DNA of 64,000 nucleotides from Escherichia phage L14. The position numbers and the translations under genes were made by a program. The notes below the pieces were generated by a model, which was given only the letters and a program-made list of their open reading frames with translations, did no database searches and was not told where the DNA came from. The stretch is taken from the sequence record OQ992558.1; one strand, given 5' to 3'. This document shows positions 1 through 64,000 of the stretch, in pieces; position 1 is the first letter of the stretch, and each line of letters opens with the position of its first letter.

Positions 1-25
1 ATTCCAAAAATCTTATTAATTATAT

Positions 26-223
26 TCATACTAATTCCTTTAATCCGTAGATAGGAGATAATTCATCGCCCATACGAAGGTCTTCATTTCCATCTACCCA
101 AGAAACAATATAAGCCTCTTTTATTTGAATACCACTCCATTTAAACGAAGGTAGAACCTTAGAAATTAATCCAGGTATATCAACTCCCTTTAATTCAACG
201 GTTTGATCTAAAAAGAATTTCAT
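26..223 (-). CDS. hypothetical protein (65 aa)
   Basis: ORF in tightly packed minus-strand early block; no motif recognised. Confidence 0.35.
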   Translation of the reverse strand: MKFFLDQTVELKGVDIPGLISKVLPSFKWSGIQIKEAYIVSWVDGNEDLRMGDELSPIYGLKELV

Positions 224-510
224 TAGAACCTCATCTGAAAACCATGCGATTTAACATTACCTCCACCAATATCAGAAATATTAATTTCGCGCGCAATTGA
301 AGGGTCAATGTCAATTTCACGATTGAGTTTAGTGATAGCTAAAGTATCGCGCCCATTTACAGTACGAAACTCTAAAGGACAAACCACATCAACGTAGTTT
401 TTAATCGATTCGCTAGTAGGCTGCAAATGTGCAGGAAGGTCTTTAGGCGCCTTTGAGAAAACTACTTCGCAGAAGTTTTTACGAGTATCAAAATAAGTGG
501 TCATAAACAT
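223..510 (-). CDS. hypothetical protein (95 aa)
   Basis: ORF preceded by GAGG Shine-Dalgarno; stop/start packing with neighbours. Confidence 0.45.
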   Translation of the reverse strand: MFMTTYFDTRKNFCEVVFSKAPKDLPAHLQPTSESIKNYVDVVCPLEFRTVNGRDTLAITKLNREIDIDPSIAREINISDIGGGNVKSHGFQMRF

Positions 511-525
511 AATATTTTCCTCAGT

Positions 526-541
526 AAGGGGCCGAAGCCCC
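526..541 (-). promoter_or_regulatory. intergenic stem-loop; GGGGC-UUCG-GCCCC on the minus-strand transcript
   Basis: Inverted repeat aggggc cgaa gcccct read directly; lies between two minus-strand ORFs just upstream of an RBS. Confidence 0.5.
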
Positions 542-549
542 TTTTTATT

Positions 550-915
550 TTAAATATCAAATTCGTTAAGAACTACATCAAAGATTGCTTCAAGATGCTC
601 AGGTTTAGCTCTATTACTCAGAATATGACGAATCCAAGTTTTAACCAGAAGCTTACGATTAACACCATTCCAGCAAGGATGAGTCCCTAAATCACGTTGA
701 CGAAAATCATCATCTAATGCGATTTTAAAAGAAGAACCTTCTTTCGTGATTGAAACTGTAATACCGTTTTCAAATCGCATATAAACGTAATTAGGAGTCA
801 TATACTGTTCAATTTCGCATACTGATCCATTTTGATGTTTCCAAAGGCAGATAGTATCAATAGAACCTGCAATACCATTAGAAACATATTTACGCTCAAA
901 GTTGATGTAGTTCAT
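550..915 (-). CDS. hypothetical protein (121 aa)
   Basis: ORF in early block. Confidence 0.45.
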   Translation of the reverse strand: MNYINFERKYVSNGIAGSIDTICLWKHQNGSVCEIEQYMTPNYVYMRFENGITVSITKEGSSFKIALDDDFRQRDLGTHPCWNGVNRKLLVKTWIRHILSNRAKPEHLEAIFDVVLNEFDI

Positions 916-983
916 TTTTATTCTCCGAGATGTTTAATTGCGGTACAGGTATATAATATCATATCCTGTACCAAAGTAAACAA

Positions 984-1316
984 TTATTTTACTACTTTCC
1001 AGTGTTGCATGTCAAGTTTACCGACTTTTTTCATCTTCTCAATTAAGCGTTCGGCACGTTGGCGAGCTGTAACATAATGCCATTCGCCTAATTCATTTTG
1101 TTCAATTTTTCCAACGATTACTGTATTCAATTCATAAATCCAACCAGTAAAGAAATTATGAACTTGAATTGTAAAGGTGAAATCTGTTCCCATACCTTCT
1201 GTTGTTTCTACTTCAATAATATCACCTTCAACTGCCATTAAGAACCACATAGTTTCATCATATTTACCATTGAAGCATTTAGTTTTAACTGCAGCGTTCA
1301 GATTAATCGTTTTCAT
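984..1316 (-). CDS. hypothetical protein (110 aa)
   Basis: ORF in early block. Confidence 0.45.
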   Translation of the reverse strand: MKTINLNAAVKTKCFNGKYDETMWFLMAVEGDIIEVETTEGMGTDFTFTIQVHNFFTGWIYELNTVIVGKIEQNELGEWHYVTARQRAERLIEKMKKVGKLDMQHWKVVK

Positions 1317-1343
1317 TTTATTCTCCTTTGTTTGTGTAAGATA

Positions 1344-1373
1344 ATACTATCACAAAGGAACCATACTGTAAAC
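1344..1373 (-). promoter_or_regulatory. T4-early-type promoter (GTTTAC -35, 18-nt spacer, TAGTAT -10)
   Basis: plus-strand gtaaac at 1368-1373 and atacta at 1344-1349; matches T4 early promoter architecture. Confidence 0.45.
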
Positions 1374-1395
1374 AACTTTGTGCAATCTTTGGAAA

Positions 1396-1421
1396 ATAAA
1401 AAAGGACTCCCGAAGGAGTCC
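1396..1421 (-). terminator. rho-independent terminator; GGACUCC-UUCG-GGAGUCC followed by U-tract
   Basis: Perfect 7-bp stem with UUCG loop then UUUUUUAUUUU on minus strand, immediately downstream of ORF 1427-1603. Confidence 0.7.
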
Positions 1422-1426
1422 TCAAC

Positions 1427-1603
1427 TTATGCTTTCTGCTTACCAAAACGAGAAGCATCATCTCGAAGAACCGCACGTGCTCGGCGCATGATCTTCTCAA
1501 CAGTTTGATTGATACGAGAGTTCGACCCACGCTTGTAGCCAGCGCGTTTAGAATCACCAACTTTCTTTTCAACTGCTTTCTTTGCTTTAACTTGTTTTGC
1601 CAT
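1427..1603 (-). CDS. small basic protein (58 aa; start taken at internal Met MAKQVK)
   Basis: Lys/Arg-rich ORF; ORF-track start at 1645 has no RBS, so start placement is inferred. Confidence 0.4.
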   Translation of the reverse strand: MAKQVKAKKAVEKKVGDSKRAGYKRGSNSRINQTVEKIMRRARAVLRDDASRFGKQKA

Positions 1604-1849
1604 TATAAATTCTCTTTTAAATGAAAATGCAGGACTTATTGGCATTGCCTGCGCAAGCCCTCAAGGGGAACATAGGTTTTTGGATATTTAACGACCAGGA
1701 TAACCATAAACCCGTCATCATTCACATTCAAGAGGTACACCGTAAAAACTGCCGGGGTCTTAAAACTATAATGATTCGCAAATCATTAATCAGACAATTT
1801 CGACGGCTCCTCGATTTTAGCTCACACTAAGGCAGTGAATCTCCATAAA

Positions 1850-2098
1850 TTACTTCAATGTTACCACAAAGTGACGAACTGCTTTTCGTGCAGCAGAAGC
1901 CAGAGGCTTAGCATATTTAAGTTCATCTTTTTCCTGAAGCTCAGCAGCTAGTGCAGTTTGAGCAGGATTCAGATGTTTGAAATAACGCAGGATTTCAAGA
2001 GCTTCGGCTTCAACATCAATAGATGCGCCATAGTTTTCGTGACCATTATTCCATGCGTTTCGTTGCAGTTCAAGAGCGTGTTGTAATTGTTTAATCAT
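1850..2098 (-). CDS. rIII: rIII-like lysis-inhibition accessory protein (82 aa)
   Basis: Length and position downstream of gene 31 match T4 rIII; sequence identity recalled, not verified. Confidence 0.5.
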   Translation of the reverse strand: MIKQLQHALELQRNAWNNGHENYGASIDVEAEALEILRYFKHLNPAQTALAAELQEKDELKYAKPLASAARKAVRHFVVTLK

Positions 2099-2245
2099 TT
2101 AAAAATTCTCGTTAGAGATTAAAACTCGGTAGTCACGTTCTTCTGAATTTCATCTTCTTTCGACAGATCTCTCAGTTGTAGACTACCACATAGAATTGTT
2201 CGGTTAACTTATTATTCCGACACCCAATTCATATTATTATTTATA

Positions 2246-2581
2246 TCACTTATAAAGACACGGAATAGCTTTATAGTGACAGGTAACGAATTTTTGTTTA
2301 ATTTCTTTTGGCTGCTTAAGACCCAGAGCTACAAGAGGATGCGGAACGTTTCGAATTTGACCAACTGGAAGAGAAGTCAAATCACCAACTTCGCAGAAAC
2401 CTTCAGGAACATCAGGACCAACAGAGTGAATTACACACAGTTCAGGAACTTCACCTTGAACACGTTTACCGATAATAAGTCCTGATTCTGTAACTTCTTC
2501 ATCACCAGCCTGTGCAGGTTCAGAAACTAAAATAACATATTCACCGACAGCACGAATTGGCAGCTGTTGTACTTCAGACAT
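2246..2581 (-). CDS. 31: gp31 co-chaperonin (GroES-like), 111 aa
   Basis: Length and sequence match recalled T4 gp31; position next to cd. Confidence 0.85.
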
Positions 2582-2637
2582 CGTTTTTCCTTTTTGTTAA
2601 CAGATGAATTAATAATAACAAATAATTCTTAAAGCAT

Positions 2638-2946
2638 TTATTTACCAATAAATTGGAGTAAATGCTCAACTTTCATACCATTAACGGAAATCAATTTGTC
2701 AATAGAAAAACCTCGCCATGCACCAAGCTCAACATCAAATACTGGAATCATGTCAGTAGATTCTTTCCGAGTAGATTCAGTCAATTTGTCAGTTTGTATG
2801 GTTGGCATAAAGTCTGCATCACGAGTACCTTTCATGGTACGAATAGTACCATCAGACTTTTCAAAAACTACGTTTGAAATACCCATGGACAATTTAGTTT
2901 TCAAAATTTCACGAATTGCTACTTTTTGTTCAGTCGTCAGTTTCAT
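2638..2946 (-). CDS. hypothetical protein (102 aa), 31.1-like position
   Basis: ORF between 31 and cd. Confidence 0.45.
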   Translation of the reverse strand: MKLTTEQKVAIREILKTKLSMGISNVVFEKSDGTIRTMKGTRDADFMPTIQTDKLTESTRKESTDMIPVFDVELGAWRGFSIDKLISVNGMKVEHLLQFIGK

Positions 2947-3183
2947 TTATTTACCTATTACAGTTTTAATATGAGTTGTTCCACGTTCTTTAAGAGTGGA
3001 AAGTAATTTTTGGCATTTTTCTAAATCAGATTTCCAACTATGTGGTCTATCAATACAAACCCAGTTTGACTTATAATACTGCTTCCATTTAGAGAAAAAA
3101 TACTTCTTATACTCTACAGCAAATGAAATGTTCTCGTTGGAATAAGAACTAATTGCTGTGAGTTGTACCAAACGAAATTTCAT
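2947..3183 (-). CDS. hypothetical protein (78 aa), 31.2-like position
   Basis: ORF abutting cd. Confidence 0.45.
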   Translation of the reverse strand: MKFRLVQLTAISSYSNENISFAVEYKKYFFSKWKQYYKSNWVCIDRPHSWKSDLEKCQKLLSTLKERGTTHIKTVIGK

Positions 3184-3764
3184 TATTCACCACAGAATTC
3201 GTTGATATTTTCCCAGTTTAACTTATTCAAGTTTTTCTTAGGAACATTAAACACTTCAATACCTGCATTTCGCAGAATATCATCCCAGCCAGGTTTATTT
3301 TTATCGTATGTTTCACAATAAACCAGCTTTTTAATTCCAGATTGAGCTATTGCTTTTGCACAATCTGGGCAAGGAGAAAGTGTTACATACATAGTAGCAC
3401 CTTCAATTGAAGAACCGTTTCGTGCAGCAAACAAAATAGCATTTAGTTCAGCATGAATTTCATTTTTAGACGACCATTCAGAGTGCGCGCTACGATGTTC
3501 TTTCGCCAATACAAAACGATCAGTTGAACCAAACGATACACATTCAGGCTTATGACCTTGAATGATAGTATGTTTAGGCTTATTCAGCAACCAACCTTGC
3601 TCAGCAGCATAATCACAGCAGTTCACACCACCTGCAGGTGAACCATTATATCCAGTAGAAATAATACGTCCATTCTTTTCAATTACTGCTCCTACTTTCC
3701 AGGAGCAACATTTTGATTCTTGTGATACTAAATATGCAATTTGAAGTACTGTACTCGCTTTCAT
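3183..3764 (-). CDS. cd: dCMP deaminase (193 aa)
   Basis: Zinc-dependent deaminase motifs HAE...PCxxC (HAELNAI...SPCPDCAKA) visible; length equals T4 Cd. Confidence 0.9.
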   Translation of the reverse strand: MKASTVLQIAYLVSQESKCCSWKVGAVIEKNGRIISTGYNGSPAGGVNCCDYAAEQGWLLNKPKHTIIQGHKPECVSFGSTDRFVLAKEHRSAHSEWSSKNEIHAELNAILFAARNGSSIEGATMYVTLSPCPDCAKAIAQSGIKKLVYCETYDKNKPGWDDILRNAGIEVFNVPKKNLNKLNWENINEFCGE

Positions 3765-4099
3765 TTCATAATCACCAGATAAGCAGATTTAGCAGTTTCA
3801 ACACGATAAATTTCGTGACGAAGTTTAGTTATACTTTTAATAACAGAACTAATTATATTCTGCCCATCTTTAAAGCGGTTTTTCTTATCAATAAAAATTG
3901 CGCCAACCATCTTTTTGTGAAGCTCAACCGGATACTTCGTCACAATAATAGCATCATACACAGAAGGATGAATACTATTCACCAGAGTATCATTCATTAA
4001 AGTTATTCTAATGAACTTTGCTGTTTCAGAGTCAAGCGCTCTATGATCGCCAGTATCATTTTCAAGACAATTATCAATTATATCAGTTAAATTCATCAT
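3761..4099 (-). CDS. hypothetical protein (112 aa)
   Basis: ORF in cd-pseT interval (cd.x-like). Confidence 0.45.
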   Translation of the reverse strand: MMNLTDIIDNCLENDTGDHRALDSETAKFIRITLMNDTLVNSIHPSVYDAIIVTKYPVELHKKMVGAIFIDKKNRFKDGQNIISSVIKSITKLRHEIYRVETAKSAYLVIMK

Positions 4100-4332
4100 A
4101 GTACGCCATACACCCTTTGTGCTTCAACTAATCCATCAAAATCCAATTTGAGATGTGTTATTTGGTCACCATCACCTGGATTCACAATTACTAATACTGA
4201 ACGAGGAGTTTCGGTAATAACACGAACCGATGTTTCGGGAAATCGTTCAGAAACCTTATTTACTAATTCCTGCGCAAATAGTTTAACTTTTTCTTGGAAT
4301 TCTTTAACAGTAATTGGTTTTTCACTTAGCAT
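4096..4332 (-). CDS. hypothetical protein (78 aa)
   Basis: ORF in cd-pseT interval; start overlaps upstream stop. Confidence 0.45.
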   Translation of the reverse strand: MLSEKPITVKEFQEKVKLFAQELVNKVSERFPETSVRVITETPRSVLVIVNPGDGDQITHLKLDFDGLVEAQRVYGVL

Positions 4333-4853
4333 GTTGATCCCAGCTCCTTACTTTCAACGTTTTTAACTAATTTGACAGAAACTAATTCAGCATCTTGGGT
4401 AATCATTACCGGGCCTTCTTCATACTCTTCAAGATATTCTAGAGCTTTCTTTTTAGCTTCTTCCTTTGTATCAGTTTGAGCATAGATATAAAACATGCAA
4501 CCAGTAATACCTACTACTTTCCACTTAATTTCTTTATCAGTTTTAATTTCAAATTTACTGGCAGAATCATCTTTTTGAACTTCTTCGAAAAAAGAATATT
4601 CTAACATATAAGCAATTGAAAATAACGGGCTAACTTTATAGGATTCACCCATTACATCAACAGCTTTATACCAACAATCATCAATTTCGCGTTTAATGCT
4701 AATAACATTCTTTGCAGGGTCAATTTTTACTTTAAATGAATTTTCCCCAATAAACTGGGCGATTCGTTTATTAGCCCCGCAAGTTTCATTAAAAATATCT
4801 TTATACCCAGTTTTAAAGCGATAAACCTTATCTTCTTCAAACCATTCGCTCAT
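4326..4853 (-). CDS. hypothetical protein (175 aa)
   Basis: ORF in cd-pseT interval. Confidence 0.45.
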   Translation of the reverse strand: MSEWFEEDKVYRFKTGYKDIFNETCGANKRIAQFIGENSFKVKIDPAKNVISIKREIDDCWYKAVDVMGESYKVSPLFSIAYMLEYSFFEEVQKDDSASKFEIKTDKEIKWKVVGITGCMFYIYAQTDTKEEAKKKALEYLEEYEEGPVMITQDAELVSVKLVKNVESKELGSTC

Positions 4854-4883
4854 TTCAATTTCCTCATTTGTTTTGGTAGAGCT

Positions 4884-4913
4884 ATAATATCACAACTCTA
4901 CCGTAAAGTAAAC
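4884..4913 (-). promoter_or_regulatory. T4-early-type promoter (GTTTAC / TATTAT)
   Basis: plus gtaaac 4908-4913, ataata 4884-4889, 18-nt spacer. Confidence 0.45.
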
Positions 4914-4915
4914 CA

Positions 4916-5221
4916 TTAAATCGCTTTGAATTCCGCAGTTTGAGATTCAAAGCGAATGTCGCCTTTGATAACTAGCTCAGCATCAAGACCGAATACAACA
5001 ATGATATGCGCGGAACCTGGATACAACGTAATGGCAATAGAATCCACCTGGTCTGGAAGCAAAGTGTTCAATACATGAGTCACTTGAGCGTGGATTCGAA
5101 GCTCAGCTGCGTTATCAAGTTTTTCAAACATATTATTAGCGATAATTTGGCTAAACACTACTTCTACGATTTTAGAGTAAGTCGGAAACATATTTACCTC
5201 ACATAATTTTCTTCGAGCCAA
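4916..5221 (-). CDS. hypothetical protein (101 aa)
   Basis: ORF in cd-pseT interval. Confidence 0.45.
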   Translation of the reverse strand: MARRKLCEVNMFPTYSKIVEVVFSQIIANNMFEKLDNAAELRIHAQVTHVLNTLLPDQVDSIAITLYPGSAHIIVVFGLDAELVIKGDIRFESQTAEFKAI

Positions 5222-5255
5222 TTAATAATAGTCCAAGTTTCATGGTGCAAAGCCA

Positions 5256-6456
<1,201 letters not shown>

Positions 6457-6460
<4 letters not shown>

Positions 6461-6687
6461 TTATTTTTCTCAACCAATGATTGAATATAATCATGCAGGT
6501 CTTTAGATGCTTTACCCCACTTATTTTGATATTCATTTTTAAGATTAGCACGTGATTGAGCTAATAAAACATCATTAGTTGGAGGTAAAGATTCTAATCG
6601 CTGAATCTGGCGTCCATAAATCATTGCAGCCATCTCGGATTCATAAATCAATCCTTTGAGATGTTCAAATTGATGCCATGAAATCAT
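6457..6687 (-). CDS. hypothetical protein (76 aa)
   Basis: ORF, 4-nt overlaps with neighbours. Confidence 0.45.
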
Positions 6688-6983
6688 TTACATTTATCCT
6701 CTTTTAACTCTTGACGATAATAACATATCATAGTTTTCTGATCATGTACATATCGTTTTACATCATTAAGCCAAATACGAAATTCCTGGGAATCTTCGAA
6801 TGGCATACCGACCCAAGCTTTACCATCAATAACTTTAACTTGCCAAGATAATTTAGCTTCGTCATATGACTTTATTTGTACAGGCCAATTAGGATGAACT
6901 GTTTCTTTCTTTACTTCTAGAGGCTTTGTCGAACAACCAACTAGAAGACCAATAGATAATATTACTGCTGATAGTTTAATCAT
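6684..6983 (-). CDS. putative lipoprotein (99 aa)
   Basis: N-terminal signal peptide with lipobox LLVGC. Confidence 0.5.
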   Translation of the reverse strand: MIKLSAVILSIGLLVGCSTKPLEVKKETVHPNWPVQIKSYDEAKLSWQVKVIDGKAWVGMPFEDSQEFRIWLNDVKRYVHDQKTMICYYRQELKEDKCK

Positions 6984-7333
6984 TTAGAAAGGTCCTGGAT
7001 GTCTTCTGCGAACTTGTTGAAGGAGTTGTTGATTTGTTTTTCAACCAATCCTGGCTTATGAGCCACCACATCCGCCTTCTTTGCATCTTTGCGCAGTTTT
7101 TCATTTTCACGCTCAATAGCAGCAATTGCCTCACGATTTTTATTATTCATCGCATCAATATAATTATACTGAATTCGCAAATTATTTAATGCTAAGGCGT
7201 TTTCATTGGCCGTTTTTGTAATTTCAGTAACTGATGTTTCTAATCTTTCTACCTTATTTTTTAAAATAATAGATGTTCCGCCAAATGCTATTACAAGTAA
7301 TAGCAATCCAGCTGTAAAATTACTTACATGCAT
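6980..7333 (-). CDS. membrane-anchored coiled-coil protein (117 aa)
   Basis: N-terminal hydrophobic helix then charged heptad-like sequence. Confidence 0.45.
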   Translation of the reverse strand: MHVSNFTAGLLLLVIAFGGTSIILKNKVERLETSVTEITKTANENALALNNLRIQYNYIDAMNNKNREAIAAIERENEKLRKDAKKADVVAHKPGLVEKQINNSFNKFAEDIQDLSK

Positions 7334-7830
7334 AAAGTTTTAATAACCTCTATAATATCGTCTTGAGAAAGACCGTTAATTAAAATATGATGTTCAGCCG
7401 GAGATTTAGAAATTTTAAAGCACGCCGCAACATCTTCTGCCATATCCGATGCGCTACGATTTGGATTACTAATTCCAAGACGATGCTTTCCTGTCAAAGG
7501 ATTAACGATGATATAGCATTTGCAGCTATTGATATGAACATTAGGTTGAGTCTGATTAATAAACACTTCACAATCATACTTAGCGAGCTGATTTTCTAAA
7601 AAGACTTTCATCTCCTCAACCGCATCAGGAAGCATATCACGGGCTTGCTCAAGACGACGATTTCGATATTCTTTAATGGTTGTTTTCCGCTTTACTTGCT
7701 TAGCTAAATCTTTCTTAAGATCGGTGATATATCCAACTCGACGATTTCCTTTGAATACAGAAATCCCATCTGTAGTATCACCGTATGCTTCAACGACCAT
7801 TTCAGTAGTAATGAGCTGCAAATCCATCAT
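7324..7830 (-). CDS. alc: Alc transcription-termination protein (168 aa)
   Basis: Length and position between pseT and rnlA as in T4; sequence recalled as Alc. Confidence 0.75.
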   Translation of the reverse strand: MMDLQLITTEMVVEAYGDTTDGISVFKGNRRVGYITDLKKDLAKQVKRKTTIKEYRNRRLEQARDMLPDAVEEMKVFLENQLAKYDCEVFINQTQPNVHINSCKCYIIVNPLTGKHRLGISNPNRSASDMAEDVAACFKISKSPAEHHILINGLSQDDIIEVIKTLCM

Positions 7831-7858
7831 AAAGTCCTCATGTTATGTCAGTAAGATT

Positions 7859-7888
7859 ACTATAACACAACACGAGGGACTTGTAAAC
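7859..7888 (-). promoter_or_regulatory. T4-early-type promoter upstream of alc
   Basis: plus gtaaac 7883-7888 and actata 7859-7864. Confidence 0.4.
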
Positions 7889-7891
7889 AAC

Positions 7892-9479
<1,588 letters not shown>

Positions 9480-9487
9480 AATAAAAT

Positions 9488-9501
9488 GGGCCTTGCGGCC
9501 C
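9488..9501 (-). promoter_or_regulatory. intergenic stem-loop (GGGCC-GCAA-GGCCC) between nrdB and denA
   Basis: 5-bp GC stem read directly. Confidence 0.4.
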
Positions 9502-9506
9502 ACTCC

Positions 9507-10685
9507 TTAAAAGTATTTTTTAAAACTCATCATAACTTTATCATCAACATCATTATCAATCTGTGCAACAAGATAAGATGACAGTTCTACTTCTTGTGGC
9601 GCTGATTGAACATTATCAGAATTAAGATATTCACGAATCCAAGGATATGGATGTTTAACCGGAGCATCGGTAATTGGGCATGGAAGACCGCACTGTTTCA
9701 TACGAGATACAGTTAAGTAATCAATAAAGCTCCACATGCTATTTGTATTTAATCCAGGAACATCGCCATCTTTAAATAAATGAACTGCCCAATCTTTTTC
9801 TTGACGGTTAACTTCCATGAAAATATCAACTGCTTCTTGTTCACACTCTTGAGCAATTTTAACCCATTGATCGCCATCAGTACCAGATTGAAGTTGACGA
9901 ATAATATATTGTGTACCTTTAAGATGAAGCTGCTCATCACGTGCAATGAACTTCATAATCTTGGCATTACCTTCCATGATTTCCATGTTTTTATGGAAGT
10001 TAAAGGTACACGCAAAGGATACATAAAAACGAATAGCTTCTAATGCATTAATAACGTGCAAACAGAGGTAAAGAGATTTCATTAGCTCACGCTTCCAATA
10101 TGTCTCATGCTCAATAGCATCTTCAATAACGTCTTCGTCTGCATTAATTTCTTTTTGGTATTCGATATCAGCTTTAGCGTTTTCCCAATAACGAGTTTTA
10201 ATCAGAACATCATCATAATAACGTCCAATGGATTCAGCACGTTTCATAATAGCTTCATCTAATACAATTTCATCAAATACCTTCGATGGATCAGTATAAA
10301 GATTTCGCATGATATGAGTATATGAACGACTGTGAATAGTTTCACTAAAAGTCCATGTAGCAACCCATGTATCAAGGCTTGGGTCTGAAATTAATGACAT
10401 AAGTACAGCAGATGGCGCGCGACCCTGAATGCTATCTAAAAGTGATTGATACTTCAAGTTGTTAGTAAAAATATTTTGCTGATACTGAGGAAGCTTATTA
10501 AACTGTGCAGCATCCATCATCAAGTTTACTTCTTCAGGACGCCAGAAAAATGATAATTGCTTTTCGGTTAAATCTTCAAAAACTTTATGACGTTGAATAT
10601 CATAACGCGCAATACCAAGACCTGAACCAAAAAACATAGGTTCTTTTAAAACATCAACTGGATTTGTATTAAAAACTGTGCTCAT
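9507..10685 (-). CDS. nrdB: ribonucleotide reductase small subunit (392 aa), uninterrupted
   Basis: Di-iron/tyrosyl-radical R2 family by sequence recall; single continuous ORF (no intron). Confidence 0.9.
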   Translation of the reverse strand: MSTVFNTNPVDVLKEPMFFGSGLGIARYDIQRHKVFEDLTEKQLSFFWRPEEVNLMMDAAQFNKLPQYQQNIFTNNLKYQSLLDSIQGRAPSAVLMSLISDPSLDTWVATWTFSETIHSRSYTHIMRNLYTDPSKVFDEIVLDEAIMKRAESIGRYYDDVLIKTRYWENAKADIEYQKEINADEDVIEDAIEHETYWKRELMKSLYLCLHVINALEAIRFYVSFACTFNFHKNMEIMEGNAKIMKFIARDEQLHLKGTQYIIRQLQSGTDGDQWVKIAQECEQEAVDIFMEVNRQEKDWAVHLFKDGDVPGLNTNSMWSFIDYLTVSRMKQCGLPCPITDAPVKHPYPWIREYLNSDNVQSAPQEVELSSYLVAQIDNDVDDKVMMSFKKYF

Positions 10686-10736
10686 AAATTTTCCGCTTAG
10701 TTAATAGTTGGTGACTCGTCCGTGAGTCAAATTATA

Positions 10737-13001
10737 TCATAATTTACAGGATGAACAATCTTCAGCTTTTGGAGTTTCTATTTCATAATCATCAGTACCA
10801 GAACCATCGCGTGTATTATGATAATAGAAATTTTTAATGCCATAATACCATCCGTATAGCATGTCATCAATCATTATTGACATTGGAACCTTTCCTTTTG
10901 GAAAAATCTGCGGATCATAATATGTATTCGCTGAAGCTGATTGACATACCCATTTCAGCATAATAGCTACCTGCGTAAGATAAGGTTTATTACCTTTCTT
11001 GGCTAATTTCCATGTATAATCATAGAGGTCTATGTTATGCTCAATATTCGGAACAACTTGATTAAATGAACCATCTTTTGATTCTTTAACACTTACCGGT
11101 CCGCGTGGAGGCTCGATGCCGTTTGTACTGTTAGATACCTGACTGGACGATTCACAAGGCATAAGTGCTGATAATGTGCTATTACGGATGCCAAAGAGCT
11201 TAAGGTCTTCCCGCAGCGCCGACCAGTCACAAACGTATTTTGGAGCTGCGATTTGGTCAATCTTTTTATTGTACCAGTCGATAGGTAATTCGCCTCGAGA
11301 CCAACGAGTGTCTGAATAATATTCGCAAGGTCCTTTTTCTTTGGCGAGCTTAATGGATGCTTTAATGAGTCCATACTGTAATCTCTCAAATAATTCATGT
11401 GTTAAATCGTTAGCATCTTCATAAGAAGCAAAGTTACTTGCCAGCCAAGCTGCATAGTTGGTAACACCTACACCAAGGTTACGGCGCTTTTTAGCTTTTT
11501 CTGCTTCAGGAACTGGATATCCTTGGTAATCCAACAGATTATCAAGAGCACGAACTTGAACTTCTGCCAATTCATTAATTTTATCTTGGTCTTGCCAGTC
11601 AAAATTATCTAGTACGAATGCAGAGAGAGTACACAATCCAATTTCAGCATCAGGACTATTCACATCATTTGTTGGAATAGCAATTTCACAGCACAAGTTA
11701 CTCTGACGAATAGGCGCCTTTTCACGAATAAACGGAGTATAGTTATTCGTATTATCAATGAACTGCACATAAATCCTTGCGGTTCCTGAACGTTCAGTCA
11801 TGAGCAATTCAAATAGTTCACGGGCTTTAATACGCTTTTTACGAATATTAGGGTCTTTTTCTGCTGCTTCGTATAATTCACGGAAACGGTCTTGGTCTTT
11901 AAAATAAGAATAATAAAGCTCGCCACCCATTTCATGCGGACTGAACAAAGTAATGTAATCATTCTTTCCGAATCGTTCCATCATCAAATCATTCAGTTGA
12001 ACACCATAATCCATATGACGAATGCGGTTTTCTTCTACGCCTTTGTTATTTTTCAAAACAAGAAGATTTTCAACTTCCAAATGCCAAATAGGATAATAAG
12101 CAGTAGCAGCGCCGCCACGAATTCCACCCTGTGAGCATGATTTAACAGCAGTCTGAAAATGTTTCCAAAAAGGAATAACACCAGTATGGCGTACTTCACC
12201 CATGCCAATCTTAGAACCTTCAGCACGAATCATACCAACGTTAATACCAATTCCAGCGCGTTTAGAGATATATTCAACAATTGAAGCAGAAGCCTTATTG
12301 ATAGACTTCAGTGAATCGCCTGCCTCAATAACAACACATGAACTAAACTGCCGAGTTGGAGTACGGCAACCAGCCATAATAGGAGTTGGTAATGAAATCT
12401 GTCGAGTAGATACCGCTTCATAAAAACGGATAACATGTTTTAATCTATCAACAGGTTCATCTTGATGCAATGCCATTCCAATAGTCATAAATGCAAACTG
12501 TGGAGTTTCATAAATTTGACCAGTGGTTTTATCTTTAACTAGATATTTTTCTTTTAATTGCATCGCCCCGGAATAAGTAAATTCCATATCCCGCTCGTGC
12601 TTAATTTTTGATTCTAAAAATGTAATTTCTTCTGCTGAATATTTTGACAATAATTCAGGGTCATATTTACCTTCATTTACACAGTAAGAAATATGGTCAA
12701 TAAATGAACGTGGTTCATACTGCCCATAAACATGCTTACGAAGAGCGAACATTAAACAACGTGCAGCTACATATTGATAATCAGGCTCTTCAACCGAAAT
12801 AGAATTCGCAGCGGCCTTAATGACAATAGTCTGAATATCATCAGTTGTCATTCCATCACGGAGATAAGATTTAATATTTTCATATAATTCATAAGGATCT
12901 ACTGATGTTCCTTCAGCTGCCCAAGATAAAACTTTAATAATTTTTTGCGGGTCAAAGCTCTGAGAAACACCACTACTTTTGATAACATTAATTAATTGCA
13001 T
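10737..13001 (-). CDS. nrdA: ribonucleotide reductase large subunit (754 aa)
   Basis: Class Ia RNR alpha; C-terminal CSSCKL-type tail; length equals T4 NrdA. Confidence 0.92.
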   Translation of the reverse strand: MQLINVIKSSGVSQSFDPQKIIKVLSWAAEGTSVDPYELYENIKSYLRDGMTTDDIQTIVIKAAANSISVEEPDYQYVAARCLMFALRKHVYGQYEPRSFIDHISYCVNEGKYDPELLSKYSAEEITFLESKIKHERDMEFTYSGAMQLKEKYLVKDKTTGQIYETPQFAFMTIGMALHQDEPVDRLKHVIRFYEAVSTRQISLPTPIMAGCRTPTRQFSSCVVIEAGDSLKSINKASASIVEYISKRAGIGINVGMIRAEGSKIGMGEVRHTGVIPFWKHFQTAVKSCSQGGIRGGAATAYYPIWHLEVENLLVLKNNKGVEENRIRHMDYGVQLNDLMMERFGKNDYITLFSPHEMGGELYYSYFKDQDRFRELYEAAEKDPNIRKKRIKARELFELLMTERSGTARIYVQFIDNTNNYTPFIREKAPIRQSNLCCEIAIPTNDVNSPDAEIGLCTLSAFVLDNFDWQDQDKINELAEVQVRALDNLLDYQGYPVPEAEKAKKRRNLGVGVTNYAAWLASNFASYEDANDLTHELFERLQYGLIKASIKLAKEKGPCEYYSDTRWSRGELPIDWYNKKIDQIAAPKYVCDWSALREDLKLFGIRNSTLSALMPCESSSQVSNSTNGIEPPRGPVSVKESKDGSFNQVVPNIEHNIDLYDYTWKLAKKGNKPYLTQVAIMLKWVCQSASANTYYDPQIFPKGKVPMSIMIDDMLYGWYYGIKNFYYHNTRDGSGTDDYEIETPKAEDCSSCKL

Positions 13002-13318
13002 AAGTCCTCAACTTGAAAATCGTCTTTAAACAATCGGTTAACTATATGAGCTATTATATCACCATGACACGGCTTTGGTTTACATGTGCATCCTAGCCTC
13101 ATTCCACGTAAAGGCTCTAAATGTGCTTTAGTTATTTCTCCGGATTTAATTCGACGTATAAAATCTTTTTTGAATAATTCAATGGCAGCCTCCCGGCTGC
13201 CAGCATCTTTACCGACGTAATTTCCCCAAAATGTACCACGGTGAATATTAACATCAAAGTCGGATTTATATTTATTCACTACCTGGCATAGACGGCCCGC
13301 GCGGTGATAATTCGTCAT
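12992..13318 (-). CDS. hypothetical protein (108 aa) with C-x-C-x4-CHGD motif (DUF4326-like)
   Basis: Motif [12 protein letters not shown] in translation; family assignment is from recall. Confidence 0.45.
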
Positions 13319-13535
13319 ATTGTTTTTCCGTTAAAACAGTAATATCATAGTAACAATCAGAAGAAGTTTTAACTGTAGAAATTTTATTATCAAAATACTC
13401 ACGAGTCATTTTATGAGTATAATATTTTTTGCCATAAATGATAATAGGCTGATTTGGTCCTGGAACTTCTAACTCACTTGGGTTAGGAAGTGTAAAAAGA
13501 ACTACACCAGAAGTATCTTTAAATCGTAAAATCAT
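13272..13535 (-). CDS. hypothetical protein (87 aa)
   Basis: ORF downstream of td; overlaps next ORF by 47 nt in another frame. Confidence 0.4.
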
Positions 13536-13558
13536 AAATCCTCACAATTAAATTAAAA

Positions 13559-13870
13559 TTACACCGCCATTTTTCCTTTCAAGACGCCGTGGGACTGATA
13601 ATCTTTGAGAACGAAATCTTTAGGCCTGAGTTTAAGAATGTATTCCAATTGTTCTTTAGTAGAAAGATAGCGGAATTTATAAGGCAATCCGCCTATTACC
13701 AGTTCACAAAGCTCTTTAGGTTCACGACGCAAAATTTCTTTACATTGTTCTACGTGATTCATATAGATATGAGTATTACCACCGGAAAATATCAAATCTC
13801 CCGGAATAAGATTACACATCTTAGCTACAATATGAACTAACGTAGCATATGATGCAATATTAAATGGAAG
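13559..13870 (-). CDS. td: thymidylate synthase, exon 2 (103 aa + stop)
   Basis: Begins CTT CCA TTT (LPFNIASY...) directly after intron 3' terminal G; in frame with exon 1. Confidence 0.9.
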   Translation of the reverse strand, partial: LPFNIASYATLVHIVAKMCNLIPGDLIFSGGNTHIYMNHVEQCKEILRREPKELCELVIGGLPYKFRYLSTKEQLEYILKLRPKDFVLKDYQSHGVLKGKMAV

Positions 13871-14190
13871 CATTATGTTCAGATAAGGTCGTTAATCTTA
13901 CCCCGGAATTATATCCAGCTGCATGTCACCATGCAGATCAGACTATATCTTCAACTTGTTAAAGCAAGTTGTCTATCGTTTCGAGTCACTTGACCCTACT
14001 CCCCAAAGGGATAGTCGTTAGGCATTTATGTAGAACCAATTCCATTTATCAGATTTTACACGGTAAGTAACTAATCCTGATGAAATTATTAAAGGGTAGT
14101 CCTACAATTTAGCACGGGATTGTCTACTAGAGAGGTCCCCCGTTTAGATAGATTACAAGTATAAGTCACCTTATACCTAGGCCTCAATTA
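13871..14190 (-). other. group I self-splicing intron in td, 320 nt, no internal ORF
   Basis: 5' end UAAUUGAGGCCUAGGUAUAAGGUG..., 3' end ...UAACGACCUUAUCUGAACAUAAUG match recalled T4 td intron ends; exon 1 ends in U, intron ends in G. Confidence 0.85.
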
Positions 14191-14739
14191 ACCCAAGAAA
14201 ACATCTACACTGCGTTGATACCATTGTAAATCAAGATAACCATTACGCACATTAAACTGATAGAACATATGACAAGGTGGTAATGCCATATATTTAAGTT
14301 CAGCTGGATTCCACGCAGAAACAATTTGACGCCTATCACTTGGTAGTTTTTTAATACGATCAATAACTTCTATAATTTGGTCTACACCGCCAAAATCGCG
14401 CCACTGTTTTCCATAAATTGGGCCAAGTTCACCACTATGGTATCCTAAATCTTTTGCCTGATTTTCGTAATTTTCATCCCAAACTGTTTTGCCTTGGATT
14501 AACGAATCATGCTGAATTAATCGTAAATCATTGACATTTGTGCTTCCTGATAAAAACCAAAGTAGCTCAGCAATGCAAGCTTTCCAGGCGAGCTTCTTAG
14601 TTGTTACCGCAGGAAAACCTTTAGTTAAATCCCAGCGTAATTTAGTACCGAATAAAGCAATTGTTCCTGTGCCTGTTCGGTCATCGGTTTCATAGCCATT
14701 TTCAAAAATGTCTTTAATTAAATCTTGGTATTGTTTCAT
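14191..14739 (-). CDS. td: thymidylate synthase, exon 1 (183 aa)
   Basis: TS active-site region ...LPPCHMFYQF...; ORF hits stop UAA exactly at intron 5' end. Confidence 0.9.
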
Positions 14740-14784
14740 TTAGTACCTTATATAAATTATAATACATTTTATGAAGCTAAATAA

Positions 14785-15132
14785 TCAATACGGTTTAGCA
14801 TCAAATTTTCTCTCAATTTCAGGTGTGAAATATAATTCTTTACCACGTTTGGAAAAGCGACCAATAATATGATAATTATTCTCATCAAACGTGATATTAC
14901 CAATATCCATAGCTTTCAACCAAATATCGATATTTCTATCCAGCTTTATGTCAAAATTCCAATACGGAGAACTATTACCGAAAATACTGCAAGCGGATTC
15001 AGTGAAACAACTGCTATAAATCTTGTCTTTAGGAACTACTAATTGATAGACACCTTTAATAAACTGAGGACCCTGCCACTTTGGCTGTTTCGTGTCTTTT
15101 TCTAATAGAATAGGGTAATAATTAAAATTCAT
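14785..15132 (-). CDS. hypothetical protein (115 aa) inserted between frd and td
   Basis: Clean ORF filling a ~410-bp gap where T4 frd and td directly overlap (recalled). Confidence 0.5.
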   Translation of the reverse strand: MNFNYYPILLEKDTKQPKWQGPQFIKGVYQLVVPKDKIYSSCFTESACSIFGNSSPYWNFDIKLDRNIDIWLKAMDIGNITFDENNYHIIGRFSKRGKELYFTPEIERKFDAKPY

Positions 15133-15151
15133 ATTTCCGCCACGCGTTATT

Positions 15152-15978
<827 letters not shown>

Positions 15979-15989
15979 ATTGCCTCCTA

Positions 15990-16322
15990 TTAAAAAGGAT
16001 CAGTAACATATCCGCTAGCTTTAATCATTTTAATTAACGTTAACATTCCTTTGTTAACTGCTCGTGAGATTTCATCAAAAACTTCATCACTAAAAAGTTC
16101 TAACACGCCCTTCTGAACTTTTAATTTACAGCCAACAATTTCGTCATCTCCTATAGTAAATTCGCTTCCGCCAATTCCGCCGAAAAACTTAATTACGCCA
16201 GTTAACTGTCTTCCACGAGAATATGGGTCGTGTGATAAAGTAATATGAGTCACCCCAGGTACAGTTTTAAATTGGCAGCGGATGTTTACTTGAGCAATTC
16301 CAGTTACATGAATGTCAGACAT
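15990..16322 (-). CDS. hypothetical protein (110 aa)
   Basis: ORF in 32-frd interval. Confidence 0.45.
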   Translation of the reverse strand: MSDIHVTGIAQVNIRCQFKTVPGVTHITLSHDPYSRGRQLTGVIKFFGGIGGSEFTIGDDEIVGCKLKVQKGVLELFSDEVFDEISRAVNKGMLTLIKMIKASGYVTDPF

Positions 16323-16332
16323 ATTATTTTCC

Positions 16333-16575
16333 TCAAACAGACTTTTTCACAATTTTCCAATCAGCTTTAAACTGATCAACATCAGAATGATAAATCCAGA
16401 ATCCTGCGCTTTCTCCGTCTTCATAAAGAGGACATCCATCACATTCATCTTCCCACCCCATATCGCGTAAAAGATGTTCAGCTTTTTCAACAAGCCCAGA
16501 ATCTTTACCGATGATATTAAAATACCATTTACCTTTAACTTCTGAATCTTTGATGCTCTGGCGTTGTAATCTCAT
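16333..16575 (-). CDS. hypothetical protein (80 aa)
   Basis: ORF in 32-frd interval. Confidence 0.45.
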   Translation of the reverse strand: MRLQRQSIKDSEVKGKWYFNIIGKDSGLVEKAEHLLRDMGWEDECDGCPLYEDGESAGFWIYHSDVDQFKADWKIVKKSV

Positions 16576-16674
16576 TTTATTCTCCTTAACAAGCTTTAAT
16601 CAAAAGATATAAACAGACCAACATAACTGCTGCCATAATATAAGGTGCGAACATTTTCTTTTCTCCATTAGTTT

Positions 16675-16704
16675 TGATAGGGTAATAGTATCACACTACT
16701 ACCC
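16675..16704 (-). promoter_or_regulatory. T4-early-type promoter
   Basis: plus gtaaac 16699-16704, atagta 16675-16680. Confidence 0.4.
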
Positions 16705-16713
16705 TTCTGTAAA

Positions 16714-17094
16714 CTACTTTTTGAAAGTTTTTCGCAAAAGTTCAATGATTTCATCTACATTGTTTTCGTCAACAATGCAGTGAATTTTTGTTACGCCAGA
16801 AACTTTGTCTTTGACTTCATCTTCTTCAGAAGTCGGTTCTTTATACTCACGAAAACAATGAAATTCGTCTTCACAAACGTTAAAGTAAAAATGCTTTCCA
16901 TTTGCGCATTCAATGTGTTTTATTACTCTAAATCCATCAACAAAGAAAGCTTCTTTAACTTCAAACCATCCGCCATTTTCTTGAATAATTTTAACTATTG
17001 CTGAATTAGAACGTGGGCGATAATTAATAAATGTATCAATAAGTCTTGGAACAAGTTCATACTTTTTGCCGATTTCCATTTTGATTTTCCTCAT
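16714..17094 (-). CDS. hypothetical protein (126 aa)
   Basis: ORF in 32-frd interval. Confidence 0.45.
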   Translation of the reverse strand: MRKIKMEIGKKYELVPRLIDTFINYRPRSNSAIVKIIQENGGWFEVKEAFFVDGFRVIKHIECANGKHFYFNVCEDEFHCFREYKEPTSEEDEVKDKVSGVTKIHCIVDENNVDEIIELLRKTFKK

Positions 17095-17124
17095 TTTAAT
17101 AGGGGCTTAATAGCCCCTTGATAA

Positions 17125-17352
17125 TTATTGTTCAATCATTCCCATGTAAAATTCTGTGTCTTCAGCATCCATACCATCACAATATTCATTAGCCATAAAG
17201 CGGGTGAGGTCTTCAAGAGGACCTTCAATAACGATTTGAATACTCCAAAACTTAGAATCTTGTACGCTTGTGATACTAAGTTCAGGATAACGATTACGAA
17301 TAATTTCTTCAATATATTCAAAATCAACGATGTCAATATCAACTTTAGCCAT
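17125..17352 (-). CDS. hypothetical acidic protein (75 aa; start at internal Met with AGAGGAAA RBS)
   Basis: RBS-supported start; the longer ORF-track start would overlap the upstream promoter. Confidence 0.45.
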
Positions 17353-17395
17353 ATTATTTTCCTCTTTAATTATCAGCAGTATTGCCGATAGTTGT

Positions 17396-17425
17396 ATAGT
17401 ACCATGGAAGGACAAGGATGTAAAC
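17396..17425 (-). promoter_or_regulatory. T4-early-type promoter
   Basis: plus gtaaac 17420-17425, atagta 17396-17401; part of a repeated promoter module. Confidence 0.45.
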
Positions 17426-17448
17426 CGTTTTGTGAAAAAATTTTTGAA

Positions 17449-17475
17449 ATAAAAAAGGGGACCTCTAGGGTCCCC
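17449..17475 (-). terminator. rho-independent terminator downstream of gene 32
   Basis: GGGGACC/GGUCCCC stem followed by UUUUUU on minus strand, 23 nt after gene 32 stop. Confidence 0.7.
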
Positions 17476-17497
17476 AATTAATTAGTAATATAATCTA

Positions 17498-18406
17498 TTA
17501 AAGGTCATTCAAAAGGTCATCCAGGTCTGTGTCATCAGCACTAGATGAACTGCCAGAGCTTGAGCTCATAAAATCATCTTCAGTTTTTGTTTTGAAGTCA
17601 TCAACATTGAATGCATCCAAATCATCAGCAACTTTATCAGCTTTCTTAGCGGCAGTTGCAGCGGCACCACCCATTGCAGCAGTTCCCATAACTTGACTGA
17701 ACTTAGTGCTCAGTTCTTCAAATGATTTGAATTTATCTTTAGAAGTCATTTCAGAAAGGTCAACCATTTGTTCGAACAGTTCTTTCTGGAAAGATTCATC
17801 GTCAATGTTTGGAATCGCAGATTGATTCAGGAATTTAGATTCGTCGTAGTTACTAAATCCAGAAACCTGTTTAACTTTCAGTACAAAGTTAGCACCTTCC
17901 CACGGACAAGTTACATCAACCGGAGTTTCACCCATTTCAACATCAACCGCAATCATCGCGTTGATTTTATCCCAGATTTTCTTACCGAAACGATATTTAA
18001 ATACTTTACCTTCATTTTCTGGAGCAGCTGGGTCTTTTACAACAAGAATATTAGCCCAGTAAGAAGTTTTACGTTTAACAAGACTGTACTCTTTATTGTC
18101 AGTGTTGTACAGATCATTTTTACTGATGTACTGACATACTGGACAAGAATCGTAATCACCGTGGGTAGATGAACAGTTTTCAATATACCATTTACCATTT
18201 TTCTTGAAACCGTGATTTACAAGAATTGCGAATGGTGCTTGTTCATCATTTTTAGACGGAAGAAAACGAATTACTGCTTGACCGTTACCCGCATTGTCGA
18301 GTTTCAGTTTCCACTCGCCTTTATCTTCAGAAGAAAAACCACCTTTATTTCCAGCCAGTTTAGCCATTTGTGCAGCGAGTTCAGCAGTAGATTTACGTTT
18401 AAACAT
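17498..18406 (-). CDS. 32: gp32 single-stranded DNA-binding protein (302 aa)
   Basis: N-terminus [17 protein letters not shown]... and acidic C-terminal tail match recalled T4 gp32. Confidence 0.93.
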
Positions 18407-18475
18407 TTTTATTTCCTTTTTTAATTTAATTAACAGTTGGTGCTATGACGATGTATGACCTCATAGCTGGTCAGT
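18407..18475 (-). promoter_or_regulatory. gene 32 translational operator: pseudoknot plus AU-rich UUAAAUUAA repeats
   Basis: Minus-strand leader CAGCUAUGAGGUCAUACAUCGUCAUAGCAC then UUAAUUAAAUUAAAAAAGGAAAUAAAAAUG, as recalled for T4 gp32 autoregulation. Confidence 0.6.
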
Positions 18476-18506
18476 GAGATAATTATAATCTATTTATAAT
18501 AAGCAA

Positions 18507-19160
18507 TTAATACTTGCAAGATTTCACAGTTTCAATGAAAACATTTTTAGCTTTCTGTGAATCAATATTTAAAATTTTTCTATAAGCCTTTAACTTTATA
18601 GAATAATTATTCCAGACTAAATTATCAGTCTGTTCATCGTGTTTATCAATTATATTTAAAAACGAATCAAGCAAGATAAACGTTTCAAACGAAATTATAT
18701 TCGATTGAAGTAGTTTAAAAATATAACTTGATTGAACTTTTGGATTATACTCAAAGATTTCTTTAAAAGCAGAAACTTCAACTTTTTTACTAAAATAGTA
18801 AATATTGCGAATATCTTCTTCAAACTTAAATTTAATTTGCTTTAAGCGTCCGATATATTCACGATAAAACACAAGTGCATCAGCGTCAGAGATGTCGCCA
18901 ATCCAAGCATCCTGGTTAGCAACAAGATTGCTTATAAAGATTAAAGCAAGTTCCTTTAATTTATATTTTTCTGATAACTTCTGGAAAAAATACTTATCCC
19001 TTCGCTTTTGATAAGCGGCATCAGACACCCGCATGCACCAATTATACTTAATAACATCATACTTTCCATTCATATGCTGTTTTATCATTAAGTATAATTT
19101 ATAAACTGATTTACCATCAATGTATCTTTCACCACCAGCAGGCATGCGGAGTTTAATCAT
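18507..19160 (-). CDS. 59: gp59 helicase loader (217 aa)
   Basis: Length and position between 32 and 33 as in T4. Confidence 0.8.
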   Translation of the reverse strand: MIKLRMPAGGERYIDGKSVYKLYLMIKQHMNGKYDVIKYNWCMRVSDAAYQKRRDKYFFQKLSEKYKLKELALIFISNLVANQDAWIGDISDADALVFYREYIGRLKQIKFKFEEDIRNIYYFSKKVEVSAFKEIFEYNPKVQSSYIFKLLQSNIISFETFILLDSFLNIIDKHDEQTDNLVWNNYSIKLKAYRKILNIDSQKAKNVFIETVKSCKY

Positions 19161-19495
19161 AGTAGAAAATCTAATGTATTAGTTTTTTCACAACGAACAA
19201 CAGAAGGACGTAAAAGATTTTCGTCAATGGCTTCTGACTGAATTTTTTCAATTATACCCGAAGGAATAAATTTAGCAAATTGAGTTTCAGGAATAGAGTT
19301 TTCTTCCAAGAATGCTGTCGTAGCTTCAAGATAACTCATTCCAAACTCTTCTACCATTTTTTCAATAATAAATCCATTTTCTTGGCGGTCAAGAAGCTTT
19401 GCAATTTCATCCTTTTCTTTCTTGATTGAAAGTTCTTTTTCTGAAAGCCCGGTCTCATCAACCGGACGAATATCATTTAGAGAAAACTGTGTCAT
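19157..19495 (-). CDS. 33: gp33 late-transcription co-activator (112 aa; start at 4th codon Met)
   Basis: Length and position; acidic protein. Confidence 0.75.
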   Translation of the reverse strand: MTQFSLNDIRPVDETGLSEKELSIKKEKDEIAKLLDRQENGFIIEKMVEEFGMSYLEATTAFLEENSIPETQFAKFIPSGIIEKIQSEAIDENLLRPSVVRCEKTNTLDFLL

Positions 19496-19742
19496 AAAGT
19501 TCAACTACCTCTTCAGTTTCAGCTTCAAACACATCACGGTTATCTTTATGATACAAAGCTAATAGACGATTAAACATCTTACCATCAACGCCAAGTTCAT
19601 CTTTGGCACGAATTCGAATATCTTTAATCAATTCATTATAACCGGAAATTTTCAGTTTATGATCAGATGCTTCTTTAATAAATTTAGCCAAGTCTTCGCC
19701 ATGGATAGCTTCATCAAATTCAACCATTTCTTTTTTAGCCAT
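19473..19742 (-). CDS. dsbA: DsbA double-stranded DNA-binding protein (89 aa)
   Basis: Length and position between rnh and 33 as in T4. Confidence 0.75.
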   Translation of the reverse strand: MAKKEMVEFDEAIHGEDLAKFIKEASDHKLKISGYNELIKDIRIRAKDELGVDGKMFNRLLALYHKDNRDVFEAETEEVVELYDTVFSK

Positions 19743-19750
19743 TATTCACC

Positions 19751-20668
19751 TCAAAATTCATTAATGCTATTAGTTAATTTAGAAAGACCCGCTTTTACAA
19801 AATATGAATAAATTTTGCCACGCGGTGGTAATTTATATGAATTATAGTAATTCACAATGTTTGAAGCAATATTATCAGGAATATAATCAAAATCAATTAG
19901 AACTAAATTTTCTTTATAACGATTATATTCAGATTCTGTGAGAAGCACCTTAGCTTGCTCACGGTCATTAGCAATAGCTTCAACGATTGAAGTTTTCATT
20001 GAAGGAGTCCGTTCACCTTCAACTCTGGTAAACCAAAAGTCAGAACGTACTTTAACTGAAGCAACGTTATCCTTTTTGTCACCCTTAAGAATTTTAGTCA
20101 TACAATCAATTTCAGCAGAACCGCTTTTAATTTTAACCCATTTCTTGTGCATCGGTGACCATTGCTTAACATTTGGATATTTGTGAAGTTGAGTAAAGTC
20201 ACCGTCCGATGAAATGATTAAAATCTTATGTCCTTCTAAAGAGAACTTTTTAACAAGAACAGCAATGTGGTCATCTGCTTCATACTTATCAATATCCATA
20301 ACAATGTATGGCATATAAGCTTTCAATTCATCTATAACTTTATGGCTGGATTCAAAATAACCTTCCCAGTCCCAAGTAGATTCTTCTCGTGCTTTTCCAC
20401 GGTTTTTCTTATAATAATAAGCGAAATCACGGCGCCAGTATCCAGATTTCGCGTTATCAATACACAGCACAATTTTAGTGTATCCAAGCGTTTTTGCTTT
20501 TTTGACATTAAACTTAATTGAGTTCAATATCAAATGACGAACCATTGATAAATTAATTTTTTCTTTATCTGGGAAGTTTACCAGAGCAGTTGAAAGAGCA
20601 ATTTGACTAAAGTCAATAAAGCAAATTCCTTCTTTGTAATCTTCATCCAGCATCATTTCTAAATCCAT
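19751..20668 (-). CDS. rnh: RNase H / FEN-type 5' nuclease (305 aa; start at MDLEMM with GAGG RBS)
   Basis: Matches recalled T4 RNase H; acidic catalytic residues in the DxD..DGD region. Confidence 0.9.
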   Translation of the reverse strand: MDLEMMLDEDYKEGICFIDFSQIALSTALVNFPDKEKINLSMVRHLILNSIKFNVKKAKTLGYTKIVLCIDNAKSGYWRRDFAYYYKKNRGKAREESTWDWEGYFESSHKVIDELKAYMPYIVMDIDKYEADDHIAVLVKKFSLEGHKILIISSDGDFTQLHKYPNVKQWSPMHKKWVKIKSGSAEIDCMTKILKGDKKDNVASVKVRSDFWFTRVEGERTPSMKTSIVEAIANDREQAKVLLTESEYNRYKENLVLIDFDYIPDNIASNIVNYYNSYKLPPRGKIYSYFVKAGLSKLTNSINEF

Positions 20669-20697
20669 ATGAACCTCGTTCAATTAGTGAGATTTCT

Positions 20698-20728
20698 ATT
20701 ATATACTATCCAAATCTTAAAGTAAACA
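20698..20728 (-). promoter_or_regulatory. candidate early promoter for rnh
   Basis: plus gtaaac 20723-20728, attata 20698-20703 (19-nt spacer). Confidence 0.35.
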
Positions 20729-20730
20729 AG

Positions 20731-20738
20731 TATAAATA
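20731..20738 (+). promoter_or_regulatory. T4 late promoter box TATAAATA for gene 34
   Basis: Exact TATAAATA 35 nt upstream of the gene 34 ATG. Confidence 0.7.
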
Positions 20739-20772
20739 CTTATTATTGAAAACACAATAGGAGCCCGGGAGA

Positions 20773-23700
20773 ATGGCCGAGATTAAAAGAAAGTTCAGAG
20801 CAGAAGATGGTCTGGACGCAGGTGGCGATAAAATAATCAACGTAGCTTTAGCTGATCGTACCGTAGGAACTGACGGTGTTAACGTTGATTACTTAATTCA
20901 AGAAAACACAGTTCAACAATATGATCCAACTCGTGGATATTTAAAAGATTTTGTAATCATTTATAATAATCGTTTTTGGGCAGCAACGGATAATATTCCA
21001 AAACCTGCTGGAAATTTTAATAGAATTCGTTGGAAAGCATTACGTACTGATGCTGTATATACAACCGTATCATCTGGACCATATCAATTAAAATCCGGAG
21101 AAGCAATTTCAGTAGATACATCAGTTGGCAATGACATTGAGTTTACTTTACCACCTTCTCCGCTTGATGGAGAAACCGTAATAATTCAAGATATCGGTGG
21201 AAAACCTGGCATAAATCAGGTTAAAATAAATTCTTCAAATCAGAGTATTGTCAATTTTAGAGGTGAACAGGTACGTTCAGTTTTAATGACTCATCCAAAG
21301 TCACAGATGGTATTCATTTTTAATAACCGTTTGTGGCAAATGTATATTGCTGATTATAGCAGAGAAGCTGCGATTGTTACTCCATCGACTGCATATCAAG
21401 CACAATCTAATGATTTTATCGTGCGTAGATTTACTTCCGCTGCGCCGATTAATATTAAACTTCCAAGATTTGCCAATCATGGAGATATCATTAATTTCGT
21501 TGATTTAGATAAATTAAATCCACTTTATCATACAATTGTTACGACATATGATGAAACGACGTCAGTGCAAGAAGTTGGAACTCATTCCATTGAAGGCCGT
21601 ACATCGATTGACGGTTTCTTGATGTTTGACGATAATGAGAAATTGTGGAGATTGTTTGACGGGGATAGTAAAGCACGTTTACGCATTATAACAACTAATT
21701 CAAATATTCGTCCAAATGAAGAAGTCATGGTATTTGGTGCGAATAACGGAACAACCCAAACAATTGAACTTCAGCTTCCGACTGATATTTCTGTTGGTGA
21801 TACTGTTAAAATTTCCATGAATTACATGAGAAAAGGACAAACAGTTAAAATCAAAGCTGCTGGTGAAGATAAAATTGCTTCTTCAGTTCAATTGCTGCAA
21901 TTCCCAAAACGTTCAGAATATCCGCCTGAAGCTGAATGGGTAACAGTTCAAGAATTAGTTTTTAATGGTGAAACTAATTATGTACCAGTTTTACAGCTTG
22001 CTTATATCGAAGATTCTGATGGAAAATACTGGGTTGTACAGCAAAACGTTCCAACAGTTGAAAGAGTCGATTCTTTAAATAATTCTACTAGAGCAAGATT
22101 AGGCGTAATTGCTTTAGCTACACAAGCTCAAGCAAATGCTGATTTAGAAAATTCTCCACAAAAAGAATTAGCAATTACTCCAGAAACGTTAGCTAATCGT
22201 ACTGCTACTGAAACTCGCAGAGGTATTGCAAGAATAGCAACTACTGCTCAAGTAAATCAGAACACCACATTCTCTTTTGCAGATGACATTATCATCACTC
22301 CTAAAAAGCTGAATGAAAGAACTGCTACAGAAACTCGTAGAGGTGTTGCTGAAATTGCTACGCAGCAAGAAACTAATACAGGTACTGATGATACTACAAT
22401 CATCACTCCTAAAAAGCTTCAAGCTCGTCAAGGTTCTGAATCATTATCTGGTATTGTAACTTTTGTATCTACTGCAGGAGCTACTCCAGCTTCTAGTCGT
22501 GAATTAAATGGTACGAATGTTTATAATAAAAACACTAATAATTTAGTTGTTTCACCTAAAGCTTTGGATCAGTATAAAGCTACTCCAACGCAACAAGGCG
22601 CAGTAATTTTAGCAGTTGAAAGTGAAGTAATTGCTGGACAAAGCCAAGAAGGATGGGCAAATGCGGTTGTAACACCAGAAACGTTACATAAAAAGACATC
22701 AACTGATGGAAGAATTGGTTTAATTGAAATTGCTACGCAAAGCGAAGTTAATACAGGAACTGATTATACTCGCGCAGTCACTCCTAAAACTTTAAATGAC
22801 CGTAGAGCAACTGAAAGTTTAAGTGGTATAGCTGAAATTGCTACGCAAGTTGAATTCGACGCAGGCGTCGACGATACTCGTATCTCTACACCATTAAAAA
22901 TTAAAACCAGATTTAATAGTACTGATCGTACTTCTGTTGTTGCTCTATCTGGATTAGTTGAATCAGGAACTCTCTGGGACCATTATACCCTTAATATTCT
23001 TGAAGCAAATGAGACACAGCGTGGTACACTTCGTGTAGCTACACAAGTTGAAGCTGCTGCAGGAACATTGGATAATGTTCTAATAACTCCTAAAAAGCTT
23101 TTAGGTACTAAATCTACTGAAGCACAGGAAGGCGTTATTAAAGTTGCAACTCGGTCTGAAACTGTAGCTGGAACGTCAGCAAATACTGCTGTATCTCCAA
23201 AAAATTTAAAATGGATTGTGCAGAGTGAACCTACTTGGGCAGCGACTACTGCGATAAGAGGTTTTGTTAAAACTTCGTCTGGTTCAATTACATTCGTTGG
23301 TAATGATACAGCTGGTTCAACACAGCCATTAGAATCATATGAGAAAAATGGTTATGCAGTATCACCATATGAATTAAATCGCGTATTAGCAAATTATTTG
23401 CCATTAAAAGCAAAAGCCGTAGATAGTAATTTATTAGATGGTCTAGATTCGCTCCAGTTCATTCGTAGGGACATTGCACAAACAGTTAATGGTTCACTAA
23501 CCTTAACCCAACAAACGAATCTGGGTGCCCCTCTTGTATCATCTAGTACTGCTACATTCGGTGGATCAGTTTCAGCAAATAGTACATTAACTATTTCTAA
23601 TACTGGAACGGCAACTCGTCTGATTTTTGAGAAAGGACCTCAAACTGGAACAAACCCGGCTCAAACGATGACAGTCAGAGTGTGGGGAAATCAATTTAGC

Positions 23701-24642
23701 GGGGAATCAGACACAACACGTTCTACCGTATTTGAAGTTAGTGATGAAACGTCTAGTCATTTTTATTCTCAGCGTAATAAAGCTGGAAATATAACATTTA
23801 ATATCAACGGTACAGTAACACCGATAAATGTTAATGCTTCAGGAACATTGAATGCAAATGGTGTAGCAACATTTGGTAATTCAGTCACTGCAACTGGTGA
23901 AATTATTTCTCGAAGCGCAAATGCTTTCCGTGCTATTAGCGGAAATTATGGTTTCATTGTTCGCAATGACGGGTCAGTAACGAATTTTATGCTTACTGCA
24001 TCGGGTGATCAGACTGGTGGATTTAATGGATTACGTCCATTGTCCATTAATAATCAATCTGGGCAGGTCACAATTGGTGAAAGCTTGATCATTGCTAAAG
24101 GTGCTACTATAAATTCAGGTGGTTTAACTGTTAACTCGAGAATTCGTTCTCAGGGCACTAAAACATCTGATTTATACACCCGCGCTCCAACATCTGATAC
24201 TGTAGGATTCTGGTCAATTGATATTAACGATTCAGCCACTTATAACCAGTTCCCGGGTTATTTTAAAATGGTTGAAAAAACTAATGAAGTGACTGGGCTT
24301 CCATACTTAGAACGTGGCGAAGAAGTTAAATCTCCTGGTACATTGACTCAGTTTGGTAACACACTTGATTCACTTTACCAAGATTGGATTACTTATCCAA
24401 CGACCCCAGAAGCACGTACCACTCGCTGGACACGTACATGGCAAAAAACTAAAAACTCTTGGTCAAGTTTTGTTCAGGTATTTGATGGAGGTAACCCTCC
24501 TCAACCTTCGGATATAGGAGCAATTCCATCTGATAATGGAATAATAGGTAATCTTACTATTCGTGATTTCTTACGAATTGGTAATGTTCGCATTATTCCT
24601 GACCCAGTGAATAAAACTGTTAAATTTGAATGGGTTGAATAA
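20773..24642 (+). CDS. 34: gp34 long tail fibre proximal subunit (1289 aa)
   Basis: Length equals T4 gp34; first of the plus-strand 34-35-36-37-38 late operon. Confidence 0.93.
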   Translation: MAEIKRKFRAEDGLDAGGDKIINVALADRTVGTDGVNVDYLIQENTVQQYDPTRGYLKDFVIIYNNRFWAATDNIPKPAGNFNRIRWKALRTDAVYTTVSSGPYQLKSGEAISVDTSVGNDIEFTLPPSPLDGETVIIQDIGGKPGINQVKINSSNQSIVNFRGEQVRSVLMTHPKSQMVFIFNNRLWQMYIADYSREAAIVTPSTAYQAQSNDFIVRRFTSAAPINIKLPRFANHGDIINFVDLDKLNPLYHTIVTTYDETTSVQEVGTHSIEGRTSIDGFLMFDDNEKLWRLFDGDSKARLRIITTNSNIRPNEEVMVFGANNGTTQTIELQLPTDISVGDTVKISMNYMRKGQTVKIKAAGEDKIASSVQLLQFPKRSEYPPEAEWVTVQELVFNGETNYVPVLQLAYIEDSDGKYWVVQQNVPTVERVDSLNNSTRARLGVIALATQAQANADLENSPQKELAITPETLANRTATETRRGIARIATTAQVNQNTTFSFADDIIITPKKLNERTATETRRGVAEIATQQETNTGTDDTTIITPKKLQARQGSESLSGIVTFVSTAGATPASSRELNGTNVYNKNTNNLVVSPKALDQYKATPTQQGAVILAVESEVIAGQSQEGWANAVVTPETLHKKTSTDGRIGLIEIATQSEVNTGTDYTRAVTPKTLNDRRATESLSGIAEIATQVEFDAGVDDTRISTPLKIKTRFNSTDRTSVVALSGLVESGTLWDHYTLNILEANETQRGTLRVATQVEAAAGTLDNVLITPKKLLGTKSTEAQEGVIKVATRSETVAGTSANTAVSPKNLKWIVQSEPTWAATTAIRGFVKTSSGSITFVGNDTAGSTQPLESYEKNGYAVSPYELNRVLANYLPLKAKAVDSNLLDGLDSLQFIRRDIAQTVNGSLTLTQQTNLGAPLVSSSTATFGGSVSANSTLTISNTGTATRLIFEKGPQTGTNPAQTMTVRVWGNQFSGESDTTRSTVFEVSDETSSHFYSQRNKAGNITFNINGTVTPINVNASGTLNANGVATFGNSVTATGEIISRSANAFRAISGNYGFIVRNDGSVTNFMLTASGDQTGGFNGLRPLSINNQSGQVTIGESLIIAKGATINSGGLTVNSRIRSQGTKTSDLYTRAPTSDTVGFWSIDINDSATYNQFPGYFKMVEKTNEVTGLPYLERGEEVKSPGTLTQFGNTLDSLYQDWITYPTTPEARTTRWTRTWQKTKNSWSSFVQVFDGGNPPQPSDIGAIPSDNGIIGNLTIRDFLRIGNVRIIPDPVNKTVKFEWVE
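22150..23220 (+). repeat. intragenic repeats in gp34 (~6 copies of A-T-x-x-R-R-G-[IV]-A-x-I-A-T-Q...T-P-K-x-L)
   Basis: Motif recurs in the translation (RTATETRRGIARIAT, RTATETRRGVAEIAT, DGRIGLIEIAT, LSGIAEIAT, RGTLRVAT, QEGVIKVAT). Confidence 0.7.
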
Positions 24643-24650
24643 GAGGTATT

Positions 24651-25766
24651 ATGGAAAAATTTATGGCAGAGTTTGGACAAGGATATGTCCAAACGCCATT
24701 TTTATCGGAAAGCAATTCAGTAAGATATAAAATAAGCATAGCGGGCTCTTGCCCGCTTTCTACTGCAGGGCCATATGTTAAATTTCAGGATAATCCCGTT
24801 GGAAATCAAACATTTAGTGCAGGTCTTCATTTAAGAGTTTTTGACCCTTCTACGGGAGCATTAGTTGATAGCAAGTCATATGCTTTTTCTGCTTCAAACA
24901 ATACAACATCTGCCGCTTTTGTCAGTTTCATGAATTCTTTGTCAAACAATAGACTTGTTGCTATATTAACTAGCGGAAAGGTTAATTTTCCTCCTGAAGT
25001 GGTATCTTGGTTAAGGGGAGCAGGAACTTCAGTTTTTCCATCAGATTCAGTATTGTCAAGATTTGACGTGTCATATGCTGCTTTTTATACTTCTTCTAAA
25101 AGAGCTATTGCATTAGAGCATGTTAAACTAAGTAATAGAAAAAGCACAGATGATTATCAAACTATTTTAGATGTTGTATTTGATAGTTTAGAAGACGTCG
25201 GAGCTACAGGATTTCCTAAAAGAACATATGAAAGTGTAGAGCAATTCATGTCAGCAGTTGGTGGAACTAATAACGAAATTGCGCGATTGCCAACTTCAGC
25301 TGCTATAAGTAAACTTTCTGACTACAATTTAATTCCTGGTGATGTTCTTTATCTTAAAGCACAACTATATGCTGATGCTGATTTACTTGATCTTGGAACT
25401 ACAAATATATCTATTCGTTTTTATGATGCATCAAATGGATATATTTCCTCGACCCAAGCTGAGTTTACTGGGCAAGCTGGGTCTTGGGAATTAAAAGAAG
25501 ATTATGTAGTTGTTCCTGAAAATGCAGTAGGATTTACGATATATGCACAAAGAACTGCTCAAGCAGGTCAAGGCGGCATGAGAAATTTAAGTTTTTCTGA
25601 AGTATCAAGAAATGGCGGCATTTCAAAACCTGCCGAATTTGGCGTCAACGGTATTCGCGTTAATTATGTCTGTGAATCGGCTTCACCTCCAGATATAATG
25701 GTACTTCCTACACAAGCCTCTTCTAAAACTGGCAAAGTGTTTGGACAGGAATTTAGAGAAGTTTAA
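24651..25766 (+). CDS. 35: gp35 long tail fibre hinge connector (371 aa)
   Basis: Position and size; AAGAGG RBS. Confidence 0.88.
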   Translation: MEKFMAEFGQGYVQTPFLSESNSVRYKISIAGSCPLSTAGPYVKFQDNPVGNQTFSAGLHLRVFDPSTGALVDSKSYAFSASNNTTSAAFVSFMNSLSNNRLVAILTSGKVNFPPEVVSWLRGAGTSVFPSDSVLSRFDVSYAAFYTSSKRAIALEHVKLSNRKSTDDYQTILDVVFDSLEDVGATGFPKRTYESVEQFMSAVGGTNNEIARLPTSAAISKLSDYNLIPGDVLYLKAQLYADADLLDLGTTNISIRFYDASNGYISSTQAEFTGQAGSWELKEDYVVVPENAVGFTIYAQRTAQAGQGGMRNLSFSEVSRNGGISKPAEFGVNGIRVNYVCESASPPDIMVLPTQASSKTGKVFGQEFREV

Positions 25767-25771
25767 ACTGA

Positions 25772-25798
25772 GGGAGCCTTCGGGTTCCCTTTTTCTTT
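25772..25798 (+). terminator. rho-independent terminator after gene 35
   Basis: GGGAGCC-UUCG-GGUUCCC then UUUUUCUUU on plus strand. Confidence 0.7.
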
Positions 25799-25805
25799 AT
25801 AAATA
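25798..25805 (+). promoter_or_regulatory. T4 late promoter box TATAAATA for gene 36
   Basis: Exact TATAAATA ~24 nt upstream of gene 36 ATG. Confidence 0.65.
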
Positions 25806-25828
25806 ATATTAAAATAAAGGGGCATATA

Positions 25829-26479
25829 ATGGCTGATTTAAAAGTAGGTTCAACTGTAGGTGGATCTGTCATTTGGCATCAAGGAAATTTTCCATTGAAT
25901 TCAGCCGGTGACGATGTACTCTACAAATCATTTAAAATATATTCAGAATATAATAAACCACAGGCAGCTGATAACGATTTCGTTTCTAAAGCTAATGGTG
26001 GTACTTACACCGGTCCAATTACTATTAATTACGGGGTAAATAGTTATCTTCAATTAAGTAATAATGAAACCCCCATTCGAATTCGTTCTGGTGGCGGTAC
26101 CGGTAATACTCTTGTAGTTGGCGGCTCTTCCGGCGGTATTAGTTTTAGACCTGCAGGTAGTGAAATCACTACTGGACAAATTACTATTACACCAGAAGGT
26201 TTGACAACATTTACCAGGGCTGTAACGGCTCCATCGGTAACTGTTACATCTACTCCTTCCGCAGCATCTGATGTTACTCGCAAAGATTATGTTGATGGAG
26301 CAATAAATACTGTTACAGCAAATGCAAACTCTAGGGTATTACGCTCTGGAGACACTATGACAGGAAATTTAACTGCGCCAAACCTTTTTTCACAGAATCC
26401 TGCATCTCAACCTTCACACGTTCCACGATTTGACCAAATCGTAATTAAGGATTCTGTTCAAGATTTCGGCTATTATTAA
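25829..26479 (+). CDS. 36: gp36 long tail fibre distal connector (216 aa)
   Basis: Position and size. Confidence 0.85.
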
Positions 26480-26487
26480 GAGGACTT

Positions 26488-29472
26488 ATGGCTACTTTAA
26501 AACAAATACAATTTAAAAGAAGCAAAATTGCAGGTCAACGTCCTGCAGCTTCAGTATTAGCCGAAGGTGAATTGGCTATAAACTTAAAAGATAAAACAAT
26601 TTTCACAAAAGATGACTCAGGTAGTGTTATAGAATTAGGTTTAAAATATGGAGGAACAATTGATGGTTCTTTAACTGTTAATGGAAATATAATTGGAAAT
26701 TTAACAGGTAACGCTGCAACTGCAACGAAATTAAAAACAGCACGAAAAATTAATGGTATATCCTTTGATGGGTCAAAAGATATCACGCTAACTCCATCTG
26801 ACATAAATGTCAATAGCACAACGTTTATAAAAAATAATGGCGAATTACCTGTTGATGCTAATTTAGATACGTATGGGCCTGTTGAAGAATATCTTGGAGT
26901 TTGGTCGAAAGCAACTTCAACCAACGCTCAACCAGCAAATAAATTTCCAGAAGAAAATGCTGTAGGTGTGCTAGAAGTATTTGTGGCCGGTCAATTTGCT
27001 GGTACTCAGAGATATACAACTAGATACGGAAATGTTTATATTCGTTCCTTGACTGCTACATGGAACGGAGTAAATGGTCCGTGGAGTGTGTGGCGAAATA
27101 TTCAATCCGGTACTCGTCCACTGTCAACAACAATTGATCTTAATGATCTAGGAGGCGCTGAACACTTTGGTTTGTGGCGAAATAGTTCAAATTCCATTGC
27201 TACCTTTGACAGAAATTTCCCAGAAGAGGGGTCGTCAGCTCAAGGTCTTTTGGAAGTATATGAAGGTGGAAAATATTCTCGTACACAAAGATATACAACC
27301 AGATTTGGTGTTGTATATACTCGTTGTCTTGCTGCCGCGTGGGATGCTTCCGCGCCTAAATGGGGACCGTGGCAACAAGTCGGTAATGTCACACCAGCGA
27401 CTTTCTATGACGGAGATCTGAATGATTTTAAAACCCCTGGGTTATATAATATTTTAGGCACTGATGCCGTTATTAACTGTCCTACAGGTGAAGGTTTGCC
27501 GCCTGTTATTATTGGTTTACTGGAAGTTAAACAGCGTGCTTCCGGTGGTGCTATTTTCCAAAAATTTACTACTGCCGGAACGGGTGCAACTACTCGCGGA
27601 CGTATTTTTGAGCGTGCATATACTGGTGGTGCGTGGGGCGCATGGAACGAAGTATATACATCTTATTCTCTGCCAATTACTTTGGGTATGGGTGGTATTA
27701 AAACTCAATTAGCGGAGCTAGATTGGCAAACATTTGATTTTGTTCCTGGTAGTATGTTTAGCGTTCCTTTGAACAAAATAAAGAACATGCCAGCAAATAT
27801 GGATTGGGGCACGATTGATGGAAACTTGATTATGTTTTCCGTCGGTCCTAGCGAACACACTAGCACAGGGCGTACTGTTCAGGTTTGGCGTGGTACTGTA
27901 TCCCAGACAAACTACCGTTATTTTGTCGTTCGTGTATTCGGTAATTCAGGAAATAGAGCTTGCACAGTTCGTCGTGTTGTTCTTGAAGATGGTCGCCACA
28001 AATGGACAGCGCAACAAGATTTTAATGGTGCTGTTAACTTCGGTGCTCCTACCAATTTTAACTCTACTGTTAACCTTAATAACACTACCACTTTTAAAAC
28101 AGAAGTTAAATTTCGCTCATTGAATGCATTCCGTATGTATGGCGGAAAATTTGGTACATTTTTACGTAATGATGGAGAGAGTCTTTATATTCTTTCCACC
28201 GACGAAGATGATCAAGATGGAAACTTTAATACAAATAGACCTTTCCGTTATGAATTAAGAACTGGTGATGTTACTTTGGGTGGTGCTAGTGGTGCTAACG
28301 TTTTAAAATTAAAACGTGATTCTCTCACCGCATTTTTTGGTGGTGATATTAACATGAAAGGCTTGATGACTTTTGACGCCGGACGTTTAGGATCACGAGA
28401 TTATTTTAAATTTAACCATTGGGGTGATAGCAATAACGCTCGTGATAACATTATTCAGTTAGAAGATAGCAAAGGCGTTCATTTTTCCACTGAACGTACT
28501 TTAGCGACTGGTGCAATTAAAACTAAATTCTTTGGTGAAGTTGAATCAACTGGTCGATTGACTATTAAACGTCCGGGTGATGCGATTGTATTATCGACTA
28601 CAGCCAGCAACTCTTTGCATATTCGTGGTGACGTAGACGGGACTGGTAACTGGTATATTGGCAAGGGTGGTGCTGATAATGGATTAGCGTTCTATAGTTA
28701 TGCTACTAATGCTGGTGTATACATTACAAACGGAGGGGATATCGCGCTAAGTCCAAAAGGTGTCGAAATGGCTCAGGTCAATAACGTTCGATTATATGTT
28801 CATGGTGAACGTTGGACCGCTAGTCAACCAGGTGATTGGGGTAGTCAGTGGCAAGTGGAAGCGCCAATATTCGTCGATCATGGTTATGTTTCACAGGATT
28901 GTTATTATCCAATTATTAAAGGAAGAAGTGTAATCACCAATCAAGGGTATGTAACTGCCGTCGATCTTGGTATTCGTCGTGTCAATAACAATTGGGGACA
29001 AGCAATTATTCGTGTTGGATCTGCAGAGGCATCGCCAGCGGCTGGACACCCTAACGCGGTATTTGAATTTCATTACGACGGTACTTTCTATTCTCCTGGT
29101 AATGGTAATTTTAGCGATGTGTATATTCGTTCTGACTCCCGTCTCAAGATTAATAAAGAAGAATTAGAATATGGAGCGGTCGAAAAAGTTTGCCGACTAA
29201 AAGTTTATATTTACGATAAAGTTAAGTCTATTAAAGACCGTAGTGTTATTAAACGTGAAGTTGGTATTATTGCTCAGGACCTTGAAAAGGAATTGCCGGA
29301 AGCTGTATCTAAAGTTGAAGTTGATGGATCTGATGTTCTGACAATTTCTAACTCTGCTGTGAATGCTCTTTTAATTAAGGCCATTCAGGAAATGAGCGAA
29401 GAAATTAAAGAATTGAAAACACCTTTCTTCACTAAAATTGCTCGCAAAATTAGTAATTATTTTAAATTCTAA
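26488..29472 (+). CDS. 37: gp37 long tail fibre distal subunit (994 aa) with C-terminal chaperone-like domain
   Basis: Position/size; N-terminal region similar to gp36 N-terminus; internal duplicated QRYTTR-G-VY-R-L motifs. Confidence 0.9.
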
Positions 29473-29504
29473 CAGCAGGGGGCTTTGCCCCTTTGGAGAA
29501 AATT

Positions 29505-30287
29505 ATGGCAGTAGTTGGTGTTCCTGGTTGGATTGGTAGTTCATCCGTAAATGAAACAGGACAACGATGGATGAGTCAAGCGGCTGGTCAATTAAGATTG
29601 GGTATTCCTTGCTGGATGAGTCAATTTGCAGGTCGCTCAAGAGAAATTATTCACACGCTTGGAGCAGACCATAACTTCAATGGTCAATGGTTCCGAGATA
29701 GATGTTTTGAGGCAGGTAGTGCACCTATAGTGTTTAATATCACTGGAGATTTAGTATCATATTCTAAAGATGTTCCTTTATTCTTCATGTACGGAGATAC
29801 ACCGAATGAATATGTTCAGTTGAACATACATGGTGTAACGATGTATGGCCGTGGCGGGAATGGCGGTAGCAATAGTCCTGGCTCAGCTGGGGGTCATTGT
29901 ATTCAAAATGATATTGGTGGGAGACTAAGAATTAATAATGGTGGAGCTATTGCTGGCGGCGGTGGCGGCGGGGGCGGCGGGTATTATTCTCCTTTTTCAC
30001 AAATGAGATTGACCTTTGGCGGTGGCGGCGGTCGTCCGTTTGGCGCACCGGGCGGATCTATTGATATGCAATCAGGAGCAACTGCTGGTACTATTTCTGC
30101 GCCAGGCGCAGGGTCTGTGAACGGTATCTACAACGGCGGGTCTGGTGGTGAAGTTGGCTCCGCAGGAGGTAGATGTAATATTCGTGGTCAAGGATATGAA
30201 TACGATGGCGGAGCTGCTGGTTATGCCGTCATAGGGTCTACACCGACATGGCAAAACGTTGGAGCAATATATGGTCCAAGAGTATAA
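29505..30287 (+). CDS. 38: gp38 tail-fibre adhesin with glycine-rich motifs (260 aa; ATG at 29505 with GGAG RBS)
   Basis: Poly-Gly runs ([18 protein letters not shown]) as in T2-type gp38; unlike the 183-aa T4 chaperone. Confidence 0.85.
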
Positions 30288-30319
30288 TTTTTGAATAAAT
30301 ACCCTTAAAAGGAGGGTCT

Positions 30320-30976
30320 ATGGCAGCACCTAGAATATCATTTTCGCCCTCTGATATTCTATTTGGTGTTCTAGATCGCTTGTTCAAAGATAACGCTACC
30401 GGGAAAGTTCTTGCTTCCCGGGTAGCTGTCGTAATTCTTTTGTTTATGATGGCGATTGTTTGGTATAGGGGAGATAGTTTCTTTGAGTACTATAAGCAAT
30501 CAAAGTATGAAACATACAGTGAAATTATTGAAAAGGAAAGAAATGCACGCTTTGAATCTGTCGCCCTGGAACAACTCCAGATAGTTCACATATCATCTGA
30601 GGCAGACTTTAGTGCGGTGTATTCTTTCCGCCCTAAAAACTTAAACTATTTTGTTGATATTATAGCATATGAAGGAAAATTACCTTCAACAATAAGTGAA
30701 AAATCACTTGGAGGATATCCTGTTGATAAAACTATGGATGAATATACAGTTCATTTAAATGGACGTCATTATTATTCCGACTCAAAATTTGCTTTTTTAC
30801 CAACTAAAAAGCCTACTCCCGAAATAAACTACATGTACAGTTGTCCATATTTTAATTTGGATAATATCTATGCTGGAACGATAACCATGTACTGGTATAG
30901 AAATGATCATATAAGTAATGACCGCCTTGAATCAATATGTGCTCAGGCGGCCAGAATATTAGGAAGGGCTAAATAA
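30320..30976 (+). CDS. t: holin (218 aa)
   Basis: Near-identical to recalled T4 holin T (MAAPRISFSPSDILFGVLDRLFKDNATGKV...). Confidence 0.95.
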   Translation: MAAPRISFSPSDILFGVLDRLFKDNATGKVLASRVAVVILLFMMAIVWYRGDSFFEYYKQSKYETYSEIIEKERNARFESVALEQLQIVHISSEADFSAVYSFRPKNLNYFVDIIAYEGKLPSTISEKSLGGYPVDKTMDEYTVHLNGRHYYSDSKFAFLPTKKPTPEINYMYSCPYFNLDNIYAGTITMYWYRNDHISNDRLESICAQAARILGRAK

Positions 30977-31249
30977 TTATTTGTTCGTATACATTTCTAG
31001 ATATCGATATACACCCTCAAAACCCTCGTTGAATTCATCGATGAGGGTTTTCTTATCTTCTTGAGTTAATTCAGAAACAATTTTACGAAATGAATTCTGA
31101 TTTAACTTTCTACCTTCATGCGTTACTCCAATCTCATTAAGAAATGCAATAAAATTAGCACGATTCTCAACAATATCTTCTCTGGAAAATTTAATCAAAA
31201 TAGATGCAACAGTAATAATTTCACGAACTGTATCAATGTTTTTATTCAT
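30977..31249 (-). CDS. asiA: anti-sigma70 factor AsiA (90 aa)
   Basis: Matches recalled T4 AsiA; stop codon abuts the t stop (TAATTA). Confidence 0.92.
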   Translation of the reverse strand: MNKNIDTVREIITVASILIKFSREDIVENRANFIAFLNEIGVTHEGRKLNQNSFRKIVSELTQEDKKTLIDEFNEGFEGVYRYLEMYTNK

Positions 31250-31261
31250 TAACTATACCAC

Positions 31262-31414
31262 TCAATTAGTTGACTTTGTTATAATATCATCAGACGCTTG
31301 ATTTGTAAACTGGTCTGTGTTATTTTCTTCAAAAATTTTTTCTACGAATTCCTTGAACGACTCGCGTTCCTGAGCTACATTATGCTCGATTACCTTTTCA
31401 AGATTATGACTCAT
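31262..31414 (-). CDS. small acidic ORF (50 aa)
   Basis: Hand-translated; ATGA overlap with upstream ORF stop; below ORF-track size cut-off. Confidence 0.35.
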   Translation of the reverse strand: MSHNLEKVIEHNVAQERESFKEFVEKIFEENNTDQFTNQASDDIITKSTN

Positions 31415-31689
31415 TCGAAATAATCTTCAATTTCGTAATCATGGACATAAATCATTATAGTTTTTAATACATCATCAATACTTTTTCCTGGAGCTGGAAT
31501 TACGTAAAAATATCCTGCTTTTGAGAGGTCTTTATAAGTTCCAATCAAGAAATCATTATTCTCAAGATGTAACTCTTCAACTAATTCATTGACAATTGAA
31601 TGGTATAGGTTTGGTAGAAACTTATATAGCTTTTCTAGAATATCAATTTTGATTGTGTATTGAACCATGGACTGAGAATCAATAATCAT
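31411..31689 (-). CDS. arn: Arn-like anti-restriction protein (92 aa)
   Basis: Acidic 92-aa ORF adjacent to asiA as in T4. Confidence 0.55.
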   Translation of the reverse strand: MIIDSQSMVQYTIKIDILEKLYKFLPNLYHSIVNELVEELHLENNDFLIGTYKDLSKAGYFYVIPAPGKSIDDVLKTIMIYVHDYEIEDYFE

Positions 31690-31766
31690 AGACCTTCCCC
31701 TTATGTTTCTGTTTGCGATTAGATTCTTTAAACGCTTTCTTCTTATCCTTATGGACAGAAGCTTTA

Positions 31767-31991
31767 TTAAAATTGTGTTTTGCGACTAAATTGTTCATAG
31801 TGCTGAATTACCTCTCTCAAACACTTGCATGTGAATGAAAACTTTTTAGCTACACCACATTCAAATATATGTTCTCTTAAATCACGTGTGTCAGTATATC
31901 CCATCTCAACAATAAAATGTCTTATTAGATTTTTATCTTTATCATTGAGAGAATTAAAATAATCGGATTTTGAATTAATTTCCCTGGCCAA
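31767..31991 (-). CDS. hypothetical protein (74 aa)
   Basis: ORF in arn-motA interval. Confidence 0.45.
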   Translation of the reverse strand: MAREINSKSDYFNSLNDKDKNLIRHFIVEMGYTDTRDLREHIFECGVAKKFSFTCKCLREVIQHYEQFSRKTQF

Positions 31992-32271
31992 ATTGAATCA
32001 CCTTCAGTTGACGTTTTAGTTCTTTTATCATTTCTTCGTTCATCGCAATATAAAGATCGCGTAAAGCAGGTTTTAACATTCCATTTACTGGAGAACTAAA
32101 TGGACATACATAATCTTTTCCTACGAGCTTTTTGGTGAATTCCATATCACAGAACTGAAATGCCGGTTCATTGGCATAAATTCCCCAATTAGTTGACATC
32201 ATTTTATTGGCATATTCCAACGCCTGGATTTGATTCTTAATTCCATCAATTTGAAACTTTTTAATATTCAT
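31975..32271 (-). CDS. hypothetical protein (98 aa)
   Basis: ORF in arn-motA interval. Confidence 0.45.
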   Translation of the reverse strand: MNIKKFQIDGIKNQIQALEYANKMMSTNWGIYANEPAFQFCDMEFTKKLVGKDYVCPFSSPVNGMLKPALRDLYIAMNEEMIKELKRQLKVIQFGQGN

Positions 32272-32732
32272 TAGTAAAGGTCCTCAGAGTAAAGTTCTTT
32301 TTCACTACCACCGCGTTCAATACGTACTTGTCCGGCGTAAGTTGCAATAATCATTGCTTCTTCACGTGTCCAGTAATTGCTATACTGATCAATAAACCCT
32401 TGGTCATCATCACAAACTTGCTGAGTAACTAATTGGGGTTTAACTACATCTAAAACTTCTGCCATATCTTTAGAATAATGACGAGCACCTGGAATAACAA
32501 GAGTTCGTCCATCTTTTAATTTAAAACGGTTGGCGGCACAAACAATTCGTCGTTGATACTTTTGGTTTTCATCCCAGTATGCGGTCTGCCAACAGATTTC
32601 AGGAACTTCTTTTAGAATATCTTCTTCTGTGCATTTATAACCATGCGCTTTAAATTTTTCAACAAGACTTTCTGGAGTTTCACGACATAAAGGAACATTC
32701 AGCATTTTTAAACGATTAATAAATGGGTTCAT
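32271..32732 (-). CDS. hypothetical protein (153 aa)
   Basis: ORF in arn-motA interval. Confidence 0.45.
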
Positions 32733-33058
32733 TTAAACCATCCTTTAATACGTTGCCATAAAGTTTTCTGTTGAGCTTTGTTAACACCAATTGAACGAAT
32801 AACTGGTTGAGATTCCTGAAATTCTTTATAATCAGCAAGGTAAATTTCGTAAGCTGCATCCGTAAATGAACTTATCGCTGCCATAAAATTATTGCGAATA
32901 CCTACTGGAGCATCTTTACTTTCACGAATAATCATGTATTTACCAGTCTTAATCTTTACGATAGTTCCAAGATAAGCTCCATGGTACCAGATGTCCCAAC
33001 CCTCTTGAGTAGGTTCTACACAACGACGAAGTTCATTGACAATTTCTAACTTGTTCAT
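32729..33058 (-). CDS. hypothetical protein (109 aa)
   Basis: ORF in arn-motA interval. Confidence 0.45.
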
Positions 33059-33068
33059 TATTTATTCC

Positions 33069-33704
33069 TCACAGTTCAGATGCTACAGTGATTACAGCTT
33101 CAATGTTTTCTGCCGAGCGTTTAATGTCAAGATACACATTACCGTTTTTAGCGATTTTACATGACATTCCGATATCAGTAAATTTCTGAATATGGTGTTC
33201 CATCATTTTGTATCCAAAAATTCGCATATTTCCGTTGTTGTTAATTTCAAAATTGCGAATTCCGTGAGTACGTTTTTCTAAAATAGCAAGATAGTTACTG
33301 CGGTAAGTTTCAACTTTTTTAAGAACAAATCCATTTTCATCTAAAAGTTTTAGCATAAGGTCTTTATCTTCTTCCATATCGGAAGTAATCTCACGAGCTT
33401 TACGAGTTGCTCGTTTTTTCAGTAGTTCAGGAGCATTTTCCTGTGCATATAAAGTTGCTGCATTTGAAATAATATCCTGAGCTTCTCCTGTAATGATTAA
33501 TCCATCACCAGATTTCTCTACCAGACCTTTTTTAATCAATACCCCAATATTACTATTAACTACTGCATTACCTAAATCTGGATGCACCTCACGAACTTCT
33601 GCAGCTGTAATGAAATCTTTCTTAGCAATGGTAATTAAAATCGCAGCAGTTTTTTCATTCAGAACATCGTTAGAAGCTTTGATGATGTAAGTTACTTTAG
33701 ACAT
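33069..33704 (-). CDS. motA: MotA middle-transcription activator (211 aa)
   Basis: Matches recalled T4 MotA in length and sequence. Confidence 0.9.
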   Translation of the reverse strand: MSKVTYIIKASNDVLNEKTAAILITIAKKDFITAAEVREVHPDLGNAVVNSNIGVLIKKGLVEKSGDGLIITGEAQDIISNAATLYAQENAPELLKKRATRKAREITSDMEEDKDLMLKLLDENGFVLKKVETYRSNYLAILEKRTHGIRNFEINNNGNMRIFGYKMMEHHIQKFTDIGMSCKIAKNGNVYLDIKRSAENIEAVITVASEL

Positions 33705-33741
33705 TTTAATCTCCGTTTCAGTTCATTTATTTGATAGGTCT

Positions 33742-33770
33742 ATAGTATCACGTTTAAAGCAGAAGTAAAC
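33742..33770 (-). promoter_or_regulatory. T4-early-type promoter upstream of motA
   Basis: plus gtaaac 33765-33770, atagta 33742-33747. Confidence 0.45.
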
Positions 33771-33809
33771 ACTTTTTTGCACTATTTTTCAAGAGCTCTA
33801 ATAAAGTAC

Positions 33810-34037
33810 TTACTTAATGTTCAGATTACGAACTTCGATTTCGTCTTCATGGGCAAAATCAAACTGTTTGAATTCTGTGTCACCTTTAAATTTAAAAATC
33901 ATTGTGAAGAAAGTCAGAACACCAGGTTTTTCTTCACGAACTCCACAAATATCATATTCAATACCATCTACAACCAGTTTGTTAGCAGTCAGAGCATTTT
34001 TAGCTTTAACGATTTCGTTTTCGATTTTAAATTTCAT
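33810..34037 (-). CDS. hypothetical protein (75 aa), motA.1 position
   Basis: ORF between motA and 52. Confidence 0.5.
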   Translation of the reverse strand: MKFKIENEIVKAKNALTANKLVVDGIEYDICGVREEKPGVLTFFTMIFKFKGDTEFKQFDFAHEDEIEVRNLNIK

Positions 34038-34086
34038 TTTTTGTATCTCCGGGTTGTTTGTTTCAGTTCATTTATTTGATAGTTGT

Positions 34087-34116
34087 ATAGTACCATAAAG
34101 CTTTATGCTTGTAAAC
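34087..34116 (-). promoter_or_regulatory. T4-early-type promoter
   Basis: plus gtaaac 34111-34116, atagta 34087-34092; repeated module. Confidence 0.45.
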
Positions 34117-34139
34117 CGTTTTGTGAAAAAATTTTGAAA

Positions 34140-34166
34140 TAAAAAAGGGAGAGCCGAGGCTCTCCC
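34140..34166 (-). terminator. rho-independent terminator (GGGAGAGCC/GGCUCUCCC stem + U-tract)
   Basis: 8-bp GC-rich stem followed by UUUUUU on minus strand. Confidence 0.65.
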
Positions 34167-34171
34167 TAAAA

Positions 34172-34321
34172 TTACTGCATGACTGTGATAACTGTCATGA
34201 TAACACGTTGAATTCCGAACGCAAGAAGACCTCCTGCTACGGCAGGAACAACACCTAAACCCGACAGTAAAATGCCACCAGATACTAATGCAGCGCTTGT
34301 AATACCTATGAATGGACTCAT
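34172..34321 (-). CDS. small hydrophobic membrane protein (49 aa)
   Basis: Hand-translated; ATGA overlap with gene 52 stop; below ORF-track cut-off. Confidence 0.4.
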   Translation of the reverse strand: MSPFIGITSAALVSGGILLSGLGVVPAVAGGLLAFGIQRVIMTVITVMQ

Positions 34322-35646
34322 TTGATTTCCTCTAAATCTTTGGTGTATTCTGTAACTACATCAGTAGTTTTCCAATATTCGTTTTCTTCTTTTTTAGCTT
34401 TAGCTTCTTCAGCAAGTTTCTTTGCTTCGTCGGAAGTCATATGAAAAATATTCATTCCAACTAGTTTATCAACATAAGAAGAATACATATCAATTTTAGA
34501 AAGTTCTTCGGTCAGTTCTTTGCGAGTTTTACCCTGCACAACAATTTCACCTGAAATTACTTTCTTAATGAAATGTGCCTTGGCAAAAGCTAAACGAAAT
34601 GCTGATTCAGTTTCTTTGATTTTGTTATCAATTCGTTTTTGGACATAAGTTTTACGAACTTCAACGAAGTCTTTGATTAAATCAACTACATTATCGTAAA
34701 CTTGCAGCTTTCCTTTCTCATTAATGACGGTAATATTCTGGGAACGACGCTCAATCAACCCGAAGTCTTTCATAATTTTTGCATGGCGTTCTTCTTCATT
34801 ATCGCTTAAGGAATATTCTTTTCGGAATTTAACTTTGAAGCCAAAGCCATGCTCACCACAAGCATCATCCCATGTAATGAAGCCTTTATCTTCAAGCGGG
34901 TCTAAGATTTTACTCACATAAGTTTCACGATCATACTTATATGGAATCTCAGTGATATGCATTTGAGTTCGTGAAGTAAACTTATATGTTCCACGAATTT
35001 CATATTGCCCATCAATTTCAACGACTTCACCACGAAATTCTGGGAATTCTACCTTCGGTTTAGTTACTTTCTTTCCTTGAAGAGCTTGCAGTACAGCTTT
35101 CTTGACAGAAGAAACACTATGAGGAAGAATGTAAGTTGCATAACCAGTTGCAATACCGGAAACGCCATTAAGAAGAACAGTAGGAATAATAGGCAAATAG
35201 AAAGCAGGCGGAATGTGTTCTTTATCTTGATGTACTGGAGCATATTCAGTATCTTTATATACGTTATAGAAATTTTTACTTACACGAGCAAAAATATAAC
35301 GACTTGCTGCTGCCTTTTGGACAGTACGAGAACCAAAGTTTCCTTGACCGTCTAACAGAGGAAAGTTATTATTCCAAGTGTTAGCCATCAAAGCACCTGC
35401 GTCTTGCGCAGAGTTTTCACCATGATGATATCCAAGGTCCGCTACACCGCCTGCGATAGAAGCGAGTTTGTGAAACTTATCTTTATTTCCTCGTGCCAAA
35501 TCAAGAGCTCGAGCAATAACAAATCGTTGAACTGGCTTAAATCCGTCAATCATATTTGGAATGGCACGATTTTCAACCGTGTACATAGCATAAGCCAATG
35601 CTTCATTATCAATGATACTTTTTAAATCACGATTATTCAGTTGCAT
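34318..35646 (-). CDS. 52: gp52 topoisomerase II medium subunit (442 aa)
   Basis: Type II topoisomerase DNA-cleavage domain; matches recalled T4 gp52. Confidence 0.93.
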   Translation of the reverse strand: MQLNNRDLKSIIDNEALAYAMYTVENRAIPNMIDGFKPVQRFVIARALDLARGNKDKFHKLASIAGGVADLGYHHGENSAQDAGALMANTWNNNFPLLDGQGNFGSRTVQKAAASRYIFARVSKNFYNVYKDTEYAPVHQDKEHIPPAFYLPIIPTVLLNGVSGIATGYATYILPHSVSSVKKAVLQALQGKKVTKPKVEFPEFRGEVVEIDGQYEIRGTYKFTSRTQMHITEIPYKYDRETYVSKILDPLEDKGFITWDDACGEHGFGFKVKFRKEYSLSDNEEERHAKIMKDFGLIERRSQNITVINEKGKLQVYDNVVDLIKDFVEVRKTYVQKRIDNKIKETESAFRLAFAKAHFIKKVISGEIVVQGKTRKELTEELSKIDMYSSYVDKLVGMNIFHMTSDEAKKLAEEAKAKKEENEYWKTTDVVTEYTKDLEEIK

Positions 35647-35650
35647 AAAT

Positions 35651-35791
35651 TTACCATACTAGTGAATGTAGTGCCATAATAACATCAGAAATGAAAAGCA
35701 CGACTTGAATTAATCCGAACATTATTCCGTAATATAATGCTATCAATAAAATAGCAAGGGCTAATGAATAGCCCAAGATTTTCTTAATCAT
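35651..35791 (-). CDS. small hydrophobic protein (46 aa)
   Basis: Hand-translated; overlaps next ORF by ATGATTAA. Confidence 0.35.
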   Translation of the reverse strand: MIKKILGYSLALAILLIALYYGIMFGLIQVVLFISDVIMALHSLVW

Positions 35792-35942
35792 TAGTAGATA
35801 ACAACACAAATGTTAAATATGCACACATACCCTGAGCTAAAGCTTGCGAAAACACACTGCTGGCATCAATACAGATAGTTAAAACACATGCTACTATCCA
35901 ACAAATAAATGAAATAACTCCTAATAATTTTGCGATATTCAT
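35784..35942 (-). CDS. small hydrophobic protein (52 aa), ac-like by size and position
   Basis: Hand-translated; GAGGAAAA RBS 6 nt upstream of ATG. Confidence 0.4.
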   Translation of the reverse strand: MNIAKLLGVISFICWIVACVLTICIDASSVFSQALAQGMCAYLTFVLLSTND

Positions 35943-35954
35943 ATTTTCCTCACT

Positions 35955-35970
35955 GGCGTCCGAAGACGCC
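35955..35970 (-). promoter_or_regulatory. UUCG-loop stem-loop (GGCGUC-UUCG-GACGCC) upstream of RBS
   Basis: 6-bp stem read directly. Confidence 0.5.
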
Positions 35971-36029
35971 TTTAGTTTTAAGATTATTACGATAGAACTG
36001 CATCACGTGTTCGTTGTGGAAATTACTCA

Positions 36030-36488
36030 TTAATATGCCTGCAAAACGAATTTAAAATTATCAGCCAACATACGGTTCATTTCTTCAAGTGTTTGATACT
36101 CAGAATGATGATTACGAGTAAACGCTAAAGCTAACTGTCCTTTTCCAAATCCCGTCGTCAGAGGTTTCATCTTAGAAGCAGGCAGATAAAATACTGTGTA
36201 TGGAACATTGTTATTTGCAATAGTACGTGCAAGCTGAGACCGACGTTGACGAATATGACTTAGAACTGCACTGAATCCTTGCTTAGAACGCTGATTACCT
36301 ACATAAAATCGTGCAGACACGCATGGATTACTAAATGGACGACCATCTAATTTACTCACTAAAAAGTAAAATCCAGGTTTAGATAAAAAGTCTTTATGCG
36401 GAGTTCCCAAAAACCATTCACCGTTCTTGATTGTACCAATAACGGTAGCGCCCGCATTATTCAGATCAGTAACAGTCATGTATTTCAT
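36030..36488 (-). CDS. ndd: Ndd nucleoid-disruption protein (152 aa; start at MKYMTV with AGAGGAAA RBS)
   Basis: Matches recalled T4 Ndd. Confidence 0.8.
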
Positions 36489-36548
36489 ATTAATTTCCTC
36501 TAAATTATTTTCTACTCCAAGGCCGCATGAATACACACGGCCATTAAA

Positions 36549-36764
36549 TTAATCGTCGCAGTCGACGCTCAATTCCCAAAACTCTTCTACAGTATAAGTT
36601 TCAGTATCATTTTCAATACAGAAACGTTCATTACTATTATTTGCTAAAGTAGCATTAACTGTCGGTTTCTCGCTAGTGCTCTTAAGAGGTGAAATACGAA
36701 TTAACTGATCACCGTTATCTAAACAGAAAATTTCACCAACTTTTACATCTTTAAAACTTTTCAT
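36549..36764 (-). CDS. hypothetical protein (71 aa)
   Basis: ORF in ndd-denB interval. Confidence 0.45.
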   Translation of the reverse strand: MKSFKDVKVGEIFCLDNGDQLIRISPLKSTSEKPTVNATLANNSNERFCIENDTETYTVEEFWELSVDCDD

Positions 36765-36879
36765 AATTCACCTCAAGGAGTATAAAATCCGAATGCAGTT
36801 GTTGACCATCCCATCCAGTATAGGAAATTTGCACCAATGTAAAACATAAGAATATAAAACCAACCGCTCAGCAAATTCA

Positions 36880-37098
36880 TTATTTTACACCATTCCAAAT
36901 TGTTTCAACCACGGATTTTAAACCATTTTGATGAATATCAATTCCGACTACTGTCATCAAATAGATTCCAACCACAACTGAACCCAAGGCGAAAATCAGC
37001 ATGAAAATGAATAAAGCCGGAAAAATATTATCGAAAAACCATTCAATAAATGTAAAAGCACTGCGTTTACGCTTCATATTTTCCTCACATAAATCCAA
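36880..37098 (-). CDS. small membrane protein (72 aa)
   Basis: Two hydrophobic helices. Confidence 0.45.
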   Translation of the reverse strand: MDLCEENMKRKRSAFTFIEWFFDNIFPALFIFMLIFALGSVVVGIYLMTVVGIDIHQNGLKSVVETIWNGVK

Positions 37099-37198
37099 AG
37101 TAAGCGTTTAATACATCAATCATTAAAACGATTGGGAATATACTCAAAACTATTAGTATTATAACTACATTCCATATAGCTTTAATAATCTTTTTCAT
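37085..37198 (-). CDS. small membrane peptide (37 aa; start at internal Met with GGAGG RBS)
   Basis: RBS-supported start; ORF-track extension upstream lacks RBS. Confidence 0.3.
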   Translation of the reverse strand: MKKIIKAIWNVVIILIVLSIFPIVLMIDVLNAYFGFM

Positions 37199-37226
37199 TT
37201 TCTGTTCCTCCGTAGTTGATAGAGTA

Positions 37227-37256
37227 ATAGTACCACGGAAGAACAGTCTTGTAAAC
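37227..37256 (-). promoter_or_regulatory. T4-early-type promoter
   Basis: plus gtaaac 37251-37256, atagta 37227-37232. Confidence 0.4.
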
Positions 37257-37441
37257 AACTTTTTTAAAAATATTCGTAATAAATGTGAATACCAACTACT
37301 ACCGCTGAAACCTGTGCAACCCACCACGCGCAAGCAATAAGTACAGAATTCAAAATTTTCATAATAACCTCATTACAAAAGTAAATGTTAAACAAATTAC
37401 TGGAATACTAATTAACCAAACAAAACACCACCATAATGAAC

Positions 37442-37705
37442 TCATAGTTCAATCTCAACGATTTTCATTTCATTACTATTAATAGCCTCTTTAAGACTAT
37501 CTGAAAGAATTACATTCCAGTGGTCATTCATATGACCATTAACTAAGCGTGTAATTTCTTCAGGAGTTGAAAAATAAGGCTGATCGGACTCCCAATGCGA
37601 TAATCCTAAGCGAGTATAAATCATACCTTCATCATCGCTAGAATATTCAACTGACACAAACTCATCAGTTATTTTATGCTTAGCATAATAAAATTTAAAT
37701 TTCAT
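37442..37705 (-). CDS. hypothetical protein (87 aa; start at internal Met with GGAGAG RBS)
   Basis: RBS-supported start. Confidence 0.45.
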   Translation of the reverse strand: MKFKFYYAKHKITDEFVSVEYSSDDEGMIYTRLGLSHWESDQPYFSTPEEITRLVNGHMNDHWNVILSDSLKEAINSNEMKIVEIEL

Positions 37706-37739
37706 TTTACTCTCCAAATCCGTATCAGTTGATAGTTGT

Positions 37740-37769
37740 ATAGTACCACGGTCCTTGTGGTATGTAAAC
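37740..37769 (-). promoter_or_regulatory. T4-early-type promoter
   Basis: plus gtaaac 37764-37769, atagta 37740-37745; repeated module. Confidence 0.45.
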
Positions 37770-37785
37770 CGTTTTGTGAAAATTT

Positions 37786-38343
37786 TTAAATGGAAAGATA
37801 CCATCCGTTGTAGTTGCTTTTTCTTACAACCTTACGAAGGTCTTCTCTATCACCGATGAACTTCGGAGTGTACTGGATGACACCTGGGTGAATTTCTTTA
37901 GTGTTGAATATAATTATACAGTCAGCGACCTGATGATTCAGAATGGGCCCTAGATTTATTCCAGAACCGTATGGATACTCTCCGCTGCATCCTGTTGTTA
38001 CAGAAATCCAACGTGAGTCAGTTTGATGTGTCTTAACTTCTACACGAAGCCCACAGTATCTTGGATGTGCTAAAACATCCCATGCATATGTATACGGATC
38101 ATCGACATCTTCTTGGCCTTTATTGACATATCCGCTTAGCCAATCTGCCACAAAAAACTCTGCGTACACAGCGATACGACATCTTTCGATAACTTCTGCC
38201 TTATCCTGATTTGGGTTTTGTTTTAAAGAGTATCTTGCAGTATCAGCAATTTTGACCTTCATTTCACTAGTCAAGTCACTGTTCGATAGGGTAAATGTCG
38301 GAATCTGAAATAGTCTCTGTAAACCCGGATTCGTTTTCTGCAT
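37786..38343 (-). CDS. denB: endonuclease IV-like (185 aa)
   Basis: Length and position (between ndd and rIIB) as T4 denB; AAGGAAA RBS. Confidence 0.65.
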   Translation of the reverse strand: MQKTNPGLQRLFQIPTFTLSNSDLTSEMKVKIADTARYSLKQNPNQDKAEVIERCRIAVYAEFFVADWLSGYVNKGQEDVDDPYTYAWDVLAHPRYCGLRVEVKTHQTDSRWISVTTGCSGEYPYGSGINLGPILNHQVADCIIIFNTKEIHPGVIQYTPKFIGDREDLRKVVRKSNYNGWYLSI

Positions 38344-38593
38344 TTAGACTTTCCTTTTTACCGCTGAGATAAGCGTTATATACTTTAAGAGTGCCGTAAT
38401 AAATTCGGTCATTTTCATCTAAAGACTCACGGTCAAGTTCATCGAGTTCCTTTTTATCCATGACTATAACATCATTGCAGTAAAGAAACCCAAGTTTTTC
38501 GTGACCAAACTCAAATTTATTGCAGTACACAATATTAGCGTGATGATTTCCGTGTAGATTAATCTCTTTTATGTCGGAATCACCGATATTCAT
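38276..38593 (-). CDS. hypothetical protein (105 aa)
   Basis: ORF; 3' end overlaps denB start by 68 nt. Confidence 0.4.
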   Translation of the reverse strand: MNIGDSDIKEINLHGNHHANIVYCNKFEFGHEKLGFLYCNDVIVMDKKELDELDRESLDENDRIYYGTLKVYNAYLSGKKESLNAENESGFTETISDSDIYPIEQ

Positions 38594-38625
38594 ACAATAA
38601 ATCATAATTTTTCCTTAAAACAAAA

Positions 38626-38637
38626 GGGCCGAAGCCC
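38626..38637 (-). promoter_or_regulatory. UUCG-loop stem-loop
   Basis: gggc cgaa gccc inverted repeat. Confidence 0.4.
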
Positions 38638-38643
38638 CTTATT

Positions 38644-38838
38644 TTATTTGAATTGTGCAATTCTTTTTTCTAAACAATCTGCGTAAGATTTCATTGAGAT
38701 GAACTGTGAAAGCAGTAATTCTTGCTCAACTTCATTAATCGTTAGAAACTTTGTGCTTTCTAAAAATTTGCTCAGTGCATTAATTTTGAGCATTAATTGA
38801 TCGTATTCTTCTTTTACTCGTGCTTGATAACCTAACAT
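38644..38838 (-). CDS. hypothetical protein (64 aa)
   Basis: ORF between rIIB and denB. Confidence 0.45.
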   Translation of the reverse strand: MLGYQARVKEEYDQLMLKINALSKFLESTKFLTINEVEQELLLSQFISMKSYADCLEKRIAQFK

Positions 38839-38852
38839 AATTTTCCTTAGTT

Positions 38853-38868
38853 AAGGGCCGAAGCCCTT
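38853..38868 (-). promoter_or_regulatory. UUCG-loop stem-loop (AAGGGC-UUCG-GCCCUU)
   Basis: 6-bp stem immediately downstream of rIIB stop. Confidence 0.5.
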
Positions 38869-39805
38869 ATTTAAATTGTTCAGTAACGTCTTCAACTACT
38901 TCGTATTGGCAGGTACGCATTTTAGCATCGTTGTAATCAATCGGAATTGATACTACATCACGCGGATGCACTTTAACTTTTACAACTCGACTGGTTGAAC
39001 TGCCAAAGTGACGAATATAAGATTTAGAACACACATGCAGACCACGAGAACAAGTTTGTGTATCATCGTCATTCACACGAGTACGTGGCATTTTAACTAC
39101 TTTACCAGGACTGTTATCAAAAGTATTTGAATGACAGTCAAAGTAATTGCTGCGAACTACTTTCCAAGCATAGAAGTAACCATCTTCTGTAATTTCAATA
39201 TCGTTTGCTACCAAGAAATCAAAGAGTCGAGATACCGCTTTTTGGCTTGGGTTTTCCAACAGATTTTCCAAGAACGGAAAATAAAATTCAAAGTTTTCGC
39301 CTTTTTCCATCGAATCGAGAATACGATCAACTAAACCAGACCGCAATTCAATATTTTGATAGAACAAGCTTCCACCTTCAATTCGAACATCACCGGAAAT
39401 ATATTTTTCAACGGCGCGACGAACGTTAATTTTTTGCGCCGCTTCTTCCAATTTATCTGTAACAAGCAGATTAAGAATTTCCTGGAAGTTTGAATGAGTA
39501 TTAGGAGTTGCGTTATAAGTTACACCGTCAACAGTAATTGAAATGAATTTTTTAGATGCATTCCAAATAATGTCAGATTTAGCAACTGGAGCAATAACTG
39601 CATCGCTATTAACTTTAACTGTAATGTCACCGCTAATAGTAACTTTAGAGCGTTCTGCTTCTTCAGCATTTTTCAAAACACGACGGATTGTGTCAACCGA
39701 TACACCTTGCCAATCAGCCAATTCCTGCTGGGTGTAATTACCACTTGAATACAGTTTAACAATTTCAGCTTGTTCGTTTTTGGTCAGGCATTTAATATTG
39801 TACAT
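38867..39805 (-). CDS. rIIB: rIIB (312 aa)
   Basis: Matches recalled T4 rIIB length and N-terminus. Confidence 0.9.
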   Translation of the reverse strand: MYNIKCLTKNEQAEIVKLYSSGNYTQQELADWQGVSVDTIRRVLKNAEEAERSKVTISGDITVKVNSDAVIAPVAKSDIIWNASKKFISITVDGVTYNATPNTHSNFQEILNLLVTDKLEEAAQKINVRRAVEKYISGDVRIEGGSLFYQNIELRSGLVDRILDSMEKGENFEFYFPFLENLLENPSQKAVSRLFDFLVANDIEITEDGYFYAWKVVRSNYFDCHSNTFDNSPGKVVKMPRTRVNDDDTQTCSRGLHVCSKSYIRHFGSSTSRVVKVKVHPRDVVSIPIDYNDAKMRTCQYEVVEDVTEQFK

Positions 39806-39816
39806 AATTTTCCTTA

Positions 39817-41994
39817 TTAGGCCGCAAGGGCCTTCATAGTTTTAGCGATTTGAGAAACTTCATCATCACTTAAAGAGTTGCGATATCCGATGAAGTCGGA
39901 AACAATACGGAATTTCTTGGTAAACTCAGCAACCATTTTATCACTGTTTTTTGAAGCATTATTTGATAATACATCAAAAAGATTAGTTACTGTCCAGATA
40001 TCATGACCGATGGTATCTTTTCCACCATTAAAATATACACCGCGCAATGAACTAACTATATTAGCGAGTCGTGTATATTCTTCAGAAACTTCATCTGTAC
40101 TGAAGTACTTCATCATAAAATCTAGTTCAGGATACTTGATAATTTTATCAATATATCGTTGAGCTGAACTTGAATAACCTACATACTTATCATAATCTAC
40201 ATCATCAAAAGCATCTACATATAAATCACGCAAAGCTTCAAAAATACATTGGCACTGACCGAGTTCTTTTACCTTTTTCTGTAAAAGCGGACGAATAACA
40301 TAAAATTCATTAATGCCAATAAGATTAGCCATACGAATCAAAATATTCATAGATGGATGACAAAGAGATGTAGTACCATCCATAGAGAAAATATCAGAAC
40401 GATGCATATACGCTACATAACCAGTAATTTCATCTGCTTCTGATGTGAGCGTAAACAGTTCCTCTTTTTCCCATCGCCCATCTTTAATTTCAAACTTAAA
40501 TGCTGTAGCAGCTTTAGGACGAGGAGCTTTACTTTTAACTACCTTTGGAATATAGCTTTTAACTAAAGCTTCAATTTCTGACAAATAATGAATGTTAACT
40601 TCATCACTTTCAAACATCGCCATAATATCAGGAAGTAAATCAATCTGCGATTCTACTTCTGGATTAATAAACAGAAGACGCTCATTGTGATGAATATTCA
40701 AAGTGTTATTAAATTCACTATCATCTAACGCATGTGCTAATCCACGGACAATATTAACACGATTTTTAATATTATCAATAACGATATTAATTTTTGTTGT
40801 ATTAATACCGAACAGACGATAACTTGATGCAACGGCTGAAGTTTCATGACTTTGCTTAATGCGTTTCAGTCGAGGGTCAAGATTTACTTCATACACAACT
40901 CCTGCATTGCATAGTTTACTATCAGGTTCAAACATGCTTTGCATCTTTTTATATGACAGATTTTTAGTCGTAAATTTGACTGAATTACTAATCATATAAT
41001 CTCGAGCAGAATATCCCATCTTCATCAATTCACGGTATGTATGACGAGGAGATGTAGATTCTTTAAATCGTTTTACATCTTCATTGAATGCCTTCTCACT
41101 AAGCTCTTTAACGCGCTCAATAATATTTTTACGAGTACGATCATCTAGTGAAAGAGCTTCGCGTGATGGAGCAATATCAAGTGAACCCATTGGAAACTTA
41201 ATGTAATTCACTTCATTGCGGATGCTTAACCAGTTACGGTCTCTAATAACGCCATCGATAGGATAAACAATACCACCATAGATAGCATACAATCCACCAC
41301 GATCTGGCCAATATCTTTCTGGATTTACGCCGTAATAGTCATCAAAATCCGGAAAATAATCAATTTCGCGGTCAAGACCATTAATGATAGCCAAATCTTT
41401 GAATGGTCGCATGATATAAGAAACTTCATAAGCAAAGTTTCTAAAGTCCTTTTCTTCAACTGGAACTACGATTTCAATACCAGTTTTATCATCTGGACCC
41501 ATTTCTTTTACGAACGTAGGTTTAATTTGCGGACCATCACCATCCATGTAAGCTACATAACCACGAATTTCGCCTTTATGATATGAAGTAATACTAAATG
41601 TATCAGTATAACTAAACGGAGATTTAGAACCTAAACCAAATCCACCAATGAAATCGTTAGATTCAGCCTTAGATGAACTAAAGTATGAATTATACAACCC
41701 AGGAGAATTATCATCACCTTGAATATCAAAATCGCTCATACCCGGACCAAAATCTCGGCAAACAAATCGCGGATCTAATCGTCCTGGAACTTGAATGATA
41801 AATTTTTCATGATTTCCATTGAGAGCATGGGCGTCAATCATGTTGGTAATCAATTCACGGACTACTGCGCGAATCTTGTTTGTATACAAATCAGATGACA
41901 GAATTTTAAATACTTTAGGAGATGCTGTGATGCTAAATGCTTTTGATTTAGAACCATTGCCAAGAATTGTTTCTTTTTCAGTGGTGATAATCAT
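39817..41994 (-). CDS. rIIA: rIIA (725 aa)
   Basis: Matches recalled T4 rIIA length; GHKL-type ATPase-like N-terminus. Confidence 0.92.
39819..39833 (-). promoter_or_regulatory. stem-loop at rIIA/rIIB junction
   Basis: aggcc gcaag ggcct inverted repeat. Confidence 0.4.
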
Positions 41995-42004
41995 AATTTC
42001 CTCA

Positions 42005-42208
42005 TTAATTCATATTACGCTTAATAACTTCAGCAACTTCTAGTAATTCATCTTTAGTTGCAGTGTCGGATTGAATTTTATCTCTAATATCTTTAAAGCG
42101 GTTTTTAAATTCTTCGGCTTCTCCCATATCGAAAAAGCGTTGAATGATTCTATATTCTCGATGAACTGCTTTATCAAAAAGTTCTAAATTTACTTTATAT
42201 GATTTCAT
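42005..42208 (-). CDS. hypothetical protein (67 aa), rIIA.1 position
   Basis: ORF between 39 and rIIA. Confidence 0.5.
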
Positions 42209-42233
42209 TTCAATATCCTCATTTGCCCAATTA

Positions 42234-42263
42234 ATTATACCACATCCTTGTGGTAAAGTAAAC
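42234..42263 (-). promoter_or_regulatory. T4-early-type promoter (GTTTAC / TATAAT)
   Basis: plus gtaaac 42258-42263, attata 42234-42239. Confidence 0.45.
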
Positions 42264-44083
42264 TACTGGCTCATCCATTCTTTACGAAGGTCAGCATTAT
42301 CTCCCATGAGCATTTCAAAAAGCTCTTTCCAGTTCTCAGGAAGTTTAACAACATCATATACTGGATTTTGAATCATCTCACGATATTCAGATTTTTCCAA
42401 AGAGCCAAGTCCTTTAATATAACGGATGCTATGTTTAGGTAGAGCATCTTTAGCACTCTCATATTCAGCGACTGTATAAAACCATTCTTGTTTTTTACCG
42501 ACCTGAGCGATGATTACAGGAGTTTTGACAAAACGAATTCTTCCTTGCTCAAACAGTTCTGGCCAATTACTAAAAAACCCGAGCAGAGAAGGATAAATGC
42601 TTCCTAGACCATCATGGTCAGCATCAGTCATAATAGCAATATTATGATAATTCAAGTTTTCAGCTTTTTCACCGAGAACTAATCCAGTGATTGCGCAAAT
42701 ATCAAACAATTCTTTGTTTTTAAGCATATCAGCATATGACATACCCCAACTGTTGAGAACTTTACCGCGCAATGGATAACCACCATGAAGTTCTTTATCA
42801 CGAACATCAATAAGATATCCGATAGCAGAATCACCCTCAGTCAAGAAAAGAGTAGTGTCAGCATCTTTACCGCAAAGATTCGCTTTAATGTGTTTATGAA
42901 CCTTAGCTTTAGAAGCCTTTTTAGCTGCTTTAGTTTCTGCTGCCTTTTCTGCCGCCAATTTACGAGCCAAAGCAGCTTCAATAATTGGCATTAAAATTGC
43001 TTCATTGTTTAAAATAGCACGTGAAATCTTTTTAGCATCAAGCTGAATATGACTACGAATTTCACCAAATGGAGAAGTCAAACGCTCTTTAGTTTGAGAA
43101 TCAAATCGCATGTTTTTCATATCACGAACAAACATAACGATAGTCAAACATTCTTTAACACGTGCTTTAGTTACATCAATTTTGAACTTACGTTTGATTT
43201 GTGGAATAAGGTCTTCACAAATATCATCCATAACACAGTCAATGTGATGGCCACCATTCTTAGTGTGAATGTTATTGACGTATGTTAATTGACGAAAACC
43301 ATCCGGTGAACGACCAACCGCAATAGAACAATTTTCTTGTTCTTGAACAATAGCATGCTCATCATATTGGCGTGCATATTTCTTAAAATTGCCCTGAACC
43401 TTTTTACCATTAAAGGTAAATTGAATATCAGGATAAACTACTGCAAGTGTCTGGAGACGATCTAGTGTAATGTCAAGATAAACTTGGGACAGCTCATTAG
43501 TTTCAAATGACATAAAATCAGGAATGAAAGTAACACGAGTTCCTTTCCATTTTCCAGGAATAGTTTCCCATGATTTATTTTCCATGCCATTTGAACAACG
43601 AACTACAATATTATTTTGACCATCACCAGTTTCACCGACAAACATCACAGAAAAAATGTTTGTCAAACTAGAACCAACACCATTCATACCGCCAGTGACG
43701 CGTTCTTTATCATCACCGAAGTTACCACCTGCTTTTGGAATAGTCCATGCAGCAACAGGACCAGGAATTTCTTCACCGGTAGGTGTTTTAACCATCGCCT
43801 GCGGAATACCACGACCGTTATCTTCAACTGTTACTTGATTGTTTTTAATAGTAACATTAATTTTATTTGCGAATTTAAACTTAGTACGAATACCTTCATC
43901 TACTGAGTTATCGATAATTTCATCAATAAGCTTAACAAGACCAGGTACATACTGAACACTTTCCCATTTACCAAACAGAAAGCGCTCATGCATTTCATTA
44001 GCAGAAGAGCCAATATACATGCCGCTACGCTTTTTGATATGTTCAATATCACTCAGAATTTTAATTTCATTCTTAATCATCAC
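42263..44083 (-). CDS. 39: topoisomerase II large (ATPase) subunit, unsplit 606-aa form
   Basis: GyrB-like ATPase and TOPRIM regions in one continuous ORF. Confidence 0.9.
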   Translation of the reverse strand: MMIKNEIKILSDIEHIKKRSGMYIGSSANEMHERFLFGKWESVQYVPGLVKLIDEIIDNSVDEGIRTKFKFANKINVTIKNNQVTVEDNGRGIPQAMVKTPTGEEIPGPVAAWTIPKAGGNFGDDKERVTGGMNGVGSSLTNIFSVMFVGETGDGQNNIVVRCSNGMENKSWETIPGKWKGTRVTFIPDFMSFETNELSQVYLDITLDRLQTLAVVYPDIQFTFNGKKVQGNFKKYARQYDEHAIVQEQENCSIAVGRSPDGFRQLTYVNNIHTKNGGHHIDCVMDDICEDLIPQIKRKFKIDVTKARVKECLTIVMFVRDMKNMRFDSQTKERLTSPFGEIRSHIQLDAKKISRAILNNEAILMPIIEAALARKLAAEKAAETKAAKKASKAKVHKHIKANLCGKDADTTLFLTEGDSAIGYLIDVRDKELHGGYPLRGKVLNSWGMSYADMLKNKELFDICAITGLVLGEKAENLNYHNIAIMTDADHDGLGSIYPSLLGFFSNWPELFEQGRIRFVKTPVIIAQVGKKQEWFYTVAEYESAKDALPKHSIRYIKGLGSLEKSEYREMIQNPVYDVVKLPENWKELFEMLMGDNADLRKEWMSQ

Positions 44084-44133
44084 TTATCCTCGTTTGGTTT
44101 CGGGAATATTATACTCCGGTAATCATAAAGCTA

Positions 44134-44149
44134 AAGGCCCGAAGGCCTT
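44134..44149 (-). promoter_or_regulatory. UUCG-loop stem-loop (AAGGCC-UUCG-GGCCUU)
   Basis: Inverted repeat upstream of gene 39 RBS. Confidence 0.45.
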
Positions 44150-44419
44150 TTATTTAAAACGGATAGTCGAATCCTTGAAGAATAGACCAGAACACACGGT
44201 TCCTTCTACTTTCTGCCCAGTAGGTCCAATAGCACGAAATCCAGTATGTTGAAAATCATTTTCAGAGCAACCGAACCAGTTGTATCCAGTGATTTCAATA
44301 TTAGTAAAACCACTTGAAGACAAAACTTTGGTTGCATTATCAGCATCAGTACATCCTGCTAAAGACACTGCTAATACTAATGCTGCGATAGAACGATTAA
44401 TATATTTCATAGTTTTCAC
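44150..44419 (-). CDS. putative lipoprotein (89 aa)
   Basis: Signal peptide with lipobox LAGC. Confidence 0.5.
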   Translation of the reverse strand: MKTMKYINRSIAALVLAVSLAGCTDADNATKVLSSSGFTNIEITGYNWFGCSENDFQHTGFRAIGPTGQKVEGTVCSGLFFKDSTIRFK

Positions 44420-44787
44420 TTAAATTTAATGGCTTGAAGGAGACTAATAATTCTCAAGCGACTTCTTTCATCTTTAACCGTAAATGAAAGAGGGTCACCA
44501 GATTTCATAATGATAGTGCATTCAAAATCAAAATCTTCGGGAACTTCTTCGAAGAAGTCAAATTCTTCATCATATATTAGAACATTACTCTGAAAACTGT
44601 GAAGAATTTTTCCATCATTTCCAGATGCTGTACTAATCATTGTAACATTATTACCTTTCATATCTTCAACGATAAATTCGCTTGTAGATATTACGGCATT
44701 AATAGAACCATTCCTATAAATAGCAGAAAATAGATATTTCTTTTCTTCACCTTCGCGAATGCGATATTTCTTACCAATTTTAAACAT
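44416..44787 (-). CDS. hypothetical protein (123 aa)
   Basis: ORF, 4-nt overlap with neighbour. Confidence 0.45.
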   Translation of the reverse strand: MFKIGKKYRIREGEEKKYLFSAIYRNGSINAVISTSEFIVEDMKGNNVTMISTASGNDGKILHSFQSNVLIYDEEFDFFEEVPEDFDFECTIIMKSGDPLSFTVKDERSRLRIISLLQAIKFK

Positions 44788-44789
44788 AA

Positions 44790-44966
44790 TTACCCTTTAA
44801 GTAAGTCGTAAAAACCACCATTCACATGCTTAGGAGCGGAAACTAACCGAATAGCAACCCGATGACAATCAGGACATACATCAGTATCCCTTTCAGAAAT
44901 TTTCTTGATTTTTTCGTATTCTTTTGCACAGTCTTTGGATTGACATTTATAATCATAAAGCGGCAT
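44790..44966 (-). CDS. zinc-ribbon protein (58 aa), CxxC-x19-CxxC
   Basis: Hand-translated MPLYDYKCQSKDCAKEY...CPDCHRV; below ORF-track cut-off. Confidence 0.45.
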   Translation of the reverse strand: MPLYDYKCQSKDCAKEYEKIKKISERDTDVCPDCHRVAIRLVSAPKHVNGGFYDLLKG

Positions 44967-44968
44967 AA

Positions 44969-45382
44969 TTATTCCTTAAAGTGAGCTTTCAACATCTGAT
45001 ACAAAGACCATGCCTGTTCATTATTTTCAATAGTAACGTTCATGACCGGGAATTTAGATGGATCAGTTATTGTTGCAGATTCTTCCTGCTCTTCAGCTGC
45101 CTGGTATGGATTTTCAACTTCATTAAAGAATTCAGCTTCATTCGATGAAAGCCAAATAAAATCTTCATCCAAAATATCTTTACCAGAAGATAGTACTAAA
45201 TTTCCAGCAAATGACATAATTTTAATAGGACGCCCAAGAGCATCCACATCTAAAATTTTAAAAGGATGCATACCTAAACGGCGTGCATAGATTCCGTTAT
45301 CAGTATGGTCTTTAATAAAATTTTCTTGAGCTTGTTTATTTTTAAATTGATACCATTTATTAACTTCAAATTTAATAGCCAT
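44969..45382 (-). CDS. hypothetical protein (137 aa)
   Basis: ORF in 39-motB interval. Confidence 0.45.
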
Positions 45383-45597
45383 TAATAAATTTCCTTCCAG
45401 TAAGTTGTACCGTCTTCAGTGATTTCACGAAATACACCGTAAATTGGTTGTTTATCCCCAACCTTTTCATACACATAAACCGAAGTCAAGTGAGTAAACT
45501 TAGCAGTGTGTTCCTTTTGAACTACTACCAAATCTGGATCGAATAACACATCTTCAAATTCGTCATTAGTGCAGTTCTGAACAATTTTACGTTTCAT
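45382..45597 (-). CDS. hypothetical protein (71 aa), cef-like by size and position
   Basis: Size/position only. Confidence 0.4.
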
Positions 45598-45768
45598 TAC
45601 AATTTCCTCGTTAATTGAACATTGGAGCGATGCGTTTCAGAAGAGTAGCAGCACCTTTGGCAAATTTTCCATTTTATTCTCCAAGTTATTTTCTGTATCA
45701 GTAGTTGATATTGATATAGTACCATAATCAACTACTGATGTATATAGTTTTATGAAAAAATTTAAACT

Positions 45769-46266
45769 TTATGCATAGCGAGCTTTGCTATAGTGTTTAA
45801 TCCAACTTTCAGGAATGACTTTGTATGTTCCTAAAAATACTGCGTTGTACAACTTAACGCCATCTTCTACCCACTGATCGGTAATGTATGCACACATAGC
45901 GCGAGTACGGTGTTTTTGAACAACCCCTTCTTCGTCTTCGGTAAATTCAAATTCATAAGGAGCGACGAACTTAATAGCTTGACCGAGTTTCCACTTAAAG
46001 TCTACACCTACGTGCGAAGTATCAATCGTTTCAATTCCTTTAGCAGGAACAGCTTTCAAAAACGCAGATTCAAGAAATTTCGCACGAACATAGCCAAACT
46101 GAGGTTTAGACTTTCCATCTTTAGGAATGATACGCACTTTTACTTCAGAATCTTCATCTTTAACACCATGTTTAAGCTGAATGCTTACAATTTCAACCAA
46201 TTTTCCTGCTGCTTTAGAACGGGATTTATCAGATACACGAGCAATTTCACCAATATTAATAATCAT
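45769..46266 (-). CDS. hypothetical protein (165 aa), motB-like position
   Basis: C-terminal motif TDQWVEDGVKLYN shared with next ORF. Confidence 0.45.
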   Translation of the reverse strand: MIINIGEIARVSDKSRSKAAGKLVEIVSIQLKHGVKDEDSEVKVRIIPKDGKSKPQFGYVRAKFLESAFLKAVPAKGIETIDTSHVGVDFKWKLGQAIKFVAPYEFEFTEDEEGVVQKHRTRAMCAYITDQWVEDGVKLYNAVFLGTYKVIPESWIKHYSKARYA

Positions 46267-46310
46267 AGTTATCTCTCACTTGTTAAAAAGATTTTATACT
46301 CCACGGGACC

Positions 46311-46340
46311 ATTATACTCTGGTCCCAAGAGTTTGTAAAC
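46311..46340 (-). promoter_or_regulatory. T4-early-type promoter (GTTTAC / TATAAT)
   Basis: plus gtaaac 46335-46340, attata 46311-46316. Confidence 0.45.
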
Positions 46341-46342
46341 TA

Positions 46343-46885
46343 TTAATTCAAAATAGCTACCACTGCGCTACGAGGTACTACGCTAAAATCACCTGCATGA
46401 ACAACGTTCAGGAGTTCAACGCCATCTTCAATCCACTGGTCTGTTACCCAACCACAGACCGAAATAAATGGAGTCTTGATAGCTACTGCACGAGTCAAAA
46501 GGTCAGTAGGATCGCATTCTTGGAAGAGGATAAGCTCTGCTTCAAAGACTATAGTTTTAATTACTTCATCATTATCTAAGCGATGTGCTCGAATCACGTA
46601 AGCTTTATTCTTATCATACCAATTACTTTTTGAAAAACTTTTAACCACAAACTCGCCTTCACCAAAAACACTAGTCAATGCTTTATAACCCAAATCTAGT
46701 TCAGTAGTTTTAATTTCAGTTTCAACCAGTTTGTAGATTTTGCCAATTTCGATGGTCCGAGCAGTCATAAAGGTTTCCTTAATTTCTATTGGTTTAACAA
46801 GAGTACCGTACATGCTTGCTATATCCATATCAAGCAGCTTATATACAGGATTCGGTGTGCATTCAGGATTATAATTAAATTTCAT
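46343..46885 (-). CDS. hypothetical protein (180 aa), paralogue of 45769-46266
   Basis: Shared C-terminal motif VTDQWIEDGVELLN. Confidence 0.45.
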   Translation of the reverse strand: MKFNYNPECTPNPVYKLLDMDIASMYGTLVKPIEIKETFMTARTIEIGKIYKLVETEIKTTELDLGYKALTSVFGEGEFVVKSFSKSNWYDKNKAYVIRAHRLDNDEVIKTIVFEAELILFQECDPTDLLTRAVAIKTPFISVCGWVTDQWIEDGVELLNVVHAGDFSVVPRSAVVAILN

Positions 46886-46887
46886 AA

Positions 46888-47388
46888 TTATCTCATTTCA
46901 ATAAAATCTACAAGTTCAGCATGGGATTTGCGGAACATTACTTGGTGTCCGCCAATGATAACTTGGTCATCTGGCACTTCGTATACAGCAAGATAAAATC
47001 CTTTAGAAGATAATTCTTCACGCTCTTCTCGTGTGAACCATCTCATCATATCATATTCGCTAGCGAAAGCAAAATGATAAAGAGCTATAAACCATCCTGG
47101 AATATGATATTCTACTCCAACATAATCTTTCTTGAACTTAGTATTAATTACTATATTAGCGTTTTTAACTAATAGTTTATCTTCATGCGGTACAGGAATT
47201 CTTTTATTATCATCACTATGATGCATAAAATTAGGTCTACTATAACCTACCCGTAATAGCCACTCTTCGCTCCATGAATCCATTATACTCCTGTATGGCG
47301 TAATTTGAACGCAAAGATTTCGACGTATTGTTATAGCGTCTTCATAATTAAGAATACTAAAAGATGATTCAACACGATAAATTTTCAT
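46888..47388 (-). CDS. hypothetical protein (166 aa; start at internal Met with GAGGA RBS)
   Basis: RBS-supported start. Confidence 0.45.
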   Translation of the reverse strand: MKIYRVESSFSILNYEDAITIRRNLCVQITPYRSIMDSWSEEWLLRVGYSRPNFMHHSDDNKRIPVPHEDKLLVKNANIVINTKFKKDYVGVEYHIPGWFIALYHFAFASEYDMMRWFTREEREELSSKGFYLAVYEVPDDQVIIGGHQVMFRKSHAELVDFIEMR

Positions 47389-47415
47389 TTTATTATCCTC
47401 AGTAGCTATGGTGTT

Positions 47416-47445
47416 ATAATACCACAACTAACCGAGGAAGTAAAC
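47416..47445 (-). promoter_or_regulatory. T4-early-type promoter
   Basis: plus gtaaac 47440-47445, ataata 47416-47421. Confidence 0.4.
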
Positions 47446-47451
47446 AACTTT

Positions 47452-48135
47452 TTATCGTTTTGTTGGAAGAGATAGAGGATCGCATTCTTCCTCTGACGGA
47501 GCATCTTCAAGACCCATAGCATATCGCAAAGCATACTTCATCATCAGGATGTCTTTAGCGCAGTCATGAATAGAATCATGTGCAACGAATCCATCTAAAG
47601 TTCCTTTTGGAAGAGGACACGTGGTCATATCACGAACAAGCAGAAGTGCTTCAATTCTAGTACGAATATCACGCTGATTCCAGAATTTACATGGTTCTAA
47701 CTTAAATGTGTCAAGCTCATTCTCAGAAACGCCATTAAGACGTTGAATATCACGAATGAGATCGACTAAAATTGGAAAATCAAACGACATTCCACGGCAC
47801 CAACCCTGAGATTTCCAGGGATCGATATTATGCGCATTGATATAATCATTAAATTTTGCAATACCATCAATGGTGCTTACATCTTCATCTGATGGTGCAA
47901 TATTTTTTCGAGCTTCAGGAGACTGATTTTTCCACCATTCGATAGTGCTTTTAGTAAAAAGACGGTGTCCTTTTTGGCTTTTTAAATCAAATTTGATTTT
48001 AATGCCACGTGAAACTAATTCATCAAATGTTTCAACTACTTCTGGATTAGGGTCAAAGGCAATAACAGCCAAATCAATAACAGCTGCCTTTTCACCGCTT
48101 CCCATTGTTTCAAAATCTATAATAAAATCAAACAT
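47452..48135 (-). CDS. dexA: exonuclease A (227 aa)
   Basis: DEDD-type 3'-5' exonuclease N-terminus (IDFETMG); matches recalled T4 DexA. Confidence 0.85.
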   Translation of the reverse strand: MFDFIIDFETMGSGEKAAVIDLAVIAFDPNPEVVETFDELVSRGIKIKFDLKSQKGHRLFTKSTIEWWKNQSPEARKNIAPSDEDVSTIDGIAKFNDYINAHNIDPWKSQGWCRGMSFDFPILVDLIRDIQRLNGVSENELDTFKLEPCKFWNQRDIRTRIEALLLVRDMTTCPLPKGTLDGFVAHDSIHDCAKDILMMKYALRYAMGLEDAPSEEECDPLSLPTKR

Positions 48136-48410
48136 TAAATTTTCCTTGCTAAATCGCGAATTTGACCTACAGTATAATCTTGAATATAAACTTTATTAAT
48201 AGGCTCATCAATAAATTTTGCCATAGATTCAATATCTTTTTGTATCTCTTCAAGACTGTATACTATCTTTAAAGCTTTTTCGCGAATAGTAACATTATCA
48301 GGTCCTGGATTTTCTTGAATGACAGCTTTAACATTTGTCATAAGAGATTTAAACTGATGCAAACTTAATTCAATCATTAATAACCGCCTTATAAAGATGG
48401 CTAATTTCAC
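48135..48410 (-). CDS. hypothetical protein (91 aa)
   Basis: ORF between dexA and dda. Confidence 0.45.
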   Translation of the reverse strand: MKLAIFIRRLLMIELSLHQFKSLMTNVKAVIQENPGPDNVTIREKALKIVYSLEEIQKDIESMAKFIDEPINKVYIQDYTVGQIRDLARKI

Positions 48411-48630
48411 CTAAAACATAATCACTGATTGTAACAGTTTTCACTTCACCGCAAAAGAATTCTAATGCAATCAAATCTCGTTCAATTTCTTCCAATTGAA
48501 GCATTAACTTGCCTGATTCAATTTTCACGTTTTTGCGATTTTTACTATAAGCTATTTCATAAATTTCGCTCACTTTATCTTGAAGCAGATAAAACTGGTC
48601 TTTAGTTATTTCCACGAATAGCTTCCTCAA
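48370..48630 (-). CDS. hypothetical protein (86 aa)
   Basis: ORF between dexA and dda. Confidence 0.4.
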   Translation of the reverse strand: MRKLFVEITKDQFYLLQDKVSEIYEIAYSKNRKNVKIESGKLMLQLEEIERDLIALEFFCGEVKTVTISDYVLGEISHLYKAVIND

Positions 48631-48862
48631 ATTTAATCAGCAGCTTACAGACACTTTCATCTAATGTAATTACCGTGTCTGTATTACTATGATATGATTG
48701 TTTTTCAATTCGTTTAATTGCTAGTATAGTATCACTTATAAGATTAAGTTTATAAAGGAGCTCAGCTCCTGTTACCATAACACTGAGGTTATCTTGCTTA
48801 TCAGTATGCTTCTTTATACCATCTATTAGACGATTTAAATATTTTGAATTGATGTTAATCAT
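48602..48862 (-). CDS. hypothetical protein (86 aa)
   Basis: ORF between dexA and dda. Confidence 0.4.
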   Translation of the reverse strand: MININSKYLNRLIDGIKKHTDKQDNLSVMVTGAELLYKLNLISDTILAIKRIEKQSYHSNTDTVITLDESVCKLLIKFEEAIRGNN

Positions 48863-48868
48863 ATATCC

Positions 48869-50188
48869 TCACACATAAAACACATCATAACGACCACGAG
48901 TAACACCAACATAAAGAAGCTGCTGAGCTAGTTCAGCATCTGCATAATGAATACAAGGCGTATAGATGAAAGCACGGTCTACAGACATACCCTGCGCTTT
49001 ATGGAACGTTGATGCAGGAAGTGCTTTCACTTTACTAAACTGTGATTTAGCATCCCAAAAATCACTCCATGGAGCTTTTCCACCTTTATTCCAATTTTTA
49101 TAAGTTTCTGCCGTTTTACCTAAAAATAGGTTAAACTTATATAGCTCTTCATCAGATGAAATTATTTTAATCTTTTCACGATAATATTCATCATCGCCGT
49201 AAGTTTCTACTGTTAAATCCCAATGACGAATTAAGTATTCTCCAGGAACACCACGAGCTTTAACAAACGTCGATGTATACTCTGCTTCTATAATACGAAC
49301 TAATTGTCCGTTATTAAAAATAATTTCTGACACAGGCTTTCCATCAATTTTATATGTTTTAATTAATGGTTCCTGCATTACAATAATTTCACCGACAATA
49401 AAATCTTTATCAGTTTCAAAAATCTTTTTACGAATAATGCTATTTAACTTGTCAACAGATTTATTTGTAAATGCCATTACGCGATTTTCAAACAAATCGT
49501 CTAGTGATTTTACGATTGAAAAATAATTTACCATAAAATCGCGTAAAGCGGTATCACCAGTAAATCCACGTACTCCATGGCCGTCAACAACTTTATCATA
49601 AATCCACTTACCGTTGCGAACATCAGTAGCTACATCAATAATAGGAGCATTACTGCGTTTAACTTCAGTGAGTTCACGCTGATAAAAATCTTTGTGTGTA
49701 AAGAATGGACTGATATAAGCAGTATTTTCTCCTGGATCAACAGGTCTAATTTGCTTATTATCACCTATTCCAATTATAGTACACCAAGGTGGAATAGTTG
49801 AAAGCAGAATTTTAAATAGCTTTCTATCATACATTGACACTTCGTCGCAGATTAATACCCTGCATTTAGCTAAATCTGGTACTTCCTTCTGTTCAAAAAG
49901 AACGTTTTCTTCATACGTAACTGGGTTAATTTTAAGAATACTGTGAATAGTACTCGCTTCTTTCCCTGATAGTTTTGAAAGAATCTTTTTAGCTGCATGT
50001 GTAGGAGCTGCCAAAATGATACCAGTTTCGCCCGTAGATATTAAAGCTTCAATGATGAACTTAGTAAGAGTAGTCTTACCAGTACCAGCAGGTCCATTAA
50101 TAGTTACATGATGTTTCTTTTCTTTAATAGCCCTCATAACGATGTTAAAGGCATTTTTCTGGCCTTCAGTCAAATCATCAAATGTCAT
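48869..50188 (-). CDS. dda: Dda SF1B DNA helicase (439 aa)
   Basis: Walker A GPAGTGKT; matches recalled T4 Dda. Confidence 0.92.
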   Translation of the reverse strand: MTFDDLTEGQKNAFNIVMRAIKEKKHHVTINGPAGTGKTTLTKFIIEALISTGETGIILAAPTHAAKKILSKLSGKEASTIHSILKINPVTYEENVLFEQKEVPDLAKCRVLICDEVSMYDRKLFKILLSTIPPWCTIIGIGDNKQIRPVDPGENTAYISPFFTHKDFYQRELTEVKRSNAPIIDVATDVRNGKWIYDKVVDGHGVRGFTGDTALRDFMVNYFSIVKSLDDLFENRVMAFTNKSVDKLNSIIRKKIFETDKDFIVGEIIVMQEPLIKTYKIDGKPVSEIIFNNGQLVRIIEAEYTSTFVKARGVPGEYLIRHWDLTVETYGDDEYYREKIKIISSDEELYKFNLFLGKTAETYKNWNKGGKAPWSDFWDAKSQFSKVKALPASTFHKAQGMSVDRAFIYTPCIHYADAELAQQLLYVGVTRGRYDVFYV

Positions 50189-50496
50189 CGTAAATTCCCT
50201 GCAATTGGTATACTAACAATACGCCCAGTATCTAAAATTCGCTGATATAATCTTTGCGTGTCTACGTCAGGCTTAACATGTTTAACTTCTATTTTATTAA
50301 ACCAAAATTTACGTGGAGTCTCAACTAATCTTGGAATTCCTTTACCTAAAGCTAGTCGATACTGTTCTTTAAGAGTGGTAAATACTTTATCAGCAATCTT
50401 CCATTCAAAAAATACAGCAGGACGATGTTCATCAAGTGGAACTGGCGCCGTAAATCCGTCTTTGTCTCGGTAAACTATCGCATATACATAAACCAT
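50185..50496 (-). CDS. hypothetical protein (103 aa), dda.1 position
   Basis: ORF, 4-nt overlap with dda. Confidence 0.45.
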   Translation of the reverse strand: MVYVYAIVYRDKDGFTAPVPLDEHRPAVFFEWKIADKVFTTLKEQYRLALGKGIPRLVETPRKFWFNKIEVKHVKPDVDTQRLYQRILDTGRIVSIPIAGNLR

Positions 50497-50497
50497 A

Positions 50498-51244
50498 TTA
50501 TCCTCGGATAAGTTTAAAAATTGAACAATTTAGCGGGTATCCTCTTTTCAGTTTAAGTTTATCAATAAAAGACAAGTTTTGATACCGCTCTACACCTTGA
50601 ATAATTTTATCACACATATCATATTGCATTTCTGCTTCTGACAACTTTTTCACAGTTTTCCAATCCGAGCCTTTAAGAAGAACGTTCAATTTAACAACTT
50701 CAGCGCCTTCTGCTATACGAGAACCATCAATACGAGCTTTAAGTGCTATAATTCTTAGCTTAATGTCAGAGGTCTGTTTTGATTTAGAAAGCTGAGAAAT
50801 GTGTTCAATTCGGTTTTCACGTTTTTTCTGTATAGCTTTAATTTGATTATAGGTCTTTTTGATTTTAGCCCATTTCTTTTCATCTAAATTTAGTTTATGA
50901 ACTTTTTTCGCAGATGAACGACCAATTCGCAAAGCAAATAAATCACGCTTTTCAATCAACTCTTCTAAAGTATAATCAGAACGAAATGTATTATACTTTT
51001 TCTTTACTGCAATAACATTCCCTTTAATGTATCCAACGTTATTATCAAAACGTTCTAATGATAATTTCTCTCCTTCAATACGATTATCAAAAGGTTCTCC
51101 TGAGTAAGCGCAAACTTTCTGATCTAAAATATTCTTAATATAATTGAAGTCTAAGTTAAAATCTTTAGAACGTCTTTTTGCAGATGCCTGAGTATGCTCT
51201 AGACGACGTTTAATTTTACGAATTTGGTTATTAGATAGCTTCAT
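50498..51244 (-). CDS. srd: Srd-like protein (248 aa)
   Basis: Size and position between dda and modA; basic/coiled-coil. Confidence 0.55.
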   Translation of the reverse strand: MKLSNNQIRKIKRRLEHTQASAKRRSKDFNLDFNYIKNILDQKVCAYSGEPFDNRIEGEKLSLERFDNNVGYIKGNVIAVKKKYNTFRSDYTLEELIEKRDLFALRIGRSSAKKVHKLNLDEKKWAKIKKTYNQIKAIQKKRENRIEHISQLSKSKQTSDIKLRIIALKARIDGSRIAEGAEVVKLNVLLKGSDWKTVKKLSEAEMQYDMCDKIIQGVERYQNLSFIDKLKLKRGYPLNCSIFKLIRG

Positions 51245-51280
51245 ATTTTTCTCACATCTTACGGACGGTTAACTACTTAT

Positions 51281-51310
51281 ACTATAACATTTTTACTTCA
51301 GCTTGTAAAC
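51281..51310 (-). promoter_or_regulatory. T4-early-type promoter upstream of srd
   Basis: plus gtaaac 51305-51310, actata 51281-51286. Confidence 0.4.
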
Positions 51311-51321
51311 AACTTTATGTA

Positions 51322-51350
51322 AAAATGCTTTAAAACTTTCATGGTATAAT
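51322..51350 (+). promoter_or_regulatory. MotA-box middle-promoter-like element on plus strand (aaaTGCTTTA, 12 nt, TATAAT)
   Basis: TGCTTTA at 51326-51332, TATAAT at 51345-51350; orientation opposite to flanking genes. Confidence 0.35.
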
Positions 51351-51367
51351 GAATCTAAGTCCTTCCA

Positions 51368-51970
51368 TTATAGATTAAATCCTTCAAAATCAAGAGTATA
51401 GATAGTGTATGTTGAATACTTTTTGTACTCATATCTATCTGCAATTCTAAATACACTTCCAGCTGGTATCATTACTTCTTGTTCATCTGAAACTAATTCC
51501 ATATTACGATAACGATGGCTATCTGGAAACTTAAAACTTGGACTATATTCTTTACAACGTAGAGCTTTTATAGCATACTCCTGGAAATTAAATACCATAG
51601 GAGCTTTGAATTCAAAAATAACTTGTGTGTTATACTCTAAACCGGAAGCAAAATGTAGAGCTATATTTTTATCATATGAAGCTGATACTACTTTATCAAA
51701 TGTAATAATATCAATTCCTTGATTTAATACTTGCTTAGTCTCAGCTGGAACACCTCTCCAAAGAGGTTTATCGTTTGGTTCCAAACGAGATTTGATTATT
51801 TCATTTAACCAAGTATGGTCATCTGGTTTATTAGTAATACAATGAATTAAAAGTTCAATTTCAGATAAATTAAACCCTTCAGAAAGTAATTCTTCACGAA
51901 TAGAAGCACGCACCGATGCATCCATTGATTTTATTTTAAAATCTTTTAGTTGCATTACTGAGTATTTCAT
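51368..51970 (-). CDS. modA: ADP-ribosyltransferase ModA (200 aa)
   Basis: R-S-E ART motifs (LWRG, S-x-S, EQEVMIP); length as T4 ModA. Confidence 0.75.
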   Translation of the reverse strand: MKYSVMQLKDFKIKSMDASVRASIREELLSEGFNLSEIELLIHCITNKPDDHTWLNEIIKSRLEPNDKPLWRGVPAETKQVLNQGIDIITFDKVVSASYDKNIALHFASGLEYNTQVIFEFKAPMVFNFQEYAIKALRCKEYSPSFKFPDSHRYRNMELVSDEQEVMIPAGSVFRIADRYEYKKYSTYTIYTLDFEGFNL

Positions 51971-52590
51971 TCAACTACCTCAATATCATAAACTTTAAAT
52001 GTTCCAAATGAATCGTGTAATTTTTCTTTTGAAATAGAAGTTATTCTATACTTTCCAATTGGAATCATCCATTCTTGTTCACGCACAATCATCATTAAGT
52101 TATCAGTACGCTCTGAATCTAGCCCATCAGTATCTTCATACGTGTACTTAAACTCAGTATTAGGAGAAGAAAGTATAATATCGCTGATATGGTCAGAATA
52201 ATTAAAAGCTTTATCAGTTTTTAAGCGAAATATTATTTCAGTGAAATACTCAACATAAGAAAAACCACATGCTGTGTGCAAACTAGTAGTAAATGAATCT
52301 ACCCTATTCGTTGAAAACACTTCTCCAACTTGTAAATCTTTAATGAGTTCTTTTGTCGATTTTGATATACCACGATATAACTGATAAGGTGATTTAGTTA
52401 AATGCTTTTTAACGATTTTATTCAACTGCCGATGAAGAGCTTCATTCTTTTTAGCTTCCATACATTGCCAAAGAACTGACTGCTCAAAGTCAGTAAATTT
52501 TTCACAGACCTTTTTATACATATCATATTGAAAATCAACGCTTTCAGCTTTTATAGATAACTGTTCAACATCTGCAAGATTAATAATCAT
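51967..52590 (-). CDS. modB: ADP-ribosyltransferase ModB (207 aa)
   Basis: R-S-E ART motifs (LYRG, STN, EQEWMIP); paralogue of modA. Confidence 0.75.
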   Translation of the reverse strand: MIINLADVEQLSIKAESVDFQYDMYKKVCEKFTDFEQSVLWQCMEAKKNEALHRQLNKIVKKHLTKSPYQLYRGISKSTKELIKDLQVGEVFSTNRVDSFTTSLHTACGFSYVEYFTEIIFRLKTDKAFNYSDHISDIILSSPNTEFKYTYEDTDGLDSERTDNLMMIVREQEWMIPIGKYRITSISKEKLHDSFGTFKVYDIEVVE

Positions 52591-52616
52591 GATAGCCTCC
52601 GTATACTTCAGAAGCT

Positions 52617-52646
52617 ATCATATCATCGTTAGAAAGGAAAGTAAAC
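52617..52646 (-). promoter_or_regulatory. T4-early-type promoter upstream of modB
   Basis: plus gtaaac 52641-52646, atcata 52617-52622. Confidence 0.4.
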
Positions 52647-52657
52647 AACTTTTTGAA

Positions 52658-52840
52658 TTATTTTGCCCAAGGAGCCCAAGGCGGAGGGTCAAGATGGTAT
52701 GAAGCTAGTTCTTCTAGAAGAGCATCTGGGGCTTCAATTCCATAATTCTGTAATACTATACGGTACTCTTTCTTATAATCACTAGAATCATTCTGGATAT
52801 TCGTAGAATGATTATCTTCTAACATCTCAAATAAATCCAT
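52658..52840 (-). CDS. hypothetical protein (60 aa)
   Basis: ORF in modB-soc interval. Confidence 0.4.
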   Translation of the reverse strand: MDLFEMLEDNHSTNIQNDSSDYKKEYRIVLQNYGIEAPDALLEELASYHLDPPPWAPWAK

Positions 52841-52848
52841 ACTAATTC

Positions 52849-53319
52849 CTAGCGATAAAAACCAAATTGACGATTAGCTTCAATAATCTTTCTTTCTTCT
52901 TCGGACATTCTCCAGCGTAGTCCAACATCAAAATGAGCCCAGACCATCTTAACAAATGCATTTATATCTTTAATATCTTCAATAATGAATGATTTACTTT
53001 TAGAAGGTTGACTCGCTAATTTAACTTTATCGTCTTCAAACAGGTCAAAAAGACCATATTCATGGGCTCTTTTATAGCCTTTAATAGTTAAAGCTTCAGA
53101 AGAAGAAAAAGGTGAATCAGTATTCTGCAAAATATCTTCAGTATGCTTTATAATTAGAATAACATTTTCTGGATATTTTCTTTCTTTTATATCTTTAATT
53201 AAAAAATCCGGATTTTCTGCTAAAGGAATAATTAATGAGCATTTTTTACCAAGAGTATTTACTGATTTACCTTCTTTAGACATGAATTCTACTGAATAAT
53301 GTTTTGCTACTTCAATCAT
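52849..53319 (-). CDS. hypothetical protein (156 aa)
   Basis: ORF in modB-soc interval. Confidence 0.45.
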
Positions 53320-53472
53320 GTGATTTCCTTTTGCCTACTAATGGACCATCGGGAATTTTGTTTTCCTGGATATATTTCTCATTTTCTTCCATCATTTTAC
53401 TACCGATTTTAAGAAGCAAATCCATTGCTTCATTTGCTTTAGCTTTAGCCTCTTCTAATATCATATCTCTGT

Positions 53473-53676
53473 TCACGATTTATCCCCATAGATGTCTCTC
53501 ATTAATTTAAGCGCTGAGCGTTCTAATTTCTTTTCTTTCTCAGCACTAATCATTGATTTCATCCATTCTTCCGATTCGTTCTGCATTTCTTTATTTGCTT
53601 GTTCAACCCAACCATCATCAATATACATCGAGTTTGGTCTATTGAACCATTCAAGCATCTTCTTCAGAGCTTTCAT
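53473..53676 (-). CDS. hypothetical protein (67 aa)
   Basis: ORF in modB-soc interval. Confidence 0.4.
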
Positions 53677-54148
53677 TTGTTTTACCTAAAACAACAGTAG
53701 GAGCATCATCAAATTCATGAATTTTGAGCAAATTTGGATGTAAACTATTCCATACAGAAGAAATAAAGTATGATAAAGCATCTTCACTCGCAATTATAAA
53801 TTTATTTCCTTTATCTATTTTCCAACTATATACTGAATCGTACGAATAAAAAGATAAAGGTTTATTATTATATTGTTCTGCGCTAACATTAATGTATTCT
53901 GATTTAGTAAATGCTTCAATTGCTCTAAACGGAATATTTGGTACAGTTTCAATAATACCAATCTTTTTAAGTTTTATTTCAGCATCTTCTGGAACTGGCA
54001 TTGAAACGAAATTTTCTACGAGATACATTGGGTCACAATAACCCTTATCAATCATTACTGCTACGGTAATTGGAACGTCTTTAGCAAACGACATACTATT
54101 ACTGCTAATATACATTTCAAACAAAATCGCTTCCATAATTTTCCTCAA
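53651..54148 (-). CDS. hypothetical protein (165 aa)
   Basis: ORF in modB-soc interval. Confidence 0.45.
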
Positions 54149-54486
54149 TCACAAGATGTAGATGAACAACTAGAATCACAAGAACTTCCACATGAATCGC
54201 CTTCCCATACATGAACAGGAACATTAGTATCATATGAATCAGAACTAGACTGTGTATTCTGCGTATTAGATGATGTAGTAGGTGTTGACCAGCGCCAAGG
54301 ATTTTTATAATATTCTTGGGCTTCTTCATAAGTCATAGTAACTGCTTCTACTGTTCCATCTCCCATATAAACATACTCAACTACAGTTAAAGGAAGGTAG
54401 TCATTTGAAATAGGAACTACACCTTCTCCGGGAGTTGTAGAGAAAAAATCCGTAAAGAAACTTTTAAACCAATTAAAGATAAACAT
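54145..54486 (-). CDS. hypothetical protein (113 aa) with Ser/Thr-rich linker and C-terminal Cys repeats
   Basis: C-terminus [18 protein letters not shown] read in translation. Confidence 0.45.
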
Positions 54487-54692
54487 TACAAAAAGCCTCT
54501 TTTGAATTCAACTTGCTTCTCGCCATAATCATATCGAATCTCTGCATTAAATTCAACAGAACCATCTGCGTACATCATAAATGAATGCACAACAACTTCT
54601 GTAGACCATGGCTGTAGTTCATATTTCTTCATTACATGCCGTGAAATGATAATATCTAAATCTTCATTTGGTTTAATCCAGCGATTTAACAT
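54486..54692 (-). CDS. hypothetical protein (68 aa)
   Basis: ORF, ATGA-type overlap. Confidence 0.4.
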   Translation of the reverse strand: MLNRWIKPNEDLDIIISRHVMKKYELQPWSTEVVVHSFMMYADGSVEFNAEIRYDYGEKQVEFKRGFL

Positions 54693-54756
54693 AGTGCTCT
54701 CCTCTATAAGATAATTCTATTATACCATACTCATTTTGGAAAGTAAACCGGTAAAA

Positions 54757-54782
54757 TGAAAAAAGGACTCCCGAAGGAGTCC
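54757..54782 (-). terminator. rho-independent terminator after soc; GGACUCC-UUCG-GGAGUCC + U-tract
   Basis: Identical hairpin to the one at 1404-1421; 8 nt downstream of soc stop. Confidence 0.7.
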
Positions 54783-54790
54783 TTGAATTA

Positions 54791-55027
54791 TTAACCACCT
54801 ATTTCTGTAGGCGTAAACATTGCAGCATTCTTAGTTTTCCAAGTTGTTGCATCGGAAACTACATCAGAATAAGCTGCTTTTTCTGACGGAAAGATTTGAT
54901 AATGAGAATCTGCAATACGGTGTTCATTTGAATATACATCAAATGCTACAGAAACTTCCATACCTTTAACTTCTTTGCCTTCACCTGCTGGATGAGTAAA
55001 GGTCTTGATGTTAACGAAACCACCCAT
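54791..55027 (-). CDS. soc: small outer capsid protein Soc (78 aa)
   Basis: VNIKTF...YQ-FPSEKAAYS motif matches recalled T4 Soc. Confidence 0.75.
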   Translation of the reverse strand: MGGFVNIKTFTHPAGEGKEVKGMEVSVAFDVYSNEHRIADSHYQIFPSEKAAYSDVVSDATTWKTKNAAMFTPTEIGG

Positions 55028-55058
55028 AATAAACTCCTTTATTGTTTAATTACAGGTG

Positions 55059-55066
55059 TATTTATA
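55059..55066 (-). promoter_or_regulatory. T4 late promoter box TATAAATA for soc
   Basis: plus tatttata = minus TATAAATA, ~31 nt upstream of soc ATG. Confidence 0.6.
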
Positions 55067-55240
55067 TCAGTCTTCAATGAAAACTTGTGCCAGGAATTCG
55101 TGTTCATCTTGAATTTGTTTATATAAAGCCATTACAGCATTTATATTAGATCTATCTACTTTAAGTTGATAGGCATACCACTCGTATAAATTAATTAAAG
55201 CTTTTTGTCGTCTAATAAATTCTTCTTTGGATATTTTCAT
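55067..55240 (-). CDS. hypothetical protein (57 aa)
   Basis: Hand-translated; ATGA overlap with upstream ORF; below ORF-track cut-off. Confidence 0.4.
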   Translation of the reverse strand: MKISKEEFIRRQKALINLYEWYAYQLKVDRSNINAVMALYKQIQDEHEFLAQVFIED

Positions 55241-55437
55241 TTTGAATGCTCTATAATTAATTTTAAGGCTTCTTTACTGACAAAAATTTCATCAAGACCT
55301 TCTTCTACACCCCAATCAACTACACGAAGCTGATTAGATAAGAGCTCGTATGTGAGCTCCTTGTCATAATTTTTAAATAGCTGGTCAATACGTTTCTTGT
55401 GGGCTTTCTTAAGCTGGCGTTTATTTAAACGAGCCAT
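55237..55437 (-). CDS. hypothetical protein (66 aa)
   Basis: ORF between 56 and soc. Confidence 0.45.
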   Translation of the reverse strand: MARLNKRQLKKAHKKRIDQLFKNYDKELTYELLSNQLRVVDWGVEEGLDEIFVSKEALKLIIEHSK

Positions 55438-55955
55438 TAATAACCTCGGTCTTGACGAGCGAAGTTTTCAGCATTTTTCAGATAATAAAGTTTAAAGATT
55501 TCTTCAGCCGTAAGACCGAGGCCTTGGAACATGTTCAGAACGAAATGAAGAATATCAATCATTTCGAATTTAATTTCCAACTGGTCTTGTGGAGACAAAT
55601 CAGTAATCAGAGTTTCACGTCGTTCACCATGTTGAGCTTTCCAAGGCTTCCATACAGCAGATGCATCTTTTTCACCATTGCTCATACCACCAAGAGAAGT
55701 CAATAGTTCGCGGAATTCATCATCAATATAATCTTTCTGATTACGCAGCCAATCAACAACTTCACCCGCAGTAGCCAAATCATCAGGATGACGGTTATAT
55801 TCAGGTTTATCTTTAGCTAAACGAACCTGCAGAGATTTCTGCATATCAAGCATAACTTGCAACGGGTCTTTTTCATCACCGAGAATATCCCAGTATTCAT
55901 TTTGAGCTTTATCAGCGCCTTCAATCAGTTGTGAACATTCATTAAAGTATGCCAT
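55437..55955 (-). CDS. 56: dCTP pyrophosphatase, MazG-like (172 aa; start at MAYFNE)
   Basis: Start matches recalled T4 gp56 N-terminus; ORF-track N-terminal extension is hydrophobic and likely spurious. Confidence 0.8.
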   Translation of the reverse strand: MAYFNECSQLIEGADKAQNEYWDILGDEKDPLQVMLDMQKSLQVRLAKDKPEYNRHPDDLATAGEVVDWLRNQKDYIDDEFRELLTSLGGMSNGEKDASAVWKPWKAQHGERRETLITDLSPQDQLEIKFEMIDILHFVLNMFQGLGLTAEEIFKLYYLKNAENFARQDRGY

Positions 55956-56026
55956 TATTTTTCCTTTCAATTCATGGGTTAGTAGATTAATTATACAATA
56001 AATATATAAAGCAATAAGGAGGACAT

Positions 56027-56227
56027 ATGGTACAAAAATTAATGGCACTTGTTAATGCCATCAAAGGTAATAAAAAGCGTATAGCTTTTACTATTTCTGC
56101 TATGGTAGGAATTTTACTCTGGAACTTTATTTTATCACCAATTGCAATTGCGCATGGTGTTAATATTCCAGTAGTTACTCTTGATACATTCGTAGATCTA
56201 GCATTTGCTTTAGTTGGGTTAATTTAA
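56027..56227 (+). CDS. small membrane protein (66 aa) on plus strand
   Basis: Strong RBS AAGGAGG 7 nt upstream of ATG; two hydrophobic segments; divergent from gene 56. Confidence 0.45.
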   Translation: MVQKLMALVNAIKGNKKRIAFTISAMVGILLWNFILSPIAIAHGVNIPVVTLDTFVDLAFALVGLI

Positions 56228-57252
56228 ATCTTGGCATATTTAGATAACCGCATTTTAGCCATTAACCCCTGGGCAATATTATTTTTCATATATTCCATAA
56301 TTTGTTCAGGGGTTGCACCTTCCTTTCTAATCATATCATTAACATCTTTTGATTTCCAGGGAGATTTATCCCAAAACATAACCCTTTCTCCTGCATCAAC
56401 TAATTTAGTCATTCGCTTGATAGTGTCAGGGTGACGAGGTTCATTATCTAAAACCCACACTCGTCTATCTTTAAATGGAACAACTTCTAGGTCTAATTGA
56501 CCACCCGTAATAGCTATACCATTTTCAATAAAAAGTGAATCTATAGGTCCTTCTAGAACATATACATCACCATCTTTAACTCGTTCGACTCCATATATTT
56601 TTGTTGCCTCAGGATAAGCTTTGATGGTGATATATTTTTGAGGAGCATCTTTCTTTAATGCACGTCCTTGAAAAGACTCAGCTTTTCCGTTAGCATTATA
56701 AATTGGAATAACAAGACGAGGCTCAGGTGTTTCCTTTTTATATGTTCCTGGAGCTATACTATTAACTAATTTAGGCCATTCAGTTGTAAACCAAAGATAT
56801 TTCCATTTATCCTTTGGAATACAACGAGCTTTTACATATTTTATAATTGGATGGTCTTCCGCCAGTTTATCTAATCGAACACATGACGGAAGAGATTTAA
56901 TTATTTTCTTCTCAGGTTGTTTAGGAAGTTCTTTAGGTTTTTCTACTGGACGACTTTTACCTTTTTCTTTTCTTATTTCAAAGATATACTCACGATATAA
57001 ATCAGGTTCAAACTCCTTTAAATATATTCCGATTGGCGCATGATAGTTACAGTTATAACAATGAATATTTCCTTCATTATTATCACCATAATACCATCCA
57101 CGAGCTTTATTCTGGTCGGTTTTTGAATCTCCACAAACAGGGCATCTAAACCGCAATTTAAAAGTTGAACTATTATTTACTTGTGTGAATTTAGGTAAAT
57201 GAGCTAATGCACGATACGCAAACTCATTATCAATCCAAGGTATTGATGACAT
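56224..57252 (-). CDS. 61: gp61 DNA primase (342 aa)
   Basis: Zinc-ribbon CPVCGDS...CYNC and TOPRIM region; matches recalled T4 gp61. Confidence 0.9.
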   Translation of the reverse strand: MSSIPWIDNEFAYRALAHLPKFTQVNNSSTFKLRFRCPVCGDSKTDQNKARGWYYGDNNEGNIHCYNCNYHAPIGIYLKEFEPDLYREYIFEIRKEKGKSRPVEKPKELPKQPEKKIIKSLPSCVRLDKLAEDHPIIKYVKARCIPKDKWKYLWFTTEWPKLVNSIAPGTYKKETPEPRLVIPIYNANGKAESFQGRALKKDAPQKYITIKAYPEATKIYGVERVKDGDVYVLEGPIDSLFIENGIAITGGQLDLEVVPFKDRRVWVLDNEPRHPDTIKRMTKLVDAGERVMFWDKSPWKSKDVNDMIRKEGATPEQIMEYMKNNIAQGLMAKMRLSKYAKI

Positions 57253-57254
57253 TT

Positions 57255-57419
57255 TTACTCTTCTTTTTCTTTAGATTCCTCTTTTTTCTTTTTAGGAATC
57301 TGTTCAGGACCTTTATTTACTACAGCACCTGACGTTGTTCCAGTGGAGATATTTTCAGGATTACCACCTGAATCTCCAGCTACCATATCTTCTTTAATAA
57401 ATTCTTTATATGTTTTCAT
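57255..57419 (-). CDS. small Lys/Glu-rich protein (54 aa)
   Basis: Hand-translated; AGAGG RBS; below ORF-track cut-off. Confidence 0.4.
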   Translation of the reverse strand: MKTYKEFIKEDMVAGDSGGNPENISTGTTSGAVVNKGPEQIPKKKKEESKEKEE

Positions 57420-57420
57420 A

Positions 57421-57777
57421 TTAACCTCTATTCATAAAAGCATTAAAAATTTGGTCATCAATCGATGGAATAGTAACTTTTTCTGCATCATTTAGCAAAT
57501 CATTAATTTCATCAGATAGCATAACGCATGTACCTTTATTTCCTGTAATTGCTACTGCACAATTACGAACGTTTTCTTTATCAAATTTTAGGTTAATATT
57601 TTCGTAGTGAAAATCCTTTAATGCCGAATATATTTTTAAAATGAAATTGTCTTTTACTACAATAAACCCAACCTCACTATTAAAACGTGGTTCATGGAAA
57701 CTGTAATAAACCTTTTCATCTATAAAATCGTATGAAATTTTTTCCATTTTTAAATATGAAAATTCAGAACTATACAT
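57421..57777 (-). CDS. hypothetical protein (118 aa)
   Basis: ORF in 41-61 interval. Confidence 0.45.
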   Translation of the reverse strand: MYSSEFSYLKMEKISYDFIDEKVYYSFHEPRFNSEVGFIVVKDNFILKIYSALKDFHYENINLKFDKENVRNCAVAITGNKGTCVMLSDEINDLLNDAEKVTIPSIDDQIFNAFMNRG

Positions 57778-57789
57778 ACTAACCTCTAA

Positions 57790-58083
57790 TTATTCACCTA
57801 CCACTTCAGCGATGATATTTTTATTATTAAAGTTTTTATCGCAATACAGAACATAATTATACTGCATTACACCACCAGACTTAAGCTGTTTTTGCACTTC
57901 AGCTTTCATTTCAGGACGATCGCGCTCAACGATATTCATAATATCTGCTTCAATTTGAGTTTCAACTTCAGTCTGATCAGCAGTCATAGACCATTCGCAC
58001 AAATCTTTATCATAACCTGCCATAGCAGGCTGAGCAGCACAAGAAGCTAAAGCAAAAATTGCAGCAAAAACAAATTTTTTCAT
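57790..58083 (-). CDS. sp: Spackle-like periplasmic protein (97 aa)
   Basis: Signal peptide (MKKFVFAAIFALASCAAQPAMA); size and position as T4 sp. Confidence 0.65.
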   Translation of the reverse strand: MKKFVFAAIFALASCAAQPAMAGYDKDLCEWSMTADQTEVETQIEADIMNIVERDRPEMKAEVQKQLKSGGVMQYNYVLYCDKNFNNKNIIAEVVGE

Positions 58084-58111
58084 GATAATCTCCTCAGTAG
58101 TTTATGTTTAT

Positions 58112-58141
58112 ATAGTATCTCAATTTCCAACAAAAGTAAAC
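58112..58141 (-). promoter_or_regulatory. T4-early-type promoter upstream of sp
   Basis: plus gtaaac 58136-58141, atagta 58112-58117. Confidence 0.4.
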
Positions 58142-58143
58142 AG

Positions 58144-58401
58144 CTATTTTAAAACTTCTGCATAATCACATGTTACAAACTGTTTCTCTAGCTTAACGAT
58201 CTTACGAAAGTATCTTTTGCATTGACGAATCTGTCGCTTTGTAGGGCGCACAGCAAACTTAATAAATTCCACTCGACCAAATGGAGGACTTTCTTCTGCT
58301 GGAATATCTAACACCAATTCCCACGTATCCGCAATAAGTGCCTTGAATTGAGTATTTTTCCTAACATTATACGGAGTAGGTTTAAATAAAACAATGCGCA
58401 T
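58144..58401 (-). CDS. hypothetical protein (85 aa)
   Basis: ORF in 41-61 interval. Confidence 0.45.
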   Translation of the reverse strand: MRIVLFKPTPYNVRKNTQFKALIADTWELVLDIPAEESPPFGRVEFIKFAVRPTKRQIRQCKRYFRKIVKLEKQFVTCDYAEVLK

Positions 58402-58402
58402 A

Positions 58403-58585
58403 TTATCCTCGGTAATCTACTTCATATACTTTCTTGTCATCAATGAAAGCTTTAACTAATGCTTTATTAACTTCAGCATATTGCGTAGTAGCCCATTGAA
58501 CGTCATCTTTCATCATTGTGATTTCTTTAGTAAACATGCTTTCATTCTTAAACCACCCCATAAAAACTACCTTTACCAATTCCAT
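58403..58585 (-). CDS. dmd: Dmd-like antitoxin (60 aa)
   Basis: 60-aa ORF immediately downstream of gene 41, the position of T4 61.5/dmd; sequence resembles recalled Dmd. Confidence 0.5.
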   Translation of the reverse strand: MELVKVVFMGWFKNESMFTKEITMMKDDVQWATTQYAEVNKALVKAFIDDKKVYEVDYRG

Positions 58586-58614
58586 AACAATCTCCTCATT
58601 TAACCAACAAGACT

Positions 58615-58644
58615 ACTATACCATAGTCTTGTCAGCTTGTAAAC
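58615..58644 (-). promoter_or_regulatory. T4-early-type promoter at 3' end of gene 41
   Basis: plus gtaaac 58639-58644, actata 58615-58620. Confidence 0.4.
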
Positions 58645-60071
58645 TAAAATTTTAATTCATTTGCCAAAGCATCTAACTGAGCTCGAGTCGATTCATTTCT
58701 TTGATAGCGATTCTGTTCAGCCTGAATCTGTTGTGAACCTGCTACTTCACTCACTTCAGTTGGAGTAGAATCTTGTTCAATTTCTACCCATTTTTGGTTT
58801 CCTTTTTGAACACCCATCAAAAACTTATTCCACTTATTCTTATCACCATATCGTGATTTGATTTGCTTAATGAGTTGTTGTTCAGCAGCTGCTAGCTCCT
58901 CGGTTTCAATGACCGCAAGCATAAAATCAGCTGTTGCTGGAAGACCAGCAGATTCTGCGATATCACTCATGTTAACATCAGAAGAGTCCCAAGCTTGTTT
59001 ACCGACCTGTGCTGCAGTCCAAAGAACAGTTTCTGTTTCAACAGCCAGAGCACGTAATTCCTCTGCAATAGCTTTAACAGTTGTGTAACTATTTTCTGAA
59101 TAAACTCTAATGCGGCAAGATTTACAAATACCTAGATAGTCGACAATAATGATTGTTGGAACAAAATTCTTCTTGAGCTTTAATTCATTTAAAAGTGATC
59201 GAAATGTATTAGCGTCTGCTCCACCAGTAGGATATTGCTTAACGATTAAACGACCAAGAGTAGATTTCTCACGCCATTTTTCCATTTTTCCTTTATACTC
59301 AGCGTAAGAAATATGTCCATCATCAATATCGTCAAGAGAAACATCGAGCATGTTAGCATCAATGCGCTTAGCACAGACTTCTTCTGCCATTTCCATGGAG
59401 ATATAAAGAACGTTATGACCAAGCTGCAAATAATCTGCTGCTAATGAGCAAAGTCCTAATGATTTACCAACGTTAACGCCAGCCATTAAAACGTTCAGTG
59501 TTCCAGTTTCAGCTCCGCCTTTTGTAATTTTATTCAAAATACGAAGTTTAAATGGAACTTTACGAGCTTTATTCATATAAGATAGCCAGCGTGCTTCATA
59601 ATCATCCATCCAATCATGACCGACGTAGCTATCAAATGAAATTGATAATGCTTGGCGCATGATGTCAGGAATAGCACCAACATCCGGCATTTTCTTATTT
59701 CGTTTTTCCGGAGGAAGCTCAGCATTAGTTTGAATTTCGATTATTTTAGACGTAGCATTAAACATCGCCCTTTGCTGAACATATTTTTCTGTTTCTTTTA
59801 TTAACCAGCTGTGGTCTTCCGGAGAATCAGCTAGTTTTGAAATAAGTGTTTTTACACCAGAATATTCTGTTTCAGTAAATGAACTATTTTCTAATGCAAC
59901 ATTTAACGCATTAATAGATGGAACGCTATGGTACTCATTAACATGAGATTTAATTAATTTGAATGTATTTTTAGCTGGACCACTTTCAAAATATTCTGAA
60001 TCCATATATGGCCAAACTTTTGAAAAATAAGCTTGATCAAATATGAGATGAGAAAGAATAATTTCTACCAC
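58644..60071 (-). CDS. 41: gp41 replicative DNA helicase (475 aa)
   Basis: DnaB-family; Walker A GVNVGKS; length equals T4 gp41. Confidence 0.92.
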   Translation of the reverse strand: MVEIILSHLIFDQAYFSKVWPYMDSEYFESGPAKNTFKLIKSHVNEYHSVPSINALNVALENSSFTETEYSGVKTLISKLADSPEDHSWLIKETEKYVQQRAMFNATSKIIEIQTNAELPPEKRNKKMPDVGAIPDIMRQALSISFDSYVGHDWMDDYEARWLSYMNKARKVPFKLRILNKITKGGAETGTLNVLMAGVNVGKSLGLCSLAADYLQLGHNVLYISMEMAEEVCAKRIDANMLDVSLDDIDDGHISYAEYKGKMEKWREKSTLGRLIVKQYPTGGADANTFRSLLNELKLKKNFVPTIIIVDYLGICKSCRIRVYSENSYTTVKAIAEELRALAVETETVLWTAAQVGKQAWDSSDVNMSDIAESAGLPATADFMLAVIETEELAAAEQQLIKQIKSRYGDKNKWNKFLMGVQKGNQKWVEIEQDSTPTEVSEVAGSQQIQAEQNRYQRNESTRAQLDALANELKF

Positions 60072-60080
60072 ACTTACTCC

Positions 60081-60443
60081 TTAAAAGAATTTAAACTTTT
60101 TCTTTGACCTTTTATTAAATGCATCTTGTAGTTGCATTGTAATACATTTTTCTACATGAGGAGCTAACTCAGCTTTTCTTTCTTGGTCAAGAACAGCAAA
60201 GTCCATTACGACTTTTCCATCAACCCAATCTAATTTTGTCACATACACAATGTGTGTAGAACCATCTTCTAGTTTAATGATAATCTCCTGGATAACATTT
60301 TCCATGGCAGATTTAATTATCTTAAGAGATTCATTAAAAAGACGTTCTTTTCTTTCTTCTTCCCCCTCCGAAGAGGGGGATTCGTCGATAATTTCTAGAT
60401 CTAAATCTAAATCATCTTTATTCATTAAATTCTTCCATATCAC
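60081..60443 (-). CDS. 40: gp40-like protein (120 aa)
   Basis: Position between uvsX and 41; overlaps uvsX 3' end by 26 nt (or 8 nt from the 7th-codon Met). Confidence 0.5.
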   Translation of the reverse strand: MIWKNLMNKDDLDLDLEIIDESPSSEGEEERKERLFNESLKIIKSAMENVIQEIIIKLEDGSTHIVYVTKLDWVDGKVVMDFAVLDQERKAELAPHVEKCITMQLQDAFNKRSKKKFKFF

Positions 60444-61599
60444 TTAACTGCTCGAGGTCAGTTTCTAAATCAGCTGCTGATTTACTTTTACTTTCTGGAG
60501 ATTTAAATTTTTCAACCTTTGAGTTAATCAATTCATCAACTTCAGCTTCAACAATTTCATTACTATCAATAGCACCTAACTGATAAGCGCGTTTAATAGC
60601 ATCTCGGAATGGTTGATGCTTAAATAAAGGACCCCAGAATGTAGTGCAGTTAGTATCTTTTGCACGCCAAGATTTTTCTTCGCGAATCATCTCACCGGTT
60701 TCTTCATCAAGAAATTCACGAGCATACCAACCATTTTTAGGTTTTACTACAAATCCTAATTCTAGAGCCATATCTAACAATCCAGAATAAGGATCGATAC
60801 CACCGTCAAATTTAACATCAATAAAGAATTTACTTTTTTCTTTAACTGTACGAGATTTTTCTACATTTAGAACAAATTGATACCCCTGAAGATCAGAACC
60901 ATCTTTAATCTGGCGCTTACCGATAATGAATACAGTATCAGCCGAATACATTACGCCTGTACCACCTGTCATCACGGTTTTACTAAACATTTCAATGGTT
61001 TCAATTGTATGGTTAACCGCAACACATGGAATATTTTTAATACTAAAATAAGGAGTAACAATACGGAATAATGACTTCAGTGATTTAGCACGAGTCATAT
61101 CTGCAACAGATTTTTCATTCAAGGCATCTTCCGTTTCTTTCTTAGAAGCCATATTACCAATTGAATCGATGAATACAATAACTTTTTCACCACGCTCAAT
61201 AGCTTCAAGCTGATTCACCATATCAATTTTCAGCTGTTCAACTGACTGGATTGGCGTATGAATTACTCGTTCCGGGTCAACTCCCATGGATCGCAAATAA
61301 GCTGGAGTAATACCAAATTCACTATCATAGAATAGACAAACCGCGTCAGGATATTTGTTCAAATATGCCGCAACCATAGTCAAAGACATATTTGATTTAA
61401 AGTGTTTAGAAGGCCCTGCGAAAATAGTTAAACCAGACTGCATACCGCCATCAATCGCACCAGAAATAGCAATATTCAGCATTGGAATTTTTGTACGGAT
61501 TACATCCTTTTCATTAAAGAATTTAGATGTAGTCAGTTCAGCAGTCATTTTAGAAGTGGAAGCTTTAATCAAACGGGATTTTAAATCTGCAATAGACAT
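60418..61599 (-). CDS. uvsX: UvsX recombinase (RecA-like), 393 aa
   Basis: Walker A GPSKHFKS; matches recalled T4 UvsX. Confidence 0.92.
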   Translation of the reverse strand: MSIADLKSRLIKASTSKMTAELTTSKFFNEKDVIRTKIPMLNIAISGAIDGGMQSGLTIFAGPSKHFKSNMSLTMVAAYLNKYPDAVCLFYDSEFGITPAYLRSMGVDPERVIHTPIQSVEQLKIDMVNQLEAIERGEKVIVFIDSIGNMASKKETEDALNEKSVADMTRAKSLKSLFRIVTPYFSIKNIPCVAVNHTIETIEMFSKTVMTGGTGVMYSADTVFIIGKRQIKDGSDLQGYQFVLNVEKSRTVKEKSKFFIDVKFDGGIDPYSGLLDMALELGFVVKPKNGWYAREFLDEETGEMIREEKSWRAKDTNCTTFWGPLFKHQPFRDAIKRAYQLGAIDSNEIVEAEVDELINSKVEKFKSPESKSKSAADLETDLEQLSDMEEFNE

Positions 61600-61676
61600 T
61601 CATTTTTTCCATAGGCATCATTATATTTTCCTCACTGGTTAAAGATAGAGTAATTATAACACGATAAATTTAGGCA

Positions 61677-62525
61677 TTAATCAACTGCTATTGGATGAAT
61701 AGCATTAAACTTATGAAATGCTTCTGATTTTTCTTTACGTGAAACGCACATGCGAAGAACCTTTAATGGCTCGTCTTCTTCACCCAACGATTTTCGTTTT
61801 TCAATATTCGACGTTTTCCAACGAGCTTGCTCTGGAAACTCTCTATTGATTTGCTCAAGCGCTCTATTATGTTTAGAATTACTACGAATTGAACTACACC
61901 CACCAGGAGCTTGCGCTTTTCCAGATACAACCAGATATTTGAACAAGGCCAAATGCGGATAACCTTGATTAATTAAATTGAGAAATGCATACATATCTTC
62001 GCACAAATCAATTTTTCCATACCCAATTTGTTCTGTCGTAAGTTTTCCGAGGTCATACCATGTATTCGTGAATCCATATGAATTTTCACGATAATTACCC
62101 CAAGATGAAGTAATTTTAAAAATTGGTAGACGAGCATGGCCATGATAATACCCGCAATCCATGGCATCCTCAACATATTGAATCAATTCATAGAACTGTT
62201 CACGAGTCAATTGATTGACTTTATCTACACAACGACGGTCATCTCTTTTTCGCATTGAACTCATACGAATAGTAGTATCATCGTCAATCATCCAGATTCG
62301 TTGACCTGCATACATATCAGTAATTGCTTTACGAGTACCGGCAATTCCGTTTACATCATCAGGAATAGTTATAATTTTAGCTCTAGACCCATAGGCATCA
62401 TAATAAGCTTTTTCTTCATGTTCACGCACTATAATATGCGGTTCATAATCAGTCGGAAACATATCAAGGGCAGAAACTGCCCCTACACGCTGATAACTTG
62501 GAATTACGAATTGAATCATTTCCAC
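61677..62525 (-). CDS. glycosyltransferase with DXD motif (282 aa); candidate HMC-glucosyl transferase
   Basis: IWMIDDDTTIR DXD motif; occupies the uvsX-42 slot where T4 has the 351-aa beta-gt. Confidence 0.6.
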   Translation of the reverse strand: MEMIQFVIPSYQRVGAVSALDMFPTDYEPHIIVREHEEKAYYDAYGSRAKIITIPDDVNGIAGTRKAITDMYAGQRIWMIDDDTTIRMSSMRKRDDRRCVDKVNQLTREQFYELIQYVEDAMDCGYYHGHARLPIFKITSSWGNYRENSYGFTNTWYDLGKLTTEQIGYGKIDLCEDMYAFLNLINQGYPHLALFKYLVVSGKAQAPGGCSSIRSNSKHNRALEQINREFPEQARWKTSNIEKRKSLGEEDEPLKVLRMCVSRKEKSEAFHKFNAIHPIAVD

Positions 62526-63256
62526 TCACCATTATAATCTTTTTTCACAATATGAGTTTCGCCAGTATTCCACCAATGATCAACCAAGTAAAAATGACGA
62601 GAATATACATGAAGACTTCCAACATTCCATATAATAGAACCTGCTTTATATTGACGAGTTGAATCGCCTGCATTCAAATCAGATACTAATTTATCTAATA
62701 CGTATTTTTGCCATGCATAATCATTACGGAATCCGAAGACCACATCATTTGAGCGCATGTTAACAACCGCATTGATTTTCTTGTCACGAATCAGGTATTG
62801 TACTGTATTTGTACACATGAAATCTGACATGCCATCTTTATTGTAGTCAAACTGCATAGATGGACGAGTATAAATCATGATACCACGTCGAGAATCAGGA
62901 TTTTGACCAAGTTCAGCTAAACACATGTCATATTGAGCATAGTTATCTTCTGACCAGATAGCCCAACCATAATTCGAGTTAATTTCACCTTTAGAAGATG
63001 CTACTTGTTGCCAAATCTTCGGTGTTTCACCCGGAATATCTTTAACGAACAAGCTTTTAGATTTATACCATTCAAGTTCACGCTGAATGTATTCATCATT
63101 AAGAGCGCCAAAAATAAACGGTTCATCTGCTACAAATGATGCGCCAATAATTTCAATAGTTTTAACACCAGTTTTATCAACTACGAAATCTTTTTCTTTT
63201 AATGCAAGTCCCAAATGAAGACGGATTTCTTCAACTGTCATAGAGTCACTAATCAT
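62516..63256 (-). CDS. 42: dCMP hydroxymethylase (246 aa)
   Basis: TS-fold enzyme; matches recalled T4 gp42 length and position. Confidence 0.9.
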   Translation of the reverse strand: MISDSMTVEEIRLHLGLALKEKDFVVDKTGVKTIEIIGASFVADEPFIFGALNDEYIQRELEWYKSKSLFVKDIPGETPKIWQQVASSKGEINSNYGWAIWSEDNYAQYDMCLAELGQNPDSRRGIMIYTRPSMQFDYNKDGMSDFMCTNTVQYLIRDKKINAVVNMRSNDVVFGFRNDYAWQKYVLDKLVSDLNAGDSTRQYKAGSIIWNVGSLHVYSRHFYLVDHWWNTGETHIVKKDYNGEWK

Positions 63257-63409
63257 TTAAACCTCAATTGATACATTCATATTTAACTTGTAACAGTAAT
63301 AAACCCCAACCTAAAATAATAGTTGGAATCATAAGAGGAACCGTTACACTGTAGTATATACTTATTATAATCATCAAGATTAAAAGCAATGCTGCTATAA
63401 TTTTGCTTT

Positions 63410-63661
63410 TCATTCCTTCTCTCTGATGATAATTACCTGATTTGGCTGCGCAAACTTTTTAGTTTCACCTGCAATTGACCAAATAAATGTAATAAACCAA
63501 CCAATAATTGACCAGTTAAACAGTAAAGACGTGAAAAAGATTCCTACTGTCGATTTTGACCCACGCATCAAGGCGATAAACCATGGAAGCATGTATATAA
63601 TAATAGCCAACACGCCTGAAACTAAAACCATAAAAATTGAACCTGCTACTAAAGTTTCCAT
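63410..63661 (-). CDS. imm: Imm superinfection immunity membrane protein (83 aa)
   Basis: Two TM helices; size and position as T4 imm. Confidence 0.75.
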   Translation of the reverse strand: METLVAGSIFMVLVSGVLAIIIYMLPWFIALMRGSKSTVGIFFTSLLFNWSIIGWFITFIWSIAGETKKFAQPNQVIIIREKE

Positions 63662-63668
63662 GTTTTCC

Positions 63669-63884
63669 TCACTTAGTCAAATTTTTTACGCATGAATTAT
63701 AAGAATTCACTACATACTCCATCGGAGCATTTTTACCAGTACGCCATTGGTAATTATTAGCCCAATTAGCCCAAATTTCGGCGCAGTAGTTTTCAATTTT
63801 TTCTTCGCGTGTAATTACATCAGAATTACGATATGCTTGAGCAGATTCATCTGGACGAATAGCTTCGTCAAAATTCGCCTGCAT
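63669..63884 (-). CDS. hypothetical protein (at least 71 aa)
   Basis: Reading frame stays open upstream of the ATG to the window edge (64000), so the protein may be longer. Confidence 0.4.
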   Translation of the reverse strand: MQANFDEAIRPDESAQAYRNSDVITREEKIENYCAEIWANWANNYQWRTGKNAPMEYVVNSYNSCVKNLTK

Positions 63885-64000
63885 TTGTTCGACTGTTTGC
63901 TTTGGAGCTTCTTTATAACACTTGACATTAGGATTATAAAATTTGCTTGAACAGTTTACAATTTTTCCTACATCAGACTGATTTACTACCGGTCCTTGAG

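Follow-up and report, generated by a model that had tools for sequence, protein, structure and literature searches.

The window analysed here is a stretch of 64,000 nucleotides from Escherichia phage L14 (OQ992558.1) and represents part of a Tequatrovirus (T-even) genome. Its first 20 kb are 96–98% identical to other Tequatroviruses, and DNA comparison of the gp37-gp38 region revealed 89–94% identity to T6, many T6-like coliphages and Yersinia phages; an identical record was not found in the phage collection. The C-terminus of gp37 is surrounded by the long-tail-fibre operon, with the following features at and around it:

20773–24642, + strand: gp34, long-tail-fibre operon, 1289 aa
24651–25766, + strand: gp35, long-tail-fibre operon
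25829–26479, + strand: gp36, long-tail-fibre operon
26488–29472, + strand: gene 37, precursor of the distal long-tail-fibre subunit (ORF of 994 aa plus stop)
29116–29130, + strand: D877-V-Y-I-R881, predicted to be the C-terminus of gp37 after maturation and the strand that makes up the gp38-docking tip (conservation; PMC7917993)
29131–29148, + strand: S882-D-S-R-L-K887, catalytic motif in which Ser is the nucleophile and Lys, five residues further on, the general base (alignment of homologues; roles predicted)
29131–29469, + strand: intramolecular chaperone (IMC) or Peptidase_S74 domain, S882–F994, 113 aa (Pfam PF13884, 6f45_A, AF2/Foldseek)
29350–29463, + strand: long C-terminal helix, about residues 955–992, predicted to form a trimeric coiled coil (AF2 monomer helix 105–142)
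29419–29469, + strand: 17-residue tail T978–F994 (TPFF...FKF), following ELK, where the conserved part of the family alignment ends (comparison with T2 and the family)
29505–30287, + strand: gene 38, adhesin with glycine-rich motifs, 260 aa (Pfam GP38 and Gp38_N, PDB 6f45_D)
30320–30976, + strand: holin t, 3' of gp38

The initial annotation had placed an intramolecular-chaperone-like domain of ~110 residues with a candidate self-cleavage site at the end of gp37 (29130–29472). The peptide quoted there is indeed in frame at this place, and its coordinates are right within one base: the Arg881 codon ends at 29130, and the gp37 stop codon (29470–29472) at 29472. The proposed size agrees with a domain length of 113 residues if Ser882 is taken as the first residue, or 112 if Asp883 is. 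The codons of the residues at issue are located at 29128–29130 (R881), 29131–29133 (S882), 29134–29136 (D883) and 29146–29148 (K887). An overlapping gene in another frame or on the other strand was rejected, as no ORF of at least 60 aa lies inside 29130–29472; the sole ORF of this size besides gp37 that overlaps the region (+ strand, 28967–29167) extends 38 bases into it. Further upstream, residues 521–587 of gp37 (window 28048–28248, + strand) match Gp34_trimer (PF21446, E 1.4e-12), which indicates that gp37 has a module in common with the trimerisation domain at the C-terminus of gp34, the proximal fibre protein.

The C-terminal region of gp37 belongs to the Peptidase_S74 family. The search against the S74/IMC profile proposed in the initial annotation was clearly positive, with PF13884 (Peptidase_S74, "Chaperone of endosialidase") scoring 39.6 bits (E 6.4e-10) on whole gp37 and 44.2 bits (E 2.4e-11) on its last 114 residues; the curated threshold is 22 bits. 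Residues 882–940 cover profile positions 1–57 of 58, so the match begins exactly at Ser882. When this 114-residue segment was used as the phmmer query against 1.84 billion representative proteins, 1309 relatives passed E<=1e-3, of which 57 also passed E<=1e-10, and the match is situated at the C-terminal end in almost all of the 150 relatives listed among the 1309. The gp37 domain likewise runs up to the stop codon, that is, to the extreme C-terminus of the fibre protein.

By sequence, the closest solved relative is gp37 of Salmonella phage S16 (6F45). It was matched (6f45_A) at E 1.1e-3 by the single sequence and at E 2.8e-13 in a profile search of the PDB, which also detected the ICA domain of MyRF (7dc3, E 3.5e-4); the putative tail fibre 8jov was also matched in the PDB sequence searches. 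T5 pb1 and endoNF gave no direct phmmer or hmmsearch match in the PDB, with either the single sequence or the profile. Their similarity to gp37 is thus too weak for direct sequence matches, and they are linked to it only through Pfam and weak Foldseek matches.

To this we added an AF2 monomer model of gp37 residues 851–994, in which model residue 1 is gp37 residue 851. Its mean pLDDT is moderate (76.7), with 82–91 in the core. The model consists of a helix (47–53), four strands forming two beta-hairpins with a helix (79–85) between them, and a long helix (105–142). In a Foldseek search of the PDB, the first ten places are taken exclusively by IMC/ICA domains (7dc3, 3gud, 4uw8, 3gw6), with MyRF 7dc3 (E 3.7e-5, TM 0.66) ranked first. 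The model superposes best on this compact MyRF form, with TM 0.66 versus 0.42–0.49. Foldseek E-values for T5 pb1 and endoNF are weak (0.03–0.4), because the intertwining of three chains cannot be captured by modelling a monomer. In T5 pb1 and MyRF, a C-terminal triple coiled coil has been proposed as the start or driving force of trimerisation (PMC4690869, PMC8326128). By analogy, the C-terminal helices of gp37 may form a triple coiled coil that nucleates trimerisation.

The catalytic motif of gp37 is intact. We aligned 190 retrieved proteins to the gp37 query and counted, at each position, the sequences aligned there. Ser882 (162/162), Asp883 (164/164) and Lys887 (164/164) are invariant, and Arg885 and Leu886 are kept in 149 and 150 of 164 homologues, respectively. 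The strand just upstream is also conserved, with D in 105/133, V in 107/140, Y in 86/142, I in 99/149 and R in 98/159; DVYIR is a conserved feature of the gp37-type subfamily, is the same in T6 and fPS-65, and is retained as VYIR in T2. A Ser-x4-Lys dyad has been reported for endoNF (S911/K916), MyRF (S587/K592) and T5 pb1 (S1264/K1269) (PMC8326128, PMC4690869, PMC3742443), and S882 and K887 of gp37 have the same spacing. In endoNF and T5, an Arg of the neighbouring chain located 14 residues before the Ser (R897 and R1250, respectively) has been proposed to act as folding sensor and oxyanion stabiliser (PMC8326128, PMC4690869). There is no Arg at this offset in gp37, where residue 868 is Tyr. 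MyRF likewise has no such Arg (PMC8326128), so its absence from gp37 need not be disqualifying. In the homologue alignment, Arg881 (−1) and Arg885 (+3) of gp37 are conserved.

Comparison with known systems places this domain in a well-described setting. T6 gp37 is the same gene, also 994 aa, and is identical in sequence from Ser882 to Phe994. The domain is 100% identical at the protein level in phage a51 and 98.2% identical in the Tequatrovirus Yersinia phage fPS-65, whose gp37 (g246) has the same length and is 89% identical over all 994 aa with no gaps; the ~11% amino-acid divergence is found before the IMC, in shaft and tip, whereas the IMC feature itself is the same. The locus order g34-g35-g36-g37-g38-t of the window is shared by T6, fPS-65, fPS-2 and fPS-90. 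The IMC and a DVYIR^SD cleavage site (^, cut) were already drawn for fPS phage gp37 in 2021 (PMC7917993). T2 gp37 is longer (1341 aa) and ~43% identical in the IMC region over its last 144 residues, and its junction NVYIR-SDIRLK matches VYIR-SD-x-RLK of the window. S16 gp37 gives only a weak single-sequence match (E 1e-3), has S-D-R-R-I-K in place of S-D-S-R-L-K and DLNVS in place of DVYIR before the cut, and is accompanied by a gp38 adhesin of the same type.

Beyond the T-even phages, K1F endosialidase (3GW6), the GA-1 neck appendage (3GUD) and T5 pb1 (4UW8) share with gp37 the Pfam family and the Ser-x4-Lys dyad. In all of them the domain is C-terminal and follows a trimeric beta-structure, with an alpha/beta body and then a coiled-coil helix (predicted in gp37). 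The T5 IMC has 133 aa versus 113 aa in gp37, and the gp37 model shows no clear counterpart of the long "tentacle" hairpin found in endoNF and T5. For S16, T5, K1F and MyRF, it is known that the domain frees itself after trimerisation, that a Ser-to-Ala change prevents this, and that folding depends on the domain (PMC7917993, PMC4690869, PMC8326128). T4 gp37 occupies the same fibre position and is homologous in its N-terminal and shaft region (Gp34_trimer repeat). However, T4 gp37 has no IMC and binds the receptor with its own tip, and T4 gp38 is a chaperone outside the fibre (PMC3157838, PMC7289586). In T4, gp38 and gp57A serve as separate chaperones.

A gp38 of the matching kind is present immediately downstream. 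It matches Pfam GP38 (E 3.1e-71) and the attachment domain Gp38_N (E 4e-20), as well as S16 gp38 (6f45_D, E 2.7e-49) and 9v85_A (E 3.6e-80) in the PDB. It is an adhesin of the T2/T6/S16 type that would cap the processed gp37 tip. The gp38 ORF as listed begins at a TTG (29493; MEKIMAVVG...). The true start is most likely ATG 29505, giving 260 aa, because the Gp38_N profile begins at residue 5, which corresponds to this ATG, and a GGAG ribosome-binding site lies 7 nt upstream of it. A GC-rich hairpin, (A)GGGGC-TTT-GCCCC(T), lies on the + strand at 29477–29492, after the g37 stop and just ahead of the ribosome-binding site of g38. A terminator and promoter scan of the g37-g38 junction made no calls, this hairpin included; at the same site in fPS-65, a terminator is annotated on the opposite strand.

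For S16, removal of the IMC is described to lay bare the gp38 docking surface, and for the fPS phages DVYIR is predicted to be the last strand of mature gp37, on which the N-terminal domain of gp38 docks (PMC7917993). The initial annotation had suggested that trimerisation is followed by removal of the domain, which exposes the tip for gp38. This reading is supported, because such a sequence of events has been reported for S16 gp37-gp38 and predicted for the 89%-identical gp37 of fPS-65.

Taken together, it is very probable that residues 882–994 of gp37 are a C-terminal IMC of the Peptidase_S74 type, which would be self-released after trimerisation by a cut at Arg881-Ser882 and thereby expose the gp38 site. 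Homology and the literature suggest the following course. Three gp37 chains would first associate via the C-terminal helices of the domain to form the coiled coil, and the folded chaperone trimer would then serve as a template on which the fibre tip preceding it folds in the C- to N-terminal direction. Correct folding of the trimer would be followed by cleavage: Ser882, with Lys887 activating it, would attack the bond that joins it to Arg881, and each chain would lose its 113-residue domain. The new C-terminus, ...DVYIR881, would make a flat trimeric tip, on which the tryptophan-bearing N-terminal domain of gp38 could dock.

The exact bond needs closer consideration. The bond drawn in the initial annotation, YIRS|DSRLK, is probably one residue off. 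A cut after the serine (Ser882-Asp883) by the same IMC and the same mechanism, which would leave the Ser on mature gp37, is quite improbable. There is some precedent for ambiguity in the wider group, as the phi29 appendage has been modelled with the Ser retained, although in weak density and as the only such case (PMC4690869). PMC7917993 gives the cut as DLNVS^SDRRIKK for S16 gp37, which is the closest relative to have been characterised, and predicts DVYIR^SD for the fPS phages. T5 pb1 is cut at Thr1263-Ser1264 and its mature fibre has no density for the Ser; in the K1F endosialidase, the Ser departs with the chaperone as in T5 pb1 (PMC4690869). A Ser-Lys dyad mechanism with a cut preceding the Ser has been described for T5, K1F and MyRF (PMC4690869, PMC8326128, PMC3742443), in which the Ser hydroxyl is the nucleophile that attacks the carbonyl of the preceding residue. 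Because the cut precedes the catalytic Ser in S16, T5 pb1 and K1F, the bond expected in gp37 is Arg881-Ser882, probably between bases 29130 and 29131. A cut here would leave 881 residues in mature gp37 and set free an IMC of 113 residues, the length reported for S16 as well.

It is also conceivable that the domain serves for trimerisation or as a chaperone and stays in the virion, or that it is cut off by a separate host or phage protease. The C-terminal auto-chaperone region of the P22 tailspike indeed stays uncleaved (PMC4690869), and the lack of an Arg at −14 could be taken to point in the same direction. However, the strict conservation of the Ser/Lys dyad would be unexpected if catalysis were dispensable, and gp38 requires an exposed tip. 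Moreover, PMC3157838, citing Drexler et al. 1986, gives C-terminal proteolytic cleavage followed by gp38 capping for T2/T6 gp37, a processing that has been known since 1986 and for T2 rests on experiment (Drexler, Riede and Henning), and autocleavage of the last 113 residues after trimerisation is described for recombinant S16 gp37 in PMC7917993 (structure 6F45, Dunne et al. 2018). We thus consider retention or foreign processing very improbable. The remaining alternative, that the motif is a chance resemblance and the gp37 C-terminus is plain fibre shaft, has in its favour only the shortness of S-D-x-R-x-K, and its probability is negligible. The resemblance pointed out in the initial annotation goes far beyond chance, as PF13884 scores above its cut-off, HMM E-values range from 1e-10 to 1e-13, Ser, Asp and Lys are invariant, the model matches IMC/ICA folds, and almost all of the 150 relatives listed among the 1309 carry the domain C-terminally. 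Chance resemblance was rejected on these grounds.

What had been put forward as a candidate is established knowledge for the gp37 gene family. Publications on T2/T6, on S16 and on the fPS phages, which are nearly identical, already describe the domain, its cleavage site and its role, and the locus offers no new biology in this respect. It has two practical consequences. Mature gp37 should be annotated as residues 1–881, given the predicted cut, and the IMC should be kept in constructs designed to yield folded fibre tips or gp37-gp38 complexes.

The only part for which we found no published description is the 17-residue tail T978–F994. Neither T2 gp37 nor most members of the family have it, and among the phmmer matches listed most family alignments end at query position 97–99. 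Similar tails of the Pro-aromatic-aromatic-basic kind (ELKKPWWKKILGL, ELKRPWWKKLLRL, LETPWYKKIYSKLFN) occur in only a few relatives, which are 35–45% identical. The tail might form a module of its own within the released chaperone, such as an amphipathic helix that binds membranes or a partner, but we regard this as unlikely; it could equally be a mere extension of the coiled-coil helix. If it were such a module, it could localise fibre assembly or target the released fragment.

Elsewhere in the window, a tRNA scan found none. A group I intron match (RF00028) was found on the − strand at 13919–14200 (70.3 bits). The full model (1–253) is packed into only 282 nt, and thus an inserted homing-endonuclease ORF is apparently missing. 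The match sits between the large ORF 10737–13001 and the ORFs 14188–14739 and 15152–15733, which we take, by T4 gene order, to be nrdA, td and frd.

Follow-up and report, generated by a model that had tools for sequence, protein, structure and literature searches.

Gene 38 of Escherichia phage L14 encodes a protein that, with a probability of about 90%, is a monomeric receptor-recognising tip adhesin of the T2/T6/S16 type from a Tequatrovirus (T-even phage). The gene occupies positions 29505..30287 of the window, by which we mean the whole stretch of 64,000 nucleotides of record OQ992558.1 that was analysed. All genes and gene segments given with coordinates below lie on the + strand. A preliminary description of this DNA had already proposed a T2/T6-type tip adhesin, and this is supported by the Pfam families, the PDB sequence matches, the predicted fold and the homologues of the protein, and no result speaks against it. 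The finding is correct but already known, as L14 gp38 is an ordinary member of a thoroughly studied family.

Gene 38, its family and its neighbours

The gene is a single open reading frame of 260 aa that runs from an ATG at 29505 to a TAA stop at 30285–30287. When extended mechanically to its maximum, the frame opens at a TTG at 29493. Judged by the sequence, the ATG is the better start, because a putative GGAG ribosome-binding site (29496..29499) precedes it with a 5-nt spacer, the homologues have their N-terminus there and the Gp38_N profile is aligned from residue 1 (profile positions 1–40 with residues 1–42).

Glycine makes up 62 of the 260 residues (24%), with 11% in residues 1–114 and 34% in residues 115–260. 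The glycine runs named in the preliminary description are present exactly at its coordinates: a run of nine (G9, residues 151–159) is followed by YY (to 161), and FGGGGGRP spans residues 171–178. Among 20,000 shuffles of the gp38 composition, 3 had a G9 run and 121 had two runs of five or more glycines. The stretch 29850–30250 has a GC content of 54%, compared with 35% in the window. We considered it as a foreign compositional island and rejected this, since the GGN codons account fully for the elevated value.

Family membership is clear. The protein matches Pfam PF05268 (GP38, “Phage tail fibre adhesin Gp38”) over the whole profile with 240.2 bits (cut-off 25; 3e-71) and PF21721 (Gp38_N) with 72 bits (cut-off 25; 3.9e-20). 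[quoted passage not shown] The second was the gp38 chain of the S16 gp37–gp38 complex (6F45 chain D, 2.7e-49), and there was no real match beyond these two. In a search of 5.8 billion proteins, those homologues that are named among the matches listed are called gp38, receptor-recognising or tail-fibre adhesin proteins.

We built an AlphaFold2 model of gp38 on an alignment of 56 sequences from database homologues (alignment A2). Its mean pLDDT is 87.6, with low values confined to the first ∼30 residues; the corresponding residues of S16 gp38 become ordered through contact with gp37. A Foldseek search of the PDB with the model returned 9V85_C (E 8.6e-27, target-normalised TM 0.89, rmsd 2.2 Å) and 6F45_D (E 2.5e-21, target-normalised TM 0.79) and no further structure with an E-value below 4. 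The model thus predicts, by its match to both structures, a beta-helix carrying a polyglycine-II (PGII) sandwich.

The genes around gene 38 are those expected of a T-even phage tail fibre region. Gene 37 (26488..29472) encodes the distal half-fibre subunit of 994 aa with the Pfam domains Gp34_trimer and Peptidase_S74, and its product is equal in length to T6 gp37 and 92% identical to it across all 994 aa. As gene 37 ends at 29472 and gene 38 starts at 29505, gene 38 lies directly downstream of a T6-like gene 37. It is followed by its canonical downstream neighbour, the holin gene t (30320..30976; Pfam Phage_holin_T, 1.9e-117), which has the same place in T4, T6, T2 and UGKSEcP2. The order g34-g35-g36-g37-g38-t matches that of T6, T2 and T4, and an opposite-strand ORF lies beyond t where T4 and T6 have asiA. 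Over the 24 kb around gene 38, many Tequatrovirus genomes are about 96–97% identical to L14, the highest value in the phage collection searched being ∼97%.

The spacer between genes 37 and 38 contains the hairpin GGGGC-TTT-GCCCC (∼29477–29491). It was rejected as a regulatory signal: its folding energy is −12.8 kcal/mol, but the z-score against shuffled sequences is only −0.56. Promoter-like and terminator-like matches in 29000–31300 showed no excess over the shuffled expectation.

The same gene name, at the same place between g37 and t, belongs in T4 to a protein of another kind, and the GenBank records of some homologues are still labelled “distal long tail fiber assembly catalyst”. Both observations would fit a reading in which L14 gp38 is a T4-type non-structural chaperone that aids gp37 trimerisation and is absent from the virion. 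Comparison with T4 gp38, taken from NC_000866, rules this out. BLASTP gave E=1.9 and no alignment beyond 12 residues, T4 gp38 (183 aa) matches no Pfam family while L14 gp38 matches GP38 and Gp38_N, and a tblastn search of the window with T4 gp38 found no similar ORF (best E 0.66). The predicted fold of L14 gp38, moreover, matches solved adhesins only. The closest homologues are not T4-type chaperones either, as 120 of 120 among the matches listed carry PF05268. Finally, T6 g38 amber mutants form virions of normal morphology and have lost adsorption (PMC3157838), and gp38 has been demonstrated at the fibre tip and found to be needed for adsorption in T6, T2, K3, Ox2 and S16 (PMC3157838, PMC6851490). 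Because the T6 amber phenotype and the sequence, fold and gp37 evidence combine in this way, the chance that L14 gp38 is a T4-type chaperone is vanishingly small. The preliminary description had drawn the same distinction, which the E-value of 1.9 and the lack of a common Pfam family bear out.

The gp37 evidence consists of a Peptidase_S74 intramolecular-chaperone domain at aa 882–940 of the protein (29131..29307; Pfam PF13884, 6.4e-10), which is also found in T6 gp37. This fits phages of the T2/T6/S16 type, where gp37 folds with the help of its own C-terminal chaperone domain, the domain is cut off and gp38 then caps the tip. By analogy, the domain in L14 is presumed to be auto-cleaved ahead of gp38 binding, and chaperoning of fibre assembly would fall to this domain rather than to gp38. 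A dual role, in which gp38 is an adhesin and in addition a folding or stabilising factor for the gp37 tip, could be deduced from the tight 1:3 gp38–gp37 complex described for S16 (PMC6851490). The intramolecular chaperone that gp37 has of its own speaks against it. So do T6 mutants in which a g38 amber codon ends the protein ahead of GRM3 or GRM5: their virions still have normal morphology (PMC3157838). These mutants retain the N-terminal domain, for which a minor stabilising role is thus conceivable. We consider a dual role quite improbable and treat L14 gp38 as a tip adhesin in what follows.

Domain layout of gp38

The anatomy of gp38 was derived from an alignment to the proteins of T6, RB5, PST, FL23, T2, FL33, PP01 and S16 together with a mapping of the PP01 loops, and the column entropies were calculated from A2. 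This comparison with T2/T6 and other gp38 adhesins delimited the conserved glycine-rich motifs (GRMs) and the hypervariable segments (HVS). In the C-terminal half of the protein, five GRMs alternate with four HVS, as is typical of the family.

The N-terminal attachment domain (aa 1–46, 29505..29642), of which Gp38_N covers aa 1–42, contains Trp9, Trp22 and Trp37. The first two are invariant in A2 and the third is present in 48 of the 56 sequences. All three line up with Trp residues of S16 gp38, in whose complex the gp37 trimer has three symmetry-equivalent pockets that are filled by three conserved Trp (PMC6851490). By homology, one L14 gp38 would dock on the tip of the gp37 trimer via W9, W22 and W37 and so cap the fibre. 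The pLDDT of this domain is 46–71, as expected because gp37 is absent from the model. An internal repeat of the domain (29568–29597 and 29613–29642) matches two of its three Trp docking motifs.

The central beta-helix (aa 47–114, 29643..29846) contains beta strands, has a pLDDT of 79–97 and can be aligned with the equivalent domain of PP01 and S16 gp38. It is completed by strands from the C-terminus, and together these parts are predicted to form a small beta-helix bearing the “polyglycine sandwich”.

The first glycine-rich motif, GRM1 (GRGGNGG, aa 115–121, 29847..29867), has an entropy of 0.31 bits and is 71% Gly, with G115, R116, G117, G118 and G120 invariant. The HVS1 region follows (aa 122–145, 29868..29939; 0.84 bits). 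Loop mapping identified its tip, SNSP(G), as the counterpart of PP01 loop A, and the remainder (GSAGG and strands) is conserved. GRM2 (aa 146–159, 29940..29981; 0.61 bits) contains the G9 run, which corresponds to PGII helix 3 of S16, formed there by 151-GGGGGGGG-158 (PMC6851490). HVS2 (aa 160–171, 29982..30017; 2.01 bits) is of the T6/RB5 type and is the counterpart of PP01 loop B. RB5 and FL23 share its exact sequence, and PST deviates from it at S165P, Q166R and M167I.

In GRM3 (aa 172–184, 30018..30056; 0.43 bits), G173–G176, P178 and G180 are invariant. In HVS3 (aa 185–210, 30057..30134; 1.53 bits), loop mapping identified GSIDMQ as equivalent to loop C of PP01 and VNGIY as equivalent to loop D. 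GRM4 (aa 211–222, 30135..30170) was delimited from the alignments, and HVS4 (aa 223–234, 30171..30206; 2.07 bits) is the counterpart of PP01 loop E. The last part of the protein (30207..30284), defined by the alignments and the model, comprises GRM5 (aa 235–244) and conserved C-terminal strands (aa 245–260) that rejoin the beta-helix. Glycine runs split by variable segments had been noted in the preliminary description, which is in good agreement with a mean entropy of 0.31–0.61 bits in GRM1–3 vs. 1.53–2.07 bits in HVS2–4.

In S16, PGII helices made up of the glycine motifs are arranged in a three-layered lattice, whose distal loops are the HVS (PMC6851490). If L14 gp38 follows this geometry, its glycine-rich motifs would be stacked PGII helices that make up a rigid scaffold, and the scaffold would present five distal loops, the HVS, to the extracellular loops of an outer-membrane protein. 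For PP01, cross-linking and mutagenesis assigned contact with the receptor to loops D and E, of which loop E controls specificity (PMC12892980). Chimeras and point mutants in T6, RB5, PST, CM8 and RB68 have likewise led to the conclusion that the HVS determine host range (PMC3157838; bioRxiv 10.64898/2026.04.02.716166). That the variable segments are host-range determinants, as the preliminary description suggested, is hence established in publications through chimeras, point mutants and cross-linking.

Predicted receptor and variation of the loops

To compare L14 gp38 with adhesins of known receptor, we used the identity over aa 115–260; the sequences of the receptor-typed FL and AV phages were named matches from the protein search. 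UGKSEcP2 is 100% identical over this part. The Tsx-dependent phages RB5 (97.9%), FL23 (95.2%) and T6 (94.5%) come next, followed by PST (92.5%), which depends on Tsx, OmpA, FhuA and LPS. Lower values were found for the OmpA phages FL18 (72.7%), M1 (68.7%) and FL08 and AV119 (both 55%), and for PP01 (OmpC, 54%), T2 (FadL, 50%) and FL33 (OmpF, 46%). Identity in the HVS only was 97.3% for RB5, 94.6% for FL23 and 91.9% for T6. It was at most 65% for FL18 and at most 36% for the OmpA phages FL08 and AV119 and the OmpC, OmpF and FadL types. By its HVS1–4 set, which is common to T6, RB3, RB5 and FL23, L14 gp38 is assigned to the T6/RB5 subtype, which the preliminary description does not name.

At the sites that distinguish PST, where PST has P, R, I and I, L14 gp38 has the RB5 state (S165, Q166, M167 and G207). 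Because the RBD is close to those of the Tsx-dependent RB5, FL23 and T6 and has the RB5 state at these positions, we predict that the primary receptor is very probably Tsx, the nucleoside channel of E. coli, to which the T6/RB5-type loops would bind. RB5 and all T6-like adhesins were Tsx-dependent when assayed on Keio mutants (Trojet et al., PMC3157838). FL23 needs Tsx, and the receptor was found to be predictable from gp38 phylogeny (Lutz et al., PMC12032242). The same was found for 54 gp38 adhesins, and allele swaps showed that the choice of porin is set by the region from HVS2 onwards (bioRxiv 10.64898/2026.04.02.716166).

Small changes in the HVS can nevertheless retarget gp38, as seen with PST vs. 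T6 and SV76 vs. T2 (PMC3157838), and a single HVS3 substitution in RB68, Q206L, switches the receptor from OmpF to OmpW (bioRxiv 10.64898/2026.04.02.716166). PST is only a few HVS2 and HVS3 residues away from T6, yet it also needs OmpA, FhuA and LPS and infects Yersinia (PMC3157838). The RBD of L14 differs from that of RB5 at N210S, S213G and Y231S (L14 residue, position, RB5 residue), all in or beside loops D and E. RBDs identical or near-identical to that of L14 gp38 occur in phages of Yersinia pseudotuberculosis, namely ZN18, fPS-65 and the PYps phages. Through such loop substitutions, the primary receptor could be something other than Tsx, or Tsx could be insufficient alone; OmpA, a Yersinia outer-membrane protein or a PST-like dual need are conceivable. 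This is unlikely for several reasons. The distinguishing positions are in the RB5 and not the PST state, and the tested T6-like adhesins, PST included, all use Tsx on E. coli (PMC3157838). The identity of the RBD to the OmpA types does not exceed 73%, and gp38 phylogeny, like k-mer models, is a reliable predictor of the receptor in such tight clusters (PMC12032242; bioRxiv 10.64898/2026.04.02.716166). Tsx thus stays the predicted primary receptor. It may be accompanied by low-efficiency cross-recognition of Yersinia, which RB3 and RB5 are reported to show.

Within GRM2 and GRM3, the Gly codons form a 14-nt exact direct repeat, GGCGGTGGCGGCGG. GRM2 contains a third copy, 93% identical, whose start precedes the GRM3 copy by 51 nt. 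Yersinia phage ZN18 has a tandem duplication of a 51-nt unit across these repeats, which yields a second HVS2. An 18-aa duplication of HVS2 on a slightly different background was found in PYps47T via the protein cluster. A single-piece alignment is the expected sign of a record carrying the duplication; among the best 30 matches of a megablast search with the ZN18 gene, the only one was with ZN18, whose genome is present in two records.

These observations lead to a tentative proposal with two variants, which we think is doubtful. The GGCGGTGGCGGCGG repeats, 51 nt apart, might be a substrate for slippage or unequal crossover that recurrently duplicates HVS2, giving rise to the adhesins with six GRMs and two HVS2 in the Y. 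pseudotuberculosis phages ZN18 and PYps47T. Alternatively, the loop D and E substitutions relative to RB5 might already shift the Tsx variants or other receptors that are recognised. If duplication is driven by the repeats, the L14 allele would be one step away from a host-range-expanding variant.

Relation to known gp38 adhesins

The exact 260-aa sequence is public as WNV49386.1, “tail fibers protein [Escherichia phage L14]”, and is found on 12 contigs. The protein cluster at 90% identity has 155 members, among them RB3, RB5, UGKSEcP1, UGKSEcP2, fPS-65 and HP3.1. Its representative is labelled Bacillus cereus, which most likely reflects a contaminated assembly. In GenBank, several entries of clear adhesins are still named after the T4 protein, as “distal long tail fiber assembly catalyst”.

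All main features of the protein have been described for its relatives. The GRM/HVS architecture was published by Trojet et al. in 2011 (PMC3157838) and goes back to earlier studies that these authors cite. The PGII-sandwich structure was published by Dunne et al. in 2018 (PMC6851490) and, with 9V85, in 2026 (PMC12892980). Prediction of the receptor from HVS alleles was published by Lutz et al. in 2025 (PMC12032242) and in bioRxiv 10.64898/2026.04.02.716166. The present result helps annotation and the practical prediction of host range and contains no new biology. With Tsx as the predicted receptor, bacteria would be expected to become resistant first through loss of Tsx.

The closest relatives are nearly identical. 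The gp38 proteins of UGKSEcP1 and UGKSEcP2 differ from that of L14 only at I34V, and RB5 gp38 differs by four substitutions, I34V, N210S, S213G and Y231S (L14 residue, position, RB5 residue). T6 gp38 is 93% identical overall, and 10 of its 18 substitutions lie in the N-terminal and beta-helix parts. The gp38 proteins of T6, RB3 and RB5 (Trojet et al., 2011, PMC3157838) have the same length (260 or 261 aa), the same GRM1–5/HVS1–4 layout and the same gene position, and we found no difference in architecture between them and L14 gp38.

Beyond this group, the three modules of gp38 assort independently among phages. FL33 gp38 is 96% identical in the N-terminal domain and 93% in the beta-helix, but only 46% in the RBD. 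FL23 gp38 has a beta-helix that is 98.5% and an RBD that is 95% identical, but an N-terminal domain that is 52% identical. In IME339, the RBD is 79% identical, but the beta-helix 35%. Trojet et al. (PMC3157838) had already reported this modular mosaicism of gp38.

Of the adhesins with solved structures, the RBD of PP01 gp38 (9V85; PMC12892980), which binds OmpC, has the same beta-helix and PGII-sandwich fold. The two proteins are 68% identical across 220 columns and 97% in the beta-helix part, but loops A to E of PP01 are unlike those of L14 (HVS identity 35%), and PP01 binds O157 OmpC through loops D and E. The gp37–gp38 tip of S16 (6F45; Dunne et al., 2018) has the same three-domain plan, in which an attachment domain with Trp residues is combined with a beta-helix and a polyglycine sandwich. 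S16 gp38 is 44% identical overall, its HVS are unlike those of L14, and S16 binds Salmonella OmpC.

T4 gp38 differs from all of these. It is 183 aa long, unrelated in sequence and devoid of glycine motifs, and it is not in the virion; the receptor of T4 is bound by the gp37 tip. L14 would thus read its host via a detachable, engineerable gp38 tip, whereas T4 does so via its gp37 needle.

Direct repeat in the glycine-rich motifs and duplication of HVS2

The glycine codons of the second and third glycine-rich motifs of gp38 (GRM2, aa 146–159, and GRM3, aa 172–184) contain a 14-nt direct repeat, GGCGGTGGCGGCGG, which is found at window positions 29958–29971, 29967–29980 and 30018–30031. The spacing between a GRM2 copy and the GRM3 copy is 51 nt. 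A 51-nt unit covering these repeats is duplicated in tandem in Yersinia phage ZN18 (L009:562–663), which yields a second loop of the hypervariable segment HVS2 and an additional glycine motif. An HVS2 duplication of 18 aa is seen in a different background in the 278 aa gp38 of PYps47T (P0131), and the isolation host of each phage was Y. pseudotuberculosis. The published description gives only “an insertion of 15 aa.”

The GC content of positions 29850–30250 is 54% compared to 35% window-wide. The 62 GGN glycine codons account for this difference fully, and the GC content therefore does not point to horizontal acquisition.

N-terminal attachment domain and upstream spacer

An imperfect 30-nt direct repeat (77%) is located at positions 29568–29597 and 29613–29642, within the N-terminal attachment domain of gp38. 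Its units encode the Trp motifs with W22 and W37, and the third motif of this kind contains W9. In phage S16, three such motifs anchor a single gp38 molecule to the three-fold tip of gp37 (PMC6851490). The repeat suggests that the attachment domain arose through internal repetition.

The 32-nt spacer between genes 37 and 38 contains a small GC hairpin, GGGGC-TTT-GCCCC (29477–29491), just upstream of the gene 38 ribosome binding site. The folding energy of this hairpin could not be told apart from that of shuffled sequence (z = -0.56).

Annotation of gene 38 in public records

The cluster representative PJZ22119.1 (P0001), a 99% identical gp38, is labeled “Bacillus cereus,” probably due to a contaminated assembly. 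T6 gp38 (L002:8728–9513) and several further adhesins retain the label “distal long tail fiber assembly catalyst,” and in the PST record (L007:80–883) the annotated start of gene 38 precedes the consensus ATG by seven codons.

Domains of gp35 and gp37

The hinge connector gp35 (24651–25766) has a weak Pfam match to ILEI (PF15711) at residues 58–112 (8e-08, 33 bits; cut-off 27).

A Peptidase_S74 intramolecular chaperone domain is present at aa 882–940 of gp37 (29131–29307). The likely autocleavage site is close to the SDSRLK motif around aa 880, and a cut at this point would remove about 113 residues prior to gp38 binding. T6 gp37 likewise ends with a Peptidase_S74 domain.

Follow-up and report, generated by a model that had tools for sequence, protein, structure and literature searches.

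The T-even phage topoisomerase is composed of two subunits in T2 and T6 and of three in T4 (PMC11461880). T6 gp39 and gp52 form an active heterotetrameric type IIA topoisomerase with ATP-dependent relaxation activity, as established by cryo-EM and relaxation assays (PMC11461880), and structures of T6/T2-type large subunits include PDB entries 8YLU, 8YO1, and 8YOD, among others. Huang et al. 1985 are credited with the equivalence of the T6 gene to T4 genes 39 plus 60, and Bonocora et al. 2011 with the mobile mobA/bypass cassette, both as cited in PMC11461880. In T4, the split leaves the metal-binding site of Toprim shared out over two polypeptides (bioRxiv 10.1101/2022.08.31.505936). According to the same study, the MobA element deletes 64 nt of parental sequence and includes a 'homR' with 67-81% identity to the parent; on its 5' side it is inserted at nt 1399-1419 (AA 466-473, RB14 numbering), and on its 3' side it ends just past D490/G491, with a further 9 nt in the T4 clade (bioRxiv 10.1101/2022.08.31.505936). 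The conclusion that a selfish homing-endonuclease cassette produced both the T4 39/60 split and the 50-nt ribosomal hop as side effects has already been published.

Here, we analyzed the corresponding locus in a 64,000-nt stretch of the Escherichia phage L14 record OQ992558.1, referred to below as the window. We are highly confident that the window derives from a Tequatrovirus (T-even phage) and that positions 42263-44080 are its intact gene 39. A first-pass annotation made from the sequence alone had described the locus as one 606-aa reading frame for the topoisomerase II large subunit, lacking the gene 60 split and the bypass element, continuous as in T2/T6-type phages, and effectively in the pre-insertion state. 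The features of the reading frame and the region upstream of it are as follows:

42263..44080, minus strand: gene 39, DNA topoisomerase II large subunit, 605 aa plus stop, uninterrupted
44081..44083, minus strand: in-frame GTG abutting the ATG, the mechanical start of the ORF; sequence context GAGGATAAGTGATGATT
44087..44091, minus strand: Shine-Dalgarno GAGGA of gene 39, read from the sequence
44108-44113, minus strand: TATAAT, read from the sequence, after the hairpin that follows in this list
44133..44150, minus strand: GC-rich hairpin AAAGGCC-TTCG-GGCCTTT, read from the sequence, at the gene 39.1 stop codon

On the minus strand, positions 42263-44083 hold a single ORF of 606 codons from GTG, followed by a stop and free of internal stops or frameshifts, and all remaining ORFs inside these limits have at most 96 codons. 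The region upstream of gene 39 reads GAGGATAAGTGATGATTAAG, where the GAGGA is separated by 6 nt from the ATG (44080-44078) and by 3 nt from the GTG (44083-44081). In T4, T2, T6, and RB14, the annotated start of gene 39 is in each case the corresponding ATG, and the unsplit homologues of T2, T6, and RB14 are 605 aa each. Because of the GAGGA spacing and the ATG annotation in these four phages, we take the product to be 605 aa rather than 606 aa. The ATG at 44080 is almost certainly the true start, giving a coding sequence of 42263-44080, and the GTG at 44081-44083 is probably not an initiation codon of gene 39. The claim of one open frame over 42263-44083 therefore stands, but the count of 606 residues merely reflects how the ORF was delimited mechanically. 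Further upstream, the hairpin at 44133-44150 and the TATAAT at 44108-44113 likely constitute a terminator and promoter region; a 'terminator' is annotated in the matching region of close relatives. A promoter/terminator consensus scan called no terminator, leaving this hairpin unflagged, and found no significant excess of promoter-like sites.

The gene 39 protein contains the Pfam domains HATPase_c, DNA_gyraseB, and TOPRIM_C and matches the PHROGs family phrog_543, 'DNA topoisomerase II large subunit', over its full length (E=1.6e-295), while the gp60-type family phrog_7229 also matches it at residues 452-605. Among NCBIfam models there were solely sub-threshold gyrB/parE matches (234 bits versus a trusted cut-off of 740 bits), which says little about a phage-specific family; the identification instead draws on PHROGs and on identity to a PDB chain. 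Its best PDB match is 8YLU chain C, aligned 1-605 on 1-605 with 604/605 residues identical and Q526H as the sole difference; this chain is T6 gp39 (PMC11461880). From this 99.8% identity, we infer that the window protein together with gp52 would carry out ATP-dependent DNA relaxation. The residues of the Toprim site and the gene for the partner subunit are located as follows:

42836..42838, minus strand: Toprim catalytic glutamate E415 (HMMER alignment numbering), motif LTEGDSA, assigned to gp39 by the T4 split
42611..42625, minus strand: Toprim acidic cluster D486-A-D488-H-D490, motif MTDADHDG, assigned to gp60 by the T4 split
34318..35646, minus strand: gene 52, topoisomerase II medium subunit, GyrA-like, 442 aa, Pfam DNA_topoisoIV (E=9e-77), syntenic with T4 gene 52

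The role of the glutamate in LTEGDSA is established for type IIA topoisomerases, and gp52 is the DNA breakage-reunion partner of gp39. In the window protein, E415 and D486/D488/D490 lie on one polypeptide. The neighbors of gene 39 are in T-even order, with rIIA.1 (Pfam T4_RIIA1, E=1e-33), rIIA (725 aa), and rIIB (312 aa) downstream and 39.1 upstream, and both the order rIIB-rIIA-rIIA.1-39-39.1 and the gp52 region are syntenic with T4. As read from these data, the gene 39 product is a GyrB-like large subunit whose single chain carries a GHKL ATPase at the N-terminus, followed by a transducer and an entire Toprim domain. With gp52, it would assemble into an A2B2 heterotetramer that uses ATP to break one duplex transiently on both strands and to pass another through the gap.

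Alignment to the T4 proteins located the junction between the two parts. T4 gp39 residues 1-473 correspond to window residues 2-474 at 98.3% identity, and T4 gp60 residues 27-160 correspond to window residues 473-606 at 95.5% identity (BLASTP, both in the 606-residue numbering), with the gp60 alignment clean from about gp60 residue 32 (window residue 478 in the same numbering). The two alignments abut on the window protein, which places the junction at A473|E474 in the 605-residue numbering, between E415 and D486/D488/D490. Nothing in the window corresponds to the C-terminal 43 aa of T4 gp39 (FEEKEDGEWF...RKNL) or to the initial ~30 aa of gp60 (MKFVKIDSSS...), and only ENLNYHN stands between ...GLVLGEKA and IAIMTDADHDG; this tail and this head are encoded by the T4 insertion. 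The first-pass expectation that the C-terminal ~160 aa correspond to gp60 thus holds for gp60 residues from about 27 or 32 to 160, some 130 in all, but not for the first ~30 of its 160 residues, which match nothing.

At the DNA level, window positions 44411-42663 correspond to T4 positions 5660-3911 with 95.8% identity, and window positions 42598-41995 to T4 positions 2793-2190 with 98.3% identity (BLASTN). Between these flanking blocks, there are 64 nt in the window (42599-42662) versus 1117 nt in T4 (2794-3910). The window segment is

42599..42662, minus strand: 64-nt parental segment, gene nt 1419-1482, codons A473 (third base) to S494

The T4 block contains the gp39 tail, a mobA remnant, 60.1, the gp60 head, and then a diverged copy of the displaced segment, within which the 50-nt gap occupies T4 positions 2852-2803 and is followed by 9 further diverged nt. 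Compared with the window, the T4 copy is identical at 35/47 nt before the gap and at 5/9 nt after it, and the differences are nearly all synonymous. On this comparison, the breakpoint figures of the window and T4 match the published anatomy of the MobA element. The term 'pre-insertion state' can be kept with a refinement: the locus has the unoccupied form, with 64 nt where T4 has 1117 nt, but T4 is not the window plus a simple insertion, since 64 nt were displaced and a diverged copy supplied. We would use 'pre-insertion' in the sense of an empty homing site, a sequence that would fit equally well a locus that was never invaded and a parental allele regained by recombination.

No residue of the bypass was found when we looked for a take-off/landing pair. 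The codon at the T4 take-off position is

42608..42610, minus strand: Gly491 codon GGT (codon table), at the position of the T4 take-off GGA

In T4, the sequence runs GAT GGA, TAG...(50 nt)...GGA, TTA GGT TCT, whereas the window has GAT GGT CTA GGA AGC, in which the codons after the Gly491 GGT (CTA GGA AGC, Leu-Gly-Ser) are all sense codons; no stop follows the take-off position, and there is no stem-loop. The 27-nt take-off stem-loop motif GATGGATAGCCTTCGGGCTATCTATAG had 0 matches with up to 3 mismatches in the whole 64 kb. In tblastn searches of the window, the intact 272-aa MobA of HY01 and T4 gp60.1 gave nothing better than E=0.5, and the 43-aa gp39 tail and the 30-aa gp60 head gave a best E of 0.34, at unrelated loci. 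Scanning 41500-44600 against Rfam at E<=1 returned just two chance-level matches to unrelated families. Translation continues directly over GAT GGT CTA GGA AGC, so a bypass is unnecessary. Taken with the gap-free alignments to T2, T6, and RB14 described below, the lack of a take-off motif and of cassette remnants bears out the description of a gene with no gene 60 split or bypass.

The uninterrupted gene is the majority state among T4 relatives. A 181-nt query spanning the junction was covered at >=80% in one piece in 452 phage records, and a cassette-only query identified the T4 cassette in 43 records, among which laboratory isolates of T4 and RefSeq duplicates are numerous. Since RefSeq/GenBank duplicates and several lab isolates of T4 enter both counts, the resulting ~91% is approximate. 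We based the counts on these queries rather than on whole-locus megablast, in which pieces <=1.8 kb apart are joined and T4-type records score as '>=80% covered'. Because 452 records have the intact junction and 43 have the cassette, gene 39 is uninterrupted in roughly nine in ten T4 relatives, and T4 is the exception. The gene 39 locus of the window is the unoccupied allele of a site that holds the MobA homing-endonuclease cassette in T4 and a minority of its relatives.

T-even phages with few endonuclease genes, T2 among them, are already known. By synteny and tblastn, all other T4 homing-endonuclease elements of the shared 64 kb are absent from the window: the nrdB intron with I-TevIII, nrdB.1, mobE, the I-TevI ORF, segG, segF, and segA. 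The td gene has a 319-nt group I intron without an endonuclease ORF (Rfam RF00028, 70 bits), and such an ORF-less td intron likewise occurs in other deposited phages. Together with the further T2/T6-like features given below, these observations fit an endonuclease-poor T2/T6-like genome, in which the empty gene 39 site is unremarkable. A broader proposal is that the empty site is one symptom of a T-even genome barely occupied by homing endonucleases. We consider this very unlikely; nothing in the data points to an exclusion mechanism. If it were true, whether as a universal recipient or through a means of excluding elements, the phage would offer a natural tester strain of use in work on homing and on marker exclusion. 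The phage also has a gp38 adhesin, a T2/T6-like feature, and a beta-glucosyl-HMC-alpha-glucosyltransferase stands where T4 has segA plus beta-gt, likewise in T2/T6-like fashion. Another such feature is the lack of a dam homologue, none having been found in the window by synteny and tblastn.

An uninterrupted gene could also have arisen secondarily, by deletion of a cassette once present and in-frame rejoining of genes 39 and 60. Loss does occur in some lineages, as progressive element decay has been described, including a clade with secondarily fused ORFs, but the reported re-fused or decayed cases retain the element-encoded gp39 tail and gp60 head (bioRxiv 10.1101/2022.08.31.505936). Remnants of the tail, head, MobA, and 60.1 are absent from the window by tblastn, and the protein has exactly the length of those of T2, T6, and RB14, with no indel. 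Moreover, a deletion cannot regenerate the parental 64 nt, which are replaced on insertion by a diverged copy, and the 64 nt of the window are those of T2. We regard re-fusion as extremely improbable: the parental 64 nt and the lack of tail or head residues exclude it in practice.

Recombination offers a different route to the same sequence, in which an ancestor carried the cassette and regained the parental allele from an uninvaded co-infecting phage. T-even genomes are highly mosaic, and the window is about 96-98.6% identical to many phages by megablast while matching none exactly; most insertions have also been argued to be recent, so that loss may balance spread (bioRxiv 10.1101/2022.08.31.505936). 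Such a restoration leaves no signature and looks the same as a site that was never invaded, and the present sequence is unchanged by either history. However, the remaining T4 homing-endonuclease sites in the window are empty too, for which a lineage never invaded is simpler than repeated restoration, and we judge a restored site to be very unlikely. There is next to no probability that the continuous gene is an assembly collapse or a pseudogene that merely looks intact: we found nothing in favor of this, 452 records have the same continuous junction, the protein is one residue from the biochemically active T6 gp39, and the catalytic E415 and D486/D488/D490 are all there. We therefore retain the reading of an intact, unoccupied gene 39.

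An unoccupied gene 39 has a practical side. The 64-nt segment at 42599-42662 and its adjoining bases are identical to T2, and MobA nicking has been reported in T2 gene 39, with the nick site inside this region (bioRxiv 10.1101/2022.08.31.505936, citing Bonocora et al.). Since its 64-nt target is undamaged and does not differ from the T2 sequence, this phage is predicted to be cut by MobA and to act as a homing recipient in mixed infection. It could serve as one more natural recipient allele, with a T2-identical target, for homing experiments.

Overall, the first-pass interpretation was correct but not new, as its content has been textbook knowledge since 1985-2011. The gene organization, the mechanism of the T4 split, the responsible mobile element, and the structure of the unsplit enzyme are all already known, the last having been solved by cryo-EM (PMC11461880). 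The locus is a textbook illustration of an unoccupied target, as found in most T4 relatives, and its significance extends little beyond correct annotation, namely, as one gene for a topoisomerase II large subunit of 605 aa that begins at the ATG, without programmed bypass.

Comparison with the unsplit genes of described T-even phages gave the following identities to gene 39 of the window:

T6 gene 39: 1776/1818 nt, 604/605 aa, gap-free
T2 gene 39: 1752/1818 nt, 603/605 aa, gap-free
RB14 gene 39: 1777/1818 nt, 604/605 aa, gap-free

T6 and T2 share with the window both the length of 605 aa and the order rIIA.1 - 39 - 39.1, and they differ from it by point differences only, at 96-98% nucleotide identity. 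At the protein level, T6 gp39 has H where the window has Q526, and T2 gp39 has L and D where the window has F70 and T173. These single, colinear 605-aa genes, with 603-604/605 residues identical, confirm that the window gene is continuous as in T2/T6-type phages. In RB14, the gene is annotated as a single 605-aa gene, 'gp60plus39' (FJ839692), with 41 nt differences from the window over 1818 nt. RB14 also shares the neighborhood of the window, including an extra ORF between 39.1 and 39.2 (RB32ORF005c), which T4 lacks. Beyond the phages, the domain order of the window protein (GHKL ATPase, transducer, Toprim) is that of cellular GyrB/ParE and of the N-terminal half of eukaryotic topoisomerase II, and the protein aligns over its full length with human Top2 alpha/beta and ParE at E=1e-48 to 1e-60. 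Unlike cellular gyrase, the T4 topoisomerase relaxes DNA and does not supercoil it, and its GyrA-like phage partner, gp52, is short at 442 aa.

Across the intron and homing-endonuclease loci, the comparison with T4 begins at nrdB, which is intron-free in the window: at the corresponding site (10009/10010) the intron equivalent measures 0 nt, whereas the T4 intron spans 598 nt and carries I-TevIII. The following spacer is likewise short relative to T4, and tblastn with MobE and I-TevIII returned no match in the window. A group I intron is present in td (thymidylate synthase), where the match to Rfam RF00028 scores 70 bits and spans 13919-14200; the T4 version is 1017 nt long. Approximately 690-700 nt of the T4 td intron are missing because the window intron does not contain the I-TevI homing-endonuclease ORF, of which the final 22 codons are the sole remnant. 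HP3 and U115 are among the deposited phages that share an identical ORF-less td intron. Three further T4 homing-endonuclease genes, segG, segF, and segA, are all missing from the window, where tblastn gave no match to them. The positions of these loci are:

10686-10740, nrdB-nrdA spacer, 55 nt where T4 has a 700-nt block of nrdB.1 and mobE
13872-14190, minus strand, group I intron in td, 319 nt (Rfam RF00028)
18471-18505, 54798-55473, and 61588-62533, sites of the missing segG, segF, and segA

Around gene 39, which encodes the topoisomerase II large subunit, two features were identified:

42234-42262, minus strand, strong match (10/12) to a sigma-70-like promoter: TTTACT, 17-nt spacer, TATAAT, with an extended -10 TG
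44416-44787, minus strand, 123-aa ORF between 39.1 and 39.2, matching phrog_622 (unknown function)

The promoter scan placed the sigma-70-like match between gene 39, whose stop codon it directly follows, and rIIA.1, which lies downstream of it; the match is probably the known early promoter of the rIIA.1-rIIA unit. Gene 39.1 is 86-89 aa in the window, longer than the 65 aa annotated in T4. The 123-aa ORF, which shows weak similarity to a goF family, is absent from T4 but is annotated in RB14 and T6 as RB32ORF005c (similar to RB69ORF005c).

The distal part of gene 37 (tail fibre) and gene 38 (26622-30294, plus strand) could not be aligned to T4, and the T4 gp38 assembly chaperone had no tblastn match in the window. 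Divergence was also seen in a capsid gene. The coordinates are:

29493-30287, plus strand, 264-aa ORF after gene 37, matching phrog_2056 ("tail fiber protein; host specificity")
54791-55027, minus strand, Soc (small outer capsid protein)

The 264-aa ORF is the T2-type gp38 adhesin, not the T4 chaperone. Soc is only 47% identical to its T4 counterpart, whereas neighbouring genes are 94-97% identical in DNA, and soc is a locally divergent allele.

Genes for DNA modification differ from those of T4 as well. The T4 dam gene (DNA adenine methyltransferase; T4 16846-17625) has no counterpart in the window: its site (55976-56015) comprises 40 nt versus 919 nt in T4, and T4 Dam as a tblastn query gave no match within the 64-kb window. 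Elsewhere, a different gene occupies the place of T4 segA and beta-gt:

61677-62525, minus strand, 282-aa ORF, matching phrog_842 (beta-glucosyl-HMC-alpha-glucosyltransferase)

This match points to DNA glucosylation of the T2/T6 type.

Follow-up and report, generated by a model that had tools for sequence, protein, structure and literature searches.

For sigma appropriation, bacteriophage T4 serves as the reference system; roughly 60 of its middle promoters have been mapped, and every one of them serves genes on the minus strand. The middle-promoter consensus and the position of the MotA box were taken from Hinton (2010; PMC2988021). In the 58 T4 middle promoters mapped and listed there, the box lies at −30, 12 ± 1 bp from a TAnnnT −10 element that is preceded by TGn in about half of the cases; each of the 58 reads from the minus strand, shows the expected arrangement of box and −10, and serves prereplicative genes. 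PuvsY, the strong MotA-dependent middle promoter of uvsY, is at the same time the oriF origin promoter; its mapped start lies at T4 position 115371 on the minus strand, and it drives the protein gene uvsY via a 44-nt leader.

Phage promoters that fire against a neighbouring gene are known from several systems. The OOP transcript of lambda is a cis-antisense RNA whose duplex is cut by RNase III, and in coliphage 186 the convergent, overlapping promoters pR and pL constitute a switch that operates via transcriptional interference. The antisense RNA of T4 gene 32, described by Belin and colleagues in 1987, is said to originate from late-mode transcription. With gene 32 and OOP, a promoter on the opposite strand gives rise to an RNA complementary to the 3' part of the gene, and the same layout is predicted at modA by the site described below, which is of the MotA (middle) type, in contrast to the late-mode RNA of gene 32. 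Antisense transcription of gene 32 is on record (Belin et al., 1987, as cited in Hinton, 2010; PMC2988021), and a T4 dRNA-seq study (bioRxiv 10.1101/2024.04.04.588121, 2026 preprint version) reports 150 transcription start sites, 22 of them antisense.

A plus-strand MotA-type site between srd and modA

The window, that is the whole 64,000-nucleotide stretch of Escherichia phage L14 DNA that was analysed (OQ992558.1), belongs to a Tequatrovirus genome and is collinear with the T4 plus strand, with an identity over the region of 99.7% to phage U115 and of ∼96% to T4. The relevant features are as follows.

48869-50188, minus strand: dda
between dda and srd in gene order, minus strand: dda.1
50498-51244, minus strand: srd, which has a predicted reverse promoter upstream in every MotA-encoding lineage examined
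51281-51309, minus strand: srd early promoter, a textbook case for T4, with TTTACA at 51309-51304, 17 nt, and TG-TATAGT at 51286-51281
51323-51332, plus strand: MotA box AAATGCTTTA, 10 of 10 positions matching the consensus (a/t)(a/t)(a/t)TGCTTtA, centred near −30
51326-51332, plus strand: TGCTTTA core with AAA directly before it, read directly
51333-51344, plus strand: spacer of exactly 12 nt from the MotA box to the −10 hexamer, read directly
51342-51350, plus strand: extended −10 TGgTATAAT, with TG at 51342-51343 and the sigma-70 −10 hexamer TATAAT at 51345-51350
51342-51370, plus strand: 29-nt block TGGTATAATGAATCTAAGTCCTTCCATTA (−15 to +14), matching PuvsY/oriF and shared with the T4 site +76000
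51357, plus strand: predicted transcription start A51357, 6 nt past the −10 and positioned through its homology to the mapped start of PuvsY
51368-51970, minus strand: modA, encoding the RNA polymerase alpha ADP-ribosyltransferase
51967-52590, minus strand: modB, co-oriented with modA

The first-pass annotation had noticed a MotA box followed by 12 nt and TATAAT on the plus strand, and direct reading of the sequence proved it correct, the 12 nt being counted from the end of TGCTTTA and not from a trailing 'aaa'. The TATAAT hexamer with its TGn falls within the TAnnnT rule, at 12 ± 1 bp from the MotA box. No good sigma-70 −35 element takes the place of the box, as the hexamers located 16-18 nt upstream of the −10 read aaaaat, aaaatg and taaaaa, and a sigma-70 scan of positions 50400-52800 did not report the candidate as a −35/−10 promoter. 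The predicted start A51357 corresponds to position 11897 of T4 (NC_000866), and the candidate is directed rightward at the 3' end of modA, whose stop codon lies only 11 nt past this start; a plus-strand RNA would also cover modB if it were longer than 0.6 kb. T4 differs from the window here only in lacking 1 nt upstream of the box, and across the promoter phages JB75 and fPS-65 are identical to the window. The records of these two phages annotate the srd early promoter as a predicted promoter and no other promoter at this place, and the T4 records NC_000866 and AF158101 hold no promoter features.

The candidate and the srd early promoter stand back to back with ∼83 bp between their starts, their footprints overlapping in T4, and are so placed that the MotA box occupies about −52 to −58 of the srd early promoter. 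As this is the A/T-rich UP-element zone of that promoter, a chance match had to be considered.

Match statistics and likeness to PuvsY

A loose pattern, TGCTTNA-N11-13-TANNNT, matched 11 times in the window (eight times on the minus and three times on the plus strand) against 4.6 expected matches, and a plus-strand match to it is unremarkable by itself. The strict pattern TGCTTYA-N11-13-TATAAT was found three times on both strands of the window, where 0.07 matches are expected. For a quantitative comparison, a weight matrix consisting of the 10-nt box, a spacer of 11-13 nt and the 9-nt extended −10 was trained on the 58 promoters in the T4 list of Hinton (2010; PMC2988021). With 22.5 bits, the candidate ranked first among the 30 window sites of at least 13 bits (27 minus, three plus), and it also ranked first on both strands of the T4 genome, though it is outside the training set. 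It thereby outscores every one of the 58 promoters on a matrix built from those very promoters, and its rank did not change when the matrix was retrained without PuvsY, PnrdC.7 and PmobB. In orientation, a typical though not strictly defining trait of the class, the candidate departs from all mapped promoters, being on the plus strand whereas these are on the minus strand. The second rank in T4 is likewise held by a plus-strand site, with its start near position 76000 between genes 3 and 2 (21.6 bits), the third by PuvsY (21.1 bits), and the following plus-strand site reaches just 15.5 bits.

T4 genomes simulated by Markov-1 and Markov-3 models contained 0.01-0.02 sites of at least 21 bits on both strands together, while reproducing the observed plus-strand counts below 17 bits; the T4 plus strand thus amounts to a chance background plus two extreme outliers. 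The first-pass annotation had held that its reading would fall if chance statistics made the motif expected in this AT-rich genome. At 0.07 strict matches per window and 0.01-0.02 sites of at least 21 bits per genome this is not the case, and the candidate is not a chance match.

The likeness to PuvsY extends beyond the matrix elements. The two MotA boxes read TAATGCTTCA in PuvsY and AAATGCTTTA in the candidate, the extended −10 TGGTATAAT is common to both, and from −15 to +14 the sequences are equal at 27 of 29 positions, including an exact run of 21 nt (TGGTATAATGAATCTAAGTCC). In this alignment A51357 falls exactly on the mapped start of PuvsY. The two differ in the spacer, which measures 13 nt in PuvsY and 12 nt in the candidate, and in what lies downstream, as PuvsY serves a protein gene whereas the candidate runs antisense to modA. 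The T4 site +76000 carries TGGTATAATGGGTCTAAGTCCCTTCCAT in the corresponding block. A 9-mer within the block, TCTAAGTCC, is present in exactly three copies on both strands of T4, each at −3 to +6 of one of the three top-ranking sites, against ∼1.2 copies expected genome-wide by our own composition-based estimate; a motif scan of IMG/VR returned few T4-like contigs, two of which have three copies each, like T4. The resemblance to PuvsY is due in part to a general preference of strong middle promoters for a TATAATGGTTCTAAG-like discriminator and initial sequence, and TATAATGGTTCTAAG-like starts are also found at PnrdC.7 of T4 and at several RB69 sites. Judged by sequence, the candidate, +76000 and PuvsY nevertheless form a distinct trio in T4.

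The second reverse MotA-type site of T4 is located at ∼75960-76015 (plus strand, NC_000866) between the late genes 3 and 2. It consists of TAATGCTTTA, 13 nt and TGGTATAAT, scores 21.6 bits and reads antisense into gene 2, and the start block GGTCTAAGTCCCTTCCAT is common to it, PuvsY and the candidate. The site is kept in RB69 at 79256-79296 (plus strand, 15.8 bits). It is directed at oriE, which lies 3.3 kb to its right.

Application of the matrix to the minus strand also disclosed strong sites missing from the published table. One of them, at window position ∼3845 (T4 132780), consists of AACCGCTTTA, 13 nt and GAATATAAT and scores 18.2 bits, and another, of 17.1 bits, lies at T4 position 148338. 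At the listed start of Pcd (132839) no recognizable box or −10 is present (−4.9 bits); either the coordinate in the table is off by ∼59 nt, or there are two separate promoters.

Distribution of the reverse site among T4-like phages

Within Tequatrovirus, a 55-nt region across the site is identical or nearly so in ∼500 records, which says little since the overall identity within this genus is 95-98%. A reverse-strand site upstream of srd was found in seven Tevenvirinae lineages and in two Acinetobacter phages, hence in at least nine lineages. In the whole genome of RB69 the T4-trained matrix ranked the plus-strand site between srd and modA first, with its start at 12122 and 21.4 bits. The sites and the RB69 gene are listed below.

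RB69, 12149-12751, minus strand: modA
Mosigvirus WFbE185 and SF: reverse site in the srd-modA intergenic region, into modA, 21.4 bits
Gaprivervirus VR7: reverse site in the srd-modA intergenic region, into modA, 17.1 bits
Dhakavirus JS98: reverse site in the srd-modA intergenic region, into modA, 18.0 bits
Gelderlandvirus STP4-a: reverse site in the srd-modA intergenic region, into modA, 19.0 bits
Enterobacter phage id4496: reverse site in the srd-modA intergenic region, into modA, 16.0 bits
Jiaodavirus KP185: reverse site in the srd-modA intergenic region, into modA, 17.2 bits

For five of the six tabulated lineages no other site in the fetched locus, on whichever strand, scores above the reverse site; in VR7 it leads among the reverse-strand sites and is second overall, behind a minus-strand site of 17.97 bits. 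The intergenic DNA of these six lineages cannot be aligned to the window by BLAST, their ModA proteins are only 28-35% identical to that of the window, and the spacer sequence differs in RB69, VR7, JS98, STP4-a, id4496 and KP185 and is not conserved between genera. That box, spacing and −10 were kept while their surroundings changed is the signature of promoter selection. The claim of the first-pass annotation that a MotA-type middle promoter is aimed at the 3' end of modA is thus strongly supported, both by the sequence statistics and by a position and orientation that are kept across genera.

Phages of the same host groups and genera as the positive lineages were found to encode MotA homologues. 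In Krischvirus phiS, in contrast, the 4.7-kb locus (an ADP-ribosyltransferase gene, then srd) contains no site of at least 10 bits on either strand, and in RB49, the type member of Krischvirus, motA is not recognizable (PMC1524935). This is the distribution expected of a MotA site, present in MotA-encoding relatives and missing from phiS, with the absence of motA being known from RB49 and not from phiS. No reverse site was found in Yersinia phage MHG19, which has a truncated srd-like gene and no modA.

The published table of 58 mapped promoters (Hinton, 2010; PMC2988021) does not include the site, and a full-text literature search gave no discussion of antisense RNA, or of a middle promoter on the plus strand, at modA. 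In RB69, a hidden Markov model predicted the plus-strand promoters Pm:12081 and Pm:79256 (Nolan et al., 2006; PMC1524935, Additional file 4). The former (12081-12122, plus strand) is the homologue of the candidate, its low score of 7.9 being due to the penalty for a 1-bp insertion, and the latter (79256-79296, plus strand) is the homologue of T4 +76000. Both entries are coordinates in a supplement and predictions only; in a term search of the main text of that paper, 'antisense' occurred 0 times and 'modA' once, and no treatment of orientation or conservation was seen. The candidate would therefore appear to be an unusually oriented, conserved addition to a known promoter class, with a sequence match on record earlier in a relative.

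Two arrangements depart from that of T4. In the Acinetobacter phages PhT2 and Ac42 (Twarogvirinae), srd has no adjacent modA and a reverse MotA-type promoter is nonetheless predicted upstream of the srd early promoter, scoring 17.6 bits with a 14-nt spacer in PhT2 and 17.05 bits in Ac42. Some 120-135 nt past it lies a terminator hairpin that is strong and bidirectional, and the whole has the form of an sRNA-like unit. As the reverse site persists there without modA, the upstream region of srd is its constant partner, and overlap with modA is constant within Tevenvirinae only. These units are located at locus positions ∼1575-1711 (PhT2) and ∼1700-1825 (Ac42), both on the minus strand, and the predicted PhT2 RNA has a GC-rich internal hairpin; neither unit gave an Rfam match above threshold, and the sequences transcribed from the two bear no obvious similarity.

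The intergenic region of STP4-a and id4496 measures only ∼87 bp, and the reverse promoter stands face to face there with the srd early promoter (TTTACT or TTTACA, 17 nt, TAGAAT). The pair falls at locus positions ∼2140-2206 in STP4-a and ∼2080-2150 in id4496; the −10 elements are ∼13 bp apart and the predicted opposing starts about 4 nt apart. Since the starts nearly coincide, binding to the two promoters should be mutually exclusive, and the pair might possibly act as a directional early-to-middle switch. The arrangement resembles pR/pL of coliphage 186 in its opposed promoters with near-coincident starts, unlike that of T4 and the window, where the pair is back to back. Interference would there hit the upstream modB-modA unit and not srd.

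Predicted RNA, possible role and competing explanations

The plus strand of the modA-modB interval contains no open reading frame of at least 40 amino acids (none is longer than 38), Rfam has no family for the predicted RNA, and neither a conserved intrinsic terminator within 260 nt nor a conserved RNA structure was detected in the modA-carrying lineages. The RNA is thus most likely non-coding. Terminator-like hairpins on the plus strand inside modA and modB are weak and none before modB is convincing; the length of the RNA would be set by Rho or by head-on polymerase collisions. A 14-codon open reading frame on the minus strand of the intergenic region was rejected, as a 1-nt indel breaks its reading frame in T4.

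Viewed from the antisense strand of modA, two adjacent short palindromes, CTACGC-nnn-GCGTAG followed by TCCC-nnn-GGGA, recur at about +110 to +140 of the predicted RNA in three genera (RB69, VR7 and JS98), and a two-sided change in RB69 (CTACAC...GTGTAG) preserves the pairing. They may represent an RNA hairpin or a codon-level coincidence in a similar stretch of ModA.

All in all, the candidate is very probably a true middle promoter of the sigma-appropriation kind, dependent on MotA/AsiA and located on the 'late' strand, and we consider it likely to be a working one. MotA and AsiA are produced early. From ∼1-2 min after infection, MotA bound at AAATGCTTTA and polymerase carrying AsiA-remodelled sigma-70 would open TGgTATAAT and initiate at A51357, as suggested by the sequence and the PuvsY homology. 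Transcription would then proceed head-on into the modB-modA early unit and yield an RNA complementary to modA and perhaps modB, and expression of the toxic modB-modA unit after the early period would most likely be lowered by transcriptional interference, by sense/antisense pairing or by both. Polymerase on the candidate would also overlap with the srd early promoter, in the UP-element and −35 zone of the latter. Such an antisense shut-off of modA and modB is plausible: as production of ModA is strongly toxic to E. coli and the mechanism by which T4 early transcription is shut off is described as unknown (Hinton, 2010; PMC2988021), a local, MotA-timed device would make sense. Against a modA-silencing role, deletion of modA leaves the early shut-off unchanged (Hinton, 2010; PMC2988021), and PhT2 and Ac42 keep the reverse promoter without an adjacent modA, so that antisense control of modA cannot be the sole selected function. 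Selection may instead act on srd, on the srd early promoter or on the RNA as such, and not on modA in particular. We therefore put forward antisense or convergent control of modA/modB as the main role only tentatively, as a reading that could well turn out either way.

The alternatives differ in what they take to be under selection. It is possible, if unlikely, that the promoter is real and is kept because it and the srd early promoter form a divergent or overlapping pair, or because it is the source of a discrete small RNA, its overlap with modA in Tevenvirinae being incidental; middle-mode polymerase would displace sigma-70 polymerase from the srd early promoter in a directional early-to-middle switch, or else the short 5' RNA would itself be functional. 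This accords with the reverse promoter lying upstream of srd in every MotA-encoding lineage examined, PhT2 and Ac42 included, where the transcript would end after ∼120-135 nt at the strong bidirectional terminator, with starts only ∼4 nt apart in STP4-a and id4496, and with the position of the T4 box in the UP-element zone. However, the geometry relative to the srd early promoter varies from back to back at differing distances to face to face, which argues against a single fixed occlusion mechanism, the Acinetobacter unit sequences are similar neither to each other nor to T4, and the 14-nt spacer of PhT2 is beyond the 11-13 nt of the mapped T4 promoters. An oriF-like element, whose MotA-dependent transcript would form an R-loop just downstream and prime rightward leading-strand synthesis or make a recombination hot spot, is suggested by the near identity of the candidate core with PuvsY, the oriF promoter; oriF and oriG consist of a middle promoter plus a downstream unwinding element that is not sequence-specific (PMC3016281), and the +1 to +60 region of the candidate, with 72% A+T, slightly exceeds that of PuvsY. 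We regard this as very unlikely, given that the annotated T4 origins are at 16763 (oriA), 79355 (oriE), 115321 (oriF) and 152947 (oriG), with none mapped at 11897 and the nearest, oriA near soc, 4.9 kb off. Moreover, the origin-fragment screens summarized in PMC3016281 yielded oriF and oriG only, and downstream A+T content or duplex stability fails to separate origin promoters from the others, P34i/oriG ranking 48th of 58.

Quite unlikely, too, is a silent consensus match, conserved or bound by MotA without productive transcription in vivo, for instance owing to the DNA-modification context or to competition from the strong srd early promoter. Its absence from the 58 mapped promoters would fit such a site, and consensus-like sites that are inactive in vivo are on record in the form of GATT boxes (Hinton, 2010; PMC2988021), from which the candidate differs by its canonical TGCTTTA. 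Earlier mapping seems, to judge from the published list, to have centred on minus-strand gene transcripts. Some good consensus matches are reported, by Stoskiene and colleagues in 2007, to yield no transcript in vivo or in vitro. Yet both elements and their spacing are kept while the spacer sequence diverged in at least seven Tevenvirinae lineages, which is hard to explain without use by polymerase. That the srd early promoter, with its AT-rich UP-element region, gave rise to the match by chance might have been suspected from the commonness of the loose pattern and from the overlap of the box with that A/T-rich zone, but this is effectively refuted by the rarity of strict matches and of sites of at least 21 bits, by retention of the site across genera with differing UP-element sequences and by the 29-nt block that extends the likeness to PuvsY.

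Should the strongest consensus site of the genome be active on the opposite strand and have been retained across two T4-like subfamilies, the middle mode has a conserved non-coding or antisense output that is missing from current maps. The candidate would then offer a concrete, mutable intergenic element for probing a contribution of antisense or convergent transcription to the silencing of the toxic early genes modA and modB, and it also bears on the competition of neighbouring early and middle promoters for polymerase. A wider proposal, which we consider unlikely, is that 'reverse' middle promoters make up a small class conserved in T4-type phages and do not serve gene expression. This class, represented in T4 by +11897 facing modA and +76000 facing gene 2, both having the PuvsY/oriF core and its +1 block, would set polymerase of the middle mode on a head-on course into units that are early or not yet active, or seed R-loops. 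Were this true, T4 would possess a built-in, MotA-timed local shut-off of early genes or a priming of rightward replication, and part of the still unexplained early shut-off might be accounted for.

Two further elements were observed in the neighbourhood. The motif CGTCCGTAAGA lies in the srd 5' UTR (window 51267-51257, minus strand) and occurs as a single copy in T4 and as a single copy in RB69; it is kept at the same place in VR7, JS98 and KP185 despite diverged intergenic surroundings, and in KP185 it falls within the spacer of the reverse promoter. A 14-bp hairpin at window 52588-52622 (minus strand), made up of TATGATAGCTTC...GGAGGCTATCATG, holds the modB Shine-Dalgarno sequence and AUG paired to a segment in which the −10 (TATGAT) of the proximal early promoter is located. 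Translation of modB would accordingly be shut on read-through transcripts and open on transcripts from the proximal early promoter. Hairpin arrangements of this kind are known for the T4 genes e, soc and 49.

Follow-up and report, generated by a model that had tools for sequence, protein, structure and literature searches.

In phage T4, the interval from modB to soc holds seven small genes (modA.2, modA.3, modA.4, srh, mrh, mrh.1 and mrh.2; NC_000866, positions 13198-15232). Published phenotypes, at the genetic level, exist for just two of them, mrh and srh. Both modulate late transcription when rpoH is mutated or when cells are heat-shocked (42 C), and T4 can dispense with the region in which they lie (PMC6070864, PMC6024815). 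According to the accounts given in PMC6070864 and PMC8076793, rpoH mutants are reported to allow T4 late expression and growth again once mrh is lost (Frazier and Mosig 1990, Mosig et al. 1998), a phenotype that concerns the T4 allele, to which the Mrh protein described below is 79% identical. Recombinant Mrh of T4 is a soluble protein whose elution indicates a megadalton complex, and a 3.3 A cryo-EM structure of it has been mentioned as 'data not shown' (PMC8076793). In a time-resolved T4 transcriptome the mRNAs of all seven genes were classed as early (PMC9697503, supplementary files 4 and 6), and six of the seven proteins were detected and given a temporal class in the corresponding proteome, Mrh.1 having none (PMC9697503). 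For ModA.2, ModA.3, ModA.4, Mrh.1 and Mrh.2, the literature that we searched offered no function, the matches being unrelated. The closest functional analogies for Srh and Mrh are two further small early proteins of the same T4 early region, Srd and AsiA. Srd carries the annotation of an anti-sigma factor and has been postulated to act as a decoy of sigma-70 and sigma-S. AsiA is needed for T4 middle transcription.

Here, we describe the gene identities, synteny, selection and operon anatomy of the corresponding interval in Escherichia phage L14 (OQ992558.1), as well as the paralogy of two of its products, Mrh and ModA.3. The analysed stretch of DNA, hereafter the window, is 64,000 nucleotides long and the interval occupies its positions 52,658 to 54,692. 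The window is part of a Tequatrovirus (T4-like) genome. In our assessment this interval is, with high confidence, the accessory block that T-even phages conserve between modB and soc, and it probably forms one early transcription unit. The cluster is thus one that is already known, and an ordinary, annotated T-even early accessory operon is its best-supported description. The original prediction had reported six minus-strand open reading frames (ORFs) of 60-165 aa and at least one below 60 aa, flanked by modB and soc, and this description is accurate: the minus strand carries ORFs of 60, 156, 54, 67, 165, 113 and 68 aa, and both flanking genes are what they were taken to be (Table 1). The 165-aa ORF opens at a TTG at 54148, inside the mrh.1 stop region, and shrinks to 161 aa, the T4 length of Mrh, when counted from the ATG at 54136; since this ATG is preceded by a GAGGA ribosome-binding site (RBS), we regard the TTG as a merely mechanical start.

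Table 1. Features of the modB-soc interval in the window. Gene lengths in nucleotides are those of T4, matched exactly in the window; identities are at the amino-acid level and to the T4 product; pN/pS values are pairwise, among five to seven Tequatroviruses.
Feature	Position	Strand	Length (aa)	Length (nt)	Identity to T4	pN/pS	Evidence and remarks
modB	51967-52590				95.7%	0.20	flanking gene; pN/pS given as comparison
hairpin over modB RBS and ATG	52622-52588	-					hairpin scan; downstream of second promoter
predicted second early-type promoter, before modB	52617-52645	-					promoter scan; GTTTACT, 17 nt spacer, TATGAT
modA.2 orthologue	52658-52840	-	60	183	98%	0.09	phrog_1647, 2e-31; acidic product
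modA.3 orthologue	52849-53319	-	156	471	94%	0.24	Pfam T4_MRH, PF24070, 2e-38
modA.4 orthologue	53312-53476	-	54	165	94%	0.11	phrog_2681, 2e-36; GTG start
srh orthologue	53473-53676	-	67	204	98.5%	0.07	phrog_2441, 1e-40; postulated sigma-32 decoy
mrh orthologue	53651-54136	-	161	486	79%	0.35	Pfam T4_MRH, PF24070, 2e-43; named 'modulator of rpoH'
mrh.1 orthologue	54145-54486	-	113	342	99%	0.07	Pfam DUF7206, PF23836, 2e-29
mrh.2 orthologue	54486-54692	-	68	207	98.5%	0.04	phrog_1873, 1e-36; RBS AGAGGAG
predicted T4-early-type sigma-70 promoter	54719-54747	-					promoter scan; GTTTACT, 17 nt spacer, TGGTATAAT
intrinsic terminator 3' of soc	54763-54784	-					terminator scan and sequence reading; AAGGACTCCTTCGGGAGTCCTT then T-run
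soc	54791-55027						flanking gene; Pfam Soc, 4e-19

What did not hold is the statement that these ORFs match no T4 protein, as T4 has seven genes of equal length and in equal order between modB and soc, and the products encoded in the window are 77-99% identical to theirs in global alignments. The ORFs can therefore not be called unassigned, since each of them has a clear orthologue at the same position in T4; a published function, the other half of what was to refute the original prediction, exists for mrh and srh and for no other member. The sensitive profile and structure searches suggested along with the prediction returned a specific PHROG for each protein, at 1e-31 or better, and a Pfam family for three of them, and a PDB sequence search of six proteins (all but ModA.4) gave nothing with an E value below 0.9. 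The window and T4 share not only gene order, strand, lengths, overlaps and the modB and soc flanks, but also the arrangement of terminator and early promoter upstream of the block. They differ in the Mrh allele, which is divergent here and nearer to the T6 type (93% at the nucleotide level), in the start codon of modA.4, which is ATG in T4 and GTG here, in the neighbouring soc, which is a JS98-like allele here, and in the genes segF and dam, which are absent here.

The block is a common possession of this group of phages. It is covered to at least 80% in 493-497 phage records, and about 500 sequenced Tequatrovirus genomes carry all of it. Over most of the slightly larger region 52400-55100, several hundred T4-like phages of Escherichia, Shigella and Yersinia reach 90% identity or more. 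The nearest sequenced relative, Salmonella phage UAB_60 (OL656107), has 99.6% nucleotide identity over 52400-55100, and five of its seven genes (modA.2, srh, mrh, mrh.1 and mrh.2) are 100% identical to those of the window at the nucleotide level. Outside Tequatrovirus, Dhakavirus and Gaprivervirus keep the order soc - mrh.2 - mrh.1 - srh - modA.4 - modA.3 - modA.2 - modB. Gelderlandvirus has retained clear srh, Mrh-family and modA.2 genes between soc and the mod genes, and Jiaodavirus has retained at least modA.2.

The seven ORFs are real genes and not chance reading frames, because their pN/pS values lie between 0.04 and 0.35 in pairwise comparisons among five to seven Tequatroviruses (the L14 window, T4, T6, G8, YwIITB1, SYGD1 and UAB_60), because they match PHROG and Pfam families, and because they lie close together, their starts coupled or overlapping. 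Judged by these ratios, the whole block is under purifying selection. The seven proteins range from acidic to neutral, none of them has a transmembrane-like segment, and family searches found no enzyme-like domain among them.

The layout of genes and signals suggests one compact early operon that would run on into modB and modA. Upstream, the terminator of soc has a GC-rich hairpin, and phage G8 has a terminator annotated in the corresponding place. Just past it lies the best promoter match of the region, with 10 of 12 positions and an extended -10, and the mrh.2 ATG follows 27 nt downstream; we infer that this promoter drives the block in L14. Within the block, the mrh.2 stop and the mrh.1 start overlap as TAATG, the srh start precedes the mrh stop by 26 nt (a 3'-end overlap), the srh stop is overlapped by the GTG of modA.4, and modA.4 and modA.3 overlap by 8 nt. 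The second early-type promoter and the hairpin sit between modA.2 and modB, where they may have a role ahead of modB. Scanning 52658-54692 for MotA boxes gave no middle promoter on the minus strand, and an Rfam search found no RNA family in 51000-56500. The proposal that the interval belongs to an early host-takeover neighbourhood is supported by the T4-type early promoter, by the early class of the T4 orthologue mRNAs and by the neighbouring genes srd, modA and modB.

Two products of the block, Mrh and ModA.3, belong to one protein family. Both match PF24070 ('T4 MRH-like') over profile positions 1-143 of 144, Mrh with 148.3 bits and ModA.3 with 132.1 bits, far above the gathering cutoff of 24.4 bits. 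In the family alignment P49, P69-F70 and W129 are invariant and Y81 is nearly so. The two proteins are about 22-24% identical to each other, and we therefore regard them as old, distant paralogues. An exhaustive profile search with both against 1.84 billion representative proteins returned 13 clusters only and gave no sign of Mrh-family members outside T4-like phages, while the related predicted structures in BFVD all come from T4-like phages (of Enterobacter, Klebsiella and, by name, Salmonella STP4-a, Citrobacter Moon, Yersinia TG1, Pectobacterium PM2 and Erwinia Cronus) and are all uncharacterised. A sequence search of a PDB copy found no chain resembling Mrh, and nothing in the PDB matches the fold predicted for the family.

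The distribution of the two copies is uneven. JS98 (Dhakavirus) and RZ (Gaprivervirus) have one Mrh-family gene, at the modA.3 position, and none between srh and mrh.1, and CGG4-1 (Gelderlandvirus) likewise has a single Mrh-family gene. In pKp20 (Jiaodavirus), a 486-nt gene adjoins modA.2 at the same position and is a candidate member of the family. The ModA.3-type copy is thus, from these gene contents, the widespread one, and mrh is a Tequatrovirus-specific extra copy, given that JS98, RZ and CGG4-1 carry one family gene each. The mrh gene is also the most divergent of the block: its product is 79% identical to T4 Mrh, the neighbouring products are 94-99% identical to their T4 counterparts, and pN/pS is highest for mrh. 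The modA.3 gene, which is intact in the window, is inactivated in some isolates, by a frameshift in UAB_60 (a 1-nt gap, with the gene annotated as two fragments) and by a premature stop in YwIITB1.

For Srh, the postulated role as a decoy of sigma-32 can be compared with what the sequences hold. In BLASTP, Srh is 32% identical to E. coli RpoH over 38 aa (RpoH 244-279, region 4.2; E 7e-4), and a Smith-Waterman alignment of Srh with RpoH 243-279 scores 58, where shuffled sequences average 30.7 (sd 5.1) and one of 1000 shuffles reaches 58. The same shuffle test gave no signal with RpoD or RpoS, and the JS98 orthologue of Srh shows the same pattern in the comparison with the three sigma factors. 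No sigma-32 similarity was found in the Gaprivervirus and Gelderlandvirus orthologues, the similarity vanishes in a profile-profile comparison (hhalign probability 1%), and most residues that never vary within the Srh family lie outside the sigma-like set. A single-sequence AF2 model of limited reliability (pLDDT 81.6, pTM 0.44) has a short helix at residues 3-11 and a long helix at 21-63, and in this model, within the same limits, no sigma region-4 helix-turn-helix is predicted. At the level of sequence, the likeness to sigma-32 is short, specific to sigma-32 and not family-wide, and the decoy role is plausible but weak. The analogy with Srd and AsiA is likewise one of function, as we found no sequence relationship of either protein to Srh or Mrh, and Srh is modelled as one long helix.

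ModA.2 is the most widespread member of the block, with tblastn matches in 992 phage records from many T4-like genera, the hosts of which include Escherichia, Klebsiella, Enterobacter, Yersinia, Salmonella and Serratia. Its N-terminal MDLF and C-terminal DPPPW(A/S)PW are invariant in six Tevenvirinae genera and its acidic middle varies, a combination that suggests two short binding motifs. In ModA.4, a core of 33 residues is identical in JS98. Mrh.1 matches PF23836 (DUF7206) over its full length with 102.5 bits (cutoff 25.6) and consists of an aromatic N-terminus, a Ser/Thr-rich linker and a Cys/Ser-rich acidic C-terminal tail, with this tail and the segments PGEG.VPI and EYVYMGDG being conserved. 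The mrh.2 gene was found in 742 phage records and has two alleles within Tequatrovirus that are about 60% identical. A hairpin motif '..M..DG(S/T)VE' that seemed common to Mrh.1 and Mrh.2 was rejected, as BLASTP gave no alignment of the two. Searches of the block's proteins against PADLOC, which models defence proteins, and NCBIfam produced sub-threshold noise only, including a BrxC match to Mrh.2 (E 0.0066 over 40 residues) and a phosphatase match (E 0.03).

Taken as an early accessory operon, the block would be expressed in the following way. Host RNA polymerase would most likely start at the early promoter just past the soc terminator, in the first minutes of infection, and would transcribe the genes for Mrh.2, Mrh.1, Mrh, Srh, ModA.4, ModA.3 and ModA.2 in this order, before continuing into modB and modA, which encode ADP-ribosyltransferases. 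Small and for the most part acidic, the proteins would be made from reading frames that overlap or are coupled in translation. Mrh and Srh would then, as T4 genetics indicates, adjust the phage's use of host RNA polymerase when sigma-32 is limiting or induced. For the block as a whole, we infer that it most likely acts by stoichiometric binding of host transcription and heat-shock proteins and not enzymatically. The experimental support for such binding concerns Mrh and Srh and is genetic in kind, the mechanism of these two coming from old genetics, and any role for ModA.2, ModA.3, ModA.4, Mrh.1 and Mrh.2 would be an extrapolation.

A different account would make one or more of modA.2, modA.3, modA.4, mrh.1, mrh.2 and mrh an anti-defence factor directed against bacterial immunity, as the original prediction had suggested, with the rpoH phenotype of mrh as a side effect. 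Early, small, acidic and dispensable proteins have the usual profile of phage inhibitors, and several features of the individual genes would suit such a role: mrh evolves fastest and is a lineage-specific extra copy, absent from JS98; mrh.2 occurs within Tequatrovirus in its two dissimilar alleles; and modA.3 has lost its frame or been cut short in some isolates, which suggests that it is useful under certain conditions. However, our searches, which included the defence-protein models of PADLOC, showed no sequence or fold likeness of the proteins to any characterised inhibitor, the literature searched assigns no such role to the block's genes, and most of the genes are highly conserved and not diversifying, and we consider this account unlikely.

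Two further readings have next to no standing in comparison with that of a known early operon. The view that the ORFs are novel, specific to L14 and without T4 counterparts, for which one could cite the earlier failure to match them by eye and the modest T4 identity of Mrh (79%, the lowest of the block), is refuted because each ORF pairs in position, length and sequence with one gene of T4 modA.2-mrh.2, and because near-identical blocks occur in about 500 genomes. Equally improbable is that modA.2, modA.3 and modA.4 encode periplasmic binding proteins of a molybdate ABC transporter, as the label 'molybdenum ABC transporter, periplasmic molybdenum-binding protein ModA' in many GenBank phage records would have it: the products, with 60, 156 and 54 aa, are far below the size of periplasmic binding proteins and have no substrate-binding-protein family match in Pfam or NCBIfam, which together rule this identity out. 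The label is a name collision, since modA in T4 stands for the Mod ADP-ribosyltransferase, and our analysis thereby exposes a widely propagated annotation error in the ModA.x proteins.

As a discovery of genes the cluster carries little weight, because it has been part of the T4 annotation since the 1990s and is present in hundreds of sequenced relatives. New in this analysis are the paralogy of Mrh and ModA.3, the status of mrh as an extra copy, the limits of the similarity between Srh and sigma-32, and the motifs of ModA.2. The block marks a well-defined gap in the biology of T-even phages, consisting of five conserved and expressed early proteins and of an Mrh/ModA.3 fold without a solved relative. 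There is some chance, which we rate as small, that the five uncharacterised proteins and the Mrh/ModA.3 fold hide a new class of inhibitors of host factors or of immunity. Its conserved ends make ModA.2 the strongest candidate for an adaptor with two motifs, which could tether or block a conserved enterobacterial protein, and the Mrh family may represent a protein of new structure that builds a megadalton assembly and has been duplicated specifically in Tequatrovirus.

In many phage records among the GenBank relatives of window positions 52658-53476, modA.2, modA.3 and modA.4 carry the label 'molybdenum ABC transporter, periplasmic molybdenum-binding protein ModA', an error arising from a collision of gene names and spread by RAST-style annotation; some RefSeq records also call these small genes 'prohead core scaffold' or 'terminase'. 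modA.3 is intact in the window, unlike its copies in two other phages: in Salmonella phage UAB_60 (OL656107, our L002; positions 2950-3420), the nearest sequenced relative, it is broken by a 1-nt indel, and in phage YwIITB1 (our L005; positions 868-1320) a premature stop truncates it six codons short of its end. These lesions could reflect either real decay or sequencing errors. For modA.4, the start codon is GTG in the window and in UAB_60 but ATG in T4 and the other relatives, and four codons after the GTG there is an ATG in the same frame.

Coordinates and further features of the surrounding region are collected in the table below. Immediately upstream of the modB hairpin there is an early-type promoter, and the hairpin may control modB translation. 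In the srd-modA spacer, the strong MotA-type match TGCTTTAAAACTTTCATGGTATAAT is directed into modA, in antisense orientation.

Features of the region around the modB-soc block (window coordinates)
Feature	Position	Strand	Description
MotA box + extended -10	51326-51350	+	strong match TGCTTTAAAACTTTCATGGTATAAT; srd-modA spacer
modB hairpin	52588-52622	-	14 bp; covers modB ribosome-binding site and start codon
modA.4	53312-53476	-	GTG start
soc	54791-55027	-	flanked by T4-like genes
segF slot	55067-55437	-	two small ORFs: 57 aa (phrog_9053), 66 aa (phrog_5782)
gene 56 (dCTPase), mechanical ORF	55437-56048	-	GTG start, 203 aa
MotA-type site	55990-56013	-	upstream of gene 56, T4 oriA region
hydrophobic 66-aa ORF	56027-56227	+	lies between gene 56 and gene 61, on the opposite strand

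Neither the T4 homing endonuclease gene segF nor the DNA adenine methylase gene dam had a tblastn match within the whole 64-kb window, and gene 61 comes almost directly after gene 56. For gene 56 itself, alignment with T4 gp56 (171 aa) points to the ATG at about 55952 (MAYFNEC...) as the true start, and over the full global alignment the two proteins share only about 63% identity, far below the values for neighbouring genes. The hydrophobic ORF has a 97% conserved counterpart in T4 (T4 coordinates about 17738-17935), which carries no annotation in the T4 reference genome (NC_000866); in UAB_60 the ORF is annotated as hypothetical.

The soc gene also departs from T4, as its product is 43% identical to T4 Soc versus 77% to Soc of the Dhakavirus phage JS98, whereas the flanking genes on both sides are 94-99% T4-like. 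Because Soc is thus nearer to JS98 while both flanks remain T4-like, the locus looks like the product of a mosaic allele exchange.
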